Shown: one piece after another, positions 1 to 64,000 of the stretch | Layout of the letters: the number at the start of each line of letters is the position of its first letter | Position numbering within the stretch: position 1 is the stretch's first letter | NCBI GenBank assembly: GCA_964429055.1 | Contig: CAYSAK010000003.1 | Location: forward strand, 5,962 to 69,961 | Direction of reading: 5' to 3' | DNA length: 64,000 nucleotides | DNA from: an uncultured Candidatus Saccharibacteria bacterium | GTDB lineage: Bacteria; Patescibacteriota; Saccharimonadia; Saccharimonadales; Saccharimonadaceae | The notes under the pieces: model-generated | Databases searched by the model: none | What the model was told of the DNA's origin: nothing | The model's input: only the letters and a program-made list of their open reading frames with translations | Program-made: the position numbers and the translations under genes

Positions 1-4
1 TATT

Positions 5-2779
5 TTGCCAGCCGATAAGAATGAGAATCTTGAAGAAGAAAAGAAAGATTCTCCAGTAGAAAATTCCCCAGAAAATACATCTGAAACAAAGGAAGAAGAA
101 GAAATGGCTAAAGCTAAAAAAAGCAAGAAAAAAACAACCAAAAAGAACGGTGGTTTTTTCGCCAATTGGAGTGACAGACGTAAGGCCAAAAAAGAAAAAG
201 AATCTCGTCGCAAGGCCGAAGATTTGGCAACTTTGCCGAAGGATCCAGTCAAGAGATTTTTTGCTCGCCTTCATCCGAAACGTGTTTTTAAATGGTGGTT
301 TTCTTGGCGTGGGCAAAAAGCCATCCTGAAGTTTATTGGTGTTTGTTTCTTGCTCTTAGTGATTTTTATTGGCGGTTTGTTCTTATATTATAAAAAAGAT
401 CTTGACGAAATCCGTCTTGAAGAAATGACCATTTCCGAAACGGTCAACACGTATTTAGATCGTAATGGTGTGGTACTCTGGAAGGATACCGGTAATGAAA
501 ACTATCGATTAGTAATTAGCGAAGAAGATATTCCGGACAATATTAAATGGGCGACTATCGCTATTGAGGATAAGAATTTTTATAACCATATTGGTGTAGA
601 TATTCTTGGCTTAGCTCGTGCAACCTTTATGACTTTGACTGGTAAGCAAGTCCAGGGTGGTTCTACCCTTACTCAGCAGCTTATCAAGCAGGTGTATTTT
701 GCAGACGAGGCGGCTAGCGCCGATCGTGGTGGTCTTTCACGTAAGATTAAGGAGTTGATTTTAGCTATTGAGCTTGAGCGGATGTATTCCAAGGAAGAGA
801 TTCTGACTATGTATCTTAATCAATCACCTTATGGCGGTCGTCGTAATGGTATTGAATCTGCGGCACGGACTTATTTTGGTAAGCCGGCAAAGGAATTAAC
901 ACTGGCTGAAGCGGCACTTCTTGCGGCCATTCCAAATAACCCTGCCGTTTTAAATCCATATAATACTTACGGAAATGAAAACTTGCTTTGGCGTCAACAA
1001 CACACGCTAGATGTAATGGCGGAGATGGGCGTCATTACCAAGGAAGAAGCTGAAGAAGCAAAAGCCGTGCCAATTCTTGATACGATTAAACCGGAATCTA
1101 GCCAATATGCTGACATGAAAGCTCCGCATTTCGTGCTGGAAGTTAAAAAACAATTGGAAGACAAATATGGTATTTCCGTAATGCGCACTGGTGGTTGGAC
1201 GATTAAAACCACGCTTGATTATCGTGCACAACAAATTGCTGAAGATTCTATCGCTATTGGTCGTGATCATTTGTATAAGAATGGTACGGATAATCTGGCG
1301 ATTGTCTCAATTGATGTTGAAACATCTCAAGTTATTGCGATGGTTGGTTCTTCCGATTTCTTTAATCCAACTTATGGTGAGCTTAATGTGACTACAGACG
1401 GTTTTATTGAGCCAGGTTCATCAATTAAGCCAATTCTTGATTACGCACCATTATTCATGAAACGTGAAGGTATTAATTATGGTCCAGGTACTATTCTAAA
1501 AGATGAGAACATCGATAAGATTTATTGTGCTGGTACTGGCGGAAGATGTACTATGACTAATGCAACTAATACTTTCTACGGCAATGTGACAATTCGCTTC
1601 TCGCTTGGTCACTCACTCAATATTGCGGCAGTAAAGGCACTGTATATTAATGGTATTGAAAATTCTCTTGAAATTGCTCACGCGCTAGGTGATGTGACTT
1701 ATTGTAGGGGTTCTAGTAATTATGGTCTTTCTATCGCGATTGGTTCCGGTTGTGGTGTACGTATGGTGGAGCATGCTAACGCCTATGCTTCCCTTGCTCG
1801 TGGTGGTTCATATAAAGATTTAACTTACGTGTTAGAGATTAAAAATTCTGCTGGTGACGTAATTGAAACTTGGACCGATTCTCCAGCTAAGAGTGTAGTA
1901 GATCCGCAAGTAGCATATATGATTTCAAATATTCTAAGTGATCGTGGTGCTCGTTGGTCAAATAGCACAGTTGGTTTTAATATCCCTGACGTTTGGACTG
2001 CCACTAAAACTGGTACTACGACTACGGAAAATTCTTCAGTTGTGAAGGACTCGTTAATTGAGAGTTATTCTACAGCACTTTCTACTTTTGTTTGGAACGG
2101 CAATCATGATGGTAGCGGTTTCCGTAATAGCGGTACTGGTTCAGGTGATCCGGTGCGTTATGTGGTGCACAACTATATGGAACGCGTCCACAAGGAAGTT
2201 TATGAACCGGAGGGCAAATGGCATTATGGCGATCAGCCAGTTCAACCAGCAGGCATGCAACGTTTGACCGTTAATGGTCAAACTGATATTTGGCCAAGCT
2301 GGTATAACGAAAAGAAGAACTCAGGTATCTTTAAAGAAGAGTTAGTCTTTAACCGTTATAATCATTTGCTGGCCGCGGCTTGTACGCCGGAAGCTTACAA
2401 GATTAGTATTGAGGTTACTAAAGTCACTGATCCTATGACTAAAGAAGAAAGTTATAACGTGCCAGAGCCATATAATCGTGAAGTAAATGATGATTGTAAG
2501 TATGTTCCACCTTCAGTTTCGGTTTCGGTTAATAGTAGTGGTACAATTTTTGCCACGATTCGTGAAGGAAGTGAGAGTATTTATGGTTATTCGTTATTCA
2601 TTGATGGCGAAGAACAAAGTGGTATTTCGATTAGTGCCAGTGGTATAGTGAGTGGTTACAAAATTGAAGGTTGGGAGTCATCAGTTAAGATAATGGTTAG
2701 TGATAAGGCTGGTTACACAGCAGTTTCAGAAATTACCCTTACTCCAACCAAGCCGAAGATTGACGACAACGGTTCTTAG
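5..2779 (+). CDS. Class A penicillin-binding protein (bifunctional GT51 glycosyltransferase/transpeptidase) with a ~230-aa C-terminal extension
   Basis: 924-aa ORF. Lys-rich N-terminus, one TM helix (ILKFIGVCFLLLVIFIGGLFLYY), GT51 motifs EDKNFYNHIGVD, GGSTLTQQL and RKIKE, and transpeptidase SxxK (GSSIKP). The ORF opens with TTG at the window edge. An in-frame ATG at 104 is an alternative start, and the true 5' end may lie upstream. Confidence 0.9.
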   Translation: MPADKNENLEEEKKDSPVENSPENTSETKEEEEMAKAKKSKKKTTKKNGGFFANWSDRRKAKKEKESRRKAEDLATLPKDPVKRFFARLHPKRVFKWWFSWRGQKAILKFIGVCFLLLVIFIGGLFLYYKKDLDEIRLEEMTISETVNTYLDRNGVVLWKDTGNENYRLVISEEDIPDNIKWATIAIEDKNFYNHIGVDILGLARATFMTLTGKQVQGGSTLTQQLIKQVYFADEAASADRGGLSRKIKELILAIELERMYSKEEILTMYLNQSPYGGRRNGIESAARTYFGKPAKELTLAEAALLAAIPNNPAVLNPYNTYGNENLLWRQQHTLDVMAEMGVITKEEAEEAKAVPILDTIKPESSQYADMKAPHFVLEVKKQLEDKYGISVMRTGGWTIKTTLDYRAQQIAEDSIAIGRDHLYKNGTDNLAIVSIDVETSQVIAMVGSSDFFNPTYGELNVTTDGFIEPGSSIKPILDYAPLFMKREGINYGPGTILKDENIDKIYCAGTGGRCTMTNATNTFYGNVTIRFSLGHSLNIAAVKALYINGIENSLEIAHALGDVTYCRGSSNYGLSIAIGSGCGVRMVEHANAYASLARGGSYKDLTYVLEIKNSAGDVIETWTDSPAKSVVDPQVAYMISNILSDRGARWSNSTVGFNIPDVWTATKTGTTTTENSSVVKDSLIESYSTALSTFVWNGNHDGSGFRNSGTGSGDPVRYVVHNYMERVHKEVYEPEGKWHYGDQPVQPAGMQRLTVNGQTDIWPSWYNEKKNSGIFKEELVFNRYNHLLAAACTPEAYKISIEVTKVTDPMTKEESYNVPEPYNREVNDDCKYVPPSVSVSVNSSGTIFATIREGSESIYGYSLFIDGEEQSGISISASGIVSGYKIEGWESSVKIMVSDKAGYTAVSEITLTPTKPKIDDNGS

Positions 2780-2782
2780 TAA

Positions 2783-3469
2783 TTAATTCTTTTTAAGTAG
2801 TTTTGCAAAAATCATTTTGCCAGCGGAAGTTTCGTAGAATTTGACAAATTCGACGATAACTTCTTTCCCTACTTTGTTAGCAGCATTGTCTACTACCACC
2901 ATAGTGCCATTTGCCAAATGGCCGACGCCCTGCCCACGATTGGAACCTTTTTCAGTAATCTTAATCTTGATTTTTTCGCCTGGCAAAAATTCATTTCTTA
3001 CGGCGAGTGCGAGATCGTTGATGTTTAAGGTTTCGATTTTTTCTGCGGCAGCAACTTTGATTAAATTATAGTCTAGGGTTAGAATTGTACCGCGAGTTTC
3101 TTTGGCAATCTTCAAAAGTTCTTCGTCAACCTTTTTATGACCACTTCCGTTGTCTAGTATTTCGGTATTGATATTAATAACTCGCTCAAGTTCAGATACT
3201 ACTTCAAGTCCAGCTCTTGCGCGGTTTCTTTTGTCGGAATCTTTACCGTCGGCTAAAAGCTGTAGTTCGAGTAGCACGCTTTTTAAAATGATTAAATCGC
3301 CATCTAAAAAGCCACTTCTAGCAATGTTTAGGATCCTTCCGTCGATTAGAACTGAAGTATCAACATAAATTTTGCGTTTGCTATTAAAATTTGGTGTAAG
3401 TTTTTTGAACAACAAAATTGTTGTTTCGGCAAAAATGCCTAGTGTAATAAATAAAATAAATAATTCCAT
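2783..3469 (-). CDS. PIN/TRAM domain protein (YacL-like), membrane anchored
   Basis: 228 aa. N-terminal TM helix, PIN-like VDTSVLIDGRI...LLELQ...D core, and a C-terminal TRAM-like beta domain (GQGVGHLANGTMVVVDNA). Confidence 0.7.
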   Translation of the reverse strand: MELFILFITLGIFAETTILLFKKLTPNFNSKRKIYVDTSVLIDGRILNIARSGFLDGDLIILKSVLLELQLLADGKDSDKRNRARAGLEVVSELERVININTEILDNGSGHKKVDEELLKIAKETRGTILTLDYNLIKVAAAEKIETLNINDLALAVRNEFLPGEKIKIKITEKGSNRGQGVGHLANGTMVVVDNAANKVGKEVIVEFVKFYETSAGKMIFAKLLKKN

Positions 3470-3476
3470 GACAAGG

Positions 3477-4649
3477 TTATTTTATCAAATCTTCGCCAAA
3501 TTGCACAGCGTAGTCGTGATTTGCAGTGAGTAGATTGTTGTATTTTGCGACTAACGCGTCTTGCCCAAGTAATTCTGCCACATCGATGGCGATATTGTAG
3601 CGGGAGGCGGCATTTCTTCGAAGCATTTCAAATGGTGTAGTGGTAGAACCTTCTTCGTTGAAACCATGTACGCGCAGTCTTCGTCTTTCAGTATAATTTT
3701 CCAAAATGTTTTCTAAGGTTTCTGGATAGCCGTGGAAGTTAGCGATGATTGGTATATGCTCGTCAAACAATTCGGTAAACTTCTCAGCAGACAGTTTGTT
3801 ATCAGTTGTACCGATGGCACGATAGGACAAAGAATTAATACCAACAAAACGCATTTTGAGTTTTGGTAAATCACTTCGCAAAATTTTGATCGCTTCAATT
3901 GTTTCGTGCGTCACAATATCACCAGCTGCTGTTAGAATAATTTCTGGTTTTTCGTCGGAAATAAACTGATAAATTGAAGCTCCACCATTATCAAAAAGAT
4001 ATTTGGCGTGATGAGAGTCGATATAACGAGGGGACGGGGTTTTATTGAATGTTGTAAGATTTACAACATTCTGCGAATTAAGCATGAATTCAAAGGCCAC
4101 CTCAGCCGCTACGTCATCGACTGGAAAAATGCAGTTGGCTAAGTTTGAAGGCAGTGATAGGAGTGTAGAAATTAGAGCTGGTGATTGGTGTGTGAAACCA
4201 TTATGGTCTTGTCGCCAGCAAGTTGAGGTAGAAAGTAAATTCACAGCTGGCATTGGCTTACGCCAATTGACTGATTTCGATTGCTTAATAAATTTGATTT
4301 GCTGTAATAACTGAGACGTAATGACTGAGAAAAATGCTTCGTAGCTTCCCATCATGGCTGGTTCCCCGTTCATTAGGTGACCGGTCATAGTTGAAAACAA
4401 GACGTTTTCTGATAGCATTTCTATAATTTGACCATCCGGAGCTGATGGTAAGTCCCAAGTTTTAATTGGCAAGTCTCCCCATGCGCGTTTAGCGGTATCA
4501 AAAACCTCAGTGAATTTATTAGAGGTGGTTTCGTCTGGTGAGAAGAAATAAAAATGTTTGTCATTTTTTAATTGTTGCGCTAGAAGGCTTCCGATTTTTT
4601 CGGCTGGTGAATGGTATTCTAGACCGGGGTATTCAACTTTATCAATCAT
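3477..4649 (-). CDS. xfp: Phosphoketolase, C-terminal (PYR + C-terminal domain) subunit
   Basis: 390 aa. Aligns with the middle and C-terminal part of Xfp: FFSPDETTSNK, GSYEAFF, WRQDHNGFTHQSP, HGFNEEGSTTTPFEM. Its ATG overlaps the stop of the upstream half (ATGA at 4646-4649). Confidence 0.85.
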   Translation of the reverse strand: MIDKVEYPGLEYHSPAEKIGSLLAQQLKNDKHFYFFSPDETTSNKFTEVFDTAKRAWGDLPIKTWDLPSAPDGQIIEMLSENVLFSTMTGHLMNGEPAMMGSYEAFFSVITSQLLQQIKFIKQSKSVNWRKPMPAVNLLSTSTCWRQDHNGFTHQSPALISTLLSLPSNLANCIFPVDDVAAEVAFEFMLNSQNVVNLTTFNKTPSPRYIDSHHAKYLFDNGGASIYQFISDEKPEIILTAAGDIVTHETIEAIKILRSDLPKLKMRFVGINSLSYRAIGTTDNKLSAEKFTELFDEHIPIIANFHGYPETLENILENYTERRRLRVHGFNEEGSTTTPFEMLRRNAASRYNIAIDVAELLGQDALVAKYNNLLTANHDYAVQFGEDLIK

Positions 4650-5581
4650 AGAAGGAACCCTTTCTCTTTGTCAAATAGTTTATTAAATTCATAGGACTCT
4701 AACCATTTAGTAAGTTCTTGGAGCTCTTTGACACTGGTGGCTGGTTTCTTCAAAGGGATTTGATGAGCATCGTGGTGTAGATTTGGCCCTGTTTCGCCTT
4801 TGGCGGTTCTTAAAATATAAAATGGCGAGTCAACTTTTTTATTTAAAGCTTTTTGGAAATCTTCAGGATCGCTTCCGTAGATCCAAACTGGCGTAAAGCC
4901 AAATCCGCGAATCAGTTCGTTTAACTCTCTTTCGGATTTTCTAGCGTATAGTGATGGTGCAGAAATCTTATAACCGTTCAAATGAAGGATTGGTAATACG
5001 GTACCGTTTGCTGGACTAGCCATTAGGTTTCTTAGGTTTAAGGAATCTATGGCGGTGGCGGTTTCTAATTCCCCATCACCAATTAATACGGCTAAAGTTT
5101 TTTCTGGATGGCCAAGTGCTACGCCGTAGGCATTAGCTAGAGCATAGCCAAGTTCACCACCTTCAGTAATAACGCCTGGTGTGATTGGACTAGCGTGTGA
5201 CGGAAAGCCGTCTGGCCACGAAAAATGACGACAAATATACTTAATGCCCTCATAATTTGGTTTGGCTTTTTCGTCGATTTCAGCGAGTTTGCCGTCAATG
5301 AATAGATTTGCTTGTAAAGCCGGGAAGCCGTGCCCAGGTCCTAGGATGAAAGTGAATTCTTTTTGGTTATCAAAATAGTATTTTAGGTTCGCATAAGTGA
5401 CATTGATGCCATGGCAAGTGCCCCAATGTCCAAGTAAGCGTGGTTTAATATCGCTGTGTGATAGTCTTCGTTCAAGTAGGAAGTTATTCTGTAAGAAAAT
5501 TTGAGCGACTGATAAATAATCGCATGCCCGAATGCGTTTTCTGATTTTTTCTAAAGTGGCATAATCTACTTGCCCACTCAT
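4646..5581 (-). CDS. xfp: Phosphoketolase, N-terminal (TPP/PP domain) subunit
   Basis: Xfp N-terminal motifs GHWGTCHG, GPGHG, EGGELGYAL, GDGELET...LPILHLNGYKI. The ORF track starts at 5626 but overlaps the uvrB 3' end, so the internal ATG at 5581 (MSGQVDY) is preferred. Confidence 0.85.
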   Translation of the reverse strand: MSGQVDYATLEKIRKRIRACDYLSVAQIFLQNNFLLERRLSHSDIKPRLLGHWGTCHGINVTYANLKYYFDNQKEFTFILGPGHGFPALQANLFIDGKLAEIDEKAKPNYEGIKYICRHFSWPDGFPSHASPITPGVITEGGELGYALANAYGVALGHPEKTLAVLIGDGELETATAIDSLNLRNLMASPANGTVLPILHLNGYKISAPSLYARKSERELNELIRGFGFTPVWIYGSDPEDFQKALNKKVDSPFYILRTAKGETGPNLHHDAHQIPLKKPATSVKELQELTKWLESYEFNKLFDKEKGFLL

Positions 5582-5591
5582 TACATATTTA

Positions 5592-7559
5592 TTATAGCAT
5601 AAACTCTTTGATTTTGGCGATTTCATCGCGAAGTAAAGCAGCTTTTTCGAATTCGAGGTTGGCGGCAGCGAGTTGCATCTCGGACGACAACTGTTTTACT
5701 AGGTTTGGTAGTTCATCTTTTGGAATTTTTTTAATATTTAATTTGCTCTCAACTTCTTTTTCTGGAATAATTGCTCGAAGTCCGAGCGAAACCTCTTTTT
5801 TAATGGAGGTTGGCGTGATATTGTGCTCAGCATTGTATTGTTTTTGGATTTCGCGACGGCGATTAGTTTCGGAAATGGCTTTTTCCATACTTTCGGTGAT
5901 GAAGTTGGCGTACATGATGACTTTACCTTCTACGTGTCTAGCGGCACGACCAATTGTCTGAATGAGAGCTGATTCACTACGTAAGAACCCTTCTTTGTCC
6001 GCATCAAGGATGGCTACCAAGGATACTTCTGGAAGATCTAGGCCCTCACGAAGAAGGTTAATGCCTACTAGTACATCATAGACACCTTCGCGTAAATCTC
6101 TTAGAATATCGCTTCTTTCCAAGGTGTCTACGTCGGAATGAATGTAGGCCGTCTTAACACCGCGTTCTTTCAAATGGTCGGTTAAATCTTCTGCCATTCG
6201 TTTGGTAAGAGTCGTAATTAGCGTGCGTTGACCTTTGGCAATGCGTTTGTCAATTTCCTCCATTAAATCGTCGATTTGCCCGTCTGAACTTCGTACTTCG
6301 ACTTCTGGGTCGAGTAAACCAGTTGGGCGAATGACTTGCTCGGCTGGTTCTGGTGAGTGTTCTAATTCATATTCGCCTGGCGTGGCGGACACATAAATAG
6401 CTTGGTTCACGCGTTTTTGAAACTCGCCATAAGTTAATGGCCGGTTATCTAGTGCTGAAGGTAGTCTAAAGCCATAGTCGACTAGGGTTACTTTTCTGGC
6501 GTGGTCACCATTATACATGCCGCGAACTTGTGGTAAGGTCATGTGCGATTCATCCACGATCAAAAGGTAATCGTCTGGGAAGAAGTCGAGCAGGGTGGAA
6601 GGCGGTTCATCGGCTTTTCTTCCTTCTAGGTGTCTGGAATAGTTTTCAATTCCTTTTACAAAACCGGTGCTTTCGAGCATTTCGAGATCATATTTGGTGC
6701 GTTGGGATAATCTTTCGGCCTCTAGATATTTTTCATGTTCTTTAAAATAAGCCAATCGTTCATTAAATTCTGCGCGAATAGCATCAAGCGCTCTTTTTAG
6801 TTGATCTTTTGGCGTGGCATAATGCGTGTTTGGAAAAATGTGCACTTTTTCTGGTTTTTCGCGCGTTTCAAAAGTCAAAGGATCGACGATTTTGATTTCT
6901 TCTAGAGTATCAAATCCGAATTCAAAGCGGTAGGCAAATTCACCATTGGCTGGATACAGATCAATAGTGTCGCCCATTACGCGAAAATTGCCACGTTCAA
7001 ATGCAAGATCATTGCGGTGGTACTGAATGTTAACTAGTTTGCGAATAAAATCTAGTTGCGAAATGTTTTCGTAGCGTTTTATTTCGAAGGACATTTCTAA
7101 GTAGTTTTCTGGTGAGCCAATACCGTAGATGCAGGATACTGAGGCGACTACGATGACGTCATTTCGCGAAAGTAGGGCTTCCGTGGTGCCATGGCGCAGG
7201 CGGTCGATTTCGTCATTAATAGCAGAATCTTTTTCAATATAAGTGTCGGTTGAGGCGATGTATGCTTCTGGTTGGTAATAATCAAAATAAGATACAAAAT
7301 AATGGACTTCGTTTTCCGGGAAAAACTCTCTAAATTCGGAATATAGTTGAGCGGCTAAAGTTTTGTTGTGAGCGAGGACCAGGGTTGGTTTTTGTACATT
7401 CTTTATAATATTAGCCATAGTAAAAGTTTTACCAGAGCCAGTTACGCCAAGTAAGGTCTGTTCTTTTACACCTGCTAAAACGCCGTCCGTAAGCTGTTTG
7501 ATAGCTCTTGGTTGATCACCAGTCGGTTGGTATTTAGACACTAATTTGAATTTTGTCAT
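5592..7559 (-). CDS. uvrB: Excinuclease ABC subunit B
   Basis: 655 aa. Walker A GVTGSGKTFTMAN, DESH box (VDESHMTLPQ), helicase motifs, and a C-terminal UVR domain (LEFEKAALLRDEI). Confidence 0.97.
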   Translation of the reverse strand: MTKFKLVSKYQPTGDQPRAIKQLTDGVLAGVKEQTLLGVTGSGKTFTMANIIKNVQKPTLVLAHNKTLAAQLYSEFREFFPENEVHYFVSYFDYYQPEAYIASTDTYIEKDSAINDEIDRLRHGTTEALLSRNDVIVVASVSCIYGIGSPENYLEMSFEIKRYENISQLDFIRKLVNIQYHRNDLAFERGNFRVMGDTIDLYPANGEFAYRFEFGFDTLEEIKIVDPLTFETREKPEKVHIFPNTHYATPKDQLKRALDAIRAEFNERLAYFKEHEKYLEAERLSQRTKYDLEMLESTGFVKGIENYSRHLEGRKADEPPSTLLDFFPDDYLLIVDESHMTLPQVRGMYNGDHARKVTLVDYGFRLPSALDNRPLTYGEFQKRVNQAIYVSATPGEYELEHSPEPAEQVIRPTGLLDPEVEVRSSDGQIDDLMEEIDKRIAKGQRTLITTLTKRMAEDLTDHLKERGVKTAYIHSDVDTLERSDILRDLREGVYDVLVGINLLREGLDLPEVSLVAILDADKEGFLRSESALIQTIGRAARHVEGKVIMYANFITESMEKAISETNRRREIQKQYNAEHNITPTSIKKEVSLGLRAIIPEKEVESKLNIKKIPKDELPNLVKQLSSEMQLAAANLEFEKAALLRDEIAKIKEFML

Positions 7560-7561
7560 AT

Positions 7562-10500
7562 CTATGACCCTTCTTCGTCTTTTTTGTTCTTAGCAATGAC
7601 ATAAGAAACTGCTGCTCCAGAAGCAACTGCGGTTGCGGTAACGACGGCTAACTCAGCGGCGGATAATGATTGCGTTTCACTAACACTGAAATCATCTTCG
7701 ATGGATGTTTCATATACGCCAAGGGGTGCAGCGTAACCGTCATTAACACTGGTATCTTTAGAGATCGTTGACTTTTTACTGTCGGAGCTGCTAGGTGTAC
7801 TGAGACTTTGCTGTGGATTATTTGCCGGTGCTGGTGAAGGCGACGAAATCTGAGTGGTCATTGCCGACTTAAATGACGCAATCAATGAAGAACTAGCGTT
7901 TGGATTTTGCATATACCACGCTAAGATATCAGCATTAGTTTTTAAATATCCTAGCATGTAGACGAATTTCAAGTTATTGGAGCTACTCTTTTCCTTATAG
8001 TACCTTGTTCTATCAAATAAACCAGAGAGGTGTGTAAGTGAGTATTCTTGATATCTTTCTTCATCTGGCACACCAAGAAGACCTTCGAGAAGATATGCTA
8101 CGGTGCCAGTCCGGTCAGCGCCTACACGGCAGTGGAAGTAGATATTTTGAGGATTGTTAGCGTTAGTAACGTCCTCCATAATATCTGTCACCACATTCCA
8201 GGCTTTCATATAGTTAGAATTAGGATTATTCTCATCGCCAGAATTATAATTAAAGTTATAATGAATCACTTGGCTATACTCGTAATTTGAAAGATGCGTA
8301 TCACTTGCATATTCGTCACCAACATTGTACTCTTTGGTAATTCCAAGATTGGTTAGTTTTGTCGCAGATTCAGTACCTAGCTTCTCACCACGGAACAATT
8401 TACCATATTTAACATAAGCATCCACCGTTCCATCGCCATCCGTATCGGCTGGCAAACCACCAAGATCACGCACATTTCTGATTGTGCCGGCGTCAACCCA
8501 ACGGGTGCCATAATCCGAGTTATTAGATGTGACTGTAACATAACCATAAACCGTGTTATCGCCATCTTTCACCCATTTGTAAGTATTTCCAGGAATTAGA
8601 TTGCGAATAATACCATCAGAAGCCTCTGCATAAGACACTTGTGCACCCAGAGTTTGGTTGTTATATAAGTATACATTAAGCGGAGCACCGATTAAAGTAT
8701 CATACACATCTGGTTTTGAGCAGTCTACCGAACCATTCGCCCAGGCTGTCGGGTTTGGCGTTGTAGTTGCCGCATCACCATAACTTGGTACTTTACAATC
8801 ATTAGTCTCAAAGTTATTTTTTAAAGTGGTCCAGAATTGCGCCTCAGAAAGCTCGCTCGTATTGCCCCAAGTCGAGTTATTAATTGGCGATGCCGTATTA
8901 AAGGTCGTAATATTCACCGGGCTTTGCACCCATTGATTAATTATTGTCTTATAGCCACGCGTCGCATTATTTGATACATCGAACGGCACCGGCGTGTCCG
9001 AAGAGCTATAAGTCCAATGTGCAGTTAGAACTACATTACCGGTTGGAATATACTGTGTACCATCGCTAACCAAAGTATTCCCATCATACCATCCAGCAAA
9101 GGTATAATTAGCGCTCGGTGCAGTCGGAGTCGGTAAAGCACCTACTGGATCACCAATTGTAATGGTGTAATTACTTTGGGCGTTGGCTGGCAATTCCCCG
9201 CCATCAACTTCAAGATCTACTGTATATTCAGTCGGAGCACCAAGTTTAACATACATGTCAGTTATTTTAGCAATTGACTGCCTTTGTGGAGTCTTATTAG
9301 ATTTAGCCGATGCGCCAAACCAAACTGTATGATCAAAGTTTTGCGCTGTCAAGCTATTGGTATCCTGAAGGGTTATCAAATTGCCACCATTAATACTATA
9401 CTTGATTACTCCGCTTTGTCTAACAACTACAACTCGCTTCACTGATGATGCGAGAATCGAGTGATCAGAAGCTTTCGTCCCGTTCATACTATGCGTAAAC
9501 TCAATATAATTCGTTTCATCATATCTACGTACAGCCAGACCTGGCCAGTTCGTTCCATTTTCGTACTTGTCCTGCATCATCGTCATCTGTCTAATACTGT
9601 CAAAATCAAAGTCTACAATTGTAAAGCCAATTTCATAGTCACTGTTATAGTTCGCAGCCGTATAAAGCGATACACCAGTATCTATATAAGTTTTAGTTTT
9701 ATCAATAGAAGTATTATTAACTTCGTCTTTCAAACAATAGTCACCAGTAATCGCTGAAGTCCCATTAAACTGACAAGCGTTAATTTCGGCAAATACAATT
9801 GGGAAGCTGCTAATATCTTCTACCCACCTTGCATAATAAGTCACATTATTATTTACGACCGTCGACGGATCAACTTCTTCATAGAAAGTCCCATCATCCG
9901 TGTACCAACCGAAGAACCTGTAATTTGTCTTAGAAGCAGTCGGGAGAGATCCTACTGCACTACCACTATCTACATCTCTAGTGCTGGAAGCATTATTGTC
10001 TAAAGTGCCACCATTAGTATTAAATGTTACTCTATACTGCACCACCACTGCTGGTGTTACCTCGACCTCAATCGTCTTGGTTAGATTAGATTGTGAACCA
10101 GTCATAATAATATTTACAGTACCAGCATTTACACCAGTTACGACACCGGTCGAAGCGTCTACGGTCGCAATCGATGTATCGTTAGAACTGAAAGTGTAAG
10201 ACTCTAATGCAGATGAATTAGATATACCAATCGTAACACTTTCGCCAGCTGGAACAGTTAAATCATTATCGGCAATCACTGCCTGAGTCACATCCAACTT
10301 CCATTCTGCATATACGGTCATATTGCCAGTTGGTTCGGTCGCGCTCGTTACGGTGTTACCGGTAGCAGAATCATACCACCTTTGGAATACATGATTTGCC
10401 CAAGTAGGATTATTGACTGGCATTTGTCCACCAATTGTATTACCAACCAGTACATCAGCATAAGATGTGTTCTCGCCATTCTGCGGGTCAAAAGTTATGC

Positions 10501-13500
10501 GATAAACCGAGGAAGGATCCACTACGTTTACAGTTATGATATTGCTATTTGTAGCATGGGAATCCGTACCAGTAATCGAGATGTAAGCTGTGCCTTCGGC
10601 TACACCAGTTACCACGCCAGTCGAAGAATCAACTGTAGCTATACTGGTGTTACTTGATGAGAATGTAAAGGTTTCAAGGTCAGTTGCATTTGCTACCGAA
10701 GCGGTGGTGTTACCACCCTCTACCACCGTAAGGGTATTATTGGAAACTTGAGCAAGTGCTACTGTACCTTTCCATTGAGCATAATAAGTTGTATCGCCAC
10801 TTGGCACTGTTGTACTAGAAATTTGAGTTCCACCAGAAGACGCAGTGTACCAACCTTGGAAAATATGATCGGTATAGGTTGGATCAGTCTGTGGGTAAGC
10901 TGTATTTAACTCACTACCAGGAGTGATTGTTTCCGTAAAGGTCGCTGTTCCGTTTTGGCGATCAAAAGTGATCACATAATTTGCCGGCGGCACAAAGTAT
11001 TTTTCAAGGTATGCTTCAGGAAATACGATTGTCGCACGTGGCGCATTCGCAGAAGTATTACCATGCGTTAAGCCACGACTCCTCGTCTGAATCCGGTTAT
11101 TATAATTAGTCTGTTTTTCGAGCCAAATACCATCGGTAATCGTGGTGTTTGCAAAGGCTGATTTTTCAAACAAGTATAAACTTGACCCATCGGTAGGAGT
11201 TAGACCAGCATTAGTGCCACCCCAAAGACCGTTGGTAATTTCAGGATAGGTCATGAATCGAGCCGCCTTGCCAGCGTAATCACCATCTGAATAAGTCACT
11301 AGGTGTGGGTTATCCCAAACCGGAGTTGAAGGACTCTGTGGGTCTAGCACAGCATTCGGAAGATAAGTGAGTGCATTGTTGTAAGATTGACTTATATTTG
11401 TTAAGTTAGCATAATGGACTAATTTTGCATTTCCATTTTCCATACCGAAATAATAAAATCTTTCAGTCTCAGCATCATATATCCCATCATAGTCTACATC
11501 ACAATCATAAGCAGCACCAGGTTTCAAAGTCAGAGAATTTACTAGATATCCATAGGTAATATTTTGTGAAGCCGAAAAACCTGTGCTACGACAACCGCCA
11601 CCACTGCTGTCAGTAGTTTGCAAACATTGCTCAACATGAAGTTCTTCTGCAGTCCTACAAACAAAGTCGCCAGGAAGCCAATGGGCATGGTATTCAATAG
11701 AAGCCGTAATTTGTGTTGAAGTGTCTAATTTGGTGCCGGTGCCATTAGGCCCAGTATACCAACCTTCTAACACATACCCAGATCTTTCCGTATAAGGGAT
11801 CTCGGTAAGTGTTGCACCACCCCCCACCGAAAGATCACTCACGCTATAACCGCCAGCCGCATCAAACGAAACCGTATAGGAGCTACCAGTTACGGTCACC
11901 TCAATCGTTTGCGTAGTGCTGGACCTTGTGCCCGTCATTGTGATAATAGCAGTACCGGCCGCTACACCAGTTACAAGTCCAGTGGATGGATCAACTGAGG
12001 CAATGGAACTATTATTCGAACTAAATGTATATGGCTCGAGCTCAGCCGAGTTAGTGACAATAATGCTTTCTGTGTCACCTGTATTTATATTAATTGTCGA
12101 ATTTGTAATTTGCGCCAATGTAACTGTTTTTGTCCAATGCGCAGTATACGTTTCGTCAGAATCTGGCACCGTAGCTGCATTTACTAATTGGTTGCTTTCG
12201 TCATACCACCCATCAAATAGCCAATTTGTCCTAGCCGGGGTTTCTAGATTGTTGCCAATCGCATCGCCATCCACTATTAACATAGATGAACCACCCGCTA
12301 GCGTACCACCATTCACATCTAAAGTAATTTCATGCAAGTTTGATTCATCAAAATCACCTAACCTAATATACATATTACTTAATTCACCTTCAAGAATCCG
12401 CTTCCCTGCTGTACAACCTTCGGAACAATTCACATTGTCCGGGTAAGCTCCAAACCAAGCACTAAGTCCAAATTGTTGATTAAACGAAGTATAATCTTGA
12501 AGTTCAATCAACGGGCCATTATCTATGCTTGAATAAATTACGCCGTTGATTCTAAAGATTCGAATGTCAGTGCCAGCGAAAGCGTTAGTCCCAGATTTTG
12601 ATACAATTCTAGCACCATCAGTCGTGGTGGGCGCACCATAGGTCGATTTGATTTCGATCCCGCTACCATTCCGACGAATCACTAAGCCTGGCGATTTACC
12701 ACCCCACGGACTAGCGGTCACGCTAGACGACAATTTATCATTGAAGATAGTCGACTGAGATTCCGGTTGTTCAGTTGGTATATAGCGGTCGACTGTAAAA
12801 TGCACTTCGTAATCTTTGTTATAATTTGACGCACTATAAAGTGCTACTCCAGTATCAATGAATTTATAACTTGAATAATCAGAACATTCTGAACCAGAAA
12901 GATATCCATTATTTGTGTCTTCTGCTCCATCAAATATACATTTTCCCATCTGGCTCCAAACTATCGGGAATGGATCGGTTAGCCAAATTGCGTAAAGTGT
13001 AATATTGGTGCCATCCACGGTCTGATCAATCGGGTAATCGTCACCAGGCTGGTAAATTGTACCTGAGCATTCATCATTACCAGTATTAGAATTATAGGTA
13101 GTTGCGACCGTGCACCAACCACCAAACGATCTTACTGCTGTAGCGTTCATTACTGGTACGGCATTACTGAGTGCGGCATGAGAATCAGCGGCTGGCGTAC
13201 CGCCGTCAATATTTAATGCTTGTGGATTTGGCGAAGGCATACTTGTTACGGTTTCGTTAGTATTATCGTCATAGGTGATGTTATAGACGATTGAATTAGC
13301 CACTGCCATTAAGACGTAAGTATGAGTGTAGGTGTCGGCCGGCAAGCTCATGTCAATTCTGGCGCCGAAGGCAATGGTGTAAGTGTCGGCTACGTTATTT
13401 GCGGCGGTAGTAACTGCCAAAAGACTACCAGTGGTTGGCGCAATTGGTAAGAAGTTTGAATTCTGGATGGTAGTGTTGATGTTGTTACTGGTTGTGACAT

Positions 13501-13906
13501 ATTGACTTGGTTTATATCCCCATTGATTATTGTAGATGCTATTATTTGTGAAAGTTGTTTCGTCAATAGCTGTACTTATAGACGTAATTTCGTCGTCGTT
13601 TCCATTAACTAAACTCGTAGAATTCTCAGCTGCGATAATCAAACTATAGCCAGTGAAATTATCGGTCGTGACACTAATGGTGTTGTTTGCAGTTTTACCA
13701 AAAGTACCACTAGAAGAAGGAAGAATATTGATGCTGAGTAGTGGGGCGCTGTCGCTAATGGTCAAGGTGCTTTGTTTGGCAATTGCACCTGCAGAAGGAG
13801 TGTTGTGAGCGCAAAAAACAATTGTTATAAACGTGCATAGTAGTGCATACAAAATACCTTTATGTTGCACCTGTGAAATACAGTCTACTTGTCTTTTGTT
13901 TTTCAT
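7562..13906 (-). CDS. Giant (2114 aa) multidomain cell-surface protein with a C-terminal tyrosine-phosphatase domain and C-terminal TM anchor
   Basis: N-terminal signal/TM segment. Several Listeria-Bacteroides (Flg_new)-type repeats (YxVTFxxNGG...F.GWY....TLYA.W pattern). Three Big_2-like modules (TFSSN.[ST]SIA[ST]VD.STG.VTGV..GT). Two LamG/ConA-like modules (DYE[VI].FT... / MY[IV][RK]LG). A PTP domain (NVRDLGG ... HCRVGADRTG), a Ser/Pro linker, and a hydrophobic C-terminal helix followed by KNKKDEEGS. Confidence 0.85.
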   Translation of the reverse strand: MKNKRQVDCISQVQHKGILYALLCTFITIVFCAHNTPSAGAIAKQSTLTISDSAPLLSINILPSSSGTFGKTANNTISVTTDNFTGYSLIIAAENSTSLVNGNDDEITSISTAIDETTFTNNSIYNNQWGYKPSQYVTTSNNINTTIQNSNFLPIAPTTGSLLAVTTAANNVADTYTIAFGARIDMSLPADTYTHTYVLMAVANSIVYNITYDDNTNETVTSMPSPNPQALNIDGGTPAADSHAALSNAVPVMNATAVRSFGGWCTVATTYNSNTGNDECSGTIYQPGDDYPIDQTVDGTNITLYAIWLTDPFPIVWSQMGKCIFDGAEDTNNGYLSGSECSDYSSYKFIDTGVALYSASNYNKDYEVHFTVDRYIPTEQPESQSTIFNDKLSSSVTASPWGGKSPGLVIRRNGSGIEIKSTYGAPTTTDGARIVSKSGTNAFAGTDIRIFRINGVIYSSIDNGPLIELQDYTSFNQQFGLSAWFGAYPDNVNCSEGCTAGKRILEGELSNMYIRLGDFDESNLHEITLDVNGGTLAGGSSMLIVDGDAIGNNLETPARTNWLFDGWYDESNQLVNAATVPDSDETYTAHWTKTVTLAQITNSTININTGDTESIIVTNSAELEPYTFSSNNSSIASVDPSTGLVTGVAAGTAIITMTGTRSSTTQTIEVTVTGSSYTVSFDAAGGYSVSDLSVGGGATLTEIPYTERSGYVLEGWYTGPNGTGTKLDTSTQITASIEYHAHWLPGDFVCRTAEELHVEQCLQTTDSSGGGCRSTGFSASQNITYGYLVNSLTLKPGAAYDCDVDYDGIYDAETERFYYFGMENGNAKLVHYANLTNISQSYNNALTYLPNAVLDPQSPSTPVWDNPHLVTYSDGDYAGKAARFMTYPEITNGLWGGTNAGLTPTDGSSLYLFEKSAFANTTITDGIWLEKQTNYNNRIQTRSRGLTHGNTSANAPRATIVFPEAYLEKYFVPPANYVITFDRQNGTATFTETITPGSELNTAYPQTDPTYTDHIFQGWYTASSGGTQISSTTVPSGDTTYYAQWKGTVALAQVSNNTLTVVEGGNTTASVANATDLETFTFSSSNTSIATVDSSTGVVTGVAEGTAYISITGTDSHATNSNIITVNVVDPSSVYRITFDPQNGENTSYADVLVGNTIGGQMPVNNPTWANHVFQRWYDSATGNTVTSATEPTGNMTVYAEWKLDVTQAVIADNDLTVPAGESVTIGISNSSALESYTFSSNDTSIATVDASTGVVTGVNAGTVNIIMTGSQSNLTKTIEVEVTPAVVVQYRVTFNTNGGTLDNNASSTRDVDSGSAVGSLPTASKTNYRFFGWYTDDGTFYEEVDPSTVVNNNVTYYARWVEDISSFPIVFAEINACQFNGTSAITGDYCLKDEVNNTSIDKTKTYIDTGVSLYTAANYNSDYEIGFTIVDFDFDSIRQMTMMQDKYENGTNWPGLAVRRYDETNYIEFTHSMNGTKASDHSILASSVKRVVVVRQSGVIKYSINGGNLITLQDTNSLTAQNFDHTVWFGASAKSNKTPQRQSIAKITDMYVKLGAPTEYTVDLEVDGGELPANAQSNYTITIGDPVGALPTPTAPSANYTFAGWYDGNTLVSDGTQYIPTGNVVLTAHWTYSSSDTPVPFDVSNNATRGYKTIINQWVQSPVNITTFNTASPINNSTWGNTSELSEAQFWTTLKNNFETNDCKVPSYGDAATTTPNPTAWANGSVDCSKPDVYDTLIGAPLNVYLYNNQTLGAQVSYAEASDGIIRNLIPGNTYKWVKDGDNTVYGYVTVTSNNSDYGTRWVDAGTIRNVRDLGGLPADTDGDGTVDAYVKYGKLFRGEKLGTESATKLTNLGITKEYNVGDEYASDTHLSNYEYSQVIHYNFNYNSGDENNPNSNYMKAWNVVTDIMEDVTNANNPQNIYFHCRVGADRTGTVAYLLEGLLGVPDEERYQEYSLTHLSGLFDRTRYYKEKSSSNNLKFVYMLGYLKTNADILAWYMQNPNASSSLIASFKSAMTTQISSPSPAPANNPQQSLSTPSSSDSKKSTISKDTSVNDGYAAPLGVYETSIEDDFSVSETQSLSAAELAVVTATAVASGAAVSYVIAKNKKDEEGS
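7890..8490 (-). other. Protein tyrosine phosphatase domain (Y_phosphatase3-like) inside the giant surface protein
   Basis: The NxRDLGG entry motif (IRNVRDLGGLP) lies 116 aa upstream of the CX5R P-loop FHCRVGADRTGT. The P-loop is encoded at 8105-8134 (revcomp cac tgc cgt gta ggc gct gac cgg act ggc). Confidence 0.75.
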
Positions 13907-14007
13907 TAACTCTCACTCTATGTTTGTATATATAACCATTATAAGTTTATTTATCCTATTGTGCAAGTGTTTATTTTCTTAAAAATATGGTAAAAAATGT
14001 AAAAAAA

Positions 14008-14036
14008 TTGACATTTTAGCATAAGTGTGATATAAT
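14008..14036 (+). promoter_or_regulatory. Sigma70-type promoter (TTGACA-N17-TATAAT) giving a leaderless mRNA for the DUF167 gene
   Basis: TTGACA at 14008-14013, 17-nt spacer, TATAAT at 14031-14036. The ATG at 14043 is 6 nt after the -10 box and there is no SD. Confidence 0.6.
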
Positions 14037-14042
14037 AAATAT

Positions 14043-14261
14043 ATGGCAAAATATCTTGTTTTAGTTAAACCGGGTTCTTCTCAAGAAAAAATCGTCAAAA
14101 CAGGGGAATTTGAACTGATGGTTTATCTTCGGGCAAAAGCTCACGATGGTGAAGCTAATACTGCTCTAATTAAGTTGCTTTCCAAATATTTTGACGTGCC
14201 AAAAACTTCTCTTCATATAACCCAAGGTTTAAAATCTCGGCACAAAACTATAGAATTTTAG
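14043..14261 (+). CDS. DUF167 (YggU) family protein
   Basis: 72 aa. Pattern V.PGSS...I......L.V.L.A.A.DGEAN.ALI..LS..F.V.K.....T.G..SR.K.I is typical of the YggU family. The 3' end overlaps lysS by 4 nt (convergent). Confidence 0.7.
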   Translation: MAKYLVLVKPGSSQEKIVKTGEFELMVYLRAKAHDGEANTALIKLLSKYFDVPKTSLHITQGLKSRHKTIEF

Positions 14262-15709
14262 TCTTCTTTGTTCTTCATTGTTGGGAACGGTACGGCTTCC
14301 CTACCTGGCACACCTTCAAGCAGCCAGAAATTGCGTTCAGAATTACCCCAACCACAGGCTGGTGGCATACCGTATTCTAGCATTTCCACAAAATCCATAT
14401 CGAGCATTTGAGCTTCCTCGTCGCCGGCGTCGCGGGCGGCTTGTTGTTCTTTAAAACGTTCTAGCTGGTCCAAAGGATCGTTGAGCTCGGAAAAGCCATT
14501 GCCCATTTCGGTGCCGGCAATAATTGGGTGGAATCTTTCGGTAACTAATGGATTAGTGGCGGATTTTTTCGCGAGCGGCGACAGTGACAAAGGTTCTTCA
14601 ACTAACCAGTATGGCCCGGCGGAAGTTCTGCGAATCAGTTTCCAGACGTGGTCGATAAGTCTAGCATCCGACACTTCAAAATTCGTTTCTACACCATTTT
14701 CCTTCAAAATTCGAATCAATTGCACGCGATCAGGATGGAATACGTCCACGTTGAACTTTTCGCGGAGCAAATCGGCGTATTTAATGCGTGGCCACTCACA
14801 ATTCAAATCGATTTCAAAACCACCGACGTTGAATTTCAAAGTTCCCCATGTTTCGCGACAAACGTATTTAATCATTTCTTCATAAAATTTCATGCCGTCT
14901 TCGTAATTTTCGTATGCGGCGTAGGATTCAAAAGCGATGTGTTCTGGTAAATGTTCGTCATCGACGCCTTCGTTTCTAAAACGCGGGCCAATGTCGTAGA
15001 CTTTTTCAAAGCCACCGCCAAGAAGACGTTTTAAAGGAAGCTCGTGAGAAATGCGAAGATAAAAATCTTCATCTAGGGCGTTCATGTGAGTGGTAAACGG
15101 CGTAGCGTCAGCACCGCCAGTCGTGTGCTCAAGTACTGGAATGTTGATTTCGATAAAGCCATGTTGGTTCATGAAATCGCGCGTAGCTTGCCAGAATTTA
15201 GATCGGCGCACCAAGCGTTCGCGAACTTCTGGATTGACGTTCATATCAACATAACGACGACGATAGCGCTCTTCCTTGTTGGTAAATTTTTCAGGTAGTG
15301 GTCGGAGAGATTTAGTTAAGAGTCTCACGAAATTAGAAAATACGGAGATTTCGCCAGTTTGTGATTTATCTACGATACCAGTCGTTTCTACGAAATCACC
15401 AATGTCAAGTAAACGAATATCTTTTGCGCCAAATAGACCTTCCGGCGTTTCTTCTGGCACGGCTTTCATAAAAATTTGCACTTCACCCGTATAATCACGC
15501 AATTTCAAAAAAACTAGCTTGCCAAATGACCGAATGGCGGTGACGCGGCCCGCGATACAAACTTCTTGACCTTGTTTTTCATCAAAATGATTGACCACGT
15601 CAAGAATTTTGGTGTTCCGGTGGGCTTTAGCCGGGTACGGATCAATTCCGCGATTTCTGATTTCTTCTAATTTTTTTAATCTTTCGTTGCGATAGTCTTC
15701 GAGTAACAT
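14258..15709 (-). CDS. lysS: Lysine--tRNA ligase (class II)
   Basis: 483 aa. OB-fold N-domain and class II motifs GGFEKVYDIGPRFRNEG and AGTEMGNGFSELNDP. Confidence 0.95.
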   Translation of the reverse strand: MLLEDYRNERLKKLEEIRNRGIDPYPAKAHRNTKILDVVNHFDEKQGQEVCIAGRVTAIRSFGKLVFLKLRDYTGEVQIFMKAVPEETPEGLFGAKDIRLLDIGDFVETTGIVDKSQTGEISVFSNFVRLLTKSLRPLPEKFTNKEERYRRRYVDMNVNPEVRERLVRRSKFWQATRDFMNQHGFIEINIPVLEHTTGGADATPFTTHMNALDEDFYLRISHELPLKRLLGGGFEKVYDIGPRFRNEGVDDEHLPEHIAFESYAAYENYEDGMKFYEEMIKYVCRETWGTLKFNVGGFEIDLNCEWPRIKYADLLREKFNVDVFHPDRVQLIRILKENGVETNFEVSDARLIDHVWKLIRRTSAGPYWLVEEPLSLSPLAKKSATNPLVTERFHPIIAGTEMGNGFSELNDPLDQLERFKEQQAARDAGDEEAQMLDMDFVEMLEYGMPPACGWGNSERNFWLLEGVPGREAVPFPTMKNKED

Positions 15710-15727
15710 AAAATAATTATACTATAA

Positions 15728-16174
15728 TTATTTTATCTCGACAATCTTAACCTTTTTCCCGTTGAAATCAATAGTTTCGCCAGCTTTGTGACCCAAAACA
15801 GCTTTACCAATTGGCGAAGCGTCGGAAATTTTGCCTTCTAATGGATTTGCTTCAGTTGCACCAACCAGGGTGTAAGTTACTTCGTGTCCGCCCATGTCGA
15901 GGACCACTGTGGCGCCGAGCGAAACAGAGCTCTTTTTGCCACCACGAATAATTTTGGCGTTTTTCAAAATGTCTTGAATCTCTAAAATGCGGCCTTCGGC
16001 CATTTTTTGTTCACTTCTAGCGGAGCTATATTCTTCGTTTTCAGATAAATCACCAAAAGCTCTGGCCGTGGCAATCTTTTCAGCAATGGCTGGACGACCT
16101 TTAATTAGCTCTTCGAGCTCTTTTTCTAATTCTTTTTTGCCTTCGGCAGTCAGACTGATACTTTTTTTAATCAT
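15728..16174 (-). CDS. greA: Transcription elongation factor GreA
   Basis: 148 aa. Coiled-coil N-domain with GDLSENEEY and a C-terminal FKBP-like domain (SPIGKA.LG.K.G). Confidence 0.95.
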   Translation of the reverse strand: MIKKSISLTAEGKKELEKELEELIKGRPAIAEKIATARAFGDLSENEEYSSARSEQKMAEGRILEIQDILKNAKIIRGGKKSSVSLGATVVLDMGGHEVTYTLVGATEANPLEGKISDASPIGKAVLGHKAGETIDFNGKKVKIVEIK

Positions 16175-16233
16175 AGGAAAGCTCCAATTTTAAACCGTTA
16201 TAAGTTTATCTTAAATCTATTTCAATGTCAATA

Positions 16234-17451
16234 CTAAATTTCAGATAGTTTGACAAGTTTTGACTCGCCGGTGCGACGATTTGTCACTTCGGCAGAATCC
16301 GAAGCAAGAGTCTTGTCGGAAACTACTACACGGTATGGAATACCCATCAGTTCGGCGTCGGCAAATTTTTCACCCGGACGAGCGTCGCGGTCATCAAATA
16401 ATACTTCGTTTTCGCGCCCTTTGTACCATTCCTCGGCCTTTTTAGTACCTTCTTCGCCAATACCGACTAGATAGTATTTGAACGGAGCAATTGATTCTGG
16501 CCAGCAGAGGCCTTTTTCATCAGCAAATTTTTCGGCAATTACCCCCATCACGCGGGACACACCAAAGCCATAGCAGCCCATGTAGACGGTTTTCATTTCA
16601 TTGTTGTCACTGGAGAATTTTAACCCTAAAGGTTCGGAATATTTGAATTTTAGTTTGAAGATATTTCCTACTTCCGCGGCAGTAGTTTCAGCAAATTCAG
16701 TTCCAGTAACACCAAGATCAGCCAAAACCTCATCGTTATAGACTTCTTTATTTAGTACTACTGAATGGTCCTGATTATAGTAAATCGTGTCTTCGCCTAC
16801 TGGCAACACAGTTTGATATTCATGTGAATATTTGGAGAAAATTCCACCACTCGCGAACGCTTCATAAGTATCTTCTCCGAGCCCAATTCTTTCAAAAATG
16901 CGCGTGTAGGCTTTTTCAACTTCTTTATAAAATCTGTCCAAATCTTCCTCTGAAGTATGGAAACTGTAGAGATCTTTCATTAAAAATTCGCGTCCGCGCA
17001 TCAAACCAGACTTGGCGCGGAGTTCATTTCTAAACTTGGTTTGGAATTGATAAACGTAAAGTGGCAAATCCTTGTAGCTAGCAATATAAGATTTCAACAT
17101 ATTCACAATTGGCTCTTCGTGAGTTGGTGCGAGACCTAATTTACCACCAGAAGAGAGTTCAGTTTTGAACCAAATATCGACTGCTTGGTCGTTAAATCTA
17201 CCGGTCTTTTCCCAAGGTTCTGGATTTTGCAGAGATGACATTAAAACTTCTTGGCAGCCAAGAGCATCTAGTTCTTCACGTACGATGCGCTTGATGTTTT
17301 CAATTACTCGGAGCCCCAAAGGTAGATAATCATACACTCCGGCCATTTCTTTATGCACATAACCTGCGCGGGTTAGTAATACGCCATTTCGCGCGATTTC
17401 GTCTTTTGGCGCTTCGCGCAAAGTTTTCACAAAAGTATTTGAAAGTCTCAT
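16234..17451 (-). CDS. proS: Proline--tRNA ligase, bacterial-type but lacking the INS editing domain
   Basis: 405 aa. N-terminus MRLSNTFVKTLREAPKDE...RAGY, class II motifs (FRNELRAKSGLMRGREF; GCYGFGVSR), and a C-terminal anticodon-binding domain. Only ~40 aa sit where the ~180-aa INS normally lies. Confidence 0.88.
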   Translation of the reverse strand: MRLSNTFVKTLREAPKDEIARNGVLLTRAGYVHKEMAGVYDYLPLGLRVIENIKRIVREELDALGCQEVLMSSLQNPEPWEKTGRFNDQAVDIWFKTELSSGGKLGLAPTHEEPIVNMLKSYIASYKDLPLYVYQFQTKFRNELRAKSGLMRGREFLMKDLYSFHTSEEDLDRFYKEVEKAYTRIFERIGLGEDTYEAFASGGIFSKYSHEYQTVLPVGEDTIYYNQDHSVVLNKEVYNDEVLADLGVTGTEFAETTAAEVGNIFKLKFKYSEPLGLKFSSDNNEMKTVYMGCYGFGVSRVMGVIAEKFADEKGLCWPESIAPFKYYLVGIGEEGTKKAEEWYKGRENEVLFDDRDARPGEKFADAELMGIPYRVVVSDKTLASDSAEVTNRRTGESKLVKLSEI

Positions 17452-17476
17452 AATAAGACTATTATATCACACTAAG

Positions 17477-18262
17477 CTAAGCGCTGAGACCGAGGACATA
17501 TAATAAATAAAACGCTACGCCGTTTTTAATCATATGTGTCAGAATCCCAGCGTAAATTGTGCCAGTAACTTCGCGTAAGACGCATAAAACCACGGAAAGT
17601 GCGAAGACATTAACACCGACATTCCATTGTAAATGGATAATACCAAACAAAACTGATACCACTAAAATTGAAATGGCGATGCCCCATTTTTCTGAGACCT
17701 TTTTATGGAGTAGTTGGCGGATTTTGCCATATAAAAAGCCACGGAAGATGATTTCTTCGGCGATTGGTGCGACAACTACTAGAGTTAAAAACGCAACAAT
17801 ACGATCGGTTCCTGCCATGAAGGCGTTGAAGCCGGTAGCTTGCGCTTCTTCGGCATTGAACCAAGGAAAAATAGTGAAGAGAGCAACTAAAAGTGCCGCA
17901 AGCAACGTGGCAACGATAAAACTAACTGGACCAAGCCCGACGTCTGTCCAAGTTGGCCAGCCGCGAAGACCTAAATCATCGCGTGAGACAAATTCAGCTT
18001 TTTTACTTTTGTGCCATTTTGCGGTGATTGCTGGTGGAACCCAAATGATGAGTGCCATAGCTAGCACATAGGTAATTGCTGAGTAGATAGCCGTCCAGAC
18101 TGGTTGCGCAAGAACATCTTTCGAAAGTAGGCGAACCATTAAAAATCCCACTATAAATTGGACTGCTAGTACCGACACTACCACCCATAAACACATTAAA
18201 ATTATTTTTCTAGCAACTGGCCACCAGTCAAACTTTGGTGCTCTACTCTTCTTCTTTTTCAT
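17477..18262 (-). CDS. CPBP family intramembrane glutamic endopeptidase (CAAX-protease-like)
   Basis: 261 aa, polytopic. Motifs EEIIFRG, FGIIH and THMIKN. Confidence 0.85.
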   Translation of the reverse strand: MKKKKSRAPKFDWWPVARKIILMCLWVVVSVLAVQFIVGFLMVRLLSKDVLAQPVWTAIYSAITYVLAMALIIWVPPAITAKWHKSKKAEFVSRDDLGLRGWPTWTDVGLGPVSFIVATLLAALLVALFTIFPWFNAEEAQATGFNAFMAGTDRIVAFLTLVVVAPIAEEIIFRGFLYGKIRQLLHKKVSEKWGIAISILVVSVLFGIIHLQWNVGVNVFALSVVLCVLREVTGTIYAGILTHMIKNGVAFYLLYVLGLSA

Positions 18263-19576
18263 TTAGAAAAACCTCGTGATATCTAGGATTGTGACGATAA
18301 ACATGATGACTAAAAGTACCACAAATGCACGGGCGACAATACGCTCCTCAGCTTCTTTAGTCAGTTTTTTACGACGTAATTTAAAAATGGCAATAAGGAG
18401 CCAACGTCCACCATCAAGTGCTGGAATCGGCAGAATATTCATACAGGCTAGAGATACTGAAATGAGCGCGGCGAGGAAGGCTAAATTGGCTGGTCCGGCT
18501 GAAGTAAAGGCTGGGAATAAAACTCCAATGATTCCGACTGGACCCGATACCGAATCACCGACTTCCGAAATGGCTTCTTGCCCTTCTTGTCGTACGTTGG
18601 CGTCAAAACTAAATAATGAGCCGACACCACGGACTAAATTCCACAACATGGTGCCAAGACCTTTAAAGGTCTCGCCAGTTAATTGCGCGGTTAAGCCAAT
18701 ACCAACAATTGGTGCGGACCAAGTTGAATAGGATAGTTGCTCGTTACTTTTCAAAGTTACGCCGAGCAAATAATCAGCATCCTCAGGATTTAAGGTGACT
18801 GCAATGTCAGTAGAAACTGTGGTTTTGTCTTCTTCTAGACAAGGACAAGGCTCCATATAACAATCCGGTTGGTTAAGACAAACTGTGGCTATTCGCCGGA
18901 TGGTATAGACGACCGTTTCGCCAGCGTGCGCGCTGTTGTATTCGGTGATGTCGTTAGCAAAAGTCATTGGATTGCCATCTACGGCGAGAATTTTATCATC
19001 GACTTTGAGCCCGGCTTTGCTGGCAGGAGAGTTCTCGGCTACGGAAGTAATTTCGACCGGCGAAGAGGCGGTTTGAGTGTCGGATGCGACGGTAAATTGA
19101 TTGTCTAGGAAAAGTGGCATACCAACCCACGCCAAAATAGTGAAAATTACAAATGCCGTAATCCAGTTCATTAATACGCCACCAAATAAAATTTTGGTTT
19201 TCTTCCAAAAACTGGCAGCGCCAAAAGTTCCTTTTCTAGTATCGGCTGCTGATTCCCCGTCCATTTGGCAAAAGCCACCAATTGGTAGCCAGTTGATGCT
19301 GAAAATCATGCCTTTTTGAGCTAGGCTTTTGTCACTACTGTTTGAATAAACTACTTTAGAGAGCTTCTCTTTTTTCCATTTTGACTTTGGATAACGTTGC
19401 CACTTGCCGGTTTCTGGGTTTTTAATCCAAGCAATTGCACGAGGTGGAAAACCGATGCCAAATTCGAGCACATTGACACCATTTCTTCGCGCTATGATAA
19501 AATGCCCGAATTCGTGCAAAATTACTAGCAGCGTTAACACTAAAAGACCGACAATTATTCCTACAAATATATCCAT
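18263..19576 (-). CDS. rseP: RIP site-2 metalloprotease RseP (M50 family)
   Basis: 437 aa. HEFGHFIIAR zinc motif, a PDZ-like insert, and a NILPIPALDGG motif. Confidence 0.92.
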   Translation of the reverse strand: MDIFVGIIVGLLVLTLLVILHEFGHFIIARRNGVNVLEFGIGFPPRAIAWIKNPETGKWQRYPKSKWKKEKLSKVVYSNSSDKSLAQKGMIFSINWLPIGGFCQMDGESAADTRKGTFGAASFWKKTKILFGGVLMNWITAFVIFTILAWVGMPLFLDNQFTVASDTQTASSPVEITSVAENSPASKAGLKVDDKILAVDGNPMTFANDITEYNSAHAGETVVYTIRRIATVCLNQPDCYMEPCPCLEEDKTTVSTDIAVTLNPEDADYLLGVTLKSNEQLSYSTWSAPIVGIGLTAQLTGETFKGLGTMLWNLVRGVGSLFSFDANVRQEGQEAISEVGDSVSGPVGIIGVLFPAFTSAGPANLAFLAALISVSLACMNILPIPALDGGRWLLIAIFKLRRKKLTKEAEERIVARAFVVLLVIMFIVTILDITRFF

Positions 19577-19592
19577 AAGCTTAATTATATCA

Positions 19593-20261
19593 TTACTTGC
19601 CGAATCTACGGTTGCGTTTTTCGTAAATTTTCAGGATTTCTTTGATATCCTCACCTTCCATTTCGGGGAAGTATTTCTTGATGAACAAAAACTCGGCATA
19701 GGCGGCGCGCCAAAGCATAAACCCGGAAATACGCTCTTCGCCAGAAGTCCTTACTACCATGTCGATATTCGGCACTTCTGGATGATATAAGTGTTTACGG
19801 ATGGTTTCTGGTGTGATTTCGCCTTCTGTTGCGGCGATAGTGGCAGCGTCGGCGATTTCCTGCTCACCACCGTAGTTAAAACAGAAACAAACGGTAATGC
19901 CGGTACAATTTTCTGTGACTTTTTCAGCCTTTTCAATGGTGCTAGCAAGTTTTGGCGAAATTCTGTTTTTAGAACCTAGAATGATCATGCGTGCATTATG
20001 CTCGGCTAATTCTTCCGCATACTTTAGAATGCGGGTTTCAGCGAGTTTCATGATGTAGCTGACTTCGTCGGTTGAGCGTCCCCAGTTTTCAGTAGAAAAA
20101 ACGTAAAAAGTCAGATACTTAATTCCGGCTTTATCTGCGGCGCCGACTAGTTTTTTAATAGCCTCAAGGCCTTTTTTGTGGCCTTCGATGGTCGGTAGAC
20201 CTTGAGCTTTGGCCCAACGCCTATTGCCATCTGCAATAATCCCAAGGTGTTCTAAACTCAT
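19593..20261 (-). CDS. uppS: Isoprenyl transferase (undecaprenyl-diphosphate synthase)
   Basis: 222 aa. IIADGNRRWA, FS.ENW.R, RTSGEERISGFMLW. Confidence 0.95.
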   Translation of the reverse strand: MSLEHLGIIADGNRRWAKAQGLPTIEGHKKGLEAIKKLVGAADKAGIKYLTFYVFSTENWGRSTDEVSYIMKLAETRILKYAEELAEHNARMIILGSKNRISPKLASTIEKAEKVTENCTGITVCFCFNYGGEQEIADAATIAATEGEITPETIRKHLYHPEVPNIDMVVRTSGEERISGFMLWRAAYAEFLFIKKYFPEMEGEDIKEILKIYEKRNRRFGK

Positions 20262-20803
20262 AATTTCATAATCTCGTCTGATTTAGCTTTGAAGGCGGAT
20301 TCGATTTTATCGGTGAACTCTTTGGTTAAATCGTCAATTTCCTTTTCAGCGCGTTTTTTGACGTCTTCACTTAGTTCTGCGGCAGCTTTCAGACCTTTGC
20401 GGGCGTCTTCGCGGACGTTTCTCAAAGCAACTTTAGCCTGCTCAACTTTGGCGGAGGCATTTTTGACAATTTCTTTGCGGCGTTCTTCAGTGAGAGCCGG
20501 AATTGGCACACGCACTACACGGCCATCATCGGCTGGATTCAACCCAAGTGATTGGTCGGCACGAATGGCCGAAGCGATAGCCTGGATAGTAGAAGGATCA
20601 AATGGTGTAATGACGAGTAAAGTTGCATCGGCGGCGGTTACATTGGCGACTTGGTTTAGTGGCATGAATTGGCCATAGGCTTCAACTTTAATAGAAGCCA
20701 GCATATCTGGGTGCGCACGTCCAGTGCGAACCTTTTTCATTTCATCATTAAAACGCGCTACGACTTCGTCCATCGCTTTGCGTTCTTTGCTGGTGTCAAA
20801 CAT
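20258..20803 (-). CDS. frr: Ribosome recycling factor
   Basis: 181 aa with a full-length Frr pattern (RTGRAHP.ML..IKV..YG....L.Q.A......L.I.P.D; RR...K). 4-nt overlap with uppS. Confidence 0.95.
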   Translation of the reverse strand: MFDTSKERKAMDEVVARFNDEMKKVRTGRAHPDMLASIKVEAYGQFMPLNQVANVTAADATLLVITPFDPSTIQAIASAIRADQSLGLNPADDGRVVRVPIPALTEERRKEIVKNASAKVEQAKVALRNVREDARKGLKAAAELSEDVKKRAEKEIDDLTKEFTDKIESAFKAKSDEIMKL

Positions 20804-20861
20804 AATAACTCCTTTTGTTATAAGATATATTATATCATGTGATGATTATATGAAAAAGTCC

Positions 20862-20890
20862 TTGACTTTTAATGAAAAACACGATATAAT
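20862..20890 (+). promoter_or_regulatory. Sigma70-type promoter of the FISUMP/Ig-repeat surface protein gene
   Basis: TTGACT 20862-20867, 17-nt spacer, TATAAT 20885-20890. Followed by a ~40-nt leader with AAGGAAAA before ATG 20930. Confidence 0.6.
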
Positions 20891-20929
20891 CATAAGCGTA
20901 AAAGTCATACACAAACAAGGAAAACCAAT

Positions 20930-23728
20930 ATGAAAATCAAAGTGCACTATCGGAGTAGGGTCAGCTCTGTGGGCTTAAAACTAAATAAAGTCGGTGTAAG
21001 TTCGCTTGCGCTTTTAATTATCGGGTTAGTTGCAGGAGGCCTGGGGATTAAATATTCTTCGGAATTATCTAAAGAAGAGTCTGTTTTTGCGTTGCATCAT
21101 GAATGTAACCAATATGCTACCACTATAAATGATGCTGTTTGTATGCAGGATATGAATGATTCAGTAGCTGGAACTATGGTGGCTGGACGCCAATACCAAC
21201 TATATGATAAAAGAGACGATAAATTATATTACATTGCCAAATTAGCTGATGGAAATGTGTGGATGACACAAAACCTTGATCTAGATTTGAATAAGAATGT
21301 TAAGTTGACCCCAGCGGATTCTGACGTTGTTGCCGATTGGACTCCGGCAGAATCGACAATCGTGTCTGAATGCATAGACGAAGATGAGAATGGAACGTGT
21401 GAAGACTTGGACTTGGCATTTGATGAAGTTGGCACTAAAAATACCACGCCAGAATCATATGACGTAGGTGATTTATATTGGAACGGGATTGTTGGAGATT
21501 GCGATACATGTACACAATATCAGACTTATATCACGAGTGATTCTAGTAATACTCATTATCATTTAGGTAATTTTTACAACTGGAGTGCTGCTACAGCGAA
21601 CAATGATTCAAGTGCGCTTGTGGCTGGTGGTGAAGTGGAACAATCGATTTGTCCTGCTGGGTGGTCTTTGCCAACCGCTCTTGAGTTACCAGAGACTAAC
21701 AGAAGAGCAAGAGATTATATGACTCTTCTTAGTTATTATGCTACTGAAGACGCTTTTGACGAGTTCCCTTTAGTTGGATTCTCGGTTGAGGAGGACTTTA
21801 ATTCGGCGCCATATAGTAGTCCGCTATATTTTGGGTATTTTCGTGAACCTGGATATTATGGTGGATATTGGTCAAGTTTATATGAACGATCTAATGATGA
21901 AAGAACTCCATATCTTGCAACTGATTTAGAAATATCAGTAGAAGAAGAAGGTTATATCGGCATATCTAGTTTCATTGAGAGAAAGATGATCTTAAACGTT
22001 AGATGTGTCGCAAAATCGCGTGAAGCTGTGCCGGAACCACACGCAGAGCCAGTCGAACAAGTAGTTTCGTTTGGTGCGTCGTCCGTTAGTAAGACTTATG
22101 GTGATGCCAAGTTCACTAACGTTGCTTCCACTACTGGCGATGGGGCGATTACCTATTCGTCTAGCAACGCCTCGGTTGCCACAATAAATAGCACTTCTGG
22201 CGAAGTCACTATTGTTGGTGTTGGTTCGGCTACTATTACTGCTAGTGCTGCTGCCACGGATAATTATTTAGCTAGTTCAGCAACATACACATTGACTGTT
22301 AGTAAAGCAAATAGAACCGTTTCGTTTGGTGCGTCGTCCGTTAGTAAGACTTATGGTGGTGCTAAGTTCACCAACGTTGCAACTAGGACTGGCGATGGCA
22401 CGATAGCCTATTCATCTAGTAACACTTCAGTTGCGTCAATTGATAGTGCCTCTGGTGAAGTAACTATCATTGGCGCTGGTTCAGCCATTATCACTGCAAG
22501 TGTAGCTGCTACTTCAAATTACAATGCCGGCTCAGCAACATACACATTGACTGTGAGTAAAGCAAATAGAACCATATCATTTGGGAGTAGCGCAATAACG
22601 AAGACCTATGGTGATGCTAAGTTTACCAATGTTGCAACTAAGACTGGAGACGGAACAATTACTTATTCATCTAGTAACGCCTCGGTTGCCGAAGTGGCTG
22701 CTAATGGTGAAGTGACTATCAAGGCCGCTGGTTCGGCTACTATTACTGCAAGCGTAGCTGCTACTTCAAACTATAATGCTGGCTCTGCTTTTTATACGCT
22801 TACTGTGAATAAAGCAAATAGAAGAGTTTCATTTGGAGGGAGCGAAGTGGTTAAAGTATACGGTGATGATAAGTTTACTAATGTTGCAACTAAGACTGGC
22901 GATGGTGTAATTGTCTATTCCTCTAGCGATGGGTCAGTCGCTATGGTAGATAGTTCTACTGGTGAGATAACTATTAATAGTGCTGGTTCGGCTACTATTA
23001 CTGCAAGCGTAGCTGCTACTTCAAACTACAATGCTGGTTCAGCAACATACGTATTGACTGTGAATAAGAAAGAATCTGTAAAACCTGAGGAAGTATCTGA
23101 AGTCAAAGAAGGTTACGTTACTGATAAACTATCCACTATTGAACTTGAGACCAAAGGTTTGGTTTGGGATGATGAAAACGAACAAATTGAAGAAGGTAAA
23201 AATAGCTACGTCGTAAACTACACGGAAAACGCGGATAGCGCTAACTATACTACCGAGTCATTCGAAATTGAAGTCGATGGAAAGCACAGAAAATATGAAG
23301 TAGTAGAAGGTGACAAACAAACTTACATTCTAGGTAGTGAAGAATATATGAGTTTCACGTTTGATGCAGATTACACTCTATTTGAAGAAGGTGGTGAAGT
23401 CTACATCAATGAAGATCTACTCGATGAAGAAGATTATGTTTCTGAATCCGGTAGCACCGTGATTAAAGTAGCCGATGAATACCTAAATACTTTAGATGAA
23501 GGTAAATATACTTTGGCAGTGTACTTTAATGATGGTGGTATTGCTACTACTTCCTTCACGCTCGAAGAACCGGAAGTGGCAGTACCAGATACCGGTGCTC
23601 ATACGAAGTCAAACGACAAAACTACTTCCGTTGGAGCCTATATCCTGCCATTCTCAGCGTTTGTCTTATTCTCCGTGTTTAGCGTCATCGCTAGAAAAAA
23701 GCAAAAAGTTTGTTTTGACAGAAAATAG
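20930..23728 (+). CDS. Surface protein: FISUMP-like domain, four Ig-like tandem repeats, and a VPDTG sorting signal
   Basis: 932 aa. N-terminal TM/signal. Fibrobacter-succinogenes-major-paralogous-like motifs (GNVWMTQNLDLD, NFYNWSAA, CPAGWSLPT). Four 84-85-aa repeats (SFG.S...KTYGDAKFTNVA..TGDG.I.YSSSN.SVA...GEVTI...GSATITASVAATSNYNAGSATYTLTV.KANR). C-terminal VPDTG, then a hydrophobic helix, then RKKQK. Confidence 0.8.
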   Translation: MKIKVHYRSRVSSVGLKLNKVGVSSLALLIIGLVAGGLGIKYSSELSKEESVFALHHECNQYATTINDAVCMQDMNDSVAGTMVAGRQYQLYDKRDDKLYYIAKLADGNVWMTQNLDLDLNKNVKLTPADSDVVADWTPAESTIVSECIDEDENGTCEDLDLAFDEVGTKNTTPESYDVGDLYWNGIVGDCDTCTQYQTYITSDSSNTHYHLGNFYNWSAATANNDSSALVAGGEVEQSICPAGWSLPTALELPETNRRARDYMTLLSYYATEDAFDEFPLVGFSVEEDFNSAPYSSPLYFGYFREPGYYGGYWSSLYERSNDERTPYLATDLEISVEEEGYIGISSFIERKMILNVRCVAKSREAVPEPHAEPVEQVVSFGASSVSKTYGDAKFTNVASTTGDGAITYSSSNASVATINSTSGEVTIVGVGSATITASAAATDNYLASSATYTLTVSKANRTVSFGASSVSKTYGGAKFTNVATRTGDGTIAYSSSNTSVASIDSASGEVTIIGAGSAIITASVAATSNYNAGSATYTLTVSKANRTISFGSSAITKTYGDAKFTNVATKTGDGTITYSSSNASVAEVAANGEVTIKAAGSATITASVAATSNYNAGSAFYTLTVNKANRRVSFGGSEVVKVYGDDKFTNVATKTGDGVIVYSSSDGSVAMVDSSTGEITINSAGSATITASVAATSNYNAGSATYVLTVNKKESVKPEEVSEVKEGYVTDKLSTIELETKGLVWDDENEQIEEGKNSYVVNYTENADSANYTTESFEIEVDGKHRKYEVVEGDKQTYILGSEEYMSFTFDADYTLFEEGGEVYINEDLLDEEDYVSESGSTVIKVADEYLNTLDEGKYTLAVYFNDGGIATTSFTLEEPEVAVPDTGAHTKSNDKTTSVGAYILPFSAFVLFSVFSVIARKKQKVCFDRK
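22064..23080 (+). repeat. Four in-frame tandem repeats of 255/255/252/255 nt
   Basis: Units start at 22064, 22319, 22574 and 22826. The first 40 nt of units 1 and 2 are identical (gtttcgtttggtgcgtcgtccgttagtaagacttatggtg). Confidence 0.9.
23582..23596 (+). other. Sortase-type sorting motif VPDTG
   Basis: gta cca gat acc ggt is in frame. It is followed by ~15 polar residues, a hydrophobic helix (VGAYILPFSAFVLFSVFSVIA) and an RKKQK tail. Confidence 0.65.
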
Positions 23729-23733
23729 CATAT

Positions 23734-23847
23734 AACAAAAAAATATCTTCACGGAGGCTGCGTCCGGCCGTACGAAAGCCACGGGCGGCCGGCGCTCGTC
23801 CTCCGATGGACGCGCTCCGGAGGCCTCCTTTGAAGATATTATTTGTT
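23734..23847. repeat. GC-rich palindromic element, intergenic copy (114 nt)
   Basis: Arms AACAAAAAAATATCTTCA / TGAAGATATTATTTGTT. Core GCGTCCGGCCG...GCCACGGGCGGCCGGCGCTCGTCCTC...CGCGCTCCGGAGG. Shares 19 identical nt with the trmD copy and 13 with the uvrC copy. Lies between the convergent 932-aa gene and tsf. Confidence 0.85.
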
Positions 23848-23849
23848 AT

Positions 23850-24440
23850 CTATTCAGTTACGCCAAGTTCGATGCGTTTGAATTGACGAATAGTAATGTT
23901 TTCACCGGTTTTAGCAATGGCTTCTTTAACGAATTGCTCGACAGTTTTAGTATCATCCAAGATGTATGGTTGATTCATTAAAACCTTGTCTGAAAAAGCC
24001 TTCTTGACTTGGCCAGAAAGGATTTGCTCCTTCATATTGGCTGGGCCTTTGAAGTTTTCTTCAAGTTCTTTCATCTTCGCTTCGCGAACTTTTTCTGGGA
24101 TATCCTCTTCAGATACGTAAAGTGGGTTCATGGAAGCAACTTGCATAGCAATTTGGTGAGCTAAAGTCTTGAATTCATCAGTTTTAGCTACGAAAGAAGT
24201 TTCGCAGTTAACTTCGACGATAGCACCAAGACGACCATCGTGGATGTAAGCTTCAACGAGGCCTTCACGAGTTTCGCGGTCGCCACGTTTCTCAGCTTTG
24301 GTGAGACCTTTTTTGCGCATAGCTTCGAGTGCTTTATCAAAGTCACCTTTGGCTTCAACCAAAGCTTGCTTAGCATCAGTTAAACCAGCGCCTGAAAGTT
24401 CTTTTAATTTTTTGATTTGTTCTACGGAAATTTCCGTCAT
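23850..24440 (-). CDS. tsf: Translation elongation factor Ts (short form)
   Basis: 196 aa. N-terminal UBA-like IKKLKELSGAGLTDAKQALVEAKGDFDKALEAMRKKG, then the EF-Ts core. Confidence 0.93.
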   Translation of the reverse strand: MTEISVEQIKKLKELSGAGLTDAKQALVEAKGDFDKALEAMRKKGLTKAEKRGDRETREGLVEAYIHDGRLGAIVEVNCETSFVAKTDEFKTLAHQIAMQVASMNPLYVSEEDIPEKVREAKMKELEENFKGPANMKEQILSGQVKKAFSDKVLMNQPYILDDTKTVEQFVKEAIAKTGENITIRQFKRIELGVTE

Positions 24441-24454
24441 AATAGCCTCCTAAA

Positions 24455-25141
24455 TTATTTTTTACCTTCTTTGATTGCTTCGACAAAGTAACCGAGTGCC
24501 AATTTGACTGCCTTGATTGAATCGTCGTTCATCGGAATGACGTAGTCGATATTGGTTGGGTCAACATTGGTGTCCACGAAGGCGATAACTGGAATATGTA
24601 AGCCGTTAGCCTCTTTAATAGCGTTCTTGTCTTCGAGGGCATCAACTACGATAATAGCAGCTGGTTGTTCGCTCATTTCCTTGATACCGCCATAGCGTTC
24701 GTTTAAGAGATTGATTTCCTCTTGGAATCTTTGAACTTCAAGCTTAGAATAGCGATTTTCGAGTTCGCCAGAAGCCATACGGCGTTCTAGATCTTTTAGT
24801 TTCTTGATTTGGCGGTTGACCGTCTCGACGTTAGTAAGAGTACCACCAACCCAACGTACGGTGACGTATGGCATATCTACAGACTCGGCGGCTTCTTTTA
24901 CTGCTTCTTTCATTTGTTTCTTAGTACCAACAAACATCACCTTCTTGCCGTTTTTAATAAGGTCGGTAACTTTTGGTAAAGCTACTTCGAGACCTTCGAC
25001 GGTCTTTTCTAGGTTGATAATGTGGCCATCCTGGCGTTTGCTATGGATGTATGGCGCCATTTTAGGGTGCCAGCGGCTCGTTTTGTGCCCAAAATGAGCA
25101 CCAGCTTCGAGCAGAGCTTTCATATCGACAGCTACTGTCAT
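24455..25141 (-). CDS. rpsB: 30S ribosomal protein S2
   Basis: 228 aa. LLEAGAHFGH.TSRW.PKM..YI motif and full-length similarity to the S2 pattern. Confidence 0.97.
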   Translation of the reverse strand: MTVAVDMKALLEAGAHFGHKTSRWHPKMAPYIHSKRQDGHIINLEKTVEGLEVALPKVTDLIKNGKKVMFVGTKKQMKEAVKEAAESVDMPYVTVRWVGGTLTNVETVNRQIKKLKDLERRMASGELENRYSKLEVQRFQEEINLLNERYGGIKEMSEQPAAIIVVDALEDKNAIKEANGLHIPVIAFVDTNVDPTNIDYVIPMNDDSIKAVKLALGYFVEAIKEGKK

Positions 25142-25162
25142 ATATGATTTCCTTTCCCTTCA

Positions 25163-25200
25163 CTCTGGGACCCTCGCAATCGCAGGAAATCCTCCCAGAG
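25163..25200 (-). promoter_or_regulatory. Structured 5' leader hairpin upstream of rpsB (possible S2 autoregulatory leader)
   Basis: On the minus strand, CTCTGGGA...(22 nt)...TCCCAGAG forms an 8-bp stem ~20 nt upstream of the rpsB ATG. It is GC-rich relative to its surroundings. Confidence 0.3.
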
Positions 25201-25326
25201 TTGTTTCGTTAATTAATATATATTTCCATTATACCACACATGCTTGTAAAAATCAAGTTCTCTTGGTAGAATGACTTTACGCTCGCCTTTAAATAGGGGG
25301 GTAGTATCTTAAAAGGAGGTGACGTT

Positions 25327-25971
25327 ATGTCACGTGCTGTTCCCGAAGAGATGATGCGTATAAACTGTGGCATCGAAGAATATCAAAACCAGAAAGAACG
25401 CCAAGAAAGGAGACTCTACCTTACGCGTGAGATCTCGTCGCTAGACTATGACGAGGATAACTATTTCGAGTTCAATTCTGCGGTTGGTCAGATAATCTTA
25501 GATATTATTGAGTTCAACCGTGAAGACGTGGGTAAACCCATAAAGGATCGAAAGCCGATTAAGCTTTACATTAACTCTCCCGGTGGCGAAGTGACCGAGG
25601 GATTCCCTCTGATTTCTACTATTGAACTCAGCGAGACTCCGGTTTATACGATCAATATTGGCCAGTGGAGTTCGATGTCCTTTTTAATTGGCATCGCCGG
25701 TCATAAGCGTTTTGCGCTTCCGTATACCACGTTCCTGCTCCACGATGGTTCTACGGTAAACTATGGCACTACAAGTAAGGCCTTAGATAAGGCCAAGTTT
25801 GATGGCCGTTTTGAGCAAGAAGTTATCAAGCCACATGTGTTGAAGCATAGTAATATGACCTCTGCTGAATACGATGGTCTTCTCAGAGTGGAATACTACA
25901 TGTTACCACAAGACGCTAGAGAGCATCACTTTATCGATTACATTGTTGATGACATTAGGGATCTACTATAA
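25327..25971 (+). CDS. Divergent ClpP-family serine protease-like protein
   Basis: 214 aa. LYINSPGGEVTEG, the GQWSSMSF (Ser) and FLLHDG (His) blocks align with ClpP GQAASMG and MIHQP. The third catalytic Asp position is ambiguous (RVEYYM versus RDRFL). Strong SD AAGGAGGTG. Confidence 0.6.
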   Translation: MSRAVPEEMMRINCGIEEYQNQKERQERRLYLTREISSLDYDEDNYFEFNSAVGQIILDIIEFNREDVGKPIKDRKPIKLYINSPGGEVTEGFPLISTIELSETPVYTINIGQWSSMSFLIGIAGHKRFALPYTTFLLHDGSTVNYGTTSKALDKAKFDGRFEQEVIKPHVLKHSNMTSAEYDGLLRVEYYMLPQDAREHHFIDYIVDDIRDLL

Positions 25972-25982
25972 TCACCTCCTGA

Positions 25983-26008
25983 AGCGGGCTAATCTAGCCC
26001 GCTTTTTC
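25983..26008 (+). terminator. Rho-independent terminator of the ClpP-like gene
   Basis: AGCGGGCT-aatct-AGCCCGCT followed by TTTTT. Confidence 0.7.
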
Positions 26009-26048
26009 TTTACTTTTTTTCGATTCTCTGATATAATAGACGCTAATT

Positions 26049-26393
26049 ATGAGTAAAACACAGTTACACCCTAAAGATTATCGTGCTGTCGTCTTCATGG
26101 ACGAGGCTGCGAATTTTTCGTTCCTCACGAAGTCTACCGCGAAGAGCGAAGAGACCATCAAATGGGAAGATGGTAAGGAATATCCATTAGTTAAGGTTCA
26201 GATTTCTTCTAAAAGCCATCCATTCTTCACTGGCGAAGAGAAGATTATCGATACCGAAGGTCGCGTGGATCGCTTCAAGGCTCGTGCTGCAAAAGCCGCC
26301 AAGATGAAGGAAGCTCTCGAAGCTAAGGCTAAAAAAGCTAAAAAAGAAGCTGAGAAAAAAGCCAAGGCCAAAGATTCTGCAATTTCTGCCTAA
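26049..26393 (+). CDS. rpmE: 50S ribosomal protein L31, type B (no zinc ribbon cysteines) with a Lys/Ala-rich tail
   Basis: 114 aa. [12 protein letters not shown]......F...ST......[23 protein letters not shown]......TEGRVDRF. Confidence 0.88.
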
Positions 26394-26400
26394 AAGATTT

Positions 26401-26432
26401 AAAAACGAGCTCTTAAAAAAGCTCGTTTTTTT
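26401..26432 (+). terminator. Rho-independent terminator after rpmE (A-tract/T-tract flanked, potentially bidirectional)
   Basis: AAAAACGAGCT-cttaaaaa-AGCTCGTTTTTTT. Confidence 0.75.
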
Positions 26433-26441
26433 AATGCAAAC

Positions 26442-26477
26442 TTTTGGGCGCCCCTCGCAGTTATTGGGCGCCCAAAA
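26442..26477. terminator. GC-rich hairpin between convergent genes
   Basis: TTTTGGGCGCCC-(12 nt)-GGGCGCCCAAAA, downstream of the 309-aa minus-strand gene. Confidence 0.4.
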
Positions 26478-26511
26478 TCGTAGAGTATGTAATTTTTAAG
26501 AGTAAATGCTA

Positions 26512-27441
26512 TTATTTACGCTTGTGTGTTTTTCTCTTATTGTCCTTTAAAATAATGCCAAGTGCTACTACGCCAACTATAAAGAATACTAGAAGTCCCG
26601 TTATTAAATAATCTTCCTTCGAAATGTTCAGTTCTCTAAAGAATCCACCAGTATTTGGGACTACAATTGCTTCGTAGTCGAGCGTTTGTATGTATGGTTT
26701 ATAAAGTTTGTTGTTGTTTCTATCGTAAGGTGTAAAGGCAATAGTGTATTTACCAGAAGGAACATTATATTTCTCAAATGGTAATTCAACTTTGGTGGTT
26801 GGTGATGTCACCTCGATTGGCGATAGACCTTCCACAAGATTGCCGTCTTTATCATAAACATTAATAATAATTGTTGCTACATCGCCATCACTATCGTCCG
26901 TGCCATCATCCGCGTTATATTCCATGTCTGCATAAATTTTACCGGTATCCTCGTCCTCTTCTAAATCCGCTACAAGTGGAATATATATAAACGATACTAA
27001 GTCTTCGTCGTAAACCCCGTCCTCATTTGTTCCCTTCACGTTAATAACATAATCACCATATCCAAATTCCGTGCCTAGTAAACCAGCGTCTGCGCCAAAA
27101 AGATCATAGGCTTTTGTACTATGAGCTGGACTCGACGGAAAACTATCAATGACCTTAGAGATAGTAATGCCGTCTGCGTTGGTATATTTAACCGAGACCA
27201 CTACATTATTAACGTTTTCATAGGAGACGGTAACTGCTTCAGGTTCTAAAGTTACCTCTCCATTCGTGATACCACTTACATTAACGTCTGGGACGGAACC
27301 CACTACCGTTACGACTATGGTATCTGTTACGCTTGATATTGCTGAGGCTATTGGGGCTGGAATTTTCGCAGCGATAATCGTCGTGACTATCACGAAAATC
27401 AGCCCAAGAAAGCCAAAGATTTTCTTTTGTGCTCTTTTCAT
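26512..27441 (-). CDS. Surface protein with signal peptide and VPNTG sorting signal
   Basis: 309 aa. N-terminal signal-like helix and beta-rich, acidic Ig-like body. C-terminal VPNTG (26647-26661), then a hydrophobic helix and KDNKRKTHKRK. Confidence 0.7.
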   Translation of the reverse strand: MKRAQKKIFGFLGLIFVIVTTIIAAKIPAPIASAISSVTDTIVVTVVGSVPDVNVSGITNGEVTLEPEAVTVSYENVNNVVVSVKYTNADGITISKVIDSFPSSPAHSTKAYDLFGADAGLLGTEFGYGDYVINVKGTNEDGVYDEDLVSFIYIPLVADLEEDEDTGKIYADMEYNADDGTDDSDGDVATIIINVYDKDGNLVEGLSPIEVTSPTTKVELPFEKYNVPSGKYTIAFTPYDRNNNKLYKPYIQTLDYEAIVVPNTGGFFRELNISKEDYLITGLLVFFIVGVVALGIILKDNKRKTHKRK

Positions 27442-27508
27442 ACTCTACACTCTTGTTTATGTTTAATGTTTATTTTGGTTAGTAAAGATATCCGTCTCGC
27501 ACGGGCCG

Positions 27509-28510
27509 CTAGACAGTAAATCTAGAACGGCGTTCTTTACGTCTCCTTACCGTGATTATAATCCATATGGTTAAAATTGTCAAGAGCAAAATTATGGTGA
27601 TGATAATTGGGGCTGGGAGTAACATCACAATTTTCGAAATTGTCTCAGTTTTATCAGCAGCTGATACGGTCCAGGTAACTTTGAAAATACCAAAGTATGG
27701 GGTTTCTTCCCATTTATCTGTTACGGATAATTCAACTTCCGGAATGATTGAGACTAAACCTTGATTAGACGGTGTTTCATAATAGGTTATGCCGAAAATA
27801 CCTTCAACTTTCAATTTGCCATAGGCCATAAAATCTACGTTACCATTGTTTTTGACGCGGGCATAACCATTAATGATAGTTTGTTCTTCTTCATCGACTT
27901 TCAGGCCTTGACCAATTTTTAGATCTTTGACTTCTGATTCTAGAGTAGCTTCGCCACTTGCTCGTCCGTATAAGACTAGACCTGGGCTGGCTTCGGTTTT
28001 AATACCGCTAGAAGTGGTAGAACTCGACAGGGTGTGCGCAAATAATACGGCGTATTGTCCACCGCCTGGAATGTCGGATGGAGTGGTGACGCGGTAGGTG
28101 ACCTTGACGCTTTCATTTGGACCTGCTTTAAAATGAGGGTTTTTGACGTAGTTGCCAGATTTATCTTTGAAGGTGACCCATCTGACGATCTGGGTAAAAG
28201 AGTTTTCTTTACTAAAGCCAAGTTTATATTCACCCTCTTCTTCGGAATAAGTATAGGAATATGGGGAGGCATAAACTTCAAATTCCATTTCGTTTTCACC
28301 ATTGTTGGTGACAGTGAAAGAATCTTCATAGACTTTGCTTGCTTCAAGTTTCAAAACTTTGTTGACCGGACTAATACTGATACTGGTCGCCGCTTTAATG
28401 ATTTCAGCTGTCTCGTCATTCTCTTCTTTAGCTAGGACATTACCTGAAAAACAAAAAACCGAACCAATTAAGATTGATACGGTAATCCAGAAATACTTTA
28501 AACTCTTCAT
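27509..28510 (-). CDS. Cell-surface protein, DUF916/DUF3324 (CscA)-like, with signal peptide and C-terminal TM anchor
   Basis: 333 aa. Signal peptide ending VLAKE, two beta-sandwich-like halves (…VTTPSDIPGGGQYAVLF… resembles the DUF916 signature), and a C-terminal helix followed by RRRKERRSR. The family assignment is by pattern only. Confidence 0.45.
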   Translation of the reverse strand: MKSLKYFWITVSILIGSVFCFSGNVLAKEENDETAEIIKAATSISISPVNKVLKLEASKVYEDSFTVTNNGENEMEFEVYASPYSYTYSEEEGEYKLGFSKENSFTQIVRWVTFKDKSGNYVKNPHFKAGPNESVKVTYRVTTPSDIPGGGQYAVLFAHTLSSSTTSSGIKTEASPGLVLYGRASGEATLESEVKDLKIGQGLKVDEEEQTIINGYARVKNNGNVDFMAYGKLKVEGIFGITYYETPSNQGLVSIIPEVELSVTDKWEETPYFGIFKVTWTVSAADKTETISKIVMLLPAPIIITIILLLTILTIWIIITVRRRKERRSRFTV

Positions 28511-28528
28511 CTACCTCCTTATAAGTTA

Positions 28529-28549
28529 TGGTGCGCCTGACTAGACTCG
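28529..28549 (-). repeat. 21-nt direct duplicate of the tRNA-Leu(GAG) 3' end (T-loop to CCA)
   Basis: tggtgcgcctgactagactcg at 28529-28549 is identical to 28597-28617. The two copies are separated by 47 nt. Confidence 0.9.
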
Positions 28550-28596
28550 CTTGCGAAGCAACGATGTCTTGCTTTTGAAGCGTGTCCTTAGACACG

Positions 28597-28687
28597 TGGT
28601 GCGCCTGACTAGACTCGAACTAGCACAGCCGTAGGTCTGGCCACTACCACCTCAAGGTAGCGTGTCTACCAATTCCACCACAGGCGC
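28597..28687 (-). tRNA. tRNA-Leu (anticodon GAG), class II with long variable arm, CCA encoded
   Basis: Revcomp GCGCCTGTGGTGGAATTGGTAGACACGCTACCTTGAGGTGGTAGTGGCCAGACCTACGGCTGTGCTAGTTCGAGTCTAGTCAGGCGCACCA. The 7-bp acceptor stem pairs, the anticodon stem is CTACC/GGTAG with loop TTGAGGT, and the T-loop is TTCGAGT. Confidence 0.9.
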
Positions 28688-28709
28688 ATATAGTTATTAT
28701 ATCATATTA

Positions 28710-29231
28710 TTATCTAGATTGAAACATATTAATGATTACGGTCGTGAGCCATTGGTTTAAAAAGAAGATACCAATCGTGATTCCCGCCGAGATTAGAATG
28801 TGCAAAACTTTCTTTTTGGTTTTATGGTAGTAATAAACCGCTGAGGCGATGGCGGCAATGGCAAAAATAGGTGCGGCTAGAGACATGGTATTAAAGATAC
28901 TATGTACGAGACTGATGGCTCGCAGTGCAGCCTCATTTTGTGCCAAAGTGGTGCTACTTCTGTTGGCGGTTGCAACAGAGTATTGTAAGTAGAGGAACAT
29001 TTTTTCGCCAACTAGGCCGAGAATGCCAAGAAGAATGCCAGCGTTGGCCGATCTTTCCCCGCCAGCCAGAAAGGCAGCGGGGTCTTTAGTAAAGCCTTTT
29101 CTTGTTGTGAAAGTTGTCGGGTCAATGTAGGCTAAATTACCCTTGGATTCCTGAAGAGAATCTCGGCTGGCTTTTTCTTTTTCCGCTTTGATGCGTTCCC
29201 ATTTTTGCCAATCTTCTGCTTTGTCGTCCAT
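28710..29231 (-). CDS. Hypothetical membrane protein
   Basis: 173 aa. Charged N-terminal region and 3-4 predicted TM helices. No recognisable motif. Confidence 0.5.
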   Translation of the reverse strand: MDDKAEDWQKWERIKAEKEKASRDSLQESKGNLAYIDPTTFTTRKGFTKDPAAFLAGGERSANAGILLGILGLVGEKMFLYLQYSVATANRSSTTLAQNEAALRAISLVHSIFNTMSLAAPIFAIAAIASAVYYYHKTKKKVLHILISAGITIGIFFLNQWLTTVIINMFQSR

Positions 29232-29240
29232 TGTGCCACC

Positions 29241-30977
29241 CTATGGAGTTTTATTGCGCGAACCTTTCACGGTTGCAAAGTTTAGAATGTCTGAAAAACG
29301 ATCAATTGGAGCAGCTAACCTCACATCGTTGCCGTAGGCACGGGAGTTTTTATTATAAAAGTAAGTTAGATTGGCTTGATAAAGCCCGATTGCTGGAACA
29401 TCTGCCACCCAGTGTTGGAGGAATGATTCGTATTTTTTGGCTCGGAGTTTGATATCCAAAGTTTCCCTTGCTCCGACTAGTAAATCATCTACCAGGGCGT
29501 TACGGTAATTGGAAAAGTTTAATCCTGCCGTGGAGATTTGTGAGGAATGATAATATGGCAATGGATCCGGATCGGCACCAAGCTCAATTTCATAAACTAG
29601 AATATCGTAATCGCGTTTTGCGATAATATTAGTGATAAACTCCTGAGTTTCTTCATGAACGGTAACATCCGCATTAATTCCTAGTGCTGTAAGCTCATTT
29701 TTTAAGGCCTCACTTATGGCTGGTAAATACCCAGAATTGACGGTGACAATTTTGAGATTGATTTCGTTGTCTTCTTTTATGGCGTTGATTTTTTGCTCGG
29801 CTTGCTCGTAATCATATTGTGGTATTTCAGAATAATTTGAAAGTTCAATTTGTGAACTGACTAATGGATAATTCAGTGGCGTGGCGTTTTTGGCGACGGC
29901 TCTTAAATTGTCAAGATTAATGCCTTGACGCATAGCTACGCGGAAATCCTTATTCTTGACCCATTCTTTGTTGGTATTGAAGAAAATGAACGCGCCAACA
30001 TTAATACTGGAATCTTTTTGATAGAATGATTTTGAAGTGATTTTTTCGGCATCAACATCAGAGAGTTCGGCAGTGGCGGTGACTTTTCGGCTATTAATGG
30101 CATTAATAATACTAGTTTTGTCTGCATAAGTATGCACAGCAAAGCTATTTAGCATTGGTTTGCCGAGATAATAATTTGGATTGGCGGAGAGATAGATAAC
30201 TTCTTCGTTATCTGACCGAGTGGTCTGCAAAGCGTTGAAGCTAAACGGTCCGGAAGTTACTGGCGCATTTGAAAAATCGTCTTCAATTAAAGTTTTTGGT
30301 GAGGCATCTTCTAGTTCATGCTTTGGTACTACAGGAATTTCTAGGGCGGTAGCAAAATCTGCATAGGCGTTTGGTAAGGTGAAAACAATTTCACCAGTTT
30401 CTTTTTCTTCGACTTTCACACCTTGCAAATTAGACCAGTAAATAGAGTTAACGGCAGGGTTTTGAATCAGATTAATGGTAAACATGACGTCTTCGTTAGT
30501 CAAAGGTTCCCCATCTGACCATTTGAGATTATCGCGAAGTTTGATGGTCCAGATTTTGCCATTTTCATTGGCACGAAGCGACTGGATTAGTCCTAGGCCA
30601 GGATTGCCGGAATAATCCACTTCGACTAAAGTGGCAAACATGAGTTTACTCAAAACTTTCTCACTATTAGTGGTAGCAAAAAACGGATTTAATGAATTAA
30701 TTCGTCCAATTGTAGCTTCCGAATAAGTGCCACCTTCCACAAAAACATCATTGGCGTAGGAACTGTTTGACCAAAATGCCTGCGTGATGGCAAGCATTAC
30801 GAGAGCCGTTACGAGTAGTGACCACTCCAAAATCAAGAGTTTAACGTCTTGGATATGCGAAACTCGCCCAATTAAGTTTTCCTTAATGTGCTCCTTGCCT
30901 TCTTCACTGGCCTTCATAGACGCACGAGAAAACTTTCTTAAGAATTTTTGCCCACGCTTTTTAATATTTTCTATCAT
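29241..30977 (-). CDS. ABC transporter substrate-binding protein, family 5 (peptide/nickel type), TM-anchored
   Basis: 578 aa. N-terminal TM helix and the SBP_bac_5-like block KLRDNLKWSDGEPLTNEDVMFT. No permease or ATPase genes are adjacent. Confidence 0.7.
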   Translation of the reverse strand: MIENIKKRGQKFLRKFSRASMKASEEGKEHIKENLIGRVSHIQDVKLLILEWSLLVTALVMLAITQAFWSNSSYANDVFVEGGTYSEATIGRINSLNPFFATTNSEKVLSKLMFATLVEVDYSGNPGLGLIQSLRANENGKIWTIKLRDNLKWSDGEPLTNEDVMFTINLIQNPAVNSIYWSNLQGVKVEEKETGEIVFTLPNAYADFATALEIPVVPKHELEDASPKTLIEDDFSNAPVTSGPFSFNALQTTRSDNEEVIYLSANPNYYLGKPMLNSFAVHTYADKTSIINAINSRKVTATAELSDVDAEKITSKSFYQKDSSINVGAFIFFNTNKEWVKNKDFRVAMRQGINLDNLRAVAKNATPLNYPLVSSQIELSNYSEIPQYDYEQAEQKINAIKEDNEINLKIVTVNSGYLPAISEALKNELTALGINADVTVHEETQEFITNIIAKRDYDILVYEIELGADPDPLPYYHSSQISTAGLNFSNYRNALVDDLLVGARETLDIKLRAKKYESFLQHWVADVPAIGLYQANLTYFYNKNSRAYGNDVRLAAPIDRFSDILNFATVKGSRNKTP

Positions 30978-30978
30978 A

Positions 30979-31206
30979 TTATGCTGGAATTAATAATAAA
31001 CCTAAGATCGATGAAACGAATATTACTGCAAAAACAATGGTGGTGACAAAAAGTGATTTTTCAAGACCGCGTCTGGTGGTGTAGAGCTCTCCGGAGCTAC
31101 CGAATCCCGCACCAAGTGAAGCGCCACGTTGTTGTAATAAAATTAATAAGATAGTGAGAAATGCTGAAATGAAGATTACTACTTCTAGAAAATTTCCTAA
31201 TTGCAT
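30979..31206 (-). CDS. secG: Preprotein translocase subunit SecG
   Basis: 75 aa, two TM helices, LLQQRGASLGAGFG motif. Confidence 0.8.
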   Translation of the reverse strand: MQLGNFLEVVIFISAFLTILLILLQQRGASLGAGFGSSGELYTTRRGLEKSLFVTTIVFAVIFVSSILGLLLIPA

Positions 31207-31224
31207 AAAATAACTCCTCTTACT

Positions 31225-32571
31225 CTACTTTAGCATATTTTTTCTTTTCAGTAAAGAATGATACGTGATGGCAAACCGGTGTGACTCTTCGTCGATGCGG
31301 GCGATTAAGCGTGCAACGTGTGAACCGGAAGATAATTCCAAATGGTTCCATTCTCGGGGCGCGTCCAAAACCCCTGTCGCCACAGGGGTTTTGGCGCTCG
31401 TCCTCGCCTTGCCAGGCTCCGGATCCCCTCGAAATGGAACATTTGGAATTGCTAGTTTTACACGGGCGTTATGTGAATGGTCACCGGATTTGTCGCGACC
31501 GATTACTAGTATATTGTATGGCTCGACTAATGGCAAAATGGCGTTGACTTGATTGATGCCGCCGTCTAGAATAATTAGGTCCGGGAAATCCCATTCGGTG
31601 TGTTTAAGCCGTCTTGTGATCACCTCGATCATGCTTTTGAGGTCGTCATTGGTTGAAGTGCGGATTTTGAACTTGCGGTACTCGCTGCGGGCGGCGACAC
31701 CATTGATAAATACCACCATGCTTGCCACCGTATTGGTGCCAGATTGGTGCGAAATGTCGTATCCTTCGATTCGGCGCGGTGGTTTTTCTAGCCCGAGCAT
31801 TTTTTGTAAGTCAGATAAGGCCTGATCTGAAGAGATATCTAGAAACTCTTTGTCGGAAAAGACGATTTTCTTCTTGAGCTCTTTCAAACCAAACAATTGG
31901 TTACGGGCTTCGGCTGCTAGTTCATAATTCCCTTTGGAGGCCTCATCATACATGGTTTTTTCAAGCTCTTTTAAGAGTTTTTCGCGATCACCTTCTAAGT
32001 ATCTAATGAGTTTTCTTAAGTTTCTTTTGTAATCTTTAGGAGTGCATTTTCCGACTTCAATTCCTGGCGTGAGATTTAGGTCGGTATTTAAGGTCTTTTT
32101 GCCAGTGTATGGCTTATCATAATACGGAAAGATTCGCCGAAGGGTTCGGAGAGCCTTTTCGACCACCAATTTGCCATAAAATGGCCCAACATAGACTGCT
32201 TTATCATCCATTGGTGTGCGTGTGAAAGAAATATACGGCACTTCATCTTGCATCGAAATTCGGACATATGACACGGTTTTATCGTCGCGAAGCAGAATAT
32301 TCCACTTTGGCATGTAGCGTTTGATCATTTCGGATTCTAAAAACAATGCGTCCATTTCGGTATCGACGACAATCCAGTCGGTGTCATAGATTTCTGCTAC
32401 CAAGGCTTCAGTTTTGGTGTCTTTATGAGATTTTTGGAAGTATTGGCGTACCCGGTTTTTAAGAACCGCCGCTTTGCCTACATAGATAATCTCCCCGGTT
32501 TTGTTTTTATGAAAATAAACTCCCGGTGAGACCGGAAGTTTATTTAGTTTTTGTCTTAACCTCTCGTCCAT
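31225..32571 (-). CDS. uvrC: Excinuclease ABC subunit C, short form without C-terminal (HhH)2, carrying a 39-codon palindromic-element insert
   Basis: 448 aa. GIY-YIG (GVYFHKNKTGEIIYVGKA...NRV..Y), a UVR-like helix pair, the endonuclease domain (GYDISH...ILDGG), and it ends at EESHRFAITYH. Confidence 0.9.
   Translation of the reverse strand: MDERLRQKLNKLPVSPGVYFHKNKTGEIIYVGKAAVLKNRVRQYFQKSHKDTKTEALVAEIYDTDWIVVDTEMDALFLESEMIKRYMPKWNILLRDDKTVSYVRISMQDEVPYISFTRTPMDDKAVYVGPFYGKLVVEKALRTLRRIFPYYDKPYTGKKTLNTDLNLTPGIEVGKCTPKDYKRNLRKLIRYLEGDREKLLKELEKTMYDEASKGNYELAAEARNQLFGLKELKKKIVFSDKEFLDISSDQALSDLQKMLGLEKPPRRIEGYDISHQSGTNTVASMVVFINGVAARSEYRKFKIRTSTNDDLKSMIEVITRRLKHTEWDFPDLIILDGGINQVNAILPLVEPYNILVIGRDKSGDHSHNARVKLAIPNVPFRGDPEPGKARTSAKTPVATGVLDAPREWNHLELSSGSHVARLIARIDEESHRFAITYHSLLKRKNMLK
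31334..31450. repeat. GC-rich palindromic element, in-frame copy in uvrC (117 nt)
   Basis: Arms AATTCCAAATGGTTCCATTCTCGGGG / CCCCTCGAAATGGAACATTTGGAATT. Perfect inner hairpin CCAAAACCCCT-GTCGCCAC-AGGGGTTTTGG, followed by GCGCTCGTCCTC. Confidence 0.85.
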
Positions 32572-32577
32572 CTTCTT

Positions 32578-32586
32578 ATTATATCA
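32578..32586 (-). promoter_or_regulatory. Extended -10 promoter (TGaTATAAT) 6 nt upstream of the uvrC ATG (leaderless)
   Basis: The minus strand reads TGTGATATAAT-aagaag-ATG. No SD. Confidence 0.5.
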
Positions 32587-32614
32587 CAAAATGCTTAAAA
32601 AGTAAAGAGGATGG

Positions 32615-33931
32615 TTAATCTATAGAGAAAATTGAGTCTTCGTTGTCGCCGCCATAAAGCTCGGACATGATTTTCGTCATAGCTTCGTTTACATCAATAT
32701 ATTCGGTTGGCTCATTGATGGTGATCTGAGAAGGATAGGCAAGCGAAAGGTCGACCGTGACGGTTATTTTGTTTTCATCTTGACTAATTGCGAAGTATAC
32801 TCTTGTGAAATTATCATTATTGTCGATTTCGACATAGAGATCTGGGAAATCTTTAATTATTTCTTGGGCTTCTTCCGTGGTAAGATCTTCCCCGCTAGTT
32901 GTTTTTATGCCCATACAGGAACTGATTTCTTTAACAAAACTAGAATCACGTAGTGCATTGATGAAACTAGCGGTTTTTTCAGCATCAAGACTCAAGAGAT
33001 AAAGAGCGTCTTTCTTTTGAGAGATTTTAAGATTCTCAGTAGTGTAATTGATGAATGGATATTGTTGATAGACTCCGGTTAATTCTTCGCCGTATTTGCT
33101 CATATTGCTAGCCGCATCGGTAAGACATTGAGTTGGCGAAGTGTTTGTTGAAGTGGTACCGGTGATTTCGCTGACGTCGCTACTTTGAATTCTGATCCAT
33201 TCTTCGTCAATTAGTTTAAGTACGCTAAGGATGCTTAAAATTGAATCGGATGAGCTTGGTTCTCCAATACAGTCTTCAAGCTCCGATTCGTCGTCTGACG
33301 CACAATCGGTGACTTCTTGTGGTAGTGGTTCGTAATTATTGATGGCTTCGGCAATTTTTGATAGCCTGACATAGTATTCGCCTTTTGAATTGCCAACTTC
33401 GTCGACATTGAAGGAGAGTTTGCCACCGTCTGTAAGAGTGGTAGAAATTACAGCATTGGCGTAGTTTTCTTTATGAATACCGTTGAGAGAAGCTTGGAAT
33501 TTGACGTTAAAATCGGAAAACGGCATTGACTCTTCGGACGTGGTGACACTTACGCTACCATCTAGTGCGACCATTCTTGGTGCGTCGCCACTCATGAGTT
33601 TGGCAAGTGCGGCCGGAACGGCATCTTTTTTCGCGGCAAATGGATTGATGAAAATTAATGCTGCTGCTACACCGGCTGCGATGGCTACAACACAAAGAAT
33701 GATCGCCACAATAAGACCGGCTTTTTTAGGTTTCGCAACTTTTGGCTGTGCCATTTCGGTAGGCTGTGCTACTGGTTGTGCAGGTTGTGTTACTGCTGGT
33801 TGCTCCGCTACAGCTGGCTCAGCTACAGGTGCTACTGGCGTTGGCTCCGCGGCAACCGGTTCCGGAGCAGTTGGCGCCACTTCTGGATTGGGATTGAGAG
33901 GATTTGGCGTCCCCTCCGGGTTTTCGTTCAT
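32615..33931 (-). CDS. Hypothetical membrane-anchored protein with a Pro/Ala-rich N-terminus
   Basis: 438 aa. N-terminal PEVAPTAPEPVAAEPTPVAP low-complexity region, one TM helix (LIVAIILCVVAIAAGVAAALIFI), and a large extracytoplasmic domain of unknown family. Confidence 0.55.
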   Translation of the reverse strand: MNENPEGTPNPLNPNPEVAPTAPEPVAAEPTPVAPVAEPAVAEQPAVTQPAQPVAQPTEMAQPKVAKPKKAGLIVAIILCVVAIAAGVAAALIFINPFAAKKDAVPAALAKLMSGDAPRMVALDGSVSVTTSEESMPFSDFNVKFQASLNGIHKENYANAVISTTLTDGGKLSFNVDEVGNSKGEYYVRLSKIAEAINNYEPLPQEVTDCASDDESELEDCIGEPSSSDSILSILSVLKLIDEEWIRIQSSDVSEITGTTSTNTSPTQCLTDAASNMSKYGEELTGVYQQYPFINYTTENLKISQKKDALYLLSLDAEKTASFINALRDSSFVKEISSCMGIKTTSGEDLTTEEAQEIIKDFPDLYVEIDNNDNFTRVYFAISQDENKITVTVDLSLAYPSQITINEPTEYIDVNEAMTKIMSELYGGDNEDSIFSID

Positions 33932-33966
33932 AAAATAACTCCTTAGTTAATAATGCTTATGTTTAA

Positions 33967-35971
<2,005 letters not shown>

Positions 35972-35982
35972 AATAACCTTTC

Positions 35983-36951
35983 TTAAATTTTTTGTATCGG
36001 CATGAGGTGAAGTTCTTCTTCGCCGGTTAGTATCCCTTGATTAGCGCCAATTTTGGAAACTACGGATGTCGAATTAGCTGAGGCAAAAATTAAGGATTTT
36101 TTGAATGATTTGCCGTTGGCAAAGGCCGCTAAGAATCCAGAACCAAAAGCGTCACCAGCGCCGGTGGCATCTTTCATTTTAATATCTTCATAGATTCCAA
36201 AACGGTAGGCTTCGTTGGTTTGGCGATTTCCGGCGATGCCGCCCATCGCCCCGTCAGTAATAATTACAATTGGTACATAATTATTCAAATGATATAGAAG
36301 TTCAGTCAAAAGTACGCCTGGTACAATTTTTGAGGCTTCAGATTTGTTAACTAATAAAATATCCACATATTCAAACAACCTAGTGATTTCTTTCTGCTTA
36401 GATAGTTCTTTTACTCCTGGATTAAAGACAATTTTGACGTCTAGCTCACGGGCCTTTTTGAAGAACTTAGTAAGTGTGTCTAGATCTCCTCTCAGACTCG
36501 TGACATATAAATAGTCTGGATGAATTAACTCAAGGTCGTCGGCATCAAAATTATCAAAACTTTCACTTGCGCCGCGATGAGTCAAGATGGTTCTTTCGCC
36601 ACCTTTGGAATCGAGCAGAATGACTGAAGTACCGGTGGCTTTTTTGCTAACAAAATTCACATAGCTAGTGTCAATTTCTTCACGATCAAGTACGCGAATG
36701 ATTGCCTCGCCGGCTGAATCGCGAGCGATGTTACTAATTAGAATGGCTTCGTGACCATTTCTGGCGAAGGTAATAGCTGAATTGACGCCGCCACCACCAA
36801 CTTCGTAGCTTAGTTTATCGATATCAACTTTGGAGCCAACGAGGACATTACCAAAAATTGCCCCACTGCCAATCACGGTTGGCGAAAGGTCGTCATGGTC
36901 AATCAAATAAATATCCTGCAGGGCCGAGCCGAGCGAAACGATTCGCGCCAT
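35983..36951 (-). CDS. PfkB-family carbohydrate kinase (ribokinase-like)
   Basis: 322 aa. GGGGVNSA and DATGAGDAFGSGF motifs. Confidence 0.8.
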   Translation of the reverse strand: MARIVSLGSALQDIYLIDHDDLSPTVIGSGAIFGNVLVGSKVDIDKLSYEVGGGGVNSAITFARNGHEAILISNIARDSAGEAIIRVLDREEIDTSYVNFVSKKATGTSVILLDSKGGERTILTHRGASESFDNFDADDLELIHPDYLYVTSLRGDLDTLTKFFKKARELDVKIVFNPGVKELSKQKEITRLFEYVDILLVNKSEASKIVPGVLLTELLYHLNNYVPIVIITDGAMGGIAGNRQTNEAYRFGIYEDIKMKDATGAGDAFGSGFLAAFANGKSFKKSLIFASANSTSVVSKIGANQGILTGEEELHLMPIQKI

Positions 36952-37607
36952 TAAATCACTACTCCGTTTTTATCGATTTCAGCAACTAGTTGAGCGTACA
37001 TTTCAGCTGGATTGTCGGCTGTGGAAAGAGCTGAACCGACATCAATAACATCAACATCTGCGTGCGCCAAAGCGCGAATATTGGTCATATTGGCTCCGCC
37101 ATCCCAACCTATTTCAAGTTCTGGCTTGATGTTGCGAACAAGAGCGATTTTTTCCATTTGGAGTAAATCGGCTTGACCGCCTTGGGCGCCAAGTTGACCA
37201 GCAAAGATTAAGACGTGATCGGCCGCTTCAATGTATGATTTGACGTGGCCAGGATAGGTTGATGGAAGCAGTGCTACACCAGTTTTGATTTCGTGTTTTT
37301 TTAGCTCTTCAAATACCGGTAGCAGGTTTTCATTGGTTTCAGCATGGAAGATACAAAGCGAAGGAGAAAGTTTAAAAATGGTTTCTAATTGTTCGGATGG
37401 GCGAGAGACCATCAAGTGTAAATCAGTTTCCCAACCTTTTGGCCACCAAATGTTGGTAATATCGAGTGTTTCGGTTGGTGCAAAGACTCCGTCAGTGATA
37501 TCAATTTGCACACGTCGAGTAAAGGCGTTGATGGTTTCAACTTGTGTCCTAAAATCCTTTTTATTATTCACTAAAATTGTTGGAACAATTGATACTTCCC
37601 TAATCAT
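36951..37607 (-). CDS. rpe: Ribulose-phosphate 3-epimerase-like TIM-barrel protein
   Basis: 218 aa. The pattern V.PTIL...........I......RVQIDITDG.F....T....... HLMV, the size, and its position next to rpiB fit Rpe. The sequence is divergent. Confidence 0.6.
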   Translation of the reverse strand: MIREVSIVPTILVNNKKDFRTQVETINAFTRRVQIDITDGVFAPTETLDITNIWWPKGWETDLHLMVSRPSEQLETIFKLSPSLCIFHAETNENLLPVFEELKKHEIKTGVALLPSTYPGHVKSYIEAADHVLIFAGQLGAQGGQADLLQMEKIALVRNIKPELEIGWDGGANMTNIRALAHADVDVIDVGSALSTADNPAEMYAQLVAEIDKNGVVI

Positions 37608-38049
37608 AATCTTCCCTTTCGTCTAAACGATTGACACGACGAACTCGTCGTTCTAAATTAACAAAGTTTGTTTCTAGAAAAGTTTTGACGATGTTTCGCA
37701 TTTTTTCTTCGTCTATAAAATGCGCGGATAAGCAGAGGATGTTGGCATCATCATGTTCGCGGGCTAACTTGGCTGATTCTTCTGAGTCACAATGTGCCGC
37801 ACGGATACCTTTGAAGCGATTAGCTTGAATGGTGACACCGTGTGCGGAATCGCAAATTAGAATACCAAGTGCGCCAGGGTTTTCTCGGACTGACATGGCA
37901 ACTTTGACAGCCGGGTCATTATAGTCATCGCCCTCATTGTATTCATAGGCGCCTTCATCGGTTGCGGAATGATTGTTCTCTACCAAAAAGTTCAGAAGCT
38001 TATTTTTGAGTTCAAACCCGCGGTAATCTGCTCCGACAAATACTTCCAT
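37600..38049 (-). CDS. rpiB: Ribose-5-phosphate isomerase B
   Basis: 149 aa. GADYRGFELKN, ILICDSAHGVTIQANRFKGIRAA. Confidence 0.88.
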   Translation of the reverse strand: MEVFVGADYRGFELKNKLLNFLVENNHSATDEGAYEYNEGDDYNDPAVKVAMSVRENPGALGILICDSAHGVTIQANRFKGIRAAHCDSEESAKLAREHDDANILCLSAHFIDEEKMRNIVKTFLETNFVNLERRVRRVNRLDEREDYD

Positions 38050-39053
38050 TAGTTGTCCCCACCAAAATCTACGGTTAATTCAACTAGACGATTGGAATAG
38101 CCCCATTCGTTGTCATACCAAGCAACGACTTTAATCATGTTGCCACCTACGACATCGAGTAAAGGTAGGTCTACGATACAGGAATGTGGATCGCCAATAA
38201 AGTCTGAAGAAACTAGTTCTTCTTCTGTGACGCCAATAATGCCCTTGTAGTAAGGCTCTTTAGCAGCATTTTTAAACAACTCAGCTAGTTCTTCTTTAGT
38301 GGTGTCTTGTTTGATGATGGCTGTGATATCTGAAAGTGAAACTACTGGTGTCGGCACGCGTACGGATAAACCATTGAACTTGCCAGTTAAACTTGGAATA
38401 GTTAGTGCAGCAGCTTTGGAGGCGCCGGTGGTAGTTGGTACAATGTTAGTAGCAGCGTTTCTAGCTTCACGTAAATCTTTGGCTGGAGCATCAAGTAGCT
38501 TTTGAGAACCGGTATAGGAGTGAACCGTGGTCATCATAGCTTTTTCGATGCCAAATTTGTCTTCTAAGACTTTCATAATCGGGGCGATACAGTTAGTAGT
38601 GCAGGAGGCATTTGAAATAATTTCGTCGCCGTTTTCAACAATGTCTTCATTAACGCCGAGCACGACAGTTTTGGCGCCTTCGCCTTTGGCTGGGGCCGAA
38701 ATTACTACGCGCTTCGCACCAGCTTCAATGTGTGCTTTGGCGTCTTCTGGCTTAGTGAAGAGCCCAGTGGATTCAATTACGACATCTACGCCTAAATCTT
38801 TCCAAGGAAGAGCTTTCGGATCTTTTTCGGCATAGACTGGCACTTCTTTACCATCTACTACGATGGCTTTTTCTTTGGCTTCAACTTTAGCATCGTAAGT
38901 GCCATAGGAAGAGTCATATTTTAAAAGGTGAGCTAAGGTCTTAGCGTCAGTAATATCATTGATGGCTACAACTTCTGCGTCTTTTCTGCCCATCAGAATT
39001 TTGAACGCATTGCGTCCAATCCTGCCAAAACCATTAATTGCTACTTTTACCAT
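38049..39053 (-). CDS. gap: Glyceraldehyde-3-phosphate dehydrogenase (type I)
   Basis: 334 aa. INGFGRIGR, SNASCTTNC, WYDNEWGYS. Confidence 0.97.
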   Translation of the reverse strand: MVKVAINGFGRIGRNAFKILMGRKDAEVVAINDITDAKTLAHLLKYDSSYGTYDAKVEAKEKAIVVDGKEVPVYAEKDPKALPWKDLGVDVVIESTGLFTKPEDAKAHIEAGAKRVVISAPAKGEGAKTVVLGVNEDIVENGDEIISNASCTTNCIAPIMKVLEDKFGIEKAMMTTVHSYTGSQKLLDAPAKDLREARNAATNIVPTTTGASKAAALTIPSLTGKFNGLSVRVPTPVVSLSDITAIIKQDTTKEELAELFKNAAKEPYYKGIIGVTEEELVSSDFIGDPHSCIVDLPLLDVVGGNMIKVVAWYDNEWGYSNRLVELTVDFGGDN

Positions 39054-39086
39054 AAGCCTCCTATTCTTCTTATGTTAATTATACAA

Positions 39087-39117
39087 CAAAAAATCTCTTC
39101 GTGGAAGAGATTTTTTT
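39087..39117. terminator. Bidirectional rho-independent terminator after rpsG
   Basis: AAAAAATCTCTTC-gtg-GAAGAGATTTTTTT. Followed on the minus strand by a TATAAT (39078-39083) and SD AGGAGG for gap. Confidence 0.7.
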
Positions 39118-39126
39118 GTTAGTTTC

Positions 39127-39603
39127 TTATCTTGCAAAGTGTGCAAAAGCGCGGTTGGCTTCGGCCATGCGGTGACAATCTTCTTTCTTTTTGAAGGCAG
39201 CACCGGTTTGGTTGTAAGCATCAACGATTTCTGCTTCTAGACGCTTGGCATATGGCATACCACCACGTGCGCGAGCCGATTGCACAAGCCAAGTAAAGGC
39301 AAAGTGCATTTGGCGGTGTCCAGAAATTGGAAATGGAATTTGGTAGTTAGCGCCACCAACACGGCGAGACTTTACTTCAAAGTCTGGTGAGGCGTTGGCG
39401 ATAGCTTTTTCCAAAACTTCCACTGGATTTTCTGATTTCAATTTTTTAGCAGCACCTTCGATGGCTGAATAAACAGCACGTTCGGCAGCTTGCTTTTTAC
39501 CATCAAGCATTGACTTGTTGATGAGTCTTTGTACCATGATGGATTGATATTTGCGGTCTGGAGAAACTTTGCGTTCCAATGACTTAGTAGTTTTACGTGG
39601 CAT
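39127..39603 (-). CDS. rpsG: 30S ribosomal protein S7
   Basis: 158 aa with a full-length S7 pattern (VSPD.KY.S..V.R.IN..M.DGKK..AE..VY.A; EVKSRRVGGANYQIP). Confidence 0.97.
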   Translation of the reverse strand: MPRKTTKSLERKVSPDRKYQSIMVQRLINKSMLDGKKQAAERAVYSAIEGAAKKLKSENPVEVLEKAIANASPDFEVKSRRVGGANYQIPFPISGHRQMHFAFTWLVQSARARGGMPYAKRLEAEIVDAYNQTGAAFKKKEDCHRMAEANRAFAHFAR

Positions 39604-39605
39604 AA

Positions 39606-40019
39606 TTAGTTGCCCTCCTTCTTCGCGCCGTATTTGCTGCGGCCTTGCTTTCTACCTTGTACGCCTTGGAGATCCAAAGTACCACGGACGACATGATAAC
39701 GCACACCAGGAAGATCTGGCACACGACCACCACGTACTAATACCACGGCGTGTTCCTGCAAGTTGTGGCCTTCGCCACCAATGTAGGCCCAAACTTCTTG
39801 GCCGTTAGTGAGACGCACACGAGCAACTTTACGCATAGCGGAGTTTGGCTTTTTTGGCGTCTTGGTAGTAACTTTGATACATACACCACGTTTCAAAGGT
39901 GCAGCTTTCTCATAACGCTTGGTTTTCAATGTGTTGATAATTGAACCAAGAGCTGGAGATTTGGATTTTCGTACAGCCTTTTTGCGAGGCTTACGAATCA
40001 ACTGATTAATAGTTGGCAT
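39606..40019 (-). CDS. rpsL: 30S ribosomal protein S12
   Basis: 137 aa. [43 protein letters not shown]. Confidence 0.97.
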
Positions 40020-40152
40020 TCAAAATTCCTTATATATTATTATATATATTATATTATTGCCCCACCTGCAGGATACAGCAATAGCAAGTGAGATGAAACT
40101 CTTTATCAAATTATACCATATCTATTTTTAAAAGTCCATATTAAAGCTAAAG

Positions 40153-40179
40153 AAAATCGCCCTTCGAAAGGACGATTTT
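40153..40179 (-). terminator. Terminator-like hairpin after the 132-aa gene
   Basis: AAAATCGCCCTT-cgaa-AGGACGATTTT (one mismatch), flanked by A and T tracts. Confidence 0.55.
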
Positions 40180-40183
40180 AAAT

Positions 40184-40582
40184 TTAGCCAATCCAGGAAG
40201 GTTTTATTAAGAGATTTAATATTCTTTGGATGACTGCCGAGTCTTCATTCCGGACATGAACTTGAGATAGTTTTCCAGAGACTTGATTTGCGAAAAACAC
40301 TAGATAGCTCCTGTTATACTCGTCAGAGATTTCGAAACGAACATTACCTTTGCCTACGATTATTGCTCCAATATCGTAATAAGAATGACGATTCCCAAAA
40401 TACCTAAGGACAAGTTCCGACATCGCATCATTACGAGTTTTTAGCCTAGAGATTTCGGCCCTATCTCGAAACCACTCAAAATCATTCTCCAGAAACGCGT
40501 TAAGCTTTCTGCTGATACTATACTTTGTGGATCGAGAAATTGGCACACCGACAAAAATGCAAGATGTTTCTCTCTCTACCAT
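40184..40582 (-). CDS. Hypothetical protein (132 aa), monocistronic cassette
   Basis: No recognisable motif. It has its own TTGACT-N17-TATAAT promoter, a ~55-nt leader with AGGGGGTT SD, and its own terminator. Confidence 0.5.
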   Translation of the reverse strand: MVERETSCIFVGVPISRSTKYSISRKLNAFLENDFEWFRDRAEISRLKTRNDAMSELVLRYFGNRHSYYDIGAIIVGKGNVRFEISDEYNRSYLVFFANQVSGKLSQVHVRNEDSAVIQRILNLLIKPSWIG

Positions 40583-40637
40583 TCCTATAACCCCCTAATG
40601 TAGAATTTTTGGCTGCAAAAGTACAACAACTATCTTA

Positions 40638-40666
40638 ATTATAGCATATAATTCTAAAAAAGTCAA
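40638..40666 (-). promoter_or_regulatory. Sigma70-type promoter of the 132-aa gene
   Basis: The minus strand reads TTGACT (40661-40666) - 17 nt - TATAAT (40638-43), with TGc directly upstream of the -10. Confidence 0.6.
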
Positions 40667-40678
40667 TAGGGGCCAAGT

Positions 40679-41959
40679 TTACTTCGAATTTGCTTCCACC
40701 AAGAAATCGATAGTTTTTTCAACAATCATCCGGTTTTTGATATCCATTTTGACGTTTGGATCTTTAAGTGATTTCAAGGCTTCTGGCGATTTTTGATAAA
40801 CATCGCGGAGTTCGGCAATTTTGGCTGCGACTAGTTCGTCGGAAACAGTGATTTTTTGCTCTACGGCAATGGTTTGGAGAGCGAGAGAAGCCTTAACGCG
40901 TTCTTCAGCGATTTTGCGAGCTTCTTTTTCCCATTTTTCTTCGGTTTCACTGGCACGTTTCAAATACTCTTCAAAAGTAATTCCCTGGGAAGTCGCATTC
41001 CTTGTAATATCGTCCTTGATCATCCGCATTTGATCGCTGATTAAAATTTCTGGTGCTGGAATTTTGGATTTGGCAACTAAAGCCTTAATCAAAGCATCTT
41101 TGTATTTTTCGCCTTCGCGTTGTTCAGTTTGAAGAGTTAGGTTTTTCTTGATGTCATCCTTTAGAGCAGCTAAATCTTTGAATGGTCCAACTTTTTTAGC
41201 TAATTCATCATTGATTTCTGGAGTTTTAACTTCATTAACTTGCTTTAAGAGAACTTCAAAAATGGTTTTGACGCCAGCTAAATCTTTCATACCATAATCT
41301 TTAGGGAAAGTGAGTTTTAATTCAAATTTGTCACCCGATTCGTGGCCGACGATGCCATCTTCAAAACCTGGGATGAGGCTCATGGAGCCAAGCACTAAAT
41401 GAAAATCTTTGGCTGAACCGCCTGGGAAAGCGACACCATCTCTTTTGCCAACAAAATCAATAATCACTTCATCGGTTAGTTTAGCGGCACGTTTGACGGC
41501 TTTTTTCTCAGCAAATGATTTGGCGATATTGTCTAACACTCCCTGGATGTCTTTAGCTAGAATCTTGACCGGCTCTTTTTTGACGCCGAGTTTTTTGTAA
41601 TCACCAAGTTTGATATCTGGAATGATGTCTGCCGTGGCGGTATATTCCATCATTTCACCTGGGACATATTTGGTGACGTTGACGTTTGGCACCACGAGTG
41701 GTGATTTTTCGTTTTCGGCAAAAGCGGCGATGACGGTAGTACGTACAGCGATATCAGCGGTTTCGGCATTCAAATCATTTTCTGGGATAAATTTCTTGGC
41801 CACTTCCGTCGGGACTTTACCTTTTCTAAAACCTTCTACACGGACTTCTTTAGCTAGTTTTTCGACAGCTTTTTCACCTGCGGTTTTTAAATCTTTCGCG
41901 TCCAAAGTGACAGTTAGTTCCACGCGAGAATCAGATAGCTTTTTCAGCTTTGTTTTCAT
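40679..41959 (-). CDS. tig: Trigger factor
   Basis: 426 aa. N-terminal ribosome-binding domain (GFRKGKVP), FKBP-type PPIase (IDFVGKRDGVAFPGGSA) and a C-terminal arm domain. Confidence 0.93.
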   Translation of the reverse strand: MKTKLKKLSDSRVELTVTLDAKDLKTAGEKAVEKLAKEVRVEGFRKGKVPTEVAKKFIPENDLNAETADIAVRTTVIAAFAENEKSPLVVPNVNVTKYVPGEMMEYTATADIIPDIKLGDYKKLGVKKEPVKILAKDIQGVLDNIAKSFAEKKAVKRAAKLTDEVIIDFVGKRDGVAFPGGSAKDFHLVLGSMSLIPGFEDGIVGHESGDKFELKLTFPKDYGMKDLAGVKTIFEVLLKQVNEVKTPEINDELAKKVGPFKDLAALKDDIKKNLTLQTEQREGEKYKDALIKALVAKSKIPAPEILISDQMRMIKDDITRNATSQGITFEEYLKRASETEEKWEKEARKIAEERVKASLALQTIAVEQKITVSDELVAAKIAELRDVYQKSPEALKSLKDPNVKMDIKNRMIVEKTIDFLVEANSK

Positions 41960-41986
41960 AGTTACTCCTCTAAAATTTAATATATA

Positions 41987-43552
41987 TTATAACACAGTTT
42001 TAATCGAGTTAGTAGTACGGAAGTGTTTAACGGTAAATTTGGCGTCGGCGCCGAGCTTGATATCAGGATTTAGAATTTCCCTAGCGTCAAAAATCTTTTT
42101 GATTTCTAAATAAAGGTTTTTCTCGCCTTCAGATAAATCGTTGTTAGTGACAATGGCCTTGATTCTACCTTCTGGTGTGCCACCAGTTAAAGAACCTTTT
42201 TGGCGATTGATAATAAAGTTGCTAGCTCGGAGGAAGGCTAAAATCTTCTTGGCGGTTTCTTCGTCTTCCAAATCGAATTTTGGTCTCAAGCTGTAAATTG
42301 ACGAAGAGTACGAACCGAATAATTTCAAATCCATTTTGAGACTTCTTTCGACAACGGCCAAATCATCTAAGAAGCGGACCATGTTTTCGGCTGGCACGTA
42401 AAAATTCGTGACAATTGGCACTCTTTCACCGACGCGGACTTGGTTTAAGAAGCTGGTGAGTGAGTTTTCAAATTCGTCAAGCACCGGTTTATTTTTGTCC
42501 GATTCGGTCATAAATTGAATGGTGCGTGGCAAGGATTTTTTGAAATGATTGACTTTCCTTAAGCAACTTTTAGTGCGATGGTCGAATTTGGCAAACACTA
42601 CAAAGCCATCTTCAATGCGGTCGTTTACGGCACTAATTTTTTTGCCGGTGTTTTTAGCAGCCTGGATGATGGCGAGATCGTAGATTTCTAGTCGGGATGG
42701 TTTTAATGAATTTGCCATGTCTAAGAAATTTTGTGCCACGGCAAAGTCTCTAAACGCTGCAACTACACGGACAGATTTATTCTTGATTGGTGTGGCTTTT
42801 AGTATCACTTCCGTGATAACACCCAAAGTGCCTTGTGCGCCGAAGAAAAGTGGCATCAAATCAAGCGAATTATTGTGGCTGATTTTGGCAATCATTGGAT
42901 AGCCGGCTAGTCCGTGCTTTTCTTGTTTGATTTTGTCGATTAATTCCTGATGATTTTTTAATAAGTTGGAAATTTTGCGATAGATTTTGCCTTCAGAAGA
43001 CCTTTCTTTACTGAGTCTTTCTATGGTTTTGAGATTTAGTGGATTGGTCTGCAAAATGTCACCGTTCGACAACACAACTTCGATTCGTTCGACATATTTT
43101 AGTAATTTCTCGGACGGGCAGTTTGAAATTAATCCGCCGATGGTTTCGTTTTCGTGCCCATGGATTGGAATGGTTAGCCCATACATTGAAAGGGCGGTGT
43201 TTAGTTCTTTTAATGTAATTCCCGCTTGCACACGTACCAAACGTTCGCGTTTGTCGGCTTCTAATAAACGATTTAATTTTTCGGTCGAAACAATAATTCC
43301 CTCGCCGAGGTCGGCACCCATTTCGTCGAGGCCGGAGCCCCAAATTGTAACAGGGACTTTGATGTTTTTAATTGCTAGTTGATTACAAAAACGCATTAGC
43401 TTGCTGACGTCTTCAGTTGATTCTGGCAGAGCTACAGCTTTTGGTTTAATTTGCGCGATAGAACGGTCGGTGGAATAATAATCGAGAATTTCTGGGGCAT
43501 CAAAAACGTTGCCAACAATTAATTCATTAAAATACCTCGCAATTTTGCCCAT
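41987..43552 (-). CDS. FAD-linked oxidase (GlcD/FAD_binding_4 family)
   Basis: FAD-binding domain pattern (VPVTIWGSGLDEMGADLGEGIIVSTEKLNR...VRVQAGITLKELN...L). The ORF track starts at 43576. The ATG at 43552 (MGKIARY) lies 10 nt downstream of TGcTATAAT (43563-43568) and is preferred. Confidence 0.75.
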   Translation of the reverse strand: MGKIARYFNELIVGNVFDAPEILDYYSTDRSIAQIKPKAVALPESTEDVSKLMRFCNQLAIKNIKVPVTIWGSGLDEMGADLGEGIIVSTEKLNRLLEADKRERLVRVQAGITLKELNTALSMYGLTIPIHGHENETIGGLISNCPSEKLLKYVERIEVVLSNGDILQTNPLNLKTIERLSKERSSEGKIYRKISNLLKNHQELIDKIKQEKHGLAGYPMIAKISHNNSLDLMPLFFGAQGTLGVITEVILKATPIKNKSVRVVAAFRDFAVAQNFLDMANSLKPSRLEIYDLAIIQAAKNTGKKISAVNDRIEDGFVVFAKFDHRTKSCLRKVNHFKKSLPRTIQFMTESDKNKPVLDEFENSLTSFLNQVRVGERVPIVTNFYVPAENMVRFLDDLAVVERSLKMDLKLFGSYSSSIYSLRPKFDLEDEETAKKILAFLRASNFIINRQKGSLTGGTPEGRIKAIVTNNDLSEGEKNLYLEIKKIFDAREILNPDIKLGADAKFTVKHFRTTNSIKTVL

Positions 43553-43593
43553 CCTGCTTACGATTATAGCACACATTTTTTAAAATAATAAAT

Positions 43594-43618
43594 AAAAAAT
43601 ACCCTCCCTAAGGAGGGT
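43594..43618 (-). terminator. Rho-independent terminator after the 140-aa gene
   Basis: On the minus strand CCCTCC-ttag-GGAGGG is followed by TATTTTTT. A second hairpin GCCAC-agag-GTGGC lies at 43625-43638. Confidence 0.65.
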
Positions 43619-43647
43619 TAATTTGCCACAGAGGTGGCACCAGAGTT

Positions 43648-44061
43648 TTAATTTGCCTTGTTTTTGGCGTCGTTTAGTTTACGTTTTAGTTTGCGTCTTA
43701 ATGTCAACTGACGACGGACCAGAAACGAGATTTTGTCGTTGATGGAACCACAAGGTATGGCCTGAGGTTTGATCAATTTGGACAAATCCAAATGGCCTTC
43801 CAGACTCACAATTTCTTCCATCAATCTCGAGCATTCTTGATTCAAGTCCTCTAGCAGAATGCAAGGTTCGTGCCAGTTAATTCCGACGTAATGAATGTCA
43901 CGCAATCTTTCACGTTCACCAAGGTTAACTTTCCCAGCCAACAGTCTTTCTAAACGGTGTGTCATCAGTTCGCCTTCTTTATTGACGATTGGGAAAGCAT
44001 ACCGCCTGAATCTGCCATTATCGGTAAATTCTACTATCACGCTTTTTTCTCTGGTTTTCAT
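43648..44061 (-). CDS. Hypothetical protein (137 aa from ATG 44061), basic C-terminus
   Basis: No recognisable motif. SD AAGGGGGTT lies 10 nt upstream of ATG 44061 (the track start at 44070 is a TTG). The C-terminal tail is RRKLKRKLNDAKNKAN. Confidence 0.5.
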   Translation of the reverse strand: MKTREKSVIVEFTDNGRFRRYAFPIVNKEGELMTHRLERLLAGKVNLGERERLRDIHYVGINWHEPCILLEDLNQECSRLMEEIVSLEGHLDLSKLIKPQAIPCGSINDKISFLVRRQLTLRRKLKRKLNDAKNKAN

Positions 44062-44155
44062 AAAGAACAACCCCCTTATTTTTATTGCAAAAGGTAAGCG
44101 TCACCTAGTGCGTTATCAATTTTAGCACTGGTGATCATAAAATACAAGATTAGTA

Positions 44156-44184
44156 TTGACTTTTTTAAGCATATGTGGTATAAT
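44156..44184 (+). promoter_or_regulatory. Sigma70-type promoter of the 109-aa gene
   Basis: TTGACT 44156-61, 17-nt spacer, TGgTATAAT (-10 at 44179-84). The 57-nt leader contains GCATTTTATGTCGTT and GGGAGGGTATCTTAAAAG. Confidence 0.6.
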
Positions 44185-44241
44185 GATAATTAGGACGGCA
44201 TTTTATGTCGTTACTTCGTACCTGGGAGGGTATCTTAAAAG

Positions 44242-44571
44242 ATGAATAAGGATTTCTTTTATTCCAAGATTTGGATGACGTTTGTCGGTCGTTCACCGTT
44301 CGTGTACAAACTGTCTAACCCTGACTATGTGTTGGCGATCGATAGCGATAAGTCGCATTTCGAAAAAGAGAATGCCCACTGGCATCTCTGCTACAAAGAG
44401 AAGCCAATCGCGCGAATTACAGCCTACGGCTGTTGGACCTCGTTCCCGAAAGTTCCGACCGATATCAGGTTGGAGGCTGAAGTTATCACTTCGGAAAAGA
44501 TGATCGAAATCATTCGTGCCTGTGGCAAAACTCCTATTTCGGAGCCCGCACTTGTATCATTACGTTCCTAA
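44242..44571 (+). CDS. Hypothetical protein (109 aa)
   Basis: Strong SD GGGAGGG. The weak pattern HFEKENAHWHL...I recalls DUF4160-type small proteins, but this is not secure. Confidence 0.5.
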   Translation: MNKDFFYSKIWMTFVGRSPFVYKLSNPDYVLAIDSDKSHFEKENAHWHLCYKEKPIARITAYGCWTSFPKVPTDIRLEAEVITSEKMIEIIRACGKTPISEPALVSLRS

Positions 44572-44595
44572 TCTACCTATCCCCTTTCCCCCTTA

Positions 44596-44622
44596 CCCCG
44601 GTCAAAATAGACCGGGGTTTTT
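44596..44622 (+). terminator. Rho-independent terminator
   Basis: CCCCGGTC-aaaata-GACCGGGG followed by TTTTT. Confidence 0.75.
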
Positions 44623-44645
44623 CTTGCCATTTTTTATATATTAAT

Positions 44646-44651
44646 ATACAA
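44646..44651 (+). promoter_or_regulatory. -10 box (TACAAT) 7 nt upstream of ATG 44659 (leaderless module-1 transcript)
   Basis: tacaat-aagctt-ATGGA has the same start context as the paralog (tataat-gagctt-ATGGA at 47115-47129). Confidence 0.4.
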
Positions 44652-44658
44652 TAAGCTT

Positions 44659-45237
44659 ATGGAAAATTTTTCTGGCTCAGTAGTAGAATCGAGGTCAGTA
44701 GTTCCGCCACTACCGAATATTCCTTCAGAGATGCCACCTAAGAATAAAAAATTGATTTTAATTCTTGTGGTTATCGAGGTAATAGTTGTGCTTGGCTTTT
44801 TGGCTGCATTGCTTATTACGCTTCTTCAAGAGCCAGAGGGTAGTATTACGATGGATGACGTTGTGGAGGATTATTCTTCTAGTGAAAAACCTGCGGAGGT
44901 GGATTTGTATCAGGAAGAAAGTTTAGTATTATCTAGAATTGCTAATACCGGGACCATTACTGCTAGTGATTGTCGTAGTTTTGGTAATATATATAGTAAA
45001 TATGTAGATATCGATATTTTCCCGTTTGAAATATGTAATGGGCCGACGGTTTCTGTTGTTGCACGCGAAGTTTCCATCAATACATATAATGATATTGAAT
45101 TTTATCAAGTTGGTCTTGGTGATGAAAAAAACATTTACACTATCACGACATATGATGGCTTTAAGATGTTTTATGGCGTTAGCTATGGAGCTACTAGTAA
45201 ATATGAACCAAAGAAAGTAGAGGTTATTAATGAATAA
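44659..45237 (+). CDS. Single-pass membrane protein, module-1 accessory (paralog of 47127-47723)
   Basis: 192 aa. Short cytoplasmic N-terminus, TM helix (LILILVVIEVIVVLGFLAALLITLL) and an extracytoplasmic ~135-aa domain. Shares blocks with the 198-aa paralog (GS.VE.R, NKK.ILI, DC..xxNIY, Y.VGLG...Y). Confidence 0.6.
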   Translation: MENFSGSVVESRSVVPPLPNIPSEMPPKNKKLILILVVIEVIVVLGFLAALLITLLQEPEGSITMDDVVEDYSSSEKPAEVDLYQEESLVLSRIANTGTITASDCRSFGNIYSKYVDIDIFPFEICNGPTVSVVAREVSINTYNDIEFYQVGLGDEKNIYTITTYDGFKMFYGVSYGATSKYEPKKVEVINE

Positions 45238-45475
45238 AACTAGCCTAAAAAAGAAAGGAGTTTCCTCGACCATGAAAAAGACCAAACACAAAAAAACGAC
45301 GAGGGTTAGAAAAACTACCTATCGTTATAAATTAAGTAAGCCAGTGCGGGCTCTGTTTACATTTGAAGCGGTAGCTATTCTTGCTTCAATCGTGGTACTT
45401 ACGATTGTGGCGCTAGGGCCAAATGGTAGTGTGGATATTCCAAGCGATGTAAGTTATGTTAAGGAGGACCAATGA
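45230..45475 (+). CDS. Small basic single-pass membrane protein
   Basis: 81 aa. Lys/Arg/Thr-rich N-terminus and one TM helix. Overlaps both neighbours (8 nt and 4 nt), which suggests translational coupling. Confidence 0.45.
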   Translation: MNKTSLKKKGVSSTMKKTKHKKTTRVRKTTYRYKLSKPVRALFTFEAVAILASIVVLTIVALGPNGSVDIPSDVSYVKEDQ

Positions 45476-46704
45476 TGAACGTTCTCACCACCTTTGCCGC
45501 TGATGTCTGTAAGTGTATAGATACTAGTATGTTTGGTAGAGTCTGTAGTACTGGTAATGGTAATGAAATCTACTATGTTCTCAATATAGTCATTAATGTA
45601 TTAACGGCTGGTATTGGTATTTTAGCGGTCATTGGTATAACCTACTTTGGTGTCCAATATCTCACTGCTAAAGACGACCCAGCTCAAGTTAAAAAGGCTA
45701 AATCTAGACTCATGGCTATTATTATCGGTCTAGCAGCTTATGCCACTATTTATGCTGGTTTGTACTTCTTATTGCCAAACTTCACAGCTGAATCTGGTTC
45801 TTTTGACACCTGTACAGAAGCAAGTCAAGGAGATTCACATCCGGTTTCACCAGATAAACCCGATACGCCAGATACTCCGGACACGCCAGACACTCCAGAT
45901 GTACCAGACACGCCAGATCCAGGTGAGGATGAAGATGATCCAGAAGCATGTAGCTTGAACTTGAGTGTTGTAGAAAACAATGCAAGAGCCGAAATTGCCT
46001 CGACTTCGCCAGTGTTTGTCTTGGCCGATACTAAGACTTCAACAGGTAAAGGTCTTTGCGAAAAACCGACCAGTAAAGCTAATAAAATTGCTAATACTGC
46101 AGTAATGATGGCTTGGCCATATTCTGATTCGTCTACCGATGGTAATAAAGTTGGGAAGTGTGTCAATGGTAATGGTAGCTTGATTAGTTATGGCACGACT
46201 CAAGCAAAATGTAATACCAAGAAAAACTATAACAAAAGTACTTGTTGTGCGAACTCGTTGAAACCACAGAACATTACAGTCCTGACCGCCAATGGTATTA
46301 AATCTAGTAGACAACTTGGCTGGGCCAAAGACTGTGCTAAATTTGTTGGTGCTGCCGTTAAGTATGCTGGAGTTGATCCGGATTTTCCAACCTATTATAC
46401 TGGTAATTTAGATAGCTATCTTTCTAAGCAAGCTAAGAAGAGTAATGGCAAATGGGAACAAATTGAGAATAAAGGGAGCACAAGAGGTCTTGAACCGGGA
46501 GATGTGTTTGTCTATCCATCAAAAACTATTAATGGTACTAAGGTTTACGGGCATACGATGATTTTTGTGGGAAGTAAAGGATATAAAAGTTTTAATATGA
46601 CAGAAGCTTCGCTTAATAAGCGTGTGGCAAGAACTACCTCTGCAACCTTTAAGCTAACTTATAACGGAAAGAAAGTTAATTATCATATATATAGGATTAA
46701 ATGA
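45472..46704 (+). CDS. VirB2/TrbC-like (CPR T4SS-pilin-type) two-helix N-module + PDT-repeat linker + papain-fold (NlpC/P60/CHAP-like) hydrolase domain
   Basis: 410 aa. N-module IYYVLNIVINVLTAGIGILAVIGITYFGVQYLTAKDDPAQVKKAKSRLMAIIIGLAAY. Linker PDKPDTPDTPDTPDTPDVPDTPDP. C-terminal Cys...His pattern KDCAKFVGAAV ... GDVFVY......GHTMIFVG....TEAS. SD AAGGAGG. Confidence 0.6.
   Translation: MMNVLTTFAADVCKCIDTSMFGRVCSTGNGNEIYYVLNIVINVLTAGIGILAVIGITYFGVQYLTAKDDPAQVKKAKSRLMAIIIGLAAYATIYAGLYFLLPNFTAESGSFDTCTEASQGDSHPVSPDKPDTPDTPDTPDTPDVPDTPDPGEDEDDPEACSLNLSVVENNARAEIASTSPVFVLADTKTSTGKGLCEKPTSKANKIANTAVMMAWPYSDSSTDGNKVGKCVNGNGSLISYGTTQAKCNTKKNYNKSTCCANSLKPQNITVLTANGIKSSRQLGWAKDCAKFVGAAVKYAGVDPDFPTYYTGNLDSYLSKQAKKSNGKWEQIENKGSTRGLEPGDVFVYPSKTINGTKVYGHTMIFVGSKGYKSFNMTEASLNKRVARTTSATFKLTYNGKKVNYHIYRIK
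45478..45800 (+). repeat. Conserved N-module DNA, copy 1 (paralogous to 47731-48050)
   Basis: By eye about nine of ten positions are identical with copy 2 over >200 nt (for example gaaatctactatgttctcaatatagtcat in both). Differences are mostly at third codon positions. Confidence 0.85.
45851..45921 (+). repeat. In-frame 9-nt (Pro-Asp-Thr) tandem repeat
   Basis: cca gat aaa ccc gat acg cca gat act ccg gac acg cca gac act cca gat gta cca gac acg cca gat cca. Confidence 0.85.
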
Positions 46705-47108
46705 TGAAAGAATCACAAAAGAAGACTTTAATAATTGTAATAATATCAATCATTGCTACTTTATTGATAGTGGGAGGTATTGCTCTTACAATATACTTTA
46801 TTAACGATTACCGGGCTGGAGGTCCTTATAGTGAAGAGGATTTTCTTTACCAAGAAGCGGCTGATGATGAATATGAGGCGATGGTCGAAGAATATCTCGA
46901 AGAGTACCCGATTGCCACGGAGCTTCCAATTATCATGGTGAATTGGCGTATTGACTATGGTCTTTGTGAAACTTCTGATGGAGAGTTTTGTGTGATGATT
47001 ACGGCGGTGAATGATGAATATCGCAATAAAGCACTGGAAGTTTTAAGAGGTCTAGAATATTACGAAGAAGGTAAATACACTATAGAATTTTTTAGCGATT
47101 TAGAATAA
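46701..47108 (+). CDS. Single-pass membrane protein with acidic extracytoplasmic domain (candidate immunity/partner of the upstream hydrolase)
   Basis: 135 aa. TM helix LIIVIISIIATLLIVGGIALTIYFI. 4-nt overlap (ATGA) with the upstream gene. The proposed function is inference from position only. Confidence 0.45.
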   Translation: MMKESQKKTLIIVIISIIATLLIVGGIALTIYFINDYRAGGPYSEEDFLYQEAADDEYEAMVEEYLEEYPIATELPIIMVNWRIDYGLCETSDGEFCVMITAVNDEYRNKALEVLRGLEYYEEGKYTIEFFSDLE

Positions 47109-47111
47109 TCG

Positions 47112-47120
47112 TGCTATAAT
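47112..47120 (+). promoter_or_regulatory. Extended -10 promoter (TGcTATAAT) 6 nt upstream of ATG 47127 (leaderless module-2 transcript)
   Basis: gtgctataat-gagctt-ATGG with no SD. Confidence 0.5.
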
Positions 47121-47126
47121 GAGCTT

Positions 47127-47723
47127 ATGGATAGTATTACATCAGGTTCTATCGTTGAACCACGGGTGGCGTTGGAGCCAAACAAATCATCAAGTAAAAA
47201 TAATAAGATTATTCTTATTATTACTATAATAATTGAGGCGATTATTATTATCTGTCTTAGTATTGCACTTATTCTTACTAATAACGCCTTAAAACAATAT
47301 GAGCCATCTAAAGAAGAAGCAGAATTAAATGAGAATAATTATATGGAGGAAGAGCCTCTATATCAGTTGACCAAAAAGGAAGCCTTAGCCTTAATGTATG
47401 TTTATTCGATGGTGAATGATGAATTAGTTAAAAATAAAACTATGCCCTCGGACTATTGTGCTGTTCTTCAAAACATATATAATTATACCCTTGGCGTTGA
47501 AGATGATATGGAGGATCCATGTGCGAGTGGTGCGATAACTCTTGTTCCAGCTGATAATATGGAAGAGGAGTTGGCGTCGGTTGGCCAGATCTATATTGGT
47601 GTAGGTTTAAATGGGGAAACTTATAATTATTATGTATTCTCAGATTTTAGTGTGATGAGCCATGTTGACATGACTGAGTCCATACCGACTAATTCTATAA
47701 CAATTAATGTATCGGGTTCCTAG
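47127..47723 (+). CDS. Single-pass membrane protein, module-2 accessory (paralog of 44659-45237)
   Basis: 198 aa with the same architecture and conserved blocks as the 192-aa protein. Confidence 0.6.
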   Translation: MDSITSGSIVEPRVALEPNKSSSKNNKIILIITIIIEAIIIICLSIALILTNNALKQYEPSKEEAELNENNYMEEEPLYQLTKKEALALMYVYSMVNDELVKNKTMPSDYCAVLQNIYNYTLGVEDDMEDPCASGAITLVPADNMEEELASVGQIYIGVGLNGETYNYYVFSDFSVMSHVDMTESIPTNSITINVSGS

Positions 47724-47724
47724 T

Positions 47725-49620
47725 ATGTTTTCCCTTTTCACCACCTTCGCCTCAGTCTGTAAATGTGTATCAACTAATTTGTTTGGTGATGTCTGTAGTA
47801 ACGGTGAAGGCCTTGAAATCTACTATGTTCTCAATATAGTCATCAATGTTCTAACAGCTGGTATTGGTATTCTAGCGGTCATTGGTATAGCCTACTTTGG
47901 TGTCCAATATCTCACCGCTAAAGATGATCCAGCTCAAGTAAAGAAAGCAAAATCTAGACTTATGGCTATCATCATTGGTCTAGCAGCTTATGCTACTATT
48001 TATGCAGGTTTAACCTTTTTGCTACCAAACTTTACAATTGAGTCTGGTTCTATTAATAACTGTACGCCAGCTGATCCAGATGATCCACATCCGGTCTCGC
48101 CTGAGCCTGAGCCGGAGCCTGAGCCTGAACCTGAGCCTGAACCTGAGCCTGAACCTGAGCCTGAACCTGAGCCGGAGCCTGAGCCAGGTGAGCGTAGTCC
48201 TTATTGTGGACCTGAAGCCCCAGGAAAATTCGGCAGTTTATCAAGCGTGACTAATAAACAATATCGGGACGGTTCGACTGTAAGTGATCATACTACTAAA
48301 AAGTATACTACCACATTTGGTCGTGTTTATTATGTTTTTAAACAAGCCAATCCTGTTTGGAAGAATGCAAGAGCTGGCAGTCAAGGTGATACTTTGGGAA
48401 ATAATGGATGTCTACGGACATCAACGGCGACAGTTTTACGTTCTTTTGGTGCAGATGTGACTCCTGCAGATTTTGCGTGGGCTGGTGGGTATAGTTTTAC
48501 AAAGGCCGACAAATATATAAAGGATAATAATTTACCAGTCAAGCGTTATGAACTAAAGAAGCCTTATGCAGATAATATTTGGAATGTGTTAAAAAAACAT
48601 GGTGCGGTAATAATATGGACAGAAGCTACATCGGTGTTTACTGAAAGAAAACATAAGTTACCAATCGTAGATTATAAAACTGGAAGTAATAATTCGAGGC
48701 TAGTATATATTGCGGATACGACTGGGAAGAGTAGTAATAATGGTTGGAAGGATTTGGATAATTATGTAATAGCGAAAGGAAATGTGAAGGCGGCGGTGGC
48801 TTTTGAGCCGACTACAACACTTAATTGTGGTGCTACTGGAGGCGGCGACTCGGGTGATTCAGGTGATAGTGGTACGGAAACCCCAGATATCAATTCTATC
48901 GGTAAGGGTGACACTTGTGGTCCAGAAGGCCCAGCCAGATCGGCGGGCGTATCGCTTGTCAGTCCTTATTCCTCTATGGACAAAAGCGTGTATGGTAAAT
49001 TAACTAAAAAATACACCACTACTAAAAATCGGGTTTATTATGTTTACCGACAGGATGATGATCCTTGGAAAGATGCGTCCGCTGGTAGTAGCAGTAAAAT
49101 GAAGGATGAAGGTGAGTCACGTACTCTGATTGCTGATATTATGCGTTCATTCGGTGCTGAAGTTACCCCGCTACACTTTAGTGGTTCTGGTATTTCTGGT
49201 AAGGCCGCTGCAATTAGCCGAGCCGAGTCATTAATCAGTAAACTTAGTTTGCCGCTCGTTGGTGGTGTAACTAAATATACTTCTGATTATGAAAACAAAA
49301 TTAAGACAACTTTGAATAATGGTGGTGCCGTGTTGATAAAGGTTAAAGATGGTATCTTTAACCATAAATCCGGCGCTACACATATTGCGTTGATAGATAT
49401 AAAAGAGGTGAGCGGTAAAACTAAGGTATTCTTAGTGGATTCGTTTGGACGTACTAAAGCTAGTAAGGATTCTTCGGTTCCTGTAAATAGCTGGGTCGAT
49501 CTTGATATTGTTGTTAATACTAGCAAGACTGGCATTCAAGAAATCCATGTTTTTACACCTAAAGCATCGGCAATTACCTGTCCAAAGGCTAACAATGTGC
49601 CAATCGAATATGAACAATAA
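47725..49620 (+). CDS. VirB2/TrbC-like two-helix N-module + (Pro-Glu)n linker + two tandem papain-like (C39-like) domains, the second lacking the catalytic Cys
   Basis: The track ORF starts at 47707. ATG 47725 (MFSLFTTFA) aligns with the paralog's N-terminus and sits 1 nt after the upstream stop. Domain 1: YYVFKQANPVWKN....LGNNGCLRTSTATVLRSFGADVTP ... KHKLPIVDY...LVYIADT. Domain 2: YYVYRQDDDPWKD....KDEGESRTLIADIMRSFGAEVTP ... THIALIDI...VFLVDS. Confidence 0.6.
   Translation: MFSLFTTFASVCKCVSTNLFGDVCSNGEGLEIYYVLNIVINVLTAGIGILAVIGIAYFGVQYLTAKDDPAQVKKAKSRLMAIIIGLAAYATIYAGLTFLLPNFTIESGSINNCTPADPDDPHPVSPEPEPEPEPEPEPEPEPEPEPEPEPEPEPGERSPYCGPEAPGKFGSLSSVTNKQYRDGSTVSDHTTKKYTTTFGRVYYVFKQANPVWKNARAGSQGDTLGNNGCLRTSTATVLRSFGADVTPADFAWAGGYSFTKADKYIKDNNLPVKRYELKKPYADNIWNVLKKHGAVIIWTEATSVFTERKHKLPIVDYKTGSNNSRLVYIADTTGKSSNNGWKDLDNYVIAKGNVKAAVAFEPTTTLNCGATGGGDSGDSGDSGTETPDINSIGKGDTCGPEGPARSAGVSLVSPYSSMDKSVYGKLTKKYTTTKNRVYYVYRQDDDPWKDASAGSSSKMKDEGESRTLIADIMRSFGAEVTPLHFSGSGISGKAAAISRAESLISKLSLPLVGGVTKYTSDYENKIKTTLNNGGAVLIKVKDGIFNHKSGATHIALIDIKEVSGKTKVFLVDSFGRTKASKDSSVPVNSWVDLDIVVNTSKTGIQEIHVFTPKASAITCPKANNVPIEYEQ
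47731..48050 (+). repeat. Conserved N-module DNA, copy 2 (paralogous to 45478-45800)
   Basis: See copy 1. Confidence 0.85.
48100..48186 (+). repeat. In-frame hexanucleotide (Pro-Glu) microsatellite-like repeat
   Basis: cct gag cct gag ccg gag cct gag cct gaa ... gag cca. It encodes an uninterrupted (PE)n run. Confidence 0.9.
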
Positions 49621-49632
49621 TAGGATTTACTT

Positions 49633-50445
49633 ATGACAGGCGAGAAATTATCATCCAATTCAAATACTAGTCCTAATCCATGGGATAGTTTGGTAGACAA
49701 GCCCGAACGACCATTAAGCGGTCCAGAATCTATGGCTAGACGTTTTGCTAAGGAAGTTCACGATATTCAGATTGACTTTGCTGCGCGACTTGAATGTTCT
49801 GCCGAGAAAGGTGAGGAGCAATTGCCTAAAAAGGAGTTTGAACGTTGGGAAGATGATTATCATGATATGTGGCGTGGTATGGAAGGGCAAGTTCGTGAGG
49901 CAAATCGTCAAAATACTGGTGATACTATGGCCAAGGCTGCTGAACTTGAAGACCCCGTAGTTGCTTATGTCAGGGATACCGAACTATATCAGACCGTTGA
50001 AGCTCAAGCTGGTCATTATTACGATGAGCGTAGTGATGCTCTTTTAAAGGCCATTCGTGGTTCATCGAGCCCTGACAAAGAAGGGGATTTAGAATTTGCT
50101 AGAGGTTTTCGTCGCGCCGTGATGGAACACTTGGCTTATAAATACATGGAAGGCAATGGTAGTTGGCAAAGTGGTGATGCTGATTATTATAATCGCTCCC
50201 GTACTAGGGCACATAATGATGTGATTAAGCGTTTGAATGGCCTGAATGCCCTTTCTGAAAAATATGGTACGCGCCGTTTTACACCACGTGATTTTTGGAC
50301 TAGCGAAAACCAAAATCAGACTCCGGAAATGTCTCGTCGGATGCGCTATGATCGTGATATTGTTGAGGAATACTACGCTATTGCTTTTGCTTACGAAGAG
50401 GAAGAGCTAAAGAAAGAACAAGAAAGAAACCGTAAATTCTATTGA
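49633..50445 (+). CDS. Hypothetical soluble protein (270 aa)
   Basis: No TM segment, charged and helical. No recognisable motif. Last large gene of the island. Confidence 0.5.
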   Translation: MTGEKLSSNSNTSPNPWDSLVDKPERPLSGPESMARRFAKEVHDIQIDFAARLECSAEKGEEQLPKKEFERWEDDYHDMWRGMEGQVREANRQNTGDTMAKAAELEDPVVAYVRDTELYQTVEAQAGHYYDERSDALLKAIRGSSSPDKEGDLEFARGFRRAVMEHLAYKYMEGNGSWQSGDADYYNRSRTRAHNDVIKRLNGLNALSEKYGTRRFTPRDFWTSENQNQTPEMSRRMRYDRDIVEEYYAIAFAYEEEELKKEQERNRKFY

Positions 50446-50470
50446 CTTTTTAAGTATTTTGTGCTATAAT
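50442..50470 (+). promoter_or_regulatory. Sigma70-type promoter of the 85-aa gene
   Basis: TTGACT 50442-47 (overlaps the upstream stop codon), 17-nt spacer, TGcTATAAT (-10 at 50465-70). The leader contains GCATTTTATGTAGTT and GGGAGGG. Confidence 0.6.
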
Positions 50471-50515
50471 AGAGTTATATAATACGCATTTTATGTAGTT
50501 GAGGGAGGGACTGTC

Positions 50516-50773
50516 ATGAAATATGTCGATTTATTGACCTTTATTAATGATGTGAAAAAAGAGGAATTCTTGCGGAAATTCGTCCAGGGCGCCGGCTCTA
50601 CCAAGTTGTTCTCGCGTTTTGCGACCGATCCCAAGTGTACCTCTGATGAGGACAAAGAAAAGTTGCGTAAAATGTTAAAAAAAGCCGGGATTCCGGCGGA
50701 ATTAATTTCGACCGACGACGCACTGCTCGCTGCCACTAAATTCATCATGGCACGTGCCGTGAAAGTCCGTTAG
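50516..50773 (+). CDS. Hypothetical protein (85 aa)
   Basis: Strong SD GAGGGAGGG and its own promoter and terminator. No recognisable motif. Confidence 0.5.
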   Translation: MKYVDLLTFINDVKKEEFLRKFVQGAGSTKLFSRFATDPKCTSDEDKEKLRKMLKKAGIPAELISTDDALLAATKFIMARAVKVR

Positions 50774-50791
50774 CTAATTTTGTCCCCCTTT

Positions 50792-50815
50792 GCCCCCGTA
50801 TGGGGGCATTTTTTA
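50792..50815 (+). terminator. Rho-independent terminator
   Basis: GCCCCC-gtat-GGGGGC followed by ATTTTTT. Confidence 0.75.
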
Positions 50816-50828
50816 TGAAATCCCCAAC

Positions 50829-50852
50829 TAAAAATGCCCCACTTAAGGGCAT
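50829..50852 (-). terminator. Rho-independent terminator after tRNA-Leu(UAG)
   Basis: On the minus strand ATGCCC-ttaagtg-GGGCAT is followed by TTTTT. Confidence 0.65.
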
Positions 50853-50861
50853 GAATCTTAC

Positions 50862-50946
50862 TGGTGCCCGAGACAGGACTTGAACCTGCACACCAAATGG
50901 CATATGCTCCTAAGGCATACGTGTATACCAATTTCACCACTCGGGC
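50862..50946 (-). tRNA. tRNA-Leu (anticodon UAG), class II, CCA encoded
   Basis: Revcomp GCCCGAGTGGTGAAATTGGTATACACGTATGCCTTAGGAGCATATGCCATTTGGTGTGCAGGTTCAAGTCCTGTCTCGGGCACCA. The acceptor stem GCCCGAG/CTCGGGC pairs, the anticodon stem is TATGC/GCATA with loop CTTAGGA, and the T-loop is TTCAAGT. TGcTATAAT lies a few nt upstream (50956-50964). Confidence 0.9.
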
Positions 50947-50974
50947 TCGCTTTTAATTATAGCACATTTGCACC

Positions 50975-50996
50975 AAAAATCCAGCTCGGGGCTGGA
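50975..50996 (-). terminator. Rho-independent terminator after the Ser-rich MPNTG protein gene
   Basis: On the minus strand the ATCCAGC/GCTGGAT stem is followed by TTTTT. Confidence 0.6.
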
Positions 50997-51015
50997 TTCT
51001 GGTTTTAAATCAATC

Positions 51016-51501
51016 TTATAAACCGCGTTTTGACATCACAAATGCAGTAACGCTGGTGGTAAGAAGACCTAACACTACAGCAGTGTAAAGGAAGTCTTCT
51101 GGACCGGTGTTTGGCATATTGGAGGTTGTAGCAGCTTTACTGGAGCTAGAGCTTGAGCTAGAACTAGAATTTGAGCTTGAATTTGAACTTGAGGTGTTGT
51201 CAGTCTTGTTGGTTGAAATTTCACCAATCTTTGAGCTCTCTTTCTTCTCTTCGCTTTCTTTGCTTTCGTCAGACTTATTATCGTTTTCTTTTTTGTCGTT
51301 TTCCTCTGACTTCTTGTCGTCGGTTTCAGAAATCACAAATGAAGAATTATTTTCGCCACCGATATTGTTTTTGCGTGACGATTTATTGGTTGCCACCACG
51401 ATAATCGCCGCGATCAAAATCAAAATGAGAACCATCGCCGCAATAATTACAGCGAGAATTTTACGACGTTCCTTCTTATCTAAATCAGTAGCAGTATACA
51501 T
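51016..51501 (-). CDS. Small Ser/Asp/Lys-rich surface protein with N-terminal TM/signal anchor and MPNTG sorting signal
   Basis: 161 aa. TM helix ILAVIIAAMVLILILIAAIIVVA, low-complexity SSSNSSSNSSSSSSSSSSS, and C-terminal MPNTG (51103-51117) followed by a hydrophobic helix and KRGL. Confidence 0.65.
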   Translation of the reverse strand: MYTATDLDKKERRKILAVIIAAMVLILILIAAIIVVATNKSSRKNNIGGENNSSFVISETDDKKSEENDKKENDNKSDESKESEEKKESSKIGEISTNKTDNTSSSNSSSNSSSSSSSSSSKAATTSNMPNTGPEDFLYTAVVLGLLTTSVTAFVMSKRGL

Positions 51502-51569
51502 AAATAAAACTCCTTATAATTCAATTATACCACACTTTTGCTAAAAATACAATACTATTTTATAAAATA

Positions 51570-52088
51570 CTAATGTTTAATGTAGAGCGAGAGGTGGGCT
51601 CCGGCGTATTGGTTGGATTTTAAGAGAGAAAGACCGTTAATTTCTGGGGCTTTTCCTGGATGAGAGAGGACTAAAATGCCGTCTTTTTTTAAAAATGGGG
51701 TTAGTCCGTTGATTGATTCTGGGATGAAGTTGTCGTATGGTGGATCGGCGAGGATGATGTCAAATCGTGCCTCACTTTGAAAGTTTTCCACAGCTCCTTG
51801 AAAAACATCTGCTTTTAGATATAAATTTGCTAGGTTTTGTCTGATGATTTGGGCGGCTTTGGCATTTTTTTCAATAAAAATGACTTCGCTTGCACCTCTG
51901 GAAATGGCCTCGATGCCTAAAGCACCAGAGCCGGCGTAGGCGTCTAATACGGTGGCGTCTTTTAAATACGAAGAAATCATGTTAAATAGTGCTAGTTTTT
52001 CCCTGGCGCCCATTGGATGGGTGTTGCCACCAGGGGTAAATAGGGTTCTTCCGCGTAAGTTTCCAGAGGTGATTTTGACTGTATCCAT
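51570..52088 (-). CDS. rsmD: 16S rRNA (guanine966-N2)-methyltransferase RsmD
   Basis: 172 aa. I.SG..RGR.L..P.....P, LDAYAGSGALGIEAISRGA, ILADPPY. Confidence 0.88.
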   Translation of the reverse strand: MDTVKITSGNLRGRTLFTPGGNTHPMGAREKLALFNMISSYLKDATVLDAYAGSGALGIEAISRGASEVIFIEKNAKAAQIIRQNLANLYLKADVFQGAVENFQSEARFDIILADPPYDNFIPESINGLTPFLKKDGILVLSHPGKAPEINGLSLLKSNQYAGAHLSLYIKH

Positions 52089-52090
52089 AA

Positions 52091-54151
52091 TTAATTCAAA
52101 GTGGTTAATTGTTGATATTTGGCGATGCCGGCCATTAATTCCTTATATTCTACCATATTTTCTGGATTTTGCAAGAAATCTTCGACGTCCATCTGGGCGC
52201 GGGCGATGAGTTTGGTATCTGAGAGAGTGGCGATACGAAGATCCAGGGCGCCGTGTTGTAAGGAGCCATAGATTTCCCCTGGACCACGGAGTTTTAAGTC
52301 TACTTCGGCGAGGTAGAAGCCGTCGCTAGACTTTTCGAGCTCACGAAGACGGCGAGACGGCGGAATGTCGCCAGAGGTGATTAAGAAGCAGTAGGCCTTC
52401 GAAGCGCCACGTCCTACTCTACCGCGCAGTTGGTGAAGCTGGGCCAGGCCGTATGATTCGGCATTTTCGATGACCATTAAAGTGGCATTTGGCACATCGA
52501 CACCGACCTCTACTACGGTGGTAGAAACTAAAATGTCAATTTCGCCGTTAGCAAACTTCTCCATTACGGCATCTTTTTCAGCTGGTTTCATTTTGCCATG
52601 TAAAAACTCGATGGTCTTATCTGGAAATGCTTCGCGAAGCTTGTTAGTGCGAGTTCTGACTGAGGTTGCCTCCGAGATTGGGCCTTTTAGACCATCTTCG
52701 ATGGCCTTACAAATCCAATAAATCTGCTGGCCGTGCATTTTGGTGCCTTTACCTTTGATGTCTGGTTTTTCGGCGAGAATTTCTCGCATCTTTGGATAGA
52801 GTTTTTCGCGCATCTCAACCTCTTCTAGAATTTTGGTTTCAACTGGCTGGCGCCCGGCTGGAAGTTCATCTAGAATTGAGACATCGAGATCGCCAAAAAC
52901 AGTGAGCTGCAGAGAGCGCGGAATTGGCGTGGCGGTCATTGAAAGAAGATGTGGCGCTAAACCGTGCGGTGATTTCAGAACTAGTTTTTGCCTCTGTTCT
53001 ACACCAAAACGATGCTGCTCATCGATGATGGTGAGGGTGAGATTATGAAACTCGGTGTCATCGGTAAGTAAAGCGTGCGTGCCAATAGTGAGATTGATTT
53101 CACCTGATGCAATCTGTTTTTTTAGTGCGGGTTTTTGCTTGGTTGCCCCGATTAACAGAGCGGTTTTAACGCCAAAAGGCTCTAATAATCTTGACAAACT
53201 CTCAAAATGTTGTGTAGCTAAAATAGCGGTAGGGGCGAGTAAAGCCACTTGGCCACCTGACAAAATCGTTTCGTAAGTTGCGAGTGCTGCGACCATGGTT
53301 TTGCCTGAGCCGACATCTCCCTGTAATAAGCGGTTCATTGGCACCTTTTTTTCCATGTTTTGGAAAATTTCCCAGGTGGCTCTTCTCTGCGCGTTGGTTA
53401 GTTTAAATGGCAAGCTTGCAACAAATGCACGGATTTTCTCGGCATCAAATGGCACTGAAATGGATTTTAGTTTCTCATTTTCACGGCGGTTGAGCTTGGC
53501 GGCCAAGATTAGCTCAAATAACTCTTCATAAGCGAGATATTGCCTGGACACTTCAATATCTTTTGAAGAATTAGGAAAATGCGCTCTAAAGAGCATCTCG
53601 CGCCTGGTACCTGGTTTGACGGTCGGTAGTAAATCCGGTATTTCGGCAAATCTTTCCCTTGCGCCATTAAAAAACCGCTTAAAATCGTGAGATTTGAGAC
53701 CGCCATGCGCAACATAAATTGGTGTTAGGCCCGAGGTCGGATCAATATCAGAAACGAGTGCAGCCGAAGGTGAAATAATGCTCCAGCGACCGTTCTTTAG
53801 TTCATAATTCCCTGTAAAATAATACTCTTTTTCTGGCGAAAATTGACGGGCTCGGTAACTTTGGTTGAACCAAACTACTTTGACGCCACCGGTTTCGTCA
53901 CGTATGATTCCTTCGGTGACGGTGAGATTGCGACGCCGAGCTCGCCGAGTGGTTATAGAGTCAATTTTTCCTTTAATTACGACTTTACCAGGGCGGATTT
54001 CGTTAATTGAGGTTGGTGCAGCATAGGTTTCGTAGTCTCTTGGCAGAGTGTAGAAAAAATCCCGCATTGTTTTAATGCCAGCTTTTTTTAACACTTCCGC
54101 CGTCTTCGGCCCCACCCCTTTGATATTTTCGACCGAATCAAATAAATTCAT
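52091..54151 (-). CDS. recG: ATP-dependent DNA helicase RecG
   Basis: Wedge/OB domain, Walker A GDVGSGKT, DEQHRFG, QLRGRVGRG. The start at ATG 54151 (MNLFDSV) gives an ATGA overlap with the trmD stop. The track start at 54178 would overlap trmD by 31 nt. Confidence 0.95.
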   Translation of the reverse strand: MNLFDSVENIKGVGPKTAEVLKKAGIKTMRDFFYTLPRDYETYAAPTSINEIRPGKVVIKGKIDSITTRRARRRNLTVTEGIIRDETGGVKVVWFNQSYRARQFSPEKEYYFTGNYELKNGRWSIISPSAALVSDIDPTSGLTPIYVAHGGLKSHDFKRFFNGARERFAEIPDLLPTVKPGTRREMLFRAHFPNSSKDIEVSRQYLAYEELFELILAAKLNRRENEKLKSISVPFDAEKIRAFVASLPFKLTNAQRRATWEIFQNMEKKVPMNRLLQGDVGSGKTMVAALATYETILSGGQVALLAPTAILATQHFESLSRLLEPFGVKTALLIGATKQKPALKKQIASGEINLTIGTHALLTDDTEFHNLTLTIIDEQHRFGVEQRQKLVLKSPHGLAPHLLSMTATPIPRSLQLTVFGDLDVSILDELPAGRQPVETKILEEVEMREKLYPKMREILAEKPDIKGKGTKMHGQQIYWICKAIEDGLKGPISEATSVRTRTNKLREAFPDKTIEFLHGKMKPAEKDAVMEKFANGEIDILVSTTVVEVGVDVPNATLMVIENAESYGLAQLHQLRGRVGRGASKAYCFLITSGDIPPSRRLRELEKSSDGFYLAEVDLKLRGPGEIYGSLQHGALDLRIATLSDTKLIARAQMDVEDFLQNPENMVEYKELMAGIAKYQQLTTLN

Positions 54152-54888
54152 GCTTTCCCCGAATGTTCTTCGCGCCATTTAGCGATTTCGCCGTGGTTGC
54201 CAGAAAGCAAGACTTCTGGTACTTTCATACCGCGGAAATCTTCTGGTCTGGTGTATTGTGGATATTCCAAATTATCGCCATCGGAAAATGATTCAATTTC
54301 GGCTGAAGTCTCGCCACCGAGTACTCCGGGGATGAGCCTTACCACTGAGTCAATAATAATTAGTGCTGGAAGTTCCCCGCCGGTTAAGATGTATTTTCCT
54401 AGCGAAACCTTGTAATCTACCAGAGACAAAATTCTCTCGTCATAGCCTTCGTAATGTGGACATAGAATGATGTAATGGGAGTTCGCACTCAGTTCGGGGC
54501 CGCGTCCGGCCGGCCTGTCGCCACGGGCGGCCGGCGCTAAATCTCGCGCTGCCGCGCTCCGAAATGCCCCGAACCCGAGTGCAAACTCCCTTGCCAGGCT
54601 CTGGTTCCAGATTTCGCCTACAGGAGTTGGGATAATGACTTTGGCGGATGGATCTTTGGCTTTGACAGATTCAATGGCGTTGAAAACTGGTTCGCAGCGA
54701 AGAAGCATGCCATCGCCACCACCGTATGGTGTATCGTCTACTGAGCGGTGTGGACCTAGGCCAAATTCGCGTAAATTCACAAAATCAAACTCCGCGAGAC
54801 CTTTTCTCAAGGCTTTTTCCATCATTGACGACTGGAGATATGGTTCAATCGCCTCCCTAAACAGTGTGATGATTGTGAATTTAATCAT
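54148..54888 (-). CDS. trmD: tRNA (guanine37-N1)-methyltransferase TrmD carrying a 38-codon palindromic-element insert
   Basis: MIKFTIITLFREAIEPYL..., DDTPYGGG.GM, CPHYEGYDERI, GGELPALIIIDSVVRLIPGVLG. The upstream 25 codons of the track ORF (to 54963) cover a terminator hairpin and the -10 box and are rejected. Confidence 0.93.
   Translation of the reverse strand: MIKFTIITLFREAIEPYLQSSMMEKALRKGLAEFDFVNLREFGLGPHRSVDDTPYGGGDGMLLRCEPVFNAIESVKAKDPSAKVIIPTPVGEIWNQSLAREFALGFGAFRSAAARDLAPAARGDRPAGRGPELSANSHYIILCPHYEGYDERILSLVDYKVSLGKYILTGGELPALIIIDSVVRLIPGVLGGETSAEIESFSDGDNLEYPQYTRPEDFRGMKVPEVLLSGNHGEIAKWREEHSGKA
54477..54590. repeat. GC-rich palindromic element, in-frame copy in trmD (114 nt)
   Basis: Arms GGGAGTTCGCACTCAGTTCGGGGC / GCCCCGAACCCGAGTGCAAACTCCC. 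Core GCGTCCGGCCGGCCTGTCGCCACGGGCGGCCGGCGCT...CGCGCTCCGAAAT. Confidence 0.88.
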
Positions 54889-54895
54889 AAGATAT

Positions 54896-54904
54896 ATTAT
54901 ACCA
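54896..54904 (-). promoter_or_regulatory. Extended -10 promoter (TGgTATAAT) 7 nt upstream of the trmD ATG (leaderless)
   Basis: The minus strand reads TTTTGTGGTATAAT-atatctt-ATGATTAAA. No SD. Confidence 0.5.
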
Positions 54905-54905
54905 C

Positions 54906-54931
54906 AAAAGAACCGGTCTTGCGACCGGTTC
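54906..54931 (-). terminator. Rho-independent terminator ending the candidate sRNA upstream of trmD
   Basis: On the minus strand GAACCGGTC-gcaa-GACCGGTTC is followed by TTTT. Confidence 0.65.
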
Positions 54932-55053
54932 CGCGCTGATGCGCGCCCACCCTTGGGGCACATTGGTTTGTTTTAATCCGCTGTTTTTGTTTTAATGTAA
55001 GTCTCCACACTCCACTAATTAATCAGTGGAACCCCTGTGAAGCGTACCAGCTT
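54906..55053 (-). ncRNA. Candidate ~150-nt structured small RNA or leader (unknown family)
   Basis: Bounded by a TTGACA-N17-TATGCT promoter (55060-55088) and a strong terminator. Contains hairpins CCACT-gattaatt-AGTGG, GCCC-caagggt-GGGC and CGCGC-atca-GCGCG. It has no SRP, tmRNA, 6S or RNase P signature motifs that I can recognise. Confidence 0.25.
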
Positions 55054-55059
55054 AATTTA

Positions 55060-55088
55060 AGCATAAAGCATAAGCGTCTATTTGTCAA
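55060..55088 (-). promoter_or_regulatory. Putative promoter of the candidate sRNA
   Basis: The minus strand reads TTGACA (55083-88) - 17 nt - TATGCT (55060-65). Confidence 0.35.
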
Positions 55089-55099
55089 GCCTATTTTTT

Positions 55100-55155
55100 A
55101 AAAAAGGAAAATCCCCGAGCGAGGTCGGGGATTTCTGCCCCCTATAAGAGGGGCA
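55100..55155 (-). terminator. Tandem terminator hairpins after the 194-aa gene
   Basis: On the minus strand TGCCCC-tcttatag-GGGGCA, then ATCCCCGA-cctcgc-TCGGGGAT followed by TTTCCTTTTTT. Confidence 0.65.
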
Positions 55156-55182
55156 TTTGGAGGGGTAGGGGGCAATCACCAC

Positions 55183-55767
55183 TTATTCAGTGGTAAACTG
55201 GGATATTCTGGGTAGTGTTCCGGGACGCCAGAGTTTTTTAAGTGCTTGCATATATGCTCTGCGCACTTCCGCTTTGGTGGTTTTAAGAGCCAAAGCGATT
55301 TCCTCGACTTCCATTGGCGATATGCCTGGTTTCAAACCGAAATATAGTTTGAGGACTTCAGGCTCTATGCCAGCCAGGTTTTTGTCGAGGGCCGAGAAAA
55401 CGGCGTCTTTTTCTCCTTGAGTGAGATTCCGATATTTTTCGTATCTTTCGTTTGACATCAGGTCGTAGAACCCGCTGACGAATGAAGCGTCAGCGTAGGC
55501 ATGACTGACGGCTTGATAGAGTCGTCCCATTGCAAAAGACTCTGGGTCGAAATCGTGCCGGATAAATCCGTGCAGATCGAGAGCCTCTTTTACCTCTTCC
55601 AACCAATCATGACGATCGGGGTTTTTAGGCGTGCAGTGGTAATGATGCCTCGCCGTGGAGACAAGGCTGTCTATTGGCATGTACCGACAGGTCTGCAGAG
55701 CTTTTTTGCTTAGATGTAACTCATCTAAGGTTTTCAGCTCTTCCACACTTCTTACGACAAAATCCAT
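55183..55767 (-). CDS. Chimeric RNAP-module protein: alpha-CTD-like HhH N-domain + sigma70 region-4-like HTH C-domain
   Basis: 194 aa. N-terminal LDELHLSKKALQTCRYMPIDSLVS....(W)LEEVKEALDLHGF resembles the RpoA C-terminal domain ([25 protein letters not shown]...SLTEIKDVLASRGL). C-terminal LTQGEKDAVFSALDKNLAGIEPEVLKLYFGLKPGISPMEVEEIALALKTTKAEVRRAYMQALKKLW resembles sigma region 4. Confidence 0.55.
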   Translation of the reverse strand: MDFVVRSVEELKTLDELHLSKKALQTCRYMPIDSLVSTARHHYHCTPKNPDRHDWLEEVKEALDLHGFIRHDFDPESFAMGRLYQAVSHAYADASFVSGFYDLMSNERYEKYRNLTQGEKDAVFSALDKNLAGIEPEVLKLYFGLKPGISPMEVEEIALALKTTKAEVRRAYMQALKKLWRPGTLPRISQFTTE

Positions 55768-55829
55768 TTACCTTCCCCTTTCAATGTTCTATAGAGCCCT
55801 CCCAATAAAAAAAGAGCATCTATATTTTC

Positions 55830-55858
55830 ATTATATCACAAAAGTTCAAAAAAGTCAA
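55830..55858 (-). promoter_or_regulatory. Sigma70-type promoter of the 194-aa gene
   Basis: The minus strand reads TTGACT (55853-58) - 17 nt - TATAAT (55830-35). The ~60-nt leader has GGGAGGG and GGGGAAGG. Confidence 0.6.
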
Positions 55859-55887
55859 CTAAAGCACTATGTTGACCTGTAAAAATA

Positions 55888-55896
55888 TGTTATAAT
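55888..55896 (+). promoter_or_regulatory. Extended -10 promoter (TGtTATAAT) 6 nt upstream of the obg ATG (leaderless)
   Basis: tatgttataat-tagttt-ATGTTT with no SD. Confidence 0.5.
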
Positions 55897-55899
55897 TAG

Positions 55900-57255
<1,356 letters not shown>

Positions 57256-57257
57256 AA

Positions 57258-58349
57258 TTACATCCCTGGTGGATAAATGTAGTTGAGGTTGGCGGCAGAA
57301 CTTGCCGGGATGGTTGAGCGAATCGCTACGAATGCGCGGTAGTTGTAGTTCATCTCTGTGGCGACGATAGAACCATCGGCGTTGACGGCTTCAACATAAC
57401 CGACGTGGCCATACCAGCCAGCGCTACTTTGGAAGACAGCACCAGCTACTGGCGTACCATGTTTGACGGTGTAACCAGCATTGGCGGCACGGACTGCCCA
57501 GGTATTGGCGTTACCCAAGTTGGATGGTAAGTCTTGGCGGTTATACCAGGCCCACTGAGTACATTGGCCAGCTACATAAGGACCGCCGAGACCGTAAAAG
57601 GTACCAAGTACTTCAATATTTTGACGGGCTGAGTTGCTACCAAGGTAGGTGTAGTAGTAGGTAGCTCTAACTGGTGGGACGTATTCTGGGCGCTCGGTCT
57701 CTGGTAAAGTACCACCCTTAATTAGGATTCTCATCCCCGTAGAAATACCAGATACCTCAAGGTCGTTTAGGGCGATGATTTCAGCGACCGAGGAGCCATA
57801 TTTAGAGGCAATTTCTTCAACAGTATCGCCAGATTTCACAGTATAAACAATACCGCTGGTACTTGGAATATACAAAACTTCTCCCGCCGAGATATTGGTA
57901 TTTTTCTTGCCGTTAGACCAACGAATTTGGTCGGTGGAAACTTTATAATAGGAAGCAATTGAGGCCAAATCATCACCTTCTTTTACCACATATTCAATCA
58001 CACCACGGGAGACGGCAATATCGGTAATGTTTGGTTTTTCAATTTTACCGGTGGAAGTCTGGCCGGCAGTATACATTGAGGTGGTTACCACATAATTGGA
58101 GGCCACATCTGTGGCACTAGCAAGATTAAAAGTATCAGATACATCAGCCACCACATACATGGCCGATAACTGATCAACTGAAACTTTGTAGTTATCCTCG
58201 GCAAAAGTGTTTAAACTTAGGCTAGTATCGGAGTTATTCTTATCAAGTGAGCCGACAAAAACAATAGTTAGTGTTAAAACACTAGTCACGATATAAGGCA
58301 AAAGGCCTTTTAATCGTTTTAAATCAAATTTTTTCTTCCTTTTCGTCAT
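57258..58349 (-). CDS. Cell-wall hydrolase: N-terminal TM anchor, two LysM domains, C-terminal CHAP domain
   Basis: 363 aa. LysM (YVVKEGDDLASIASYYKVSTDQIRWSN; YTVKSGDTVEEIASKYGSSVAEIIALN). CHAP (GQCTQWAWYN ... GWYGHVGYVEAVNADGSIVATEMN). Confidence 0.85.
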   Translation of the reverse strand: MTKRKKKFDLKRLKGLLPYIVTSVLTLTIVFVGSLDKNNSDTSLSLNTFAEDNYKVSVDQLSAMYVVADVSDTFNLASATDVASNYVVTTSMYTAGQTSTGKIEKPNITDIAVSRGVIEYVVKEGDDLASIASYYKVSTDQIRWSNGKKNTNISAGEVLYIPSTSGIVYTVKSGDTVEEIASKYGSSVAEIIALNDLEVSGISTGMRILIKGGTLPETERPEYVPPVRATYYYTYLGSNSARQNIEVLGTFYGLGGPYVAGQCTQWAWYNRQDLPSNLGNANTWAVRAANAGYTVKHGTPVAGAVFQSSAGWYGHVGYVEAVNADGSIVATEMNYNYRAFVAIRSTIPASSAANLNYIYPPGM

Positions 58350-59809
58350 AATGATACATTACAGAGGACTTTGCAGTGATAGTAAATATTCCGGGCATGC
58401 TCGGCCTCTGTAGTACTATAATACATCAAACCATCGTCTCCTGTCAAGAAATAAAGGTAAGAAGTATCTGATGGATTGGCTACGGCAAGAAGGGCGTTTA
58501 AGCCTGGATTAGAGATGGCTCCACAAGGGAGTCCGGTATGTAATCTAGTATTATAACAGGAGTCAATCTGAAGAGCGGCGGAATTATCTTTATAGATGGT
58601 GCGATCAGGGTCGGTCACGTCTAATGCGTAAGAGACGGTAGCATCTGCGCCTAGAGTCCAGCCGTAGCTGAGTCTAGTCATCAAGACTTGTGCTACGGTA
58701 GCTACATCTGAAGGAGTGGATTCCCTTTGGACGATGGAAGCTATAATAATACCTTCGTGCAGAGATAATCCATGTGTCGCATACTTGGCTTCCAGGTCAT
58801 TTTCAGTGATTACTTTTTCCATTTCGATCAAAAATTTCTTCAAAATATCTTCCACAGTGTCTGTAGAATAAAAGTTTAGTGTTTCAGGGAATAAATATCC
58901 TTCTAGACTTGCTCCTTTCGGGCGGTTTTTTAAGAATTCATAGTCATATTCGGCATTAAATGCGGCTTCAATTTCTTCCTTAGTATAGTTTTCTATAGGT
59001 TCTTCGTCTTCTTCAAGTTCGGCACCGCCACTGCGGTCAACCTTCAAAAGTTCTTTTTTTATTTCGAAAATTGTTTCACCTGGACGAATGGTAAAATCGA
59101 AAGTTTTGGCTTTCATCTTAGCTTCCTGTTCGGCATATTCTTTTTCACGTTGTTCCCGGACATAATCACGATATTTAAGGACAGCCGTTGCACCGAGTAG
59201 ACCTAGCACAATAATAATTGCCGGGATACCAAAAACCGTCCATTTTTTAAGTTTATGCTCGGTTTTTTTAGCATTTAGGGCGACTTTATTCTTCTCTTTT
59301 TTGGCAATAGTCTGGATAGTTTCTATGGTCTCTAGGCTTTCTTTAGGTAGGCGCAAATTAGTTTTTGAGGTTTTAGGTTTGGCTGTGGTAGCTGGTTTCG
59401 CGGCTTCTTCTTTAAAATTTTCGATAAAATCCTGCAAAATAATTGATGCGGCTTCGGCATCAATGTCGCCTTTTTCGTAGTTTTTCTTACGAGATTTTAG
59501 GCGTTTTTCGGCTTCTACCGAGGTTAAAGATTCGTCTTGAAAACGAATTTTGGCTCCGGGCACCATTTTGGCTAGGGTGCGAGCAAAGGCTCGGACGTAC
59601 AAAGTCTGCTTGGTTTCGTTTCCTTCGTTGCTACGAGGAAGTCCTAGAACAAAGAAATTTGTATTGTTTAAGTTAGCAATTTTAGCAATTTCTTGCCATT
59701 CTGAGCCGTCGGCTAAAACAAATCCCACCGGTACGGCAATTTTGGTGCTAGAATCCGCCTTGGCCACACCAATGCGTTTCTCGCCAACGTCGAGACCGAT
59801 AATTTTCAT
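58346..59809 (-). CDS. Fusion protein: RuvX/YqgF-like nuclease (N-terminal) + TM helix + MltG/YceG endolytic transglycosylase (C-terminal)
   Basis: 487 aa. Residues 1-135: MKIIGLDVGEKRIGVAKAD...GLPRSNEGNET...DESLTSVEAE (YqgF). TM helix WTVFGIPAIIIVLGLLGATAVL. YceG motifs EGYLFPETL, ASIVQRES, YNTRLHTGLPCGAISNPG, YLYFL. Confidence 0.85.
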   Translation of the reverse strand: MKIIGLDVGEKRIGVAKADSSTKIAVPVGFVLADGSEWQEIAKIANLNNTNFFVLGLPRSNEGNETKQTLYVRAFARTLAKMVPGAKIRFQDESLTSVEAEKRLKSRKKNYEKGDIDAEAASIILQDFIENFKEEAAKPATTAKPKTSKTNLRLPKESLETIETIQTIAKKEKNKVALNAKKTEHKLKKWTVFGIPAIIIVLGLLGATAVLKYRDYVREQREKEYAEQEAKMKAKTFDFTIRPGETIFEIKKELLKVDRSGGAELEEDEEPIENYTKEEIEAAFNAEYDYEFLKNRPKGASLEGYLFPETLNFYSTDTVEDILKKFLIEMEKVITENDLEAKYATHGLSLHEGIIIASIVQRESTPSDVATVAQVLMTRLSYGWTLGADATVSYALDVTDPDRTIYKDNSAALQIDSCYNTRLHTGLPCGAISNPGLNALLAVANPSDTSYLYFLTGDDGLMYYSTTEAEHARNIYYHCKVLCNVSL

Positions 59810-59812
59810 AGT

Positions 59813-61546
59813 TTATTCCTCAGTTTTAACATCAACATCGATGATGACGGTAATTTTATTCGGGTCGTTTGGAATTGATCTCACCCATGGATATGAAGTA
59901 GTGATATTGATTTTACCCATTCCGGCAATATTGCTCAAGTCATGTTGAGCTGAGCCAACACCTTTTCCTTTGACCACTTCTATAATATCATTTTCGGTGA
60001 CTTCTGGACCAGAAATATAGGAAGTTTTAAGTTTGCCAGTGTAGCCACCTTCAACTTTGATGAAGTTTTCTATAAACGGATCTTCGATGCTGTAGATTTT
60101 GTAGTTTTCGGCAAGTTGAGCCTTTTCTTTGATAAATTCTTCCATCTTGGTCTTATCAATAAAGTAAACCGTGTCGGTAGTAACTACGCTCAAAGTAGCT
60201 TTGGCGCCTTCTTTGACTTCTTCACCAACTTTTGGCGTGGAAACTGCTTCGCCGACTGTTTGTTTGTAGCTCGGTTCAATAATAAACGAAGTGTCGGAGA
60301 TTTCGTCAAATAATTTATCTTTGTTGAACTTGGTCGTATTATTCTCATCGGAATTAAGATCTGAAAGCGCCTTATCGATATCGGATTGTTGAACGATAGT
60401 AATTATTTTGTCAGTACCGCCGGACATTTCCTTGTCGGAATAGGCACCATTGATTCTGGCTGGTGCTCTCCAACCAGTGTCAGACGCAGCAATATTGTAA
60501 CTGGCGCCTGGAGCAACTGCAGTAACAGAAATTCTTCCGTAAATCAAACATCCATTTGAAGTTAAGCTGCTATTATTATCGCCATTGGCATAACCAGTTC
60601 TCAAATCTGGCAGACTGCCGCTCCAAGAAATTGAAGAATCGGCGTCAGCTGCAAAGGCGTAGTCTCCCCATGTGAAGATATCGCCAGCGCTAACGTAAGC
60701 AGTTCCACCAGTGATTGGCAAAAATGCCCAGATAACTAATTCCCCGCCGGCTTTTTCACCAATGTTTTTCTCGCCGGTGGCTTCAAATTTGGTTTCAACC
60801 TTGGTTTCGAGTTTCTTTTGTTCGATATAGAACTTGCCTTCAGTGGCGTTCTCGTCGGTCATAGTTTCAGTAAAGGATACATTTTGAGAGAAAGGACTCT
60901 TGGTGGTGCGTATTTCTACTGACACGATGGCGGCTGGCGCAATGCCAAAGGCCCAAACGAGAACTAGAATCAAGACGATAAGTCCAATGCCACAGCCGAT
61001 GCAGAGTTTTTTGTGCTCTACGATCCACTTTAATACTGGATTAGCGATGTTGCTGATTTTTTTACCAGCTTTTTTGGATTTTTTATCATCCTTTTTATCT
61101 TTTTCGTCGTCATTTTTATCGTTTTCTTCTTCGCCTTTTTCTTCAGTAGCTTCTTCACCTTCCTCGGACGCTTTTTCTTCTTCAATGACAATTTCTTTGT
61201 TGCCCTCTTTGTCAGTTTTCTCAATAATCTCTTCGACTAATTCATCTTCGACTGGCTCGATTTCGTCAAGTTTAGGAATTTTAGGAGCGGTTTGCAAATC
61301 TTCAGTGACCGGGAGCTTGGCGGAGGCGGCTAACTTCAAAATTGAAGGGTCGGTGGTGACCAGTACAATGGATTTAGCAGTATTTTTGCCAGATTTGGCA
61401 ATCAGTTTGATGTTTACGATGCTCCTTAGAATTGCAGCTTTTTTAGGCGGAACCAACGCCACGATTTTTTCCTTGGAACTTTCGATCTTGTTAATGATAT
61501 CAGTAATATCATCCTCGGGTTCGATATAAATGACGTCTTTATTCAT
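59813..61546 (-). CDS. Hypothetical bitopic membrane protein (cytoplasmic N-domain, acidic/Lys-rich linker, TM helix, large extracytoplasmic domain)
   Basis: 577 aa. No recognisable catalytic motif. TGcTAAAAT lies 6 nt upstream of the ATG (leaderless). Confidence 0.5.
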   Translation of the reverse strand: MNKDVIYIEPEDDITDIINKIESSKEKIVALVPPKKAAILRSIVNIKLIAKSGKNTAKSIVLVTTDPSILKLAASAKLPVTEDLQTAPKIPKLDEIEPVEDELVEEIIEKTDKEGNKEIVIEEEKASEEGEEATEEKGEEENDKNDDEKDKKDDKKSKKAGKKISNIANPVLKWIVEHKKLCIGCGIGLIVLILVLVWAFGIAPAAIVSVEIRTTKSPFSQNVSFTETMTDENATEGKFYIEQKKLETKVETKFEATGEKNIGEKAGGELVIWAFLPITGGTAYVSAGDIFTWGDYAFAADADSSISWSGSLPDLRTGYANGDNNSSLTSNGCLIYGRISVTAVAPGASYNIAASDTGWRAPARINGAYSDKEMSGGTDKIITIVQQSDIDKALSDLNSDENNTTKFNKDKLFDEISDTSFIIEPSYKQTVGEAVSTPKVGEEVKEGAKATLSVVTTDTVYFIDKTKMEEFIKEKAQLAENYKIYSIEDPFIENFIKVEGGYTGKLKTSYISGPEVTENDIIEVVKGKGVGSAQHDLSNIAGMGKINITTSYPWVRSIPNDPNKITVIIDVDVKTEE

Positions 61547-61595
61547 ACCACAATTTTAGCACATTTTTTAAAGCTTGTGTTAAAATATATATAAG

Positions 61596-64000: not shown

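Follow-up and report, generated by a model that had tools for sequence, protein, structure and literature searches.

The minus-strand open reading frame at 7562..13906 of the window (the whole 64,000-nucleotide stretch of DNA analysed here) encodes a giant Sec-exported surface protein of a ruminant-gut, Nanosyncoccus-like Saccharibacterium. Over its last 375 structured residues the protein ends in a conserved cassette that joins a helical hairpin and an FN3-like sandwich to a cysteine phosphatase of the MptpB type. We think the protein is best explained as a targeted extracellular phosphomonoesterase, a predicted enzyme cassette carried on a binding arm and acting in the anoxic gut, and give this reading a probability of about 0.5. 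The enzyme is of an already known kind (MptpB-type Y_phosphatase3), here in a new variant; new are the rigid pre-domain, the spread of the cassette, the optional anchor and the homology of a central domain to pilin heads. As the first-pass annotation had described, the gene specifies a 2114-aa surface protein filling about a tenth of the window; the frame is intact and covers 9.9%. Its features are as follows.

7562..13906, minus strand: whole gene, multidomain secreted or surface protein of 2114 aa (ORF reading, orthologues)
13938..13965, minus strand: upstream promoter-like site, TGCACA-16-TATAAT (from a consensus scan and reading of the sequence; not evidence that it functions)
13784..13906, minus strand: signal peptide, residues 1-41, MKNKRQ..., core 17-35, predicted cleavage AGA↓IAKQSTLTIS (hydropathy)
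13202..13783, minus strand: N-terminal domain, residues 42-235, fold unassigned, Saccharibacteria orthologues only (searches)
12992..13198, minus strand: degenerate seventh Flg_new-like repeat, residues 237-305 (family matches)
12332..12994, minus strand: module A, residues 305-525, weakly LamG/ConA-like (paralogy to module B)
11684..12331, minus strand: Flg_new, Big_2, Flg_new, residues 526-741 (Pfam, repeat comparison)
10982..11674, minus strand: central Cys-containing domain, residues 745-975, putative ligand-binding module (profile search)
9830..10975, minus strand: Flg_new, Big_2, Flg_new, Big_2, Flg_new, residues 978-1359 (Pfam, repeat comparison)
9239..9835, minus strand: module B, residues 1358-1556, paralogue of module A (pairwise comparison)
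9032..9226, minus strand: Flg_new repeat 6, residues 1561-1625 (repeat comparison)
8507..8989, minus strand: pre-domain, residues 1640-1800, two helices, then an FN3-like beta-sandwich (AF2 secondary structure)
7862..8506, minus strand: MptpB-type (Pfam Y_phosphatase3) cysteine phosphatase domain, residues 1801-2015 (Pfam, AF2, Foldseek, PDB profile)
8456..8476, minus strand: entry motif NVRDLGG, residues 1811-1817, family-conserved, with N, R and GG invariant
8420..8446, minus strand: DTDGDGTVD, residues 1821-1829, DxDxDG-type calcium-loop-like insert (sequence pattern only)
8105..8134, minus strand: P-loop HCRVGADRTG, residues 1925-1934 (sequence, alignment)
8129-8131, 8114-8116 and 8111-8113, minus strand: P-loop residues Cys1926, Asp1931 and Arg1932 (sequence)
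7661..7861, minus strand: Ser/Pro-rich linker, residues 2016-2082, 67 residues (sequence reading)
7709-7738, minus strand: GYAAPLGVYE, conserved motif inside the linker (motif comparison)
7565..7660, minus strand: C-terminal TM helix (residues 2083-2105) and tail KNKKDEEGS (hydropathy)

Residues 1808-1967 matched Pfam Y_phosphatase3 (PF13350) at 57.5 bits, against a cut-off of 22.2, and an AF2 model of the pre-domain plus phosphatase reached a pLDDT of 90.1 and a pTM of 0.92. The top Foldseek matches were the C. difficile PTP 8DHI (E 1e-9) and M. tuberculosis PtpB 1YWF (7e-7), with DUSPs, Siw14 and TpbA also matched at a probability of ~1.0, and a profile search against the PDB returned the same two structures (2.6e-19 and 4.6e-11). 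Modelling places the domain in the PTP/DSP alpha-beta fold, as a member of the Cys-based PTP superfamily; the HMM search and structure prediction that the first-pass annotation had proposed as a check both speak for a real fold, and the PTP signature, NVRDLGG followed by HCRVGADRTG, lies exactly where that annotation had placed it. Within the P-loop, H, C, G, D, R and G are invariant across 45 aligned homologues. The pattern HCxxGxDRTG recurs in 76/76 relatives, always with the Cys, the Arg and the P-loop Asp, and judged from the alignment the window protein retains its predicted nucleophile (Cys1926), the Arg that binds phosphate (Arg1932) and the acid of the P-loop (Asp1931). Absence of a general-acid loop, earlier named as a ground for doubting the enzyme, is no objection here because MptpB-type enzymes have no WPD loop and use the P-loop Asp, which is essential for catalysis (PMC3091653). 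The loop after strand VIHYNF, a possible second-acid site in MptpB-like enzymes, is variable in the family and holds no WPD-like conserved Asp. The DTDGDGTVD insert, read before as calcium-binding-like, is present, but as a subfamily feature and not a family-wide one, because only 25 of the 76 relatives have a DxDxDG-like insert.

The closest characterised enzymes are MptpB and LipA (Lmo1800), members of the atypical lipid phosphatases (ALPs; Beresford et al. 2010), a group with the solved structures 1YWF and 8DHI; they share with the window phosphatase the fold, the family, the NxRDxGG entry motif, the P-loop Cys, Asp-Arg and T-G, and export from the producing cell; the P-loop Asp just before the Arg and the lack of a WPD loop also agree with the ALP description. 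However, ALPs strictly conserve a P-loop Lys in HCXXGKDR[TA]G that supports phosphoinositide binding (PMC3091653), whereas this position is Ala in the window protein and Ala, Thr or Ser in 76/76 relatives, none of which carries the strict-Lys signature. In the family, an Arg often adjoins the P-loop Cys. Moreover, the domain is not a free ~30 kDa protein, as ALPs are, but is fused behind a helical and FN3-like module that ends a ~2000-aa surface protein, and the two mycobacterial insertions are not expected in it.

This preceding module, the pre-domain, is always found ahead of the phosphatase and forms one compact AF2 model with it, so that in the prediction it precedes the enzyme rigidly. 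Its helices carry a conserved Cys pair (C1704, C1729) and its beta-sandwich the motif IPGxTYxW; it is conserved across phyla, with weak matches in single members to Pur_ac_phosph_N (5e-4) and fn3 (0.078). A search with the cassette returned 2565 cluster representatives at E<=1e-30, and in most of the best 150 of these it forms the very C-terminal end of a protein of 1000-3300 aa. Its carriers are giant secreted proteins of ruminant-gut Saccharibacteria and low-GC Bacilli, the latter also bearing it on Flg_new-rich proteins. In ~44 ruminant-gut Saccharibacteria genomes there are orthologues, 1860-2360 aa long, that keep the domain order, and the C-terminal cassette is the same in all syntenic orthologues. 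Across these orthologues (L001-L044), phosphatase identity is 49-83%, compared with ~30-70% for most arm segments and 77-93% for neighbouring housekeeping proteins, which makes the phosphatase, by sequence, one of the best-conserved regions in a protein that is elsewhere mosaic and fast-evolving. The same 77-93% identity of the housekeeping neighbours to Candidatus Saccharibacteria MAGs identifies the organism as a Saccharibacterium. From these matches the family seems confined to the guts of herbivores; explicit ruminant MAGs account for at least 45 of 80 genome matches, a bias that may partly come from the narrow peptide pattern of the genome scan. Because other gut bacteria have hundreds of uncharacterised giant proteins that end in the same way, a terminal phosphatase is probably not specific to epibionts, and the proposed link to an epibiotic lifestyle is weakened by the same arm and phosphatase in low-GC Bacilli of the same habitat.

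Over ~1600 residues, the arm combines Ig-like spacers of the Flg_new and Big_2 types with putative binding modules. Pfam confirmed the repeated modules seen at first pass, with six stretches of Flg_new (E 1.4e-53) and three of Big_2 (E 2.8e-17); at residues 237-305, Flg_new matched 8/27 orthologous segments (best E 1.2e-7). The N-terminal domain (residues 42-235), with no Pfam or PDB match and only three fragment homologues in the protein database, would form the distal tip if the protein is C-terminally anchored. Modules A and B, previously called two LamG-like modules, are true paralogues (E 8.6e-22), but their LamG assignment is weak: among 27 family members there were a few sub-threshold matches, two to Laminin_G_1 (best 3e-4), two to Laminin_G_2 (1.3e-3) and one to Laminin_G_3 (0.012), with no Laminin_G match for the window's own module A and no PDB sequence match for either module. 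The central domain (residues 745-975) is real and conserved, as had been noted, yet not wholly unassignable. A profile search gave 397 matches (best E 1e-67), many with PF07963 N_methyl, and pairwise comparison with a pilin at L082:2440-3537, the C-terminus of which is a variable region of a diversity-generating retroelement (DGR), gave E 5e-18. By sequence comparison, the domain is a homologue of the heads of type IV pilins from Bacilli, one of them retroelement-diversified, which suggests a ligand-binding role. Its AF2 model is of moderate quality (pLDDT 70) and had no Foldseek match; with the weak LamG match, this leaves the binding modules of the arm putative. The homologous head domain belongs to Bacilli DGR proteins with a pilin N-terminus (L081 and L082), and only beside these two was a DGR VR/TR pair found. 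Unlike DGR variable proteins, the giant protein carries its domain internally, not diversified by a local retroelement: neither the window nor any of 80 loci showed a template repeat, a reverse transcriptase or a VR/TR pair whose mismatches are adenine-specific.

Hydropathy and sequence bear out the described N-terminal signal segment, Ser/Pro stalk, single TM helix and charged tail. At the N-terminus lie a basic stretch, a hydrophobic core of 17 residues (residues 17-35) and a likely cleavage site AGA↓IA, and the pattern [AG][IV]A[KR][QE]ST[LI][ST] recurs after the hydrophobic core in orthologues. In the window genome, the cassette is tethered to the cell by the 67-residue linker and one C-terminal helix. 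The proposed extracellular location of the phosphatase is supported by the signal peptide, by ~2000 residues of extracellular-type modules (Flg_new, Big_2 and Ig-type) and by the positive charge with which the tail begins behind the last helix. A cytoplasmic phosphatase, with an N-terminal segment that is no export signal and the C-terminal helix as the sole membrane pass, is scarcely credible: it would leave in the cytoplasm a run of Flg_new, Big_2 and pilin-head-type modules ~2000 residues long, the n-h-c structure of a Sec signal is kept in orthologues, KNKK agrees with the positive-inside rule, and Bacilli relatives have clear signal peptides without the C-terminal helix. The anchor itself is optional among homologues, because 12/44 Saccharibacteria orthologues, among them the most syntenic relative (L006), and those complete Bacilli homologues that were examined stop directly behind the phosphatase; the helix is present in the other 32/44. 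The earlier placement of the phosphatase at the base of the arm, beside its own membrane, thus holds for the window gene but not as a conserved design. A [G]Y..PLGV motif lies 15-30 residues ahead of the TM helix in 31 relatives and was seen on no other ORF of the window or loci; PLGV stands ~18 residues ahead of the helix, the tail KNKKDEEGS is mixed, and the giant protein has no sortase (LPXTG-type) signal. Another window protein (51016-51501) has MPNTG, a TM segment and KRGL.

Together, these features are consistent with a model in which the arm would direct the enzyme to a polymer or to the surface of a cell, in the way that carbohydrate-binding modules guide glycosidases. The cassette would then hydrolyse extracellular phosphomonoesters, and the reducing conditions of the rumen or gut lumen may keep its catalytic Cys active. 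The cell could profit through the release of phosphate or nutrients, or through the remodelling of surfaces. Among gut bacteria, multimodular surface enzymes offer an analogy in their Big_2/Flg_new spacer arrays, putative binding modules and single terminal catalytic domain, although here that domain is a phosphatase and not a glycosidase and no recognised CBM families are present. The caution that the substrate need not be phosphotyrosine was reasonable: because the ALP Lys is absent, an Arg often stands beside the Cys and the family appears limited to herbivore guts, we tentatively favour a soluble or polymer-bound non-protein phosphoester. Candidates, chosen by habitat and P-loop composition, are inositol phosphates such as phytate, or phosphorylated glycans. 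PTP-like phytases of rumen anaerobes, such as Selenomonas ruminantium PhyA, are likewise Cys-based and extracellular in the anoxic rumen, but belong to a different Pfam family (PTPlike_phytase, no match to the giant protein at E<=0.1) and have the P-loop HCEAGVGRT. Closer in family is Pho16B from a soil metagenome, an exported MptpB-type Y_phosphatase3 enzyme with a signal peptide, for which phytase activity and thus a non-protein substrate, InsP6, are documented; unlike the window protein, it is a 38-kDa single-domain enzyme that retains HCXXGKDR (PMC6409689).

Alternatively, in line with the first-pass idea of action at the host surface, the tethered enzyme might dephosphorylate phosphoproteins or other phosphorylated molecules on an epibiont's host and so modulate attachment or responses. 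The organism is a Saccharibacterium, the enzyme is extracellular on an adhesin-like arm whose mosaic, fast evolution suits partner recognition, and MptpB-type enzymes can use pTyr and pSer/Thr peptides and lipids (PMC3091653). However, the same arm and cassette occur in low-GC Bacilli, which are not known epibionts, the membrane-proximal position is not conserved and it is not established that bacterial surfaces offer phosphoprotein substrates outside the cell, which makes this rather unlikely. A different reading, less probable again, would see contact-dependent enzymatic arms of reduced-genome gut bacteria (Saccharibacteria and small low-GC Bacilli), exported in Bacilli by a dedicated SipW-type signal peptidase operon and perhaps mounted on a TasA-like fibre. 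The phosphatase would act on the partner or host envelope, on phosphorylated wall glycopolymers or lipid-linked phosphomonoesters, with nutrients or attachment preparation as the gain; if true, this would be a new class of interbacterial surface-modifying enzyme.

It is improbable that the PTP fold is a non-catalytic, lectin-like receptor for a phosphorylated ligand. Such a role would fit a module within an adhesin-like protein that has a variable general-acid-type loop and no ALP-signature Lys, but pseudophosphatases normally lack the Cys or Arg, and here both, with the P-loop Asp, are invariant in 76/76 relatives. Improbable, too, is a delivered, polymorphic-toxin-like effector cut near PLGV or before the pre-domain and entering a target cell. 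An enzymatic domain at the extreme C-terminus of giant secreted proteins recalls such effectors, MptpB and LipA are secreted virulence factors (PMC3091653), and there were weak matches to polymorphic-toxin DSP-PTPases (Tc-R-P, E 0.098; PF22784/PF22785 on P0061). Yet the Tc-R-P score is far under its cut-off, no translocation or pretoxin domain was detected, and the protein departs from polymorphic toxins in both a C-terminal domain that is constant in syntenic orthologues and the lack of an immunity-like gene directly after the ORF, where uvrB instead starts 2 nt past the stop codon. At the other end of the gene, by sequence reading and not as evidence of function, GAGTGAGAG forms a ribosome-binding-like stretch before the ATG.

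The giant ORF described by the first-pass annotation is present and uninterrupted on the minus strand of the window (7562..13906, 2114 aa), with a G+C content in line with the rest of the window (0.40-0.44). Pfam recognized three domain types in its product, namely Flg_new in six stretches (E 1.4e-53), Big_2 in three stretches (E 2.8e-17) and Y_phosphatase3 spanning residues 1808-1967 (57.5 bits; cut-off 22.2), and NCBIfam added solely the List_Bact_rpt repeat. The motifs that the first-pass annotation had named were all recovered at the coordinates it had given. Blastp of the giant protein against itself returned the identity match alone; searches of segments against the whole protein (phmmer) yielded the following residue map:

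Residues 1-41, signal peptide
Residues 42-235, N-terminal domain
Residues 237-305, degenerate Flg_new
Residues 305-525, module A
Residues 526-587, Flg_new
Residues 591-665, Big_2
Residues 679-741, Flg_new
Residues 745-975, central Cys domain
Residues 978-1043, Flg_new
Residues 1045-1120, Big_2
Residues 1135-1200, Flg_new
Residues 1202-1276, Big_2
Residues 1291-1359, Flg_new
Residues 1358-1556, module B
Residues 1561-1625, Flg_new
Residues 1640-1800, pre-domain
Residues 1801-2015, phosphatase
Residues 2016-2082, Ser/Pro linker
Residues 2083-2105, TM helix
Residues 2106-2114, tail KNKKDEEGS

This order, a signal peptide, about 2000 residues of extracellular-type modules and a TM helix followed by KNKK, suggests that the whole protein, including the phosphatase, lies outside the cell.

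Residues 1640-2020 were aligned with 44 homologues and the alignment was fed into AlphaFold. The structure prediction bore out the proposed phosphatase: the model of these residues is confident (pLDDT 90.1, pTM 0.92) and forms a single compact unit of two helices, a beta-sandwich and an alpha/beta phosphatase core. Foldseek against the PDB ranked a C. difficile PTP first (8DHI, E 1e-9) and M. tuberculosis PtpB second (1YWF, 7e-7), followed by dual-specificity phosphatases, Siw14 and TpbA. At the sequence level, a profile matched 8DHI (2.6e-19) and PtpB (4.6e-11), whereas the phosphatase sequence alone gave only a weak match to 8DHI (E 0.012), so that a profile was needed for a firm assignment. 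Across the 45-sequence alignment, N1811, R1813, G1816-G1817, Y1834 and R1839 are invariant, as are the P-loop positions H1925-C1926-x2-G-x-D1931-R1932-x-G.

MptpB-like 'atypical lipid phosphatases' (ALPs) are defined by the signature HCXXGKDR[TA]G (Beresford et al., PMC3091653), in which the Asp is essential for catalysis and the Lys supports phosphoinositide binding. A general-acid loop, the absence of which the first-pass annotation had counted against a phosphatase, is not expected as a separate element here, because the ALP family has no WPD loop and the P-loop Asp serves catalysis (PMC3091653); this Asp is invariant in our family. The loop after strand VIHYNF, a potential seat of a second acid, is variable. 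Although it belongs to the same Pfam family, the giant-protein phosphatase does not conform to the ALP signature, as the P-loop Lys is absent in all 76 relatives, which read HC[R/T/K/...][V/I/...]G[A/T/S]DRTG. By its P-loop sequence, it is thus assigned to a distinct subfamily of Y_phosphatase3. The calcium-binding-like insert noted after the entry motif (DTDGDGTVD) does fit the DxDxDG pattern, but it occurs in only 25 of the 76 relatives.

The first-pass annotation had also placed the phosphatase close to its own membrane. This holds for the window gene, where about 67 linker residues separate the two, but it is not a conserved geometry: the linker and C-terminal helix are found in 32 of 44 Saccharibacteria orthologues and the helix is absent in the other 12, 11 of which stop directly after the phosphatase. 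The helix-less proteins include that of L006, the locus with the neighbouring genes most similar to those of the window. In anchored versions, a motif (G)Y..PLGV lies 15-30 residues ahead of the helix; in its longer form (G)Y..PLGV(x)E it is conserved in 31 relatives, and in the giant protein of the window it occupies residues 2057-2066 (window 7709-7738, minus strand). As a scan of the other ORFs in the window and the loci did not find the motif again, we treat it as specific to this family and reject it as a general sorting signal; it matched no NCBIfam sorting-signal model, and a role as a sortase signal was likewise rejected. One possibility is that it might be a cleavage or shedding site that releases the protein. 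Elsewhere in the window, a 161-aa protein (51016-51501, minus strand) has an N-terminal signal and ends in MPNTG, a hydrophobic helix and KRGL. By its sequence this is a classical sortase-type sorting signal, which suggests that the organism anchors other surface proteins by sortase.

A genome scan with the C-terminal module of the giant protein returned 80 loci, about 50 of them in Candidatus Saccharibacteria or Nanosyncoccus MAGs, and for at least 45 of the 80 the names give sheep, goat, buffalo, yak, roe deer or rumen as the origin. The neighbours of the giant gene in the window are housekeeping genes, encoding PBP1, a PIN-TRAM protein, phosphoketolase, UvrB and GreA, together with a class II aaRS of Lys/Asn/Asp type, a second class II aaRS, a CPBP protease and an M50 protease. 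As in the window, the giant gene adjoins uvrB in eight loci, with a Lys-type aaRS gene nearby in seven and greA in six of these, and the neighbour proteins there share 77-93% identity with those of the window. Synteny, neighbour identity and habitats together indicate that the window derives from a ruminant-gut Saccharibacterium and that the giant gene is a chromosomal locus kept vertically. The giant protein is far more divergent than its neighbours (roughly 30-85% by segment) and is mosaic, because its closest relative differs from segment to segment, as is typical for proteins exposed at the cell surface. Pre-domain and phosphatase belong to the best-conserved segments and reach 75-85% in the closest relatives (L001-L005).

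In the same neighbourhood, phosphoketolase is split into two minus-strand ORFs with a 4-nt overlap, 4646-5626 encoding XFP_N (326 aa) and 3477-4649 encoding XFP plus XFP_C (390 aa). L009 and L043, two Saccharibacteria loci, have the same arrangement, so the gene split is conserved and does not stem from faulty assembly; some positions in the XFP_N profile, about 115, have no match. The apparent gap upstream of the giant gene holds a divergent 72-aa ORF (MAKYLVLVKPGSS..., 14043-14261, plus strand), which by eye looks like a DUF167/YggU-type protein and is preceded by a promoter-like site with a perfect TTGACA-17-TATAAT and extended TG (14008-14036, plus strand).

The same pre-domain always precedes the phosphatase. 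Its conserved features are a pair of Cys residues and, on an FN3-like strand, the motif N-x-I-P-G-x-T-Y-x-W; single members match the purple acid phosphatase N-terminal domain and fn3 weakly, and sequence searches of the PDB gave no match. When 1.84 billion cluster representatives were searched exhaustively with a profile of this cassette of pre-domain and phosphatase, 2565 proteins were recovered at E<=1e-30; most of the best 150, with lengths of 1000-3300 aa, carry the cassette at their extreme C-terminus. Outside Saccharibacteria, the loci belong to low-GC (25-33%) Bacilli, Erysipelotrichaceae or 'Tenericutes' MAGs, and three further loci are binned as Muribaculaceae. Their giants, 1500-3200 aa long, have a signal peptide, 6-14 Flg_new repeats and central-domain homologues, with Big_2 in two of the four scanned; in the complete ones examined, nothing follows the phosphatase. 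Overall, giant secreted proteins by the hundred, from at least two phyla of herbivore-gut bacteria, end in this helical, FN3-like and MptpB-type phosphatase cassette. Text searches of the literature returned nothing on Saccharibacteria phosphatases or on the cassette and giant architecture.

Upstream of Bacilli giant genes we found a recurrent cluster (for example L073:1105-3436, L054:4975-5529 and L051:2359-2943). Among 25 Bacilli loci, 13 encode an archaeal-type SipW-like signal peptidase I (TIGR02228, 2.9e-20), 11 and 9 encode members of two uncharacterized families of small (about 185-aa) proteins, and 10 encode a 550-aa Big_2 protein; at one locus a further protein bears a SipW-dependent-type signal. 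The motif '...[AGS]IY[KR]...' follows the hydrophobic core in some Bacilli giants and in the small proteins, where Saccharibacteria giants read '...[AG][IV]A[KR][QE]ST[LI][ST]...'. None of these partner genes, SipW-type peptidase and small proteins included, was found near Saccharibacteria giant genes. The gene content of the Bacilli cluster hints at a dedicated export or fibre-assembly system, and one may speculate that the giants are processed by a SipW-type peptidase or join a TasA-like fibre.

Along the arm of about 1600 residues before the cassette, the two modules reported as LamG-like (A and B) proved to be mutual paralogues (E about 1e-21), but the LamG label rests on sub-threshold Pfam hits in few family members, and neither module matched the PDB. 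The N-terminal domain matched neither Pfam nor the PDB, and a protein-database search with it returned three fragments only. The central Cys domain gave no match in Pfam or the PDB by sequence, and its AlphaFold model (pLDDT 70) had no Foldseek match at E<1; its sequence patterns seem to resemble DUF1566 and C-type-lectin scaffolds of diversity-generating retroelements (DGRs). A profile search brought up 397 homologues. Many are Bacilli proteins of 330-460 aa that have a type IV pilin N-terminus (PF07963), and in Bacilli one pair of such pilins adjoins a bAvd and reverse transcriptase (RT) pair, arranged in L082 as follows and identically in L081:

L082 2440-3537, pilin gene (VR at 3399-3505)
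L082 3721-3827, TR
L082 4419-4745, bAvd
L082 4729-5853, RT

The 107-nt VR at the 3' end of the upstream pilin gene matches the intergenic repeat (TR) at 91%, with all 10 mismatches on TR adenines, an adenine-specific pattern that is the signature of a DGR targeting the pilin C-terminus. Just downstream of the diversified pilin lies a second, non-diversified paralogue, P0181. The window's central domain aligns with the DGR pilin up to the start of the variable region (E 5e-18) and is therefore related to a scaffold that bacteria diversify for ligand binding. A DGR acting locally on the giant gene was rejected, as searches of the window and the 80 loci gave no TR/VR pair.

These data establish that the exported giant protein ends in a conserved Cys-phosphatase, sound in structure and intact in its catalytic residues. 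We infer that it would be active outside the cell, with the arm targeting the enzyme. The rumen and gut lumen are strongly reducing, which makes extracellular activity plausible. It is made so, too, by the exported relatives MptpB, LipA and Pho16B (PMC3091653, PMC6409689), the last with phytase activity (PMC6409689). More tentatively, the substrate might be a phosphoester that is not a protein, for instance inositol phosphates or phosphorylated glycans: the lipid-binding Lys is lost, an Arg frequently follows the Cys, the family appears restricted to the herbivore gut, and Pho16B provides a phytase precedent. In the foremost rival reading, the enzyme acts at the surface of the host cell, on phosphorylated proteins or other phosphorylated targets. 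Next to it stands a non-catalytic binding module, against which the intact catalytic residues speak; then come a delivered effector and, last, a cytoplasmic location, against which the signal peptide and extracellular-type modules argue.

Exported MptpB-type phosphatases were already known; what appears new is a Lys-less subfamily with an obligatory pre-domain, placed as the last module on giant surface proteins of herbivore-gut bacteria from two phyla. The presence of the same design in Bacilli lessens the epibiont-specific appeal, and the comparative distribution of the cassette outweighs the single gene in importance; the family is large and directly testable. Saccharibacteria live on other bacteria, and to our knowledge little is known of the molecules at this interface, for which this phosphatase, exposed and apparently active on a giant surface protein that is itself conserved, offers a concrete and testable candidate enzyme. 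Were the cassette a phytase or a phosphatase of phospho-glycans, rumen phosphorus turnover would gain a new cell-tethered player; were its targets the envelopes of partner cells, it would represent an interbacterial enzyme of a new type.

Further repeats were seen elsewhere in the window. The 932-aa product of the ORF at 20930-23728 (plus strand) begins with a signal peptide and ends in a TM helix and basic tail; with tandem repeats of about 255 nt inside its ORF (22064-23080, 67-80% identity), it is probably another repeat-containing surface protein. A 300-nt direct repeat of 84% identity (45505-45804 and 47755-48054) joins the starts of two probably paralogous plus-strand ORFs, 45472-46704 and 47707-49620. 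The latter contains a run of 12-nt repeats (CCTGAGCCTGAA) at 48088-48201, encoding Pro-Glu if in frame. Finally, a GC-rich 64-nt repeat of 73% identity occupies intergenic or terminal positions at 23756-23819 and 54498-54561, in a window that is otherwise 42% GC.

Follow-up and report, generated by a model that had tools for sequence, protein, structure and literature searches.

A GC-rich palindrome in the uvrC gene of a Saccharibacterium belongs to a structure-defined, probably mobile DNA family that sits in frame within protein-coding genes

The window, that is, the whole 64-kb stretch of DNA analysed here, comes from an uncultured Candidatus Saccharibacteria bacterium and carries on its minus strand a uvrC gene containing a GC-rich palindrome of 117 nt. 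Its pair of arms is unique in the window, where none is expected by chance, and the palindrome belongs to a repeat family present there in four copies (in uvrC, trmD, obg and one intergenic region), about one per 16 kb. Besides one Ala/Pro low-complexity gene, these copies are the sole stretches of the window with more than 68% GC.

31225 to 32571, minus strand: host gene uvrC, 448 aa, with GIY-YIG, UVR and RNase H-like endonuclease domains
31334 to 31450, plus strand: whole palindrome of the uvrC copy, based on its fold into a three-way junction (z near -9 for either strand)
31334 to 31349, plus strand: outer left arm of stem P1, locus-specific; the mRNA strand encodes ..WNHLEL
31350 to 31435, plus strand: conserved core of the uvrC copy, matching covariance model R1 (91.1 bits, E = 4e-19)
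31361 to 31397, plus strand: long hairpin P2, GCG(T)CC-AAAACCCCT / loop GTCGCCAC / AGGGGTTTT-GGCGC
31400 to 31424, plus strand: short hairpin P3, GTCC-TC-GCCT / loop TGCC / AGGC-TCC-GGAT
31436 to 31450, plus strand: outer right arm of P1, locus-specific; the mRNA strand encodes host-like ..IPNVP
23738 to 23844, plus strand: intergenic copy between convergent genes (a surface protein and tsf), 25.6 bits
54475 to 54592, plus strand: trmD copy, in phase 1 of trmD, which is on the minus strand, 97.8 bits
56868 to 56984, plus strand: obg copy, in sense orientation to obg, which is on the plus strand, 13.6 bits

The preliminary description of this DNA had delimited the same 117-nt element at 31334-31450 with its two arms, and we confirmed it, noting that a single bulged G and a small internal loop make the arms imperfect. 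The sense strand of the element is the plus strand, so that it lies antisense to uvrC. As single-stranded DNA it is predicted to fold with -39.3 kcal/mol on the plus strand and -41.5 kcal/mol on the minus strand against about -17 for shuffled sequences (z = -9.0 and -9.5, respectively), and none of 200 shuffles equalled it. The inner hairpin CCAAAACCCCT-GTCGCCAC-AGGGGTTTTGG, described earlier as perfect, is indeed completely paired, and the compensated exchange of its stem was also found as claimed, GGCCGGCC(T)/GGGCGGCC occupying these stem positions in the trmD and intergenic copies. The 13-nt identity noted between the uvrC and intergenic copies (repeat family D15) is that of GGCGCTCGTCCTC. 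The accompanying statement that the loop is retained is true for trmD, whose copy keeps GTCGCCAC, but not for the intergenic copy, which has ..TACGAAAGCCAC instead. The P2 loop of this intergenic copy is degenerate and its arms are bordered by an A-run and a T-run; its orthologue in locus L126 lies at 18649-18771. The obg copy represents a divergent subfamily, with GTCGTCAC as loop and a different P3.

Across the family, what is conserved in each copy is a core of roughly 85-90 nt, which folds as a three-way junction with a basal stem, one long hairpin (loop GTCGCCAC) and one short hairpin (loop TGCC); a locus-specific extension of the stem lies outside this core, and whole palindromes range from 91 to 149 nt. 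The core has neither an ORF of its own, nor conserved terminal inverted repeats, nor a target-site duplication. The covariance model found 54 matches in 1.0 Mb of related DNA, and a formal covariation analysis of 53 distinct copies showed that the stem substitutions are compensatory: pairing was observed in 98.1% of the cells, compared with 84.3% for shuffles and 20-51% for slid partners, double changes occurred in 143 cells where 38 were expected, and 12 of 20 pairs had changed on both sides. The P2 stem exists in at least nine compensated variants, and its loop does not vary among the 35 seed copies, which were picked with a pattern that fixes this loop. The P3 stem alternates between GCCT/AGGC and GCGC/GCGC, and its closing pair between C-G and T-A. 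Identical cores with different arms were seen at three loci of one MAG (twice in L110, once in L116), and some stem variants are specific to a genome (L020/L104, L032/L079).

Among the genome matches listed, the family was found only in low-GC Saccharibacteria, relatives of Ca. Nanosyncoccus/TM7-G3. The listed pattern matches in low-GC genomes came nearly all from Saccharibacteria or Nanosyncoccus records (a few are named just "bacterium") and had stems that were nearly all complementary, which was not the case for matches in GC-rich genomes and viral contigs. A viral origin, considered through a pattern scan of IMG/VR, was rejected for this reason: the matches were chance ones in GC-rich contigs without complementary stems. 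A blastn search against GenBank phages gave no match to the element. Scanning the window with Rfam 15 at gathering thresholds returned just two tRNAs, and the best hit of the element in an E-value scan had E = 1, far below gathering scores. No transposase-like Pfam family was present in the 23 window ORFs scanned or among the Pfam families of the fetched loci. In the literature on Saccharibacteria, Patescibacteria and Nanosyncoccus we found no description of a palindromic, MITE, hairpin or GC-rich insertion.

Most copies lie inside genes. In a set of 39 unbiased copies, 32 (82%) are within long ORFs, including uvrC, trmD and obg, 17 of them antisense and 15 sense to the host gene, and five of the six possible combinations of orientation and phase are used across the family. 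The share of cores that are free of stop codons is 47-94% depending on the frame, and all 44 intragenic copies leave the host frame open and stop-free. A unit of about 30 codons that is usually stop-free can thus survive in essential genes wherever a surface loop or linker tolerates 30 more residues. The difference of reading frame reported between copies was verified: the uvrC copy has its core in phase 0 and the trmD copy in phase 1, and the two peptides are unrelated.

Comparison of UvrC orthologues changed the size attributed to the insertion. The preliminary description proposed that 39 codons had been inserted and that removing 31334-31450 restores a normal UvrC; both statements go too far. 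The uninterrupted orthologues have 416-421 aa, against 448 aa for the filled protein, and retain the motif VIP-xxxx-(L/V/I)EL, which indicates a net insertion of about 30 codons and leaves the positions of the outer arms occupied in proteins that have no insert. Judging from these alignments, the true insertion covers about 31351-31440, essentially the core match at 31350-31435, and the outer 13 nt or so of each arm occupy ancestral codons of a beta-hairpin. The right arm was called host-like because VIP is kept in empty and distant orthologues; the distant ones read IVIP-EGEEDY-RMVEL at this site. In an AlphaFold model of mean pLDDT 55, used solely for this local statement, the insert is a low-confidence surface loop (residues 378-408, pLDDT below 50) between the strands 371-374 and 410-413, and T. 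maritima UvrC (2NRR/2NRT) aligns on either side of the insert with a gap at its place. The model thus puts the insert in a predicted beta-hairpin loop of the RNase H-like endonuclease domain. Length variants of 423, 429, 430, 433 and 438 aa exist at this site, most of which read as in-frame partial deletions.

That the nucleic acid, not the peptide, is what conservation acts on is supported by the covariation, by the unrelated peptides and by the pattern of substitutions, and neither of the two outcomes named in the preliminary description as refuting it was observed. Inside the element, four orthologous copies in uvrC have 0.14, 0.12 and 0.15 substitutions per site at the first, second and third codon positions; for the rest of the gene the values are 0.15, 0.08 and 0.53. 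The element thus has no codon periodicity. In the same four copies, the nucleotide identity of the element (85-90%) exceeds that of the gene (73-78%), its amino-acid identity is below that of its flanks, and no purifying selection on amino acids was seen in these relatives sharing the insert. With five orthologues, core variation is confined to compensated pairs or to a 4-nt linker. The unpaired loop nucleotides are invariant in the orthologous copies although synonymous sites have diverged by about 53%, which requires either that the locus is under selection or that active copies frequently replace or convert it; a purely selfish copy, dead on arrival, should decay, and these invariant loops count against it.

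The outer arms behave differently from the core. They are unique to each locus, only 8-9 bp at the core base being shared, but they pair within each copy (a mean of 16.5 stem pairs, versus 8.4 between the arms of different copies), and orthologues show compensated arm changes. The arms are not part of the proposed mobile unit. The trmD site provides the clearest case: in three different elements the right arm is the reverse complement of the R-E-F/L-A codons of its own allele, and this inverted arm, which replaces the host KDA/QSE by ANS, adds no net length. At an obg site of L005 the host's own arm lies on the opposite side. Since the trmD arms are demonstrably built in this way, copying from arm to arm is an alternative source of compensation, and compensated changes need not mean selection for structure, because hairpin-templated copying gives the same pattern. 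Single mismatches in the arms, written on the core-sense strand, are A.C in 27 cases and G.T in 7, the reverse of the bias predicted if that strand were the one that folds. In the core helices, a count of 14 G.T to 2 A.C that favoured core-sense folding was rejected, 8 of the 14 coming from a mis-drawn pair beside a shifting bulge. In the S7-gap spacer, a terminator-like hairpin carries the core in the position of its loop. A terminator scan saw nothing at the intergenic copy of the window, whose loop exceeds the 8 nt to which the simple scanner was limited.

The orientation of the core shows no relation to transcription (25 of 47 loci) and agrees with the sign of the local GC skew, a proxy for replication direction in unfinished genomes where many loci span just 4-8 kb, at 35 of 47 loci (p = 0.001). 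When only independent loci are counted, agreement is 28/35 (p = 0.0005), and where skew and coding bias are discordant, orientation follows the skew 13 to 3. Neighbouring copies share their orientation in 10 of 11 cases. The element at the uvrC site of L134 matches that of L126 with 84% identity when one of them is reverse-complemented and with 67% in direct alignment; by this comparison the uvrC insertion has been inverted in situ in other strains, where it encodes an unrelated peptide. The same positions in trmD and obg are occupied by many unrelated element families, and at each of the three genic sites (uvrC, trmD, obg) many lineages are empty. The longest direct repeats flanking the copies do not exceed those of shuffled-partner controls in length, giving no sign of a target-site duplication, and the 40 flanks listed have no common motif that would make a fixed tetra- or pentanucleotide target, the junctions being blurred by the host-derived arms. 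Between near-identical strains no presence/absence polymorphism was found and no insertion event was dated: the close relatives of the window (L125, P0121, P0241) all carry the same copies, and the uvrC site of L126 has a different element and is not empty.

Several known systems resemble this family. Rickettsia palindromic elements (RPEs) are repeats of about 150 bp inserted in-frame in Rickettsia protein-coding genes, and each of their families is reported to encode a conserved peptide (PMC10969869). The likeness is that of short palindromic repeats in a reduced-genome, host-dependent bacterium, lying in-frame in unrelated and often essential genes where they are apparently tolerated. The size and number expected for RPEs, about 100-150 bp and many copies per genome, are matched by the 91-149 nt, the four copies in 64 kb and the 54 matches in 1.0 Mb found here, and so is in-frame insertion in unrelated genes (32/39 copies). 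Inserts of RPEs reportedly lie on protein surfaces. In contrast to RPEs, no peptide is conserved here, given the five orientation/phase classes, the in-situ inversion and the absence of codon periodicity; the consensus is the internal three-way-junction core, the outer stem being locus-specific and host-derived. The host phylum also differs, and the two were compared by description.

The REP/BIME/REPIN elements (with RAYT = TnpA-REP) and the hairpin MITEs derived from IS200/IS605 (PATEs) are likewise defined by hairpins and have neither terminal inverted repeats nor target-site duplications; subterminal hairpins on one strand, typical of IS200/IS605 derivatives, have their counterpart in P2 and P3. 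IS608 and ISDra2 reportedly act on single-stranded DNA with an orientation biased relative to replication, and here it is the sign of the GC skew, a proxy for replication direction, that orientation follows. The fixed tetra-/pentanucleotide target of IS200/IS605 was however not seen among the 40 flanks listed. REPs and REPINs are extragenic with conserved stems, whereas the present family is 82% intragenic and conserves its loops and junction while its outer stem varies, and no RAYT (Y1 HUH) gene is among the Pfam families of the 23 window ORFs or of the fetched loci, which are genome fragments. Classical MITEs (Correia, ERIC, BOX/RUP/SPRITE, Nezha) are also small, non-autonomous, structured repeats, but their terminal inverted repeats are conserved among copies and they show target-site duplications, both absent here. 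Some of them are occasionally intragenic, act as terminators or are inserted into one another (PMC10969869).

Further likenesses exist outside the mobile elements of bacteria. Integron attC sites also are structure-defined substrates with strand selectivity, except that their outer R''/L'' and L'/R' boxes are conserved and their centre varies, the reverse of what is seen here, and that they stand at cassette boundaries next to intI and not within housekeeping genes. Their recombination depends strand-selectively on a folded single-strand structure. Yeast GC clusters, the double-hairpin elements of Allomyces and the byps of Magnusiomyces are GC-rich insertions at recurrent sites of AT-rich mitochondrial genomes. 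These palindromic or double-hairpin insertions occupy compact genomes, coding regions included, as the present ones do, but they are organellar, measure about 30-60 nt, generally have no conserved three-way junction and, for byps, are not translated; the comparison offers no evidence of relatedness.

We propose, with a probability of about 0.7, that the family is an RPE-like mobile element acting at the DNA level, probably dependent on single strands and translated into a junk peptide. This reading is supported by the covariation, the intragenic copies in both orientations and five combinations, the absence of codon periodicity and the higher conservation of the element than of its gene. The uvrC feature would be one copy of a small, non-autonomous, structure-defined mobile DNA family, confined among the matches listed to a clade of animal-associated Saccharibacteria, whose mobile unit would be the GC-rich core of about 85-90 nt, a three-way junction when single-stranded. 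Once inserted, it would be translated into a functionless, probably disordered peptide, the sequence of which is set by orientation and phase alone. The long outer stem would be made locally, one host flank being copied inverted over the other, and later changes in one arm would pass to its partner through template switching on the hairpin or through gene conversion while the DNA is replicated, so that the stem stays paired and "compensated" changes arise. The action would take place at the level of DNA, probably transiently single-stranded at the replication fork, and not of RNA. More tentatively, the folded single-stranded junction might enter hairpin loops or stalled forks specifically on one replication strand and without a dedicated transposase, terminal repeats or a target duplication, overwriting one host flank with the other in inverted form, and some copies might be kept as strand-polar signals; we regard this version as possible but rather doubtful.

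Among other explanations, a DNA signal selected by the host deserves the most attention. The element would then be a strand-polar chromosomal site, either bound by a protein (of replication, priming or the nucleoid, or a topoisomerase) or serving as a signal in uptake or recombination; purifying selection would preserve it at any location, and its position in genes would be incidental. Loops that are invariant in situ where synonymous sites are half-saturated, an orientation tied to GC skew and not to genes, the co-orientation of neighbouring copies and their density of about one per 16 kb in the window are all expected of such a signal. We nevertheless consider it unlikely: copies at the uvrC site are decaying through partial deletions, each site is without an element in many lineages, the more distant Saccharibacteria loci L160-L204 yielded no member of the family, and the unrelated element families at the same hot spots look like parasitism.

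It is less probable still that the fold is selected in transcripts, whether for cis-regulation, processing or stability, as a terminator or as the precursor of an sRNA. A functional RNA would show the strong covariation of the three helices and the very stable folds, and the intergenic copies stand beside A-runs and T-runs where terminator hairpins are expected. Selection at the RNA level was however rejected because insertions sense to the host mRNA are as frequent as antisense ones (15 versus 17) and both have the same invariant loops. In sense copies the arm mismatches are of the non-pairing A.C type in the mRNA by 14 to 1, orientation tracks GC skew and not transcription, Rfam supplied no acceptable match even with E below 10 admitted, and termination within trmD, obg or uvrC would kill or burden the cell.

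An intervening sequence absent from the mature product, such as an intron-like RNA, an intein or a translational bypass ("hop") element like those of phage T4 gene 60 and the yeast mitochondrial byps, is suggested by the presence of a GC-rich hairpin in coding DNA of an AT-rich genome, which is byp-like. We judge it very improbable. The open host frame in 44/44 intragenic copies and decayed derivatives differing by whole codons speak against it, no ribozyme or intron families and no intein motifs match the low-complexity peptide or its DNA, and the arms are inverted repeats when bypassing needs direct repeats of take-off and landing codons. Least credible of all is a selected linker or interaction loop of about 30-39 residues in UvrC: a similar peptide (RGDPEPGKARxSAxTPVATGVxDAPR) does occur in many relatives, but it is predicted to be disordered and is less conserved than its DNA, which has no codon periodicity, inverted or frame-shifted versions at the same site encode unrelated peptides, and the same DNA core is found in unrelated genes and in intergenic DNA.

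If the family is, as we propose, an RPE-like mobile element acting as DNA, it extends to the Candidate Phyla Radiation the concept of selfish DNA inside protein-coding genes, for which Rickettsia is emblematic, and does so in a cleaner case, since translation of one insertion would proceed in several frames and in either orientation and its peptide is demonstrably irrelevant. The inserts inflate and scramble loops of the essential proteins UvrC, TrmD and Obg in Saccharibacteria, and this matters for annotation, protein-family alignments, structure prediction and strain typing of epibionts of medical and agricultural relevance. Host-derived inverted arms, reused loops, inversion in situ and an orientation following GC skew point to a DNA-hairpin mechanism that could inform how palindromes originate and are maintained in bacterial chromosomes, and the invariant loops imply a putative protein partner. 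Saccharibacteria are now cultivable and transformable. Should the more tentative version with strand-specific entry be true, loops of essential proteins would be "landing pads" continually rewritten by the DNA-level dynamics of palindromes in a CPR bacterium with a minimal genome.

The element lying within uvrC is most likely a non-autonomous, structure-defined mobile DNA element, and the window holds four copies of it, which together with one Ala/Pro low-complexity gene are the only islands above 68% GC in a window of 42% GC.

Copies of the element and features of the uvrC locus
31225-32571, - strand: uvrC, 448 aa, with GIY-YIG, UVR and UvrC RNase H-like domains
31334-31450: GC-rich palindrome of 117 nt within uvrC
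31361-31397: P2, long hairpin of the uvrC copy, loop GTCGCCAC
31400-31424: P3, short hairpin of the uvrC copy, loop TGCC
23738-23844: intergenic copy, between convergent genes
54475-54592: trmD copy, gene on the - strand
56868-56984: obg copy, gene on the + strand

Folded as single-stranded DNA, the uvrC copy reaches -39.3 kcal/mol (+ strand) and -41.5 kcal/mol (- strand), while the mean for dinucleotide shuffles is about -17 kcal/mol; the z-scores are -9.0 and -9.5, and none of 200 shuffles folds as well. The fold is a three-way junction made of an outer stem, P1, and the two hairpins P2 and P3; the window contains the arm sequence a single time, against 0 occurrences expected by chance. As the preliminary description stated, the inner hairpin is perfectly paired, the positions held by AAAACCCCT/AGGGGTTTT in uvrC carry GGCCGGCC(T)/GGGCGGCC in the trmD and intergenic copies, GGCGCTCGTCCTC is common to the uvrC and intergenic copies, and uvrC and trmD translate the core in different phases; the loop GTCGCCAC, which it took to be kept in the intergenic copy, is not. 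The obg copy, which scores 13.6 bits against the covariance model, represents a divergent subfamily whose own P3 likewise carries compensated changes when the sequences are compared by eye. The listed trmD ORF (54148-54963, 271 aa) probably starts at an internal Met, giving 246 aa, as judged from homologue lengths.

The family was searched for in representative genomes with the pattern GCGTCC-N8-10-GTCGCCAC-N8-10-GGCGC, which returned at least 120 loci. Among the matches listed, about 35 lie in low-GC genomes that come from gut samples, ruminant and other, and include Ca. Nanosyncoccus alces; nearly all the titles name Saccharibacteria or Ca. Nanosyncoccus, and a few give just 'bacterium'. The remaining listed matches are chance ones in GC-rich genomes, and their two N-stretches lack complementarity. 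In nearly all the listed Saccharibacteria matches these stretches pair perfectly, one bulge being allowed. The stem variants (GGCC/GGCC, GTCC/GGAC, GGTC/GACC, GCTC/GAGC, GCAC/GTGC, AGCC/GGCT, AAAA/TTTT, GAAA/TTTC, ACGA/TCGT) show compensation throughout. The architecture is (locus-specific arm)-TTC(TC)GGGG-CGCGTCC-stem-GTCGCCAC-stem'-GGCGCT-NNNN-CTC, then P3 (GCGC TGCC GCGC or GCCT TGCC AGGC), then TCC-GRA-NN-CCCC(TC)GAA-(complementary locus-specific arm). With a covariance model made from 35 copies, 54 matches were obtained in 1.0 Mb of related DNA and 4 more in 0.23 Mb, and none in the more distant uvrC loci L160-L204 (about 63-74% protein identity). The element was absent from viral contigs (pattern scan) and from the GenBank phages searched, and no Rfam family matched it. 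In 53 distinct sequences, aligned by a fit to the model that favours structure, standard pairs fill 98.1% of cells against 84.3% with partners shuffled and 20-51% with partners slid; both sides are changed in 143 cells against 38 in the control, and 12 of 20 pairs show at least one double change against 8.2. The margin is large, the raw stem variants are independent of the alignment, and RNAalifold agreed. Related genomes also hold other GC-rich palindromic repeat families that do not evidently resemble the GTCGCCAC family (L070:3993-4080 and 4249-4334, L013:419-517 and L150:1274-1368).

UvrC homologues of Candidatus Saccharibacteria fall into a class of 448 aa with the insert and one of 416-421 aa without it, and most of the intermediate lengths (423, 429, 430, 433 and 438 aa) look like the outcome of partial, in-frame deletion within the insert. 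The motif 'VIP-(4-6 residues)-(L/V/I)EL' is kept in empty and distant orthologues (e.g., IVIPEGEEDYRMVELA), and the net insertion thus amounts to about 30 codons, at about 31351-31440, coinciding with the covariance-model core (31350-31435). Deleting all 117 nt, as had been proposed, does not restore a normal UvrC; the outer parts of the arms lie on codons of an ancestral beta-hairpin. In the AlphaFold model, of low overall quality (mean pLDDT 55), residues 378-408 (pLDDT <50) form a loop between strands 371-374 and 410-413, and the Thermotoga UvrC structures 2NRR and 2NRT can be aligned to either side of the insert, which itself falls in an alignment gap.

In a set unbiased towards uvrC (39 copies, from the window and the pattern-scan loci), 32 copies lie inside long ORFs, 17 antisense and 15 sense to the gene. 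Five of the six orientation and phase classes are used, with peptides such as ..PVATG.., ..RSAAARxLAPAARGDGPAGR.. and ..RPSGPSPRADGANSRAAALRN.., and the share of cores without a stop codon is 47-94%, depending on the frame. Codon positions were compared in four same-frame orthologous uvrC copies, those of the window, L001, L128 and L130.

Substitutions per site at codon positions 1/2/3, four uvrC orthologues
Element: 0.14/0.12/0.15
Rest of uvrC: 0.15/0.08/0.53

In the same four, nucleotide identity is 85-90% for the element against 73-78% for the gene, and amino-acid identity is lower in the element than in its flanks. Among five uvrC orthologues, every core difference is a compensated pair or falls within the 4-nt linker; of 22 unpaired positions, 18 do not vary. 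Together, these rates, identities and compensated differences pass the test that the preliminary description had set and support its interpretation, that conservation acts on the nucleic acid and not on the peptide; its observation is real, with two details corrected. For unpaired loop nucleotides to stay conserved in situ, either selection must act at the locus or active copies must often replace the resident ones. The former would mean a host-level DNA function, which we rank second to the mobile element; the latter finds some support in the pair formed by the window and L126 and in the hot spots. At L126, the uvrC flanks are 95-98% identical to those of the window and a core of a different subfamily, with different inner arms, occupies the same position.

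The hot spots are the TrmD loop after AREFA (empty form 216 aa) and the Obg linker that joins the GTPase to the C-terminal domain (empty form 425 aa), where many unrelated GC-rich insert families are found across Saccharibacteria lineages. The L134 uvrC element matches the L126 one at 84% identity when the latter is reverse-complemented, and at 67% in direct comparison; the palindrome as a whole was inverted in situ, with a complete change of the encoded peptide. Nested or tandem composites exist (L159:11118-11266, L067:7377-7521, L131:2152-2250 and protein P0003); in one of them the P2 loop contains a small additional hairpin, and one uvrC holds two tandem elements. No target-site duplications were found flanking the copies.

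The outer stems belong to their loci: arms pair over a mean of 16.5 pairs within a copy against 8.4 between copies, which is the shared base of P1, and three identical cores in one MAG (two at L110, one at L116) carry three different arm pairs. At trmD, where empty alleles (215-218 aa) have AREFA-KDA-HY, filled ones (about 246 aa) have AREFA-(about 31 residues)-ANS-HY. In the window, in L205 (whose element is of a different subfamily and oppositely oriented) and, in part, in L207 (which has yet another element), the allele's own R-E-F/L-A codons recur as their reverse complement in the right arm, with AGGGAGTTTGCA pairing with TGCGAACTCCC and AGAGAATTAGCA with TGCTAATTCT; this complementarity is not present in the empty allele L206. 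Therefore, one host flank was copied inverted over the other, and the arm as such brings no net gain in length. At another obg site, that of L005, it is the opposite side that carries the host-like arm. The spacer of the S7 gap is in relatives a plain terminator-like hairpin, AAAAAATCTCTTC-CAC-GAAGAGATTTTTT, and in L141 it reads AAAATACTACCCT-core-AGGGTAGTATTTT, with the core in the position of the loop; L158, L003 and L152 have other, AT-richer palindromic insertions at this position. We infer one of two routes: insertion into hairpin loops, or a later outward extension and 'correction' of the palindrome, which may proceed through intrastrand template switching, a mechanism known for quasi-palindromes. 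Arm changes between uvrC orthologues are compensated (AAATG-TTCCA/TGGAA-CATTT versus AAAAG-TCCCA/TGGGA-CTTTT), and template switching would also yield this result without any selection.

The core sense is on the + strand in all four window copies, though uvrC and trmD are minus-strand genes and obg a plus-strand one. Across 47 loci, orientation is unrelated to local coding-strand bias (25 agree, p = 0.77) and agrees with the sign of local GC skew, elements masked, in 35 (p = 0.001); restricted to independent loci, the count is 28 of 35 (p = 0.0005). In the 16 loci whose skew and coding bias conflict, orientation goes with skew 13 to 3. Neighbouring copies on a contig are co-oriented in 10 of 11 cases, L205 being the exception, and the uvrC loci of the inverted copies L134 and L135 have a skew opposite to that of L126 and L144. 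What orientation follows would thus be the replication strand and not the gene; skew taken over 4-21 kb is only a proxy for replication direction. The single arm mismatches of about 50 copies, strongly asymmetric at 27 A.C against 7 G.T on the core-sense strand in both gene orientations, do not fit this picture.

In the window itself, + strand GC skew is positive over most of the length, and about 70% of coding DNA, ribosomal protein genes included, is on the - strand. A promoter-like motif (TTGAC, a T/A-rich spacer and TGTGnTATAAT, an extended -10) stands upstream of many genes.

Promoter-like motif
14008, 25222, 32577, 40631, 44154, 50439, 51524, 55821

The phosphoketolase (3477-5626, - strand) is divided between two ORFs that overlap, one with XFP_N (4646-5626) and one with XFP and XFP_C (3477-4649); a frameshift, a pseudogene or a truly split gene may explain this. 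A gene for a 932-aa surface protein has 255-nt tandem domain repeats (22064-23080), a 637-aa ORF (47707-49620) contains a 12-nt (Pro-Glu)n repeat (48088-48201), and the hypothetical ORF cluster at 43.6-50.8 kb gave one weak T4SS-pilin-like match, below the Pfam cutoff.

IS200/IS605 and REP elements act on single-stranded DNA, and the orientation pattern seen here may be likened to theirs; no transposase was seen among the ORFs examined. The palindromic elements of Rickettsia are tolerated in-frame in essential genes (PMC10969869), as these are. The present family differs from them by its conserved internal three-way junction, its locus-specific, host-derived stems, its presence in many frames and in either orientation, its inversion in situ and an orientation tied to GC skew. 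We found no published description of these elements in the literature searched; as far as that literature shows, the family is previously undescribed, although its general kind is known, and its several unusual properties make the mechanism worth pursuing.

Follow-up and report, generated by a model that had tools for sequence, protein, structure and literature searches.

Why would a Saccharibacterium, one of the very small bacteria that live on other bacteria, place a pilin-like membrane module in front of two different cysteine hydrolases? The question is raised by a locus at positions 44659-50445 of the 64,000-nucleotide stretch of DNA analysed here (hereafter, the window). VirB2-like pilins are frequent in Patescibacteria, with VirB4 present in 2,417 of 3,035 assemblies (PMC12102498), and in S. 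epibionticum a pilin array and the T4SS are essential for epibiotic growth (PMC10633639). Our literature search found no account of this pilin-hydrolase operon and no enzyme-bearing VirB2-type pilin. The parts, a VirB2-type pilin and cysteine hydrolases, are known, and it is their combination that is new.

Organization of the locus

The locus comprises seven closely spaced genes on the forward strand, arranged in two cassettes, and all the ORFs given in a preliminary description of this DNA were found at their coordinates (Table 1). Each cassette starts with a single-pass membrane protein of about 190 aa and includes one large protein carrying a common N-terminal module (N-module). According to the ORF list, the genes overlap or are separated by at most 18 nt, and the few matches of the terminator scan within the locus are weak, with no more than 3-5 G-C pairs and with poor T tracts. 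The gene of the 631-aa protein has an alternative ATG at 47707, which would extend the product to 637 aa. Upstream of the operon, the 109-aa protein gave no match in Pfam, NCBIfam, or PHROGs; a homologue with 58% identity occupies the corresponding position in L005, another Saccharibacteria assembly.

Table 1. Features of the two-cassette locus and its borders (positions in the window).
Feature	Position	Strand	Evidence or remark
Strong promoter of the 109-aa gene	44156-44184		promoter scan
109-aa soluble protein	44242-44571	+	ORF; own transcription unit; co-conserved 5' of the operon
Terminator of the 109-aa gene	44595-44618		terminator scan
Promoter-like site TTGCCA-17-TACAAT, 5' of the seven-gene operon	44624-44652	+	consensus match only
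192-aa single-pass membrane protein, cassette 1	44659-45237	+	ORF; TM at aa 27
81-aa basic single-pass membrane protein	45230-45475	+	ORF
410-aa pilin-NlpC/P60 fusion	45472-46704	+	Pfam, NCBIfam, profile searches
410-aa: pilin module	45472-45789	+	aa 1-106
410-aa: TM1	45568-45663	+	
410-aa: basic loop	45664-45711	+	
410-aa: TM2	45712-45774	+	
410-aa: (PDT)n acidic spacer	45850-45945	+	aa 127-158
410-aa: predicted NlpC/P60-CHAP-like domain	46054-46701	+	about aa 195-410; after Cys-rich insert
410-aa: invariant Cys288	46333-46335		
410-aa: invariant Gly-Asp			aa 343-344
410-aa: invariant His361	46552-46554		
135-aa single-pass membrane protein	46701-47108	+	ORF; acidic ectodomain with two Cys
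198-aa single-pass membrane protein, cassette 2	47127-47723	+	190-aa family; ORF, alignment, profile
631-aa pilin-2xC39-like fusion	47725-49620	+	Pfam, AF2, Foldseek
631-aa: pilin module	47725-48042	+	
631-aa: (PE)n spacer	48100-48186	+	aa 126-154
631-aa: C39/staphopain-like domain 1	48190-48834	+	aa 156-370
631-aa: domain 1 Cys229	48409-48411		
631-aa: domain 1 His310	48652-48654		
631-aa: domain 1 Asp316			
631-aa: GDS linker	48838-48873	+	
631-aa: C39-like domain 2	48880-49617	+	aa 386-631
631-aa: domain 2 Ser465	49117-49119		in place of the catalytic Cys
631-aa: domain 2 His553	49381-49383		
270-aa soluble protein	49633-50445	+	ORF; no TM; slot of variable content, flanked by cassette 2 and tRNA-Leu
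tRNA-Leu(tag)	50862-50946	-	tRNA scan; downstream locus boundary; same place in L005

The shared pilin module

The N-module common to the 410-aa and 631-aa proteins spans about 106 aa with 83% amino acid identity (84% DNA identity across 300 nt). The similarity of the two proteins is confined to their first ~120 residues (BLASTP E=3e-57), with no significant similarity downstream of the module. Both copies have hydrophobic segments at aa 33-64 and aa 81-101, separated by the net-positive loop TAKDDPAQVKKAKSRL, and AF2 predicts a helix-turn-helix at aa 31-64 and 69-99. The loop holds 5 K/R vs 2 D/E, and the segment after TM2 holds 18 D/E vs 1 K/R; Cys residues are numerous in the N-tail and catalytic domains of the fusions.

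The suggestion that this module is a VirB2/TrbC-type T4SS pilin was borne out by HMM searches. PF18895 matches both window proteins just below its gathering cut-off of 26.6 bits (E=2.6e-5, 24.6 bits in the 410-aa protein; E=1.3e-4, 22.4 bits in the 631-aa protein) and is clear in relatives, and the NCBIfam pilin-like conjugal transfer family NF045849 matches at E about 5e-6. Stand-alone pilins of 95-179 aa, 46-64% identical and belonging to PF18895 or PF04956, are the nearest homologues; no solved pilin was matched by sequence with the pilin profile. These stand-alone pilins have a cleavable signal peptide, which is absent from both fusions. Judged by sequence homology, the N-module is thus a VirB2/TrbC-type T4SS pilin module related to the stand-alone secreted pilins of Saccharibacteria.

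A wider search with a family pilin profile (13,185 cluster representatives) revealed that such fusions are not peculiar to this locus. Among the best 150 representatives, 48 have an N-terminal pilin followed by a C-terminal extension of at least 150 aa, drawn from at least eight unrelated families, and 29 have a long N-terminal extension and then a C-terminal pilin. The extensions include NlpC/P60, C39, alpha/beta-hydrolases, endolysin-like, M23, GDSL lipase, choline-binding, and Ig-like domains, and the family also has proteins of 6-8 tandem pilin modules. PF18895 was matched by 46 of 55 fusions with a C-terminal extension (TrbC by 6) and by 31 of the 36 N-extension or multi-module relatives (TrbC by 7). 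The pilin-family invariants G55, G60, K77, R79, G86, and P102 are kept across the 55 fusions. The proposed survey of relatives therefore found what had been anticipated, a constant N-module joined to several unrelated C-termini across genomes.

Predicted hydrolase domains

The C-termini had been described as papain folds, and profiles, invariant residues, and Foldseek agree in placing both among the papain-superfamily cysteine hydrolases. That of the 410-aa protein corresponds to a divergent NlpC/P60-CHAP-like domain, with Cys288 and His361 invariant in the alignment. A profile of this domain matches NlpC/P60 structures (best E=1.6e-4), and its matches include Tn916-like and other wall hydrolases. 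Across 19 aligned sequences, the Cys, Gly, and His are invariant; NLPC_P60 is recognized in 6 of these relatives and CHAP in 4. Structure prediction with AF2, proposed as a check for both proteins, was informative on the C-terminus of only one of them: because the 410-aa model has a pLDDT of 39.5, the NlpC/P60 assignment is at the profile level only (E about 1e-4).

The 631-aa model reaches a pLDDT of 80-90 over most of two C39/staphopain-like domains, the second having Ser465 in place of the catalytic Cys. Peptidase_C39_2 of Pfam scores 23.0 bits on this protein against a cut-off of 24, and the two domains form an internal repeat (32% identity, E about 1e-18 to 1e-22). Sequence alignment reveals invariant Cys, His, and Asp, and GESRT vs GCLRT. 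Foldseek matched a C39-like domain to staphopain (5.7e-4), the C39-like peptidase 3erv (1.3e-3), and the CdiA-CT toxin 8ssm (E=4e-3). Since the Ser is kept in four of four orthologues, domain 2 may have residual activity.

Accessory proteins

The 192-aa and 198-aa proteins are weakly similar in pairwise comparison (28% identity, E=0.16), and a profile of the 198-aa family built without the 192-aa protein matches the latter at E=2.7e-8, which upholds the paralogy proposed for them. Members of this lineage-specific 190-aa family carry an SGS-V-V-E-x-R motif at the N-terminus, a single TM segment, and two Cys in the ectodomain. The 192-aa protein has a 66% identical orthologue in L043, and the 198-aa protein has orthologues in L042 and L043 (75%) and in L005 (44%). 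A third paralogue, of 195 aa, lies 3' of cassette 2 in L042 and L043. The 81-aa protein, absent from L005, is 91% identical in L043, and GCA_016648615 also has a called gene for 81 aa.

It had been proposed that small membrane proteins follow the hydrolases. This holds for the 135-aa protein, whose gene in this lineage is always the next one after that of the NlpC-type fusion; its identity is 91% in L042 and L043 and 63% across the ectodomain in L005, and it has no family match in Pfam, NCBIfam, or PHROGs. It does not hold for the 270-aa protein, which has no hydrophobic segment and no signal peptide, nor any family match in the same three databases. The 270-aa gene is probably co-transcribed with the operon. 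In relatives, however, its slot is occupied by 195-aa (+), 281-aa (-), or 286-aa (-) genes, and its product is not among the conserved members of the system. A 270-aa protein of the same 90% cluster is found on a contig whose length, 4567 nt, equals that recorded for the contig of P0014; the two are possibly one contig.

Conservation and genomic context

Four other assemblies or contigs have this gene order: L005, where the chromosomal position of the locus is also the same, and three short contigs. Orthologues in all five genomes or contigs have the same two terminal domain types. The hydrolase domains diverge unevenly between strains, with identities of 84% vs 32-35% for domain 1 and 55% vs 80-86% for domain 2. 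Variation of the orthologous locus takes the form of this mosaic divergence and of differences in domain number, with no swap of toxin types. In L005, the two copies of the module have 100% DNA identity across about 390 nt, and P0008 and P0012, the two paralogues of a related lineage, do not differ in their N-terminal ~130 aa. Pilin modules undergo concerted evolution, and the hydrolase domains form a mosaic from strain to strain.

The preliminary description had noted that no VirB4, VirD4, or VirB6 is encoded in the window, which was confirmed by Pfam scans covering about 49 ORFs; among the unannotated window ORFs, none has a Walker A motif or more than three predicted TM segments. Pfam and NCBIfam searches of the window found no integrase, relaxase, VirB4, or coupling protein, and no att-like repeat of the tRNA-Leu 3' end occurs elsewhere in it. 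The GC content of the locus is normal (0.397 vs 0.421 for the window). Its earlier designation as a tRNA-adjacent island, taken to mean a mobile, tRNA-integrated one, is at odds with this composition, the shared position and gene order, and the missing repeat; the locus is an operon conserved on the chromosome, in a Saccharibacterium of the ruminant gut. Related pilin fusions elsewhere have housekeeping neighbours, with virB4 not adjacent. The window also encodes a classical LysM-CHAP hydrolase.

Interpretation of the pilin-hydrolase fusions

On balance, we lean towards regarding the two proteins as modular T4SS pilins, in which an extracellular cysteine hydrolase of the papain superfamily has the VirB2/TrbC-type hairpin as its N-terminal membrane module. 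They would be surface-tethered, possibly pilus-displayed, wall hydrolases: with a cysteine hydrolase of a different kind attached to each copy, the pilin may hold wall-cutting enzymes at the cell surface or present them there. The hairpin would be inserted such that the basic loop faces the cytoplasm and the two termini lie outside, and the Pro-rich acidic spacer, of 30-60 residues, would take the enzyme across the cell's own wall. The NlpC/P60 domain could then cleave peptidoglycan stem peptides or cross-links, and the active C39-like domain a peptide or protein substrate, with its Cys-less twin assisting as a binding domain. A conserved pilin module, as opposed to a generic anchor, suggests that the fusions are handled by the Saccharibacterial T4SS/pilin machinery. 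They may adjoin or enter the pilus, acting at the epibiont-host contact or opening the epibiont's own wall for the apparatus; any choice of target wall, the host's or the cell's own, is conjecture. The single-pass proteins of ~190, 81, and 135 aa might be lineage-specific partners in insertion, assembly, or inhibition.

The described VirB2/TrbC-like pilins of Patescibacteria have the same two-helix module, basic loop, and Pfam family (PF18895/PF04956) as the locus (Quinonero-Coronel et al. 2025, PMC12102498; Wang et al. 2023, PMC10633639). Their arrays, from the same phylum, likewise contain multiple paralogues, in tandem or split by non-pilin genes. They are about 100-150 aa long with a signal peptide, whereas the fusions have 410 and 631 aa, enzymatic C-termini, and no signal peptide. 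The arrays' paralogues have a mean identity of 25% (maximum 54%), compared with 83% between the modules here, and the fusions, unlike the arrays, are not adjacent to virB4. The S. epibionticum supplementary tables include 7 PF18895 occurrences, those listed being short proteins, and no PF00877 or PF13529 entry (PMC10633639). Peptidase_C39_2/staphopain-type peptidases share the papain-like fold and Cys-His with domain 1 of the 631-aa protein; here such domains come as a tandem pair, linked to a pilin module via a (PE)n spacer. The Cys-less C39-like domains of ABC exporters, which lack the nucleophilic Cys as domain 2 does, are non-catalytic and bind substrate. The modular type IV pilins PilB and PilC of Streptococcus sanguinis also fuse a pilin to a globular module, and their filament displays an adhesin or enzyme. 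Such monoderm pilins belong, however, to a family unrelated to the VirB2 type, with class III signal peptides and different machinery.

Alternatively, the fusions may be anchored autolysins or VirB1-like hydrolases that remodel the cell's own wall for growth, division, or machine assembly, the hairpin being a mere two-TM anchor that never polymerises. We consider this rather unlikely, although the housekeeping neighbourhood, the vertical conservation of the locus, the lack of signal peptides, and a size far above that of known pilus subunits are all consistent with it. Gram-positive T4SSs employ TM-anchored SLT+CHAP/NlpC-P60 hydrolases, and a recognisable VirB1 is missing in most VirB2-bearing Patescibacteria (PMC12102498). 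Such monoderm VirB1-like hydrolases (TraG of pIP501, PrgK of pCF10, CwlT of ICEBs1, Tn916 Orf14-like) combine an N-terminal membrane anchor with an extracellular CHAP/NlpC-P60 domain, as here; the 410-type profile matches proteins of this kind, and the sole plasmid match is a lytic-transglycosylase-domain protein. Yet their anchors are a single TM or a lipoprotein signal, not homologous to pilins, and they are encoded within a T4SS cluster, usually with a lytic transglycosylase/muramidase domain, neither of which applies here. A generic anchor would need neither the pilin-family invariants nor homogenised modules within a genome, and the relatives with N-side domains or 6-8 tandem modules suggest that the module itself has a function. 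Mosaic catalytic domains at the strain level are more typical of proteins facing other organisms than of housekeeping autolysins, and the LysM-CHAP enzyme already provides a classical hydrolase.

The preliminary description favoured an effector-immunity logic, in which the pilin module delivers or anchors interchangeable toxic tips against other cells and the 135-aa and 270-aa proteins confer immunity. We find this improbable. Like polymorphic toxins (CDI CdiA-CT/CdiI, Rhs, LXG), the fusions share a conserved N-part with unrelated enzymatic C-termini, within the locus and family-wide, and their identical or near-identical modules, comparable to the repeats of those toxins, are substrates for recombination; a small gene that follows one of the two tips is a further point in common. 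The mosaic hydrolase divergence, the membrane-anchored extracytoplasmic 135-aa protein, and the CdiA-CT match point the same way. Nevertheless, tip types at the locus are fixed across relatives. The gene 3' of cassette 2 varies in family and orientation and does not track the terminal domain: domain 2 of P0013 is 86% identical, but the gene downstream is the 281-aa (-) one. Without a signal peptide or TM segment, the 270-aa protein would be unable to confer protection from an enzyme acting outside the cell. No small gene is conserved downstream of the NlpC-type fusions in L014, L015, L033, and L034, and the locus lacks a consistently co-varying immunity gene, orphan toxin or immunity cassettes, and the secretion/trafficking domains of known polymorphic toxins.

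Finally, a defunct remnant of a conjugative or mobile element integrated at tRNA-Leu, with a leftover monoderm-type conjugation module, would accord with the location 3' of this tRNA, the variable tRNA-proximal slot, the slightly low GC, the resemblance to the ICE family NF045849, and the NlpC/P60 hydrolases typical of Gram-positive conjugative elements, but it is very hard to reconcile with the lack of mobility genes, att-like repeat, and PHROGs match in the window, the shared position and gene order, and ORFs that are all intact, the N-module being 83-87% and the 135-aa protein 91% identical between strains.

Organization and transcription of the pilin-hydrolase locus

The locus comprises seven ORFs, each overlapping the next or separated from it by no more than 18 nt, in the order 192, 81, 410, 135, 198, 631 and 270 aa. 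The first four genes form cassette 1, the next two form cassette 2, and the 270-aa gene follows. The tight spacing, a terminator and a promoter-like site upstream of the first gene, and the scarcity of terminator-like matches within the block (few and weak, with 3-5 G-C pairs and poor T tracts) make it look like one operon. The 109-aa gene located upstream is a separate transcription unit. The region downstream carries a tRNA-Leu gene and an 85-aa gene. The coordinates of these and other features are collected in the table.

Two ideas on the layout of the locus were considered and rejected. The first concerns a repeat of ~60 nt that flanks the block and might have been taken for an att site. 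Both copies consist of a strong promoter with its 5' region (TTGACT-17-TATAAT, the -10 box being extended by TG), one serving the 109-aa gene and the other the 85-aa gene; in L005, the corresponding locus of another Saccharibacteria assembly, this promoter also lies ahead of the 108-aa gene. The second is that the 81-aa and 198-aa ORFs are leaders split off from the pilin genes by a frameshift or in a pseudogene. This was discarded because five genomes or contigs preserve the arrangement as two genes, with differing junctions (a 17-nt overlap in the window versus a 3-nt gap in L005), and also because L005 is devoid of any 81-aa gene.

Coordinates of the features in the window and in related contigs
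Feature	Sequence	Position	Strand	Remark
Phosphoketolase, two overlapping ORFs	window	3477-5626	-	XFP_N 4646-5626; XFP and XFP_C 3477-4649
2114-aa surface-type protein	window	7562-13906	-	
Promoter and 5' region, first copy	window	44154-44212		~60-nt repeat
Terminator	window	44595-44618		rho-independent type, 5' of first operon gene
Promoter-like site	window	44624-44652		5' of first operon gene
Seven-gene block	window	44659-50445	+	
Cys-bounded insert of 410-aa protein	window	45949-46059	+	aa 160-196
Start codon of 631-aa gene	window	47725	+	ATG; 637 aa if ATG 47707 used
Promoter and 5' region, second copy	window	50440-50500		~60-nt repeat
tRNA-Leu(tag)	window	50862-50946	-	downstream of operon
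161-aa Ser-rich protein	window	51016-51501	-	
LysM(x2)-CHAP hydrolase	window	57258-58349	-	7 kb downstream
Pilin modules	L005	7930-8330, 10010-10410		
195-aa gene	L042	3460-4047	+	after cassette 2
195-aa gene	L043	4863-5450	+	after cassette 2
dnaG-rpoD-pilin-DAG-kinase-like context	L019	6813-11296		
Five tandem pilin genes and 1055-aa gene	L019	13417-19014		

The two large proteins share a pilin-like module

The 410-aa and 631-aa proteins have only their first ~120 residues in common (BLASTP E=3e-57). The core of this region is a two-helix module of ~106 aa, which is 83% identical in protein and 84% identical in DNA (over 300 nt) between the two paralogues of the window. It starts with a Cys-containing tail of ~30 residues, followed by a hydrophobic helix (aa 33-64), a loop (TAKDDPAQVKKAKSRL) of net positive charge (5 K/R vs 2 D/E), and a second hydrophobic helix (aa 81-101); AF2 predicts the helices at aa 31-64 and 69-99. 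Two hydrophobic helices around a short positive loop are also the build of VirB2/TrbC-type pilins. The spacer that follows the module is strongly acidic and rich in Pro, with (PDT)n repeats in one fusion and (PE)n repeats in the other; the number of these repeats varies between strains.

Each window protein has a sub-threshold match to PF18895 (T4SS_pilin), with 24.6 and 22.4 bits for a cut-off of 26.6 (E=2.6e-5 and 1.3e-4). TrbC (PF04956) matches the module weakly (E=0.078), and NF045849, the NCBIfam "pilin-like conjugal transfer protein", scores about 26 bits for a cut-off of 40. Relatives that match the module (E up to 1e-27) bear PF18895 or PF04956. When the module alone was searched against 5.8 billion proteins, all matches were short stand-alone proteins (95-179 aa, 46-64% identical) with typical signal peptides and a previous annotation as PF18895 or PF04956. 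A profile search with the module among 1.84 billion cluster representatives retrieved 13,185 relatives. Judging from these HMM, NCBIfam, homologue and profile-search matches, the module is a member of the VirB2/TrbC-like pilin family, as the preliminary description had proposed. Patescibacteria are reported to have many pilins of this family (PMC12102498). Sequence searches against solved structures matched nothing with the pilin profile, and only low-complexity linkers with the whole fusion proteins.

Described T4SS pilins are small propilins with a cleavable leader, whereas the fusions in the window, at 410 and 631 aa, are three to five times longer. They have no cleavable leader or signal peptide: ~30 residues without a hydrophobic h-region precede the first transmembrane helix, and an upstream extension of the two ORFs is not possible.

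The C-termini resemble cysteine hydrolases

NlpC/P60 and C39-like peptidases are well-known families, and the C-termini of the two fusions resemble one or the other. The C-terminal domain of the 410-aa protein alone had no Pfam match at E<=1. P0011, a homologue with 42% identity to the 410-aa protein, is already annotated as having both NLPC_P60 (PF00877) and T4SS_pilin. An alignment of 19 diverse members of the domain, collected from other pilin fusions, shows full or nearly full conservation of Cys288, Gly343-Asp344 and His361, with a conserved E/Q-A motif after them; the Cys ... His order is the one expected of NlpC/P60-CHAP. Searched against solved structures, the profile of these 19 members matched almost exclusively NlpC/P60 and CHAP peptidoglycan hydrolases (best E=1.6e-4). 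In Pfam, PF00877 was found in 6 of the 19 (best 2.3e-6) and CHAP in 4. The AF2 model of the 410-aa protein, computed from a 5-sequence alignment, was unusable (pLDDT 39.5) and Foldseek returned only noise from it. Hence, an NlpC/P60-CHAP-like domain is supported at the level of profiles only. Between the spacer and this domain, the 410-aa protein has a Cys-bounded insert of ~40 residues, which is also found in the homologue P0008 and is absent from P0009, P0010, and P0011.

The 631-aa protein has one domain in two copies, about 32% identical to each other. Peptidase_C39_2 (PF13529) reaches 23.0 bits on domain 1 for a cut-off of 24 (E=1.3e-4), and relatives reach 2.5e-11. AF2 modeled most of both domains with a pLDDT of 80-90. 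Foldseek matched staphopain (5.7e-4) and the C39-like peptidase 3erv of Bacillus (1.3e-3), both with probability 1.0, as well as cathepsins and a CdiA-CT toxin. Domain 1 combines the HMM match with a papain-like fold and a Cys-His dyad, and retains Cys229, His310 and Asp316, all invariant. Domain 2 has Ser465 in place of the expected Cys in all four orthologues, so the dyad is missing, and is likely a non-catalytic or altered copy. The two papain-fold C-termini of the preliminary description are thus recovered for the C39-like pair by HMM, AF2 and Foldseek, although domain 2 lacks the Cys, and for the NlpC/P60 domain by profile, not by structure.

Pilin modules are homogenized while catalytic domains are mosaic

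In L005, the DNA of the two pilin modules shows no difference (100% identity) along a stretch of about 390 nt, whose borders are sharp. Similarly, P0008 and P0012, which are paralogues of one related lineage, are identical over their N-terminal ~130 aa. The modules of the window and of L005 are 68% identical, which is below the 83-84% observed between the window's own two copies. Modules are thus more similar within than between genomes, and this pattern indicates that they evolve in concert by gene conversion, with a recent event in L005.

The catalytic domains show the opposite behavior. Domain 1 of the window's C39-like protein is 84% identical to its counterpart in the short contig L042, and 32-35% identical to those of the homologues P0013 and P0014. 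For domain 2, these values are 55% and 80-86%, respectively. Such opposed identities mark the catalytic domains as a recombinational mosaic.

Pilin fusions form a widespread architecture

To describe the architectures of the family, we used the best 150 of the 13,185 representatives from the profile search. Among these 150, 63 are stand-alone pilins, 48 (about a third) have an N-terminal pilin followed by at least 150 residues, and 29 have a long N-terminal extension ahead of a C-terminal pilin. Three others have 6-8 tandem pilin modules: P0018 (552 aa), P0030 (820 aa) and P0057 (555 aa). The C-terminal extensions belong to at least eight unrelated families, with 33 NlpC/P60-like and 6 C39-like proteins (including those of the window) and six smaller groups. 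Pfam domains in the extensions include Peptidase_C39_2, Peptidase_M23, GDSL lipase, an endolysin-like domain, choline-binding repeats and Big_2, as well as the alpha/beta-hydrolases Peptidase_S9, Abhydrolase_2, and Esterase_PHB. The 48 N-terminal fusions, the number of C-terminal families and the spread of Pfam domains argue that a conserved pilin module with a variable, predicted extracellular module is a real and widespread architecture. Hence, the module does occur with other C-termini across genomes, as had been anticipated.

We rejected the idea that a T4SS cluster lies beside the related pilins. The related fusions and the closest stand-alone pilins sit amid housekeeping genes and not beside virB4, with conserved neighbors either in the order dnaG-rpoD-pilin-DAG-kinase-like gene or among P-type ATPase, TsaD, RlmH, FemAB, and FtsK genes. 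The former is the context of the closest stand-alone pilin in about 25 loci among L006-L040, e.g., in L019. Elsewhere in L019, five tandem stand-alone pilin genes adjoin a gene for a 1055-aa polytopic membrane protein without Pfam match, which may be the T4SS-linked pilin array and the VirB6-like protein of that genome.

Possible functions of the fusions

The fusions combine pilin homology and a two-helix organization with hydrolase-type domains bearing catalytic residues, and they are encoded in a conserved operon marked by both concerted evolution and mosaicism. Given the positive-inside rule, together with the acidic spacer and the content in Cys, the loop of the module probably lies in the cytoplasm and the two termini outside the cell. 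This would make the enzymes extracellular, on a stalk of 30-60 Pro-rich residues. We lean towards regarding the 410-aa and 631-aa proteins as extracellular cysteine hydrolases whose tether is a pilin module that is itself functional.

A serious, if less likely, alternative is an autolysin or VirB1-like enzyme that acts on the cell's own wall and has simply co-opted the module as an anchor. None of the T4SS genes was found across the 64 kb of the window, including VirB4, VirD4 and VirB6, whose absence had been noted before. If the module were only an anchor, the gain would be a modest one in annotation: a pair of cysteine hydrolases at the cell surface, plus three accessory protein families that are new. 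Pilin-specific residues are conserved across 55 fusions, modules are homogenized within genomes, and fusions occur at either end of the module; from this we infer that the module does more than anchor.

If it is a functional pilin module, the simplest view is that the T4SS/pilin machinery of Saccharibacteria handles it and would position the enzymes at the pilus or build them into it. The wall they target could be that of the host or the epibiont's own. True incorporation of the fusions in the pilus seems doubtful to us. It is similarly improbable, in our opinion, that Saccharibacteria have "modular" T4SS pili, where enzyme-bearing VirB2-type subunits are co-polymerized with plain pilins or placed at the base or tip of the pilus. 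In such pili, the enzymes (NlpC/P60, C39-like, esterases, endolysin-like, M23) would ride on Pro-rich stalks and be placed by the essential T4SS, and the filament would be an enzyme-display drill opening the wall of the host bacterium at the contact site. Concerted evolution of the modules would ensure that subunits with enzymes still fit the filament, and the chemistry of the host wall would be followed by the mosaic catalytic domains.

VirB4 is present in 2,417 of 3,035 Patescibacteria assemblies, and VirB2-like pilins and pilin arrays have already been published in this group (PMC12102498). S. epibionticum cannot grow as an epibiont without its T4SS and pilin array, yet this system comes without relaxase and coupling protein (PMC10633639). 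More generally, the Saccharibacterial T4SS lacks relaxases and coupling proteins and has no reported substrates (PMC10633639, PMC12102498). The supplementary tables on S. epibionticum have 7 occurrences of PF18895, no entry for PF00877 or PF13529, and the entries listed are short proteins (PMC10633639), which may explain why the fusion architecture went unnoticed. No description of VirB2-type pilins fused to enzymes was found in the literature searched. To our knowledge, this would be the first case of enzyme-bearing VirB2-type pilins, in a phylum with almost no known effectors. If pilin modules covalently carry wall-acting enzymes, the essential T4SS gains a concrete and testable output, since enzymes held at or on the pilus could breach the wall of the host or the cell's own. 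The architecture extends beyond this locus, provides candidate host-interaction enzymes and turns the open question of the role of the T4SS/pilin system into concrete experiments.

Accessory genes and the effector-immunity reading

A single lineage-specific family of single-pass membrane proteins, with an N-terminal SGS-V/I-V/I-E-x-R motif, one transmembrane segment and a two-Cys ectodomain, includes both the 192-aa and the 198-aa protein. Their pairwise comparison gives E=0.16, and a profile built without the 192-aa protein reaches E=2.7e-8. A third member (195 aa, 34% identical) follows cassette 2 in the short contigs L042 and L043, and the array of cassettes may therefore extend past the end of the contig. 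The 135-aa membrane protein is always encoded directly 3' of the NlpC-type gene in this lineage (63-91% identity). Pfam and NCBIfam gave nothing above sub-threshold, transmembrane-driven noise for the 109-, 192-, 81-, 135-, 198-, 270-, and 85-aa proteins, and PHROGs matched 0 of 10 locus proteins. Near the pilin fusions of other Saccharibacteria, there were no homologues of the 192/198-, 81-, 135-, and 270-aa proteins. The slot between cassette 2 and the tRNA gene is the sole variable position of the locus: it holds the 270-aa gene (+) in the window, the 195-aa gene in L042 and L043, and a 281-aa (-) or 286-aa (-) gene elsewhere.

The preliminary description read the locus as a polymorphic effector-immunity system. 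A conserved N-terminal part with differing C-terminal domains is indeed found, both between the paralogues and across the wider family, and the conserved 135-aa membrane protein after the hydrolase of cassette 1 would be compatible with a candidate immunity protein. However, the gene after cassette 2 is variable, does not track domain 2 of the 631-type protein, and encodes in the window a protein that is cytoplasmic by sequence. Moreover, other NlpC-type fusions have no conserved downstream gene, and orthologues at the locus keep their domain types, varying by mosaic divergence and domain number. The fixed domain types, the lack of a conserved gene after other NlpC-type fusions and the lack of a co-varying immunity gene after cassette 2 weaken the reading as a whole, and we consider it improbable.

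The locus is chromosomal and vertically inherited

Four further genomes or strains have contigs with identical or related cassettes, and all related loci recovered from genomes are from Candidatus Saccharibacteria or Nanosyncoccus. L005 has the same gene order between the same neighbors, with an FAD-linked oxidase at one end and with tRNA-Leu and RsmD at the other. Genes for the 192-aa and 81-aa proteins are missing there, and the second hydrolase has a single C39-like domain. The same order recurs on the contig of P0013, in L042 and in L043. No integrase was detected at the locus with Pfam and NCBIfam, and the 3' end of tRNA-Leu has no second copy in the window, hence no att repeat. The GC content (0.397, vs 0.421 for the window) reveals no compositional anomaly, and tblastn against plasmids gave one marginal match only (E=9e-3). 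Given the position shared with L005, the recurring gene order, the lack of integrase and att repeat, and the normal GC, we take the locus to be chromosomal and inherited vertically; it is no mobile island of the kind that the initial label of a tRNA-adjacent island might suggest, and for it to be a decayed mobile element is very improbable. The remainder of the window is ordinary housekeeping DNA, with genes for PBP1, UvrB, UvrC, tRNA synthetases, GreA, ribosomal proteins, trigger factor, RecG, TrmD, Obg, and enolase, among others. This DNA also appears in the record of a ruminant-gut MAG (GCA_017453925.1).

Some other genes of the window are worth mentioning. Beside tRNA-Leu, also in L005, is a gene for a 161-aa Ser-rich protein with an N-terminal transmembrane segment; its C-terminus, with an MPNTG motif, a hydrophobic segment and a basic tail, resembles a sortase-type sorting signal. 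A classical LysM(x2)-CHAP peptidoglycan hydrolase is also kept in L005, and therefore conventional wall hydrolases exist in the genome besides the pilin fusions. The 2114-aa surface-type protein has six Listeria-Bacteroides repeats, Big_2 domains and a C-terminal Y_phosphatase3 (tyrosine-phosphatase) domain, an unusual mix for a putative adhesin. Finally, the phosphoketolase is encoded by two overlapping ORFs, which could reflect a frameshift, a pseudogene or a genuinely split gene.
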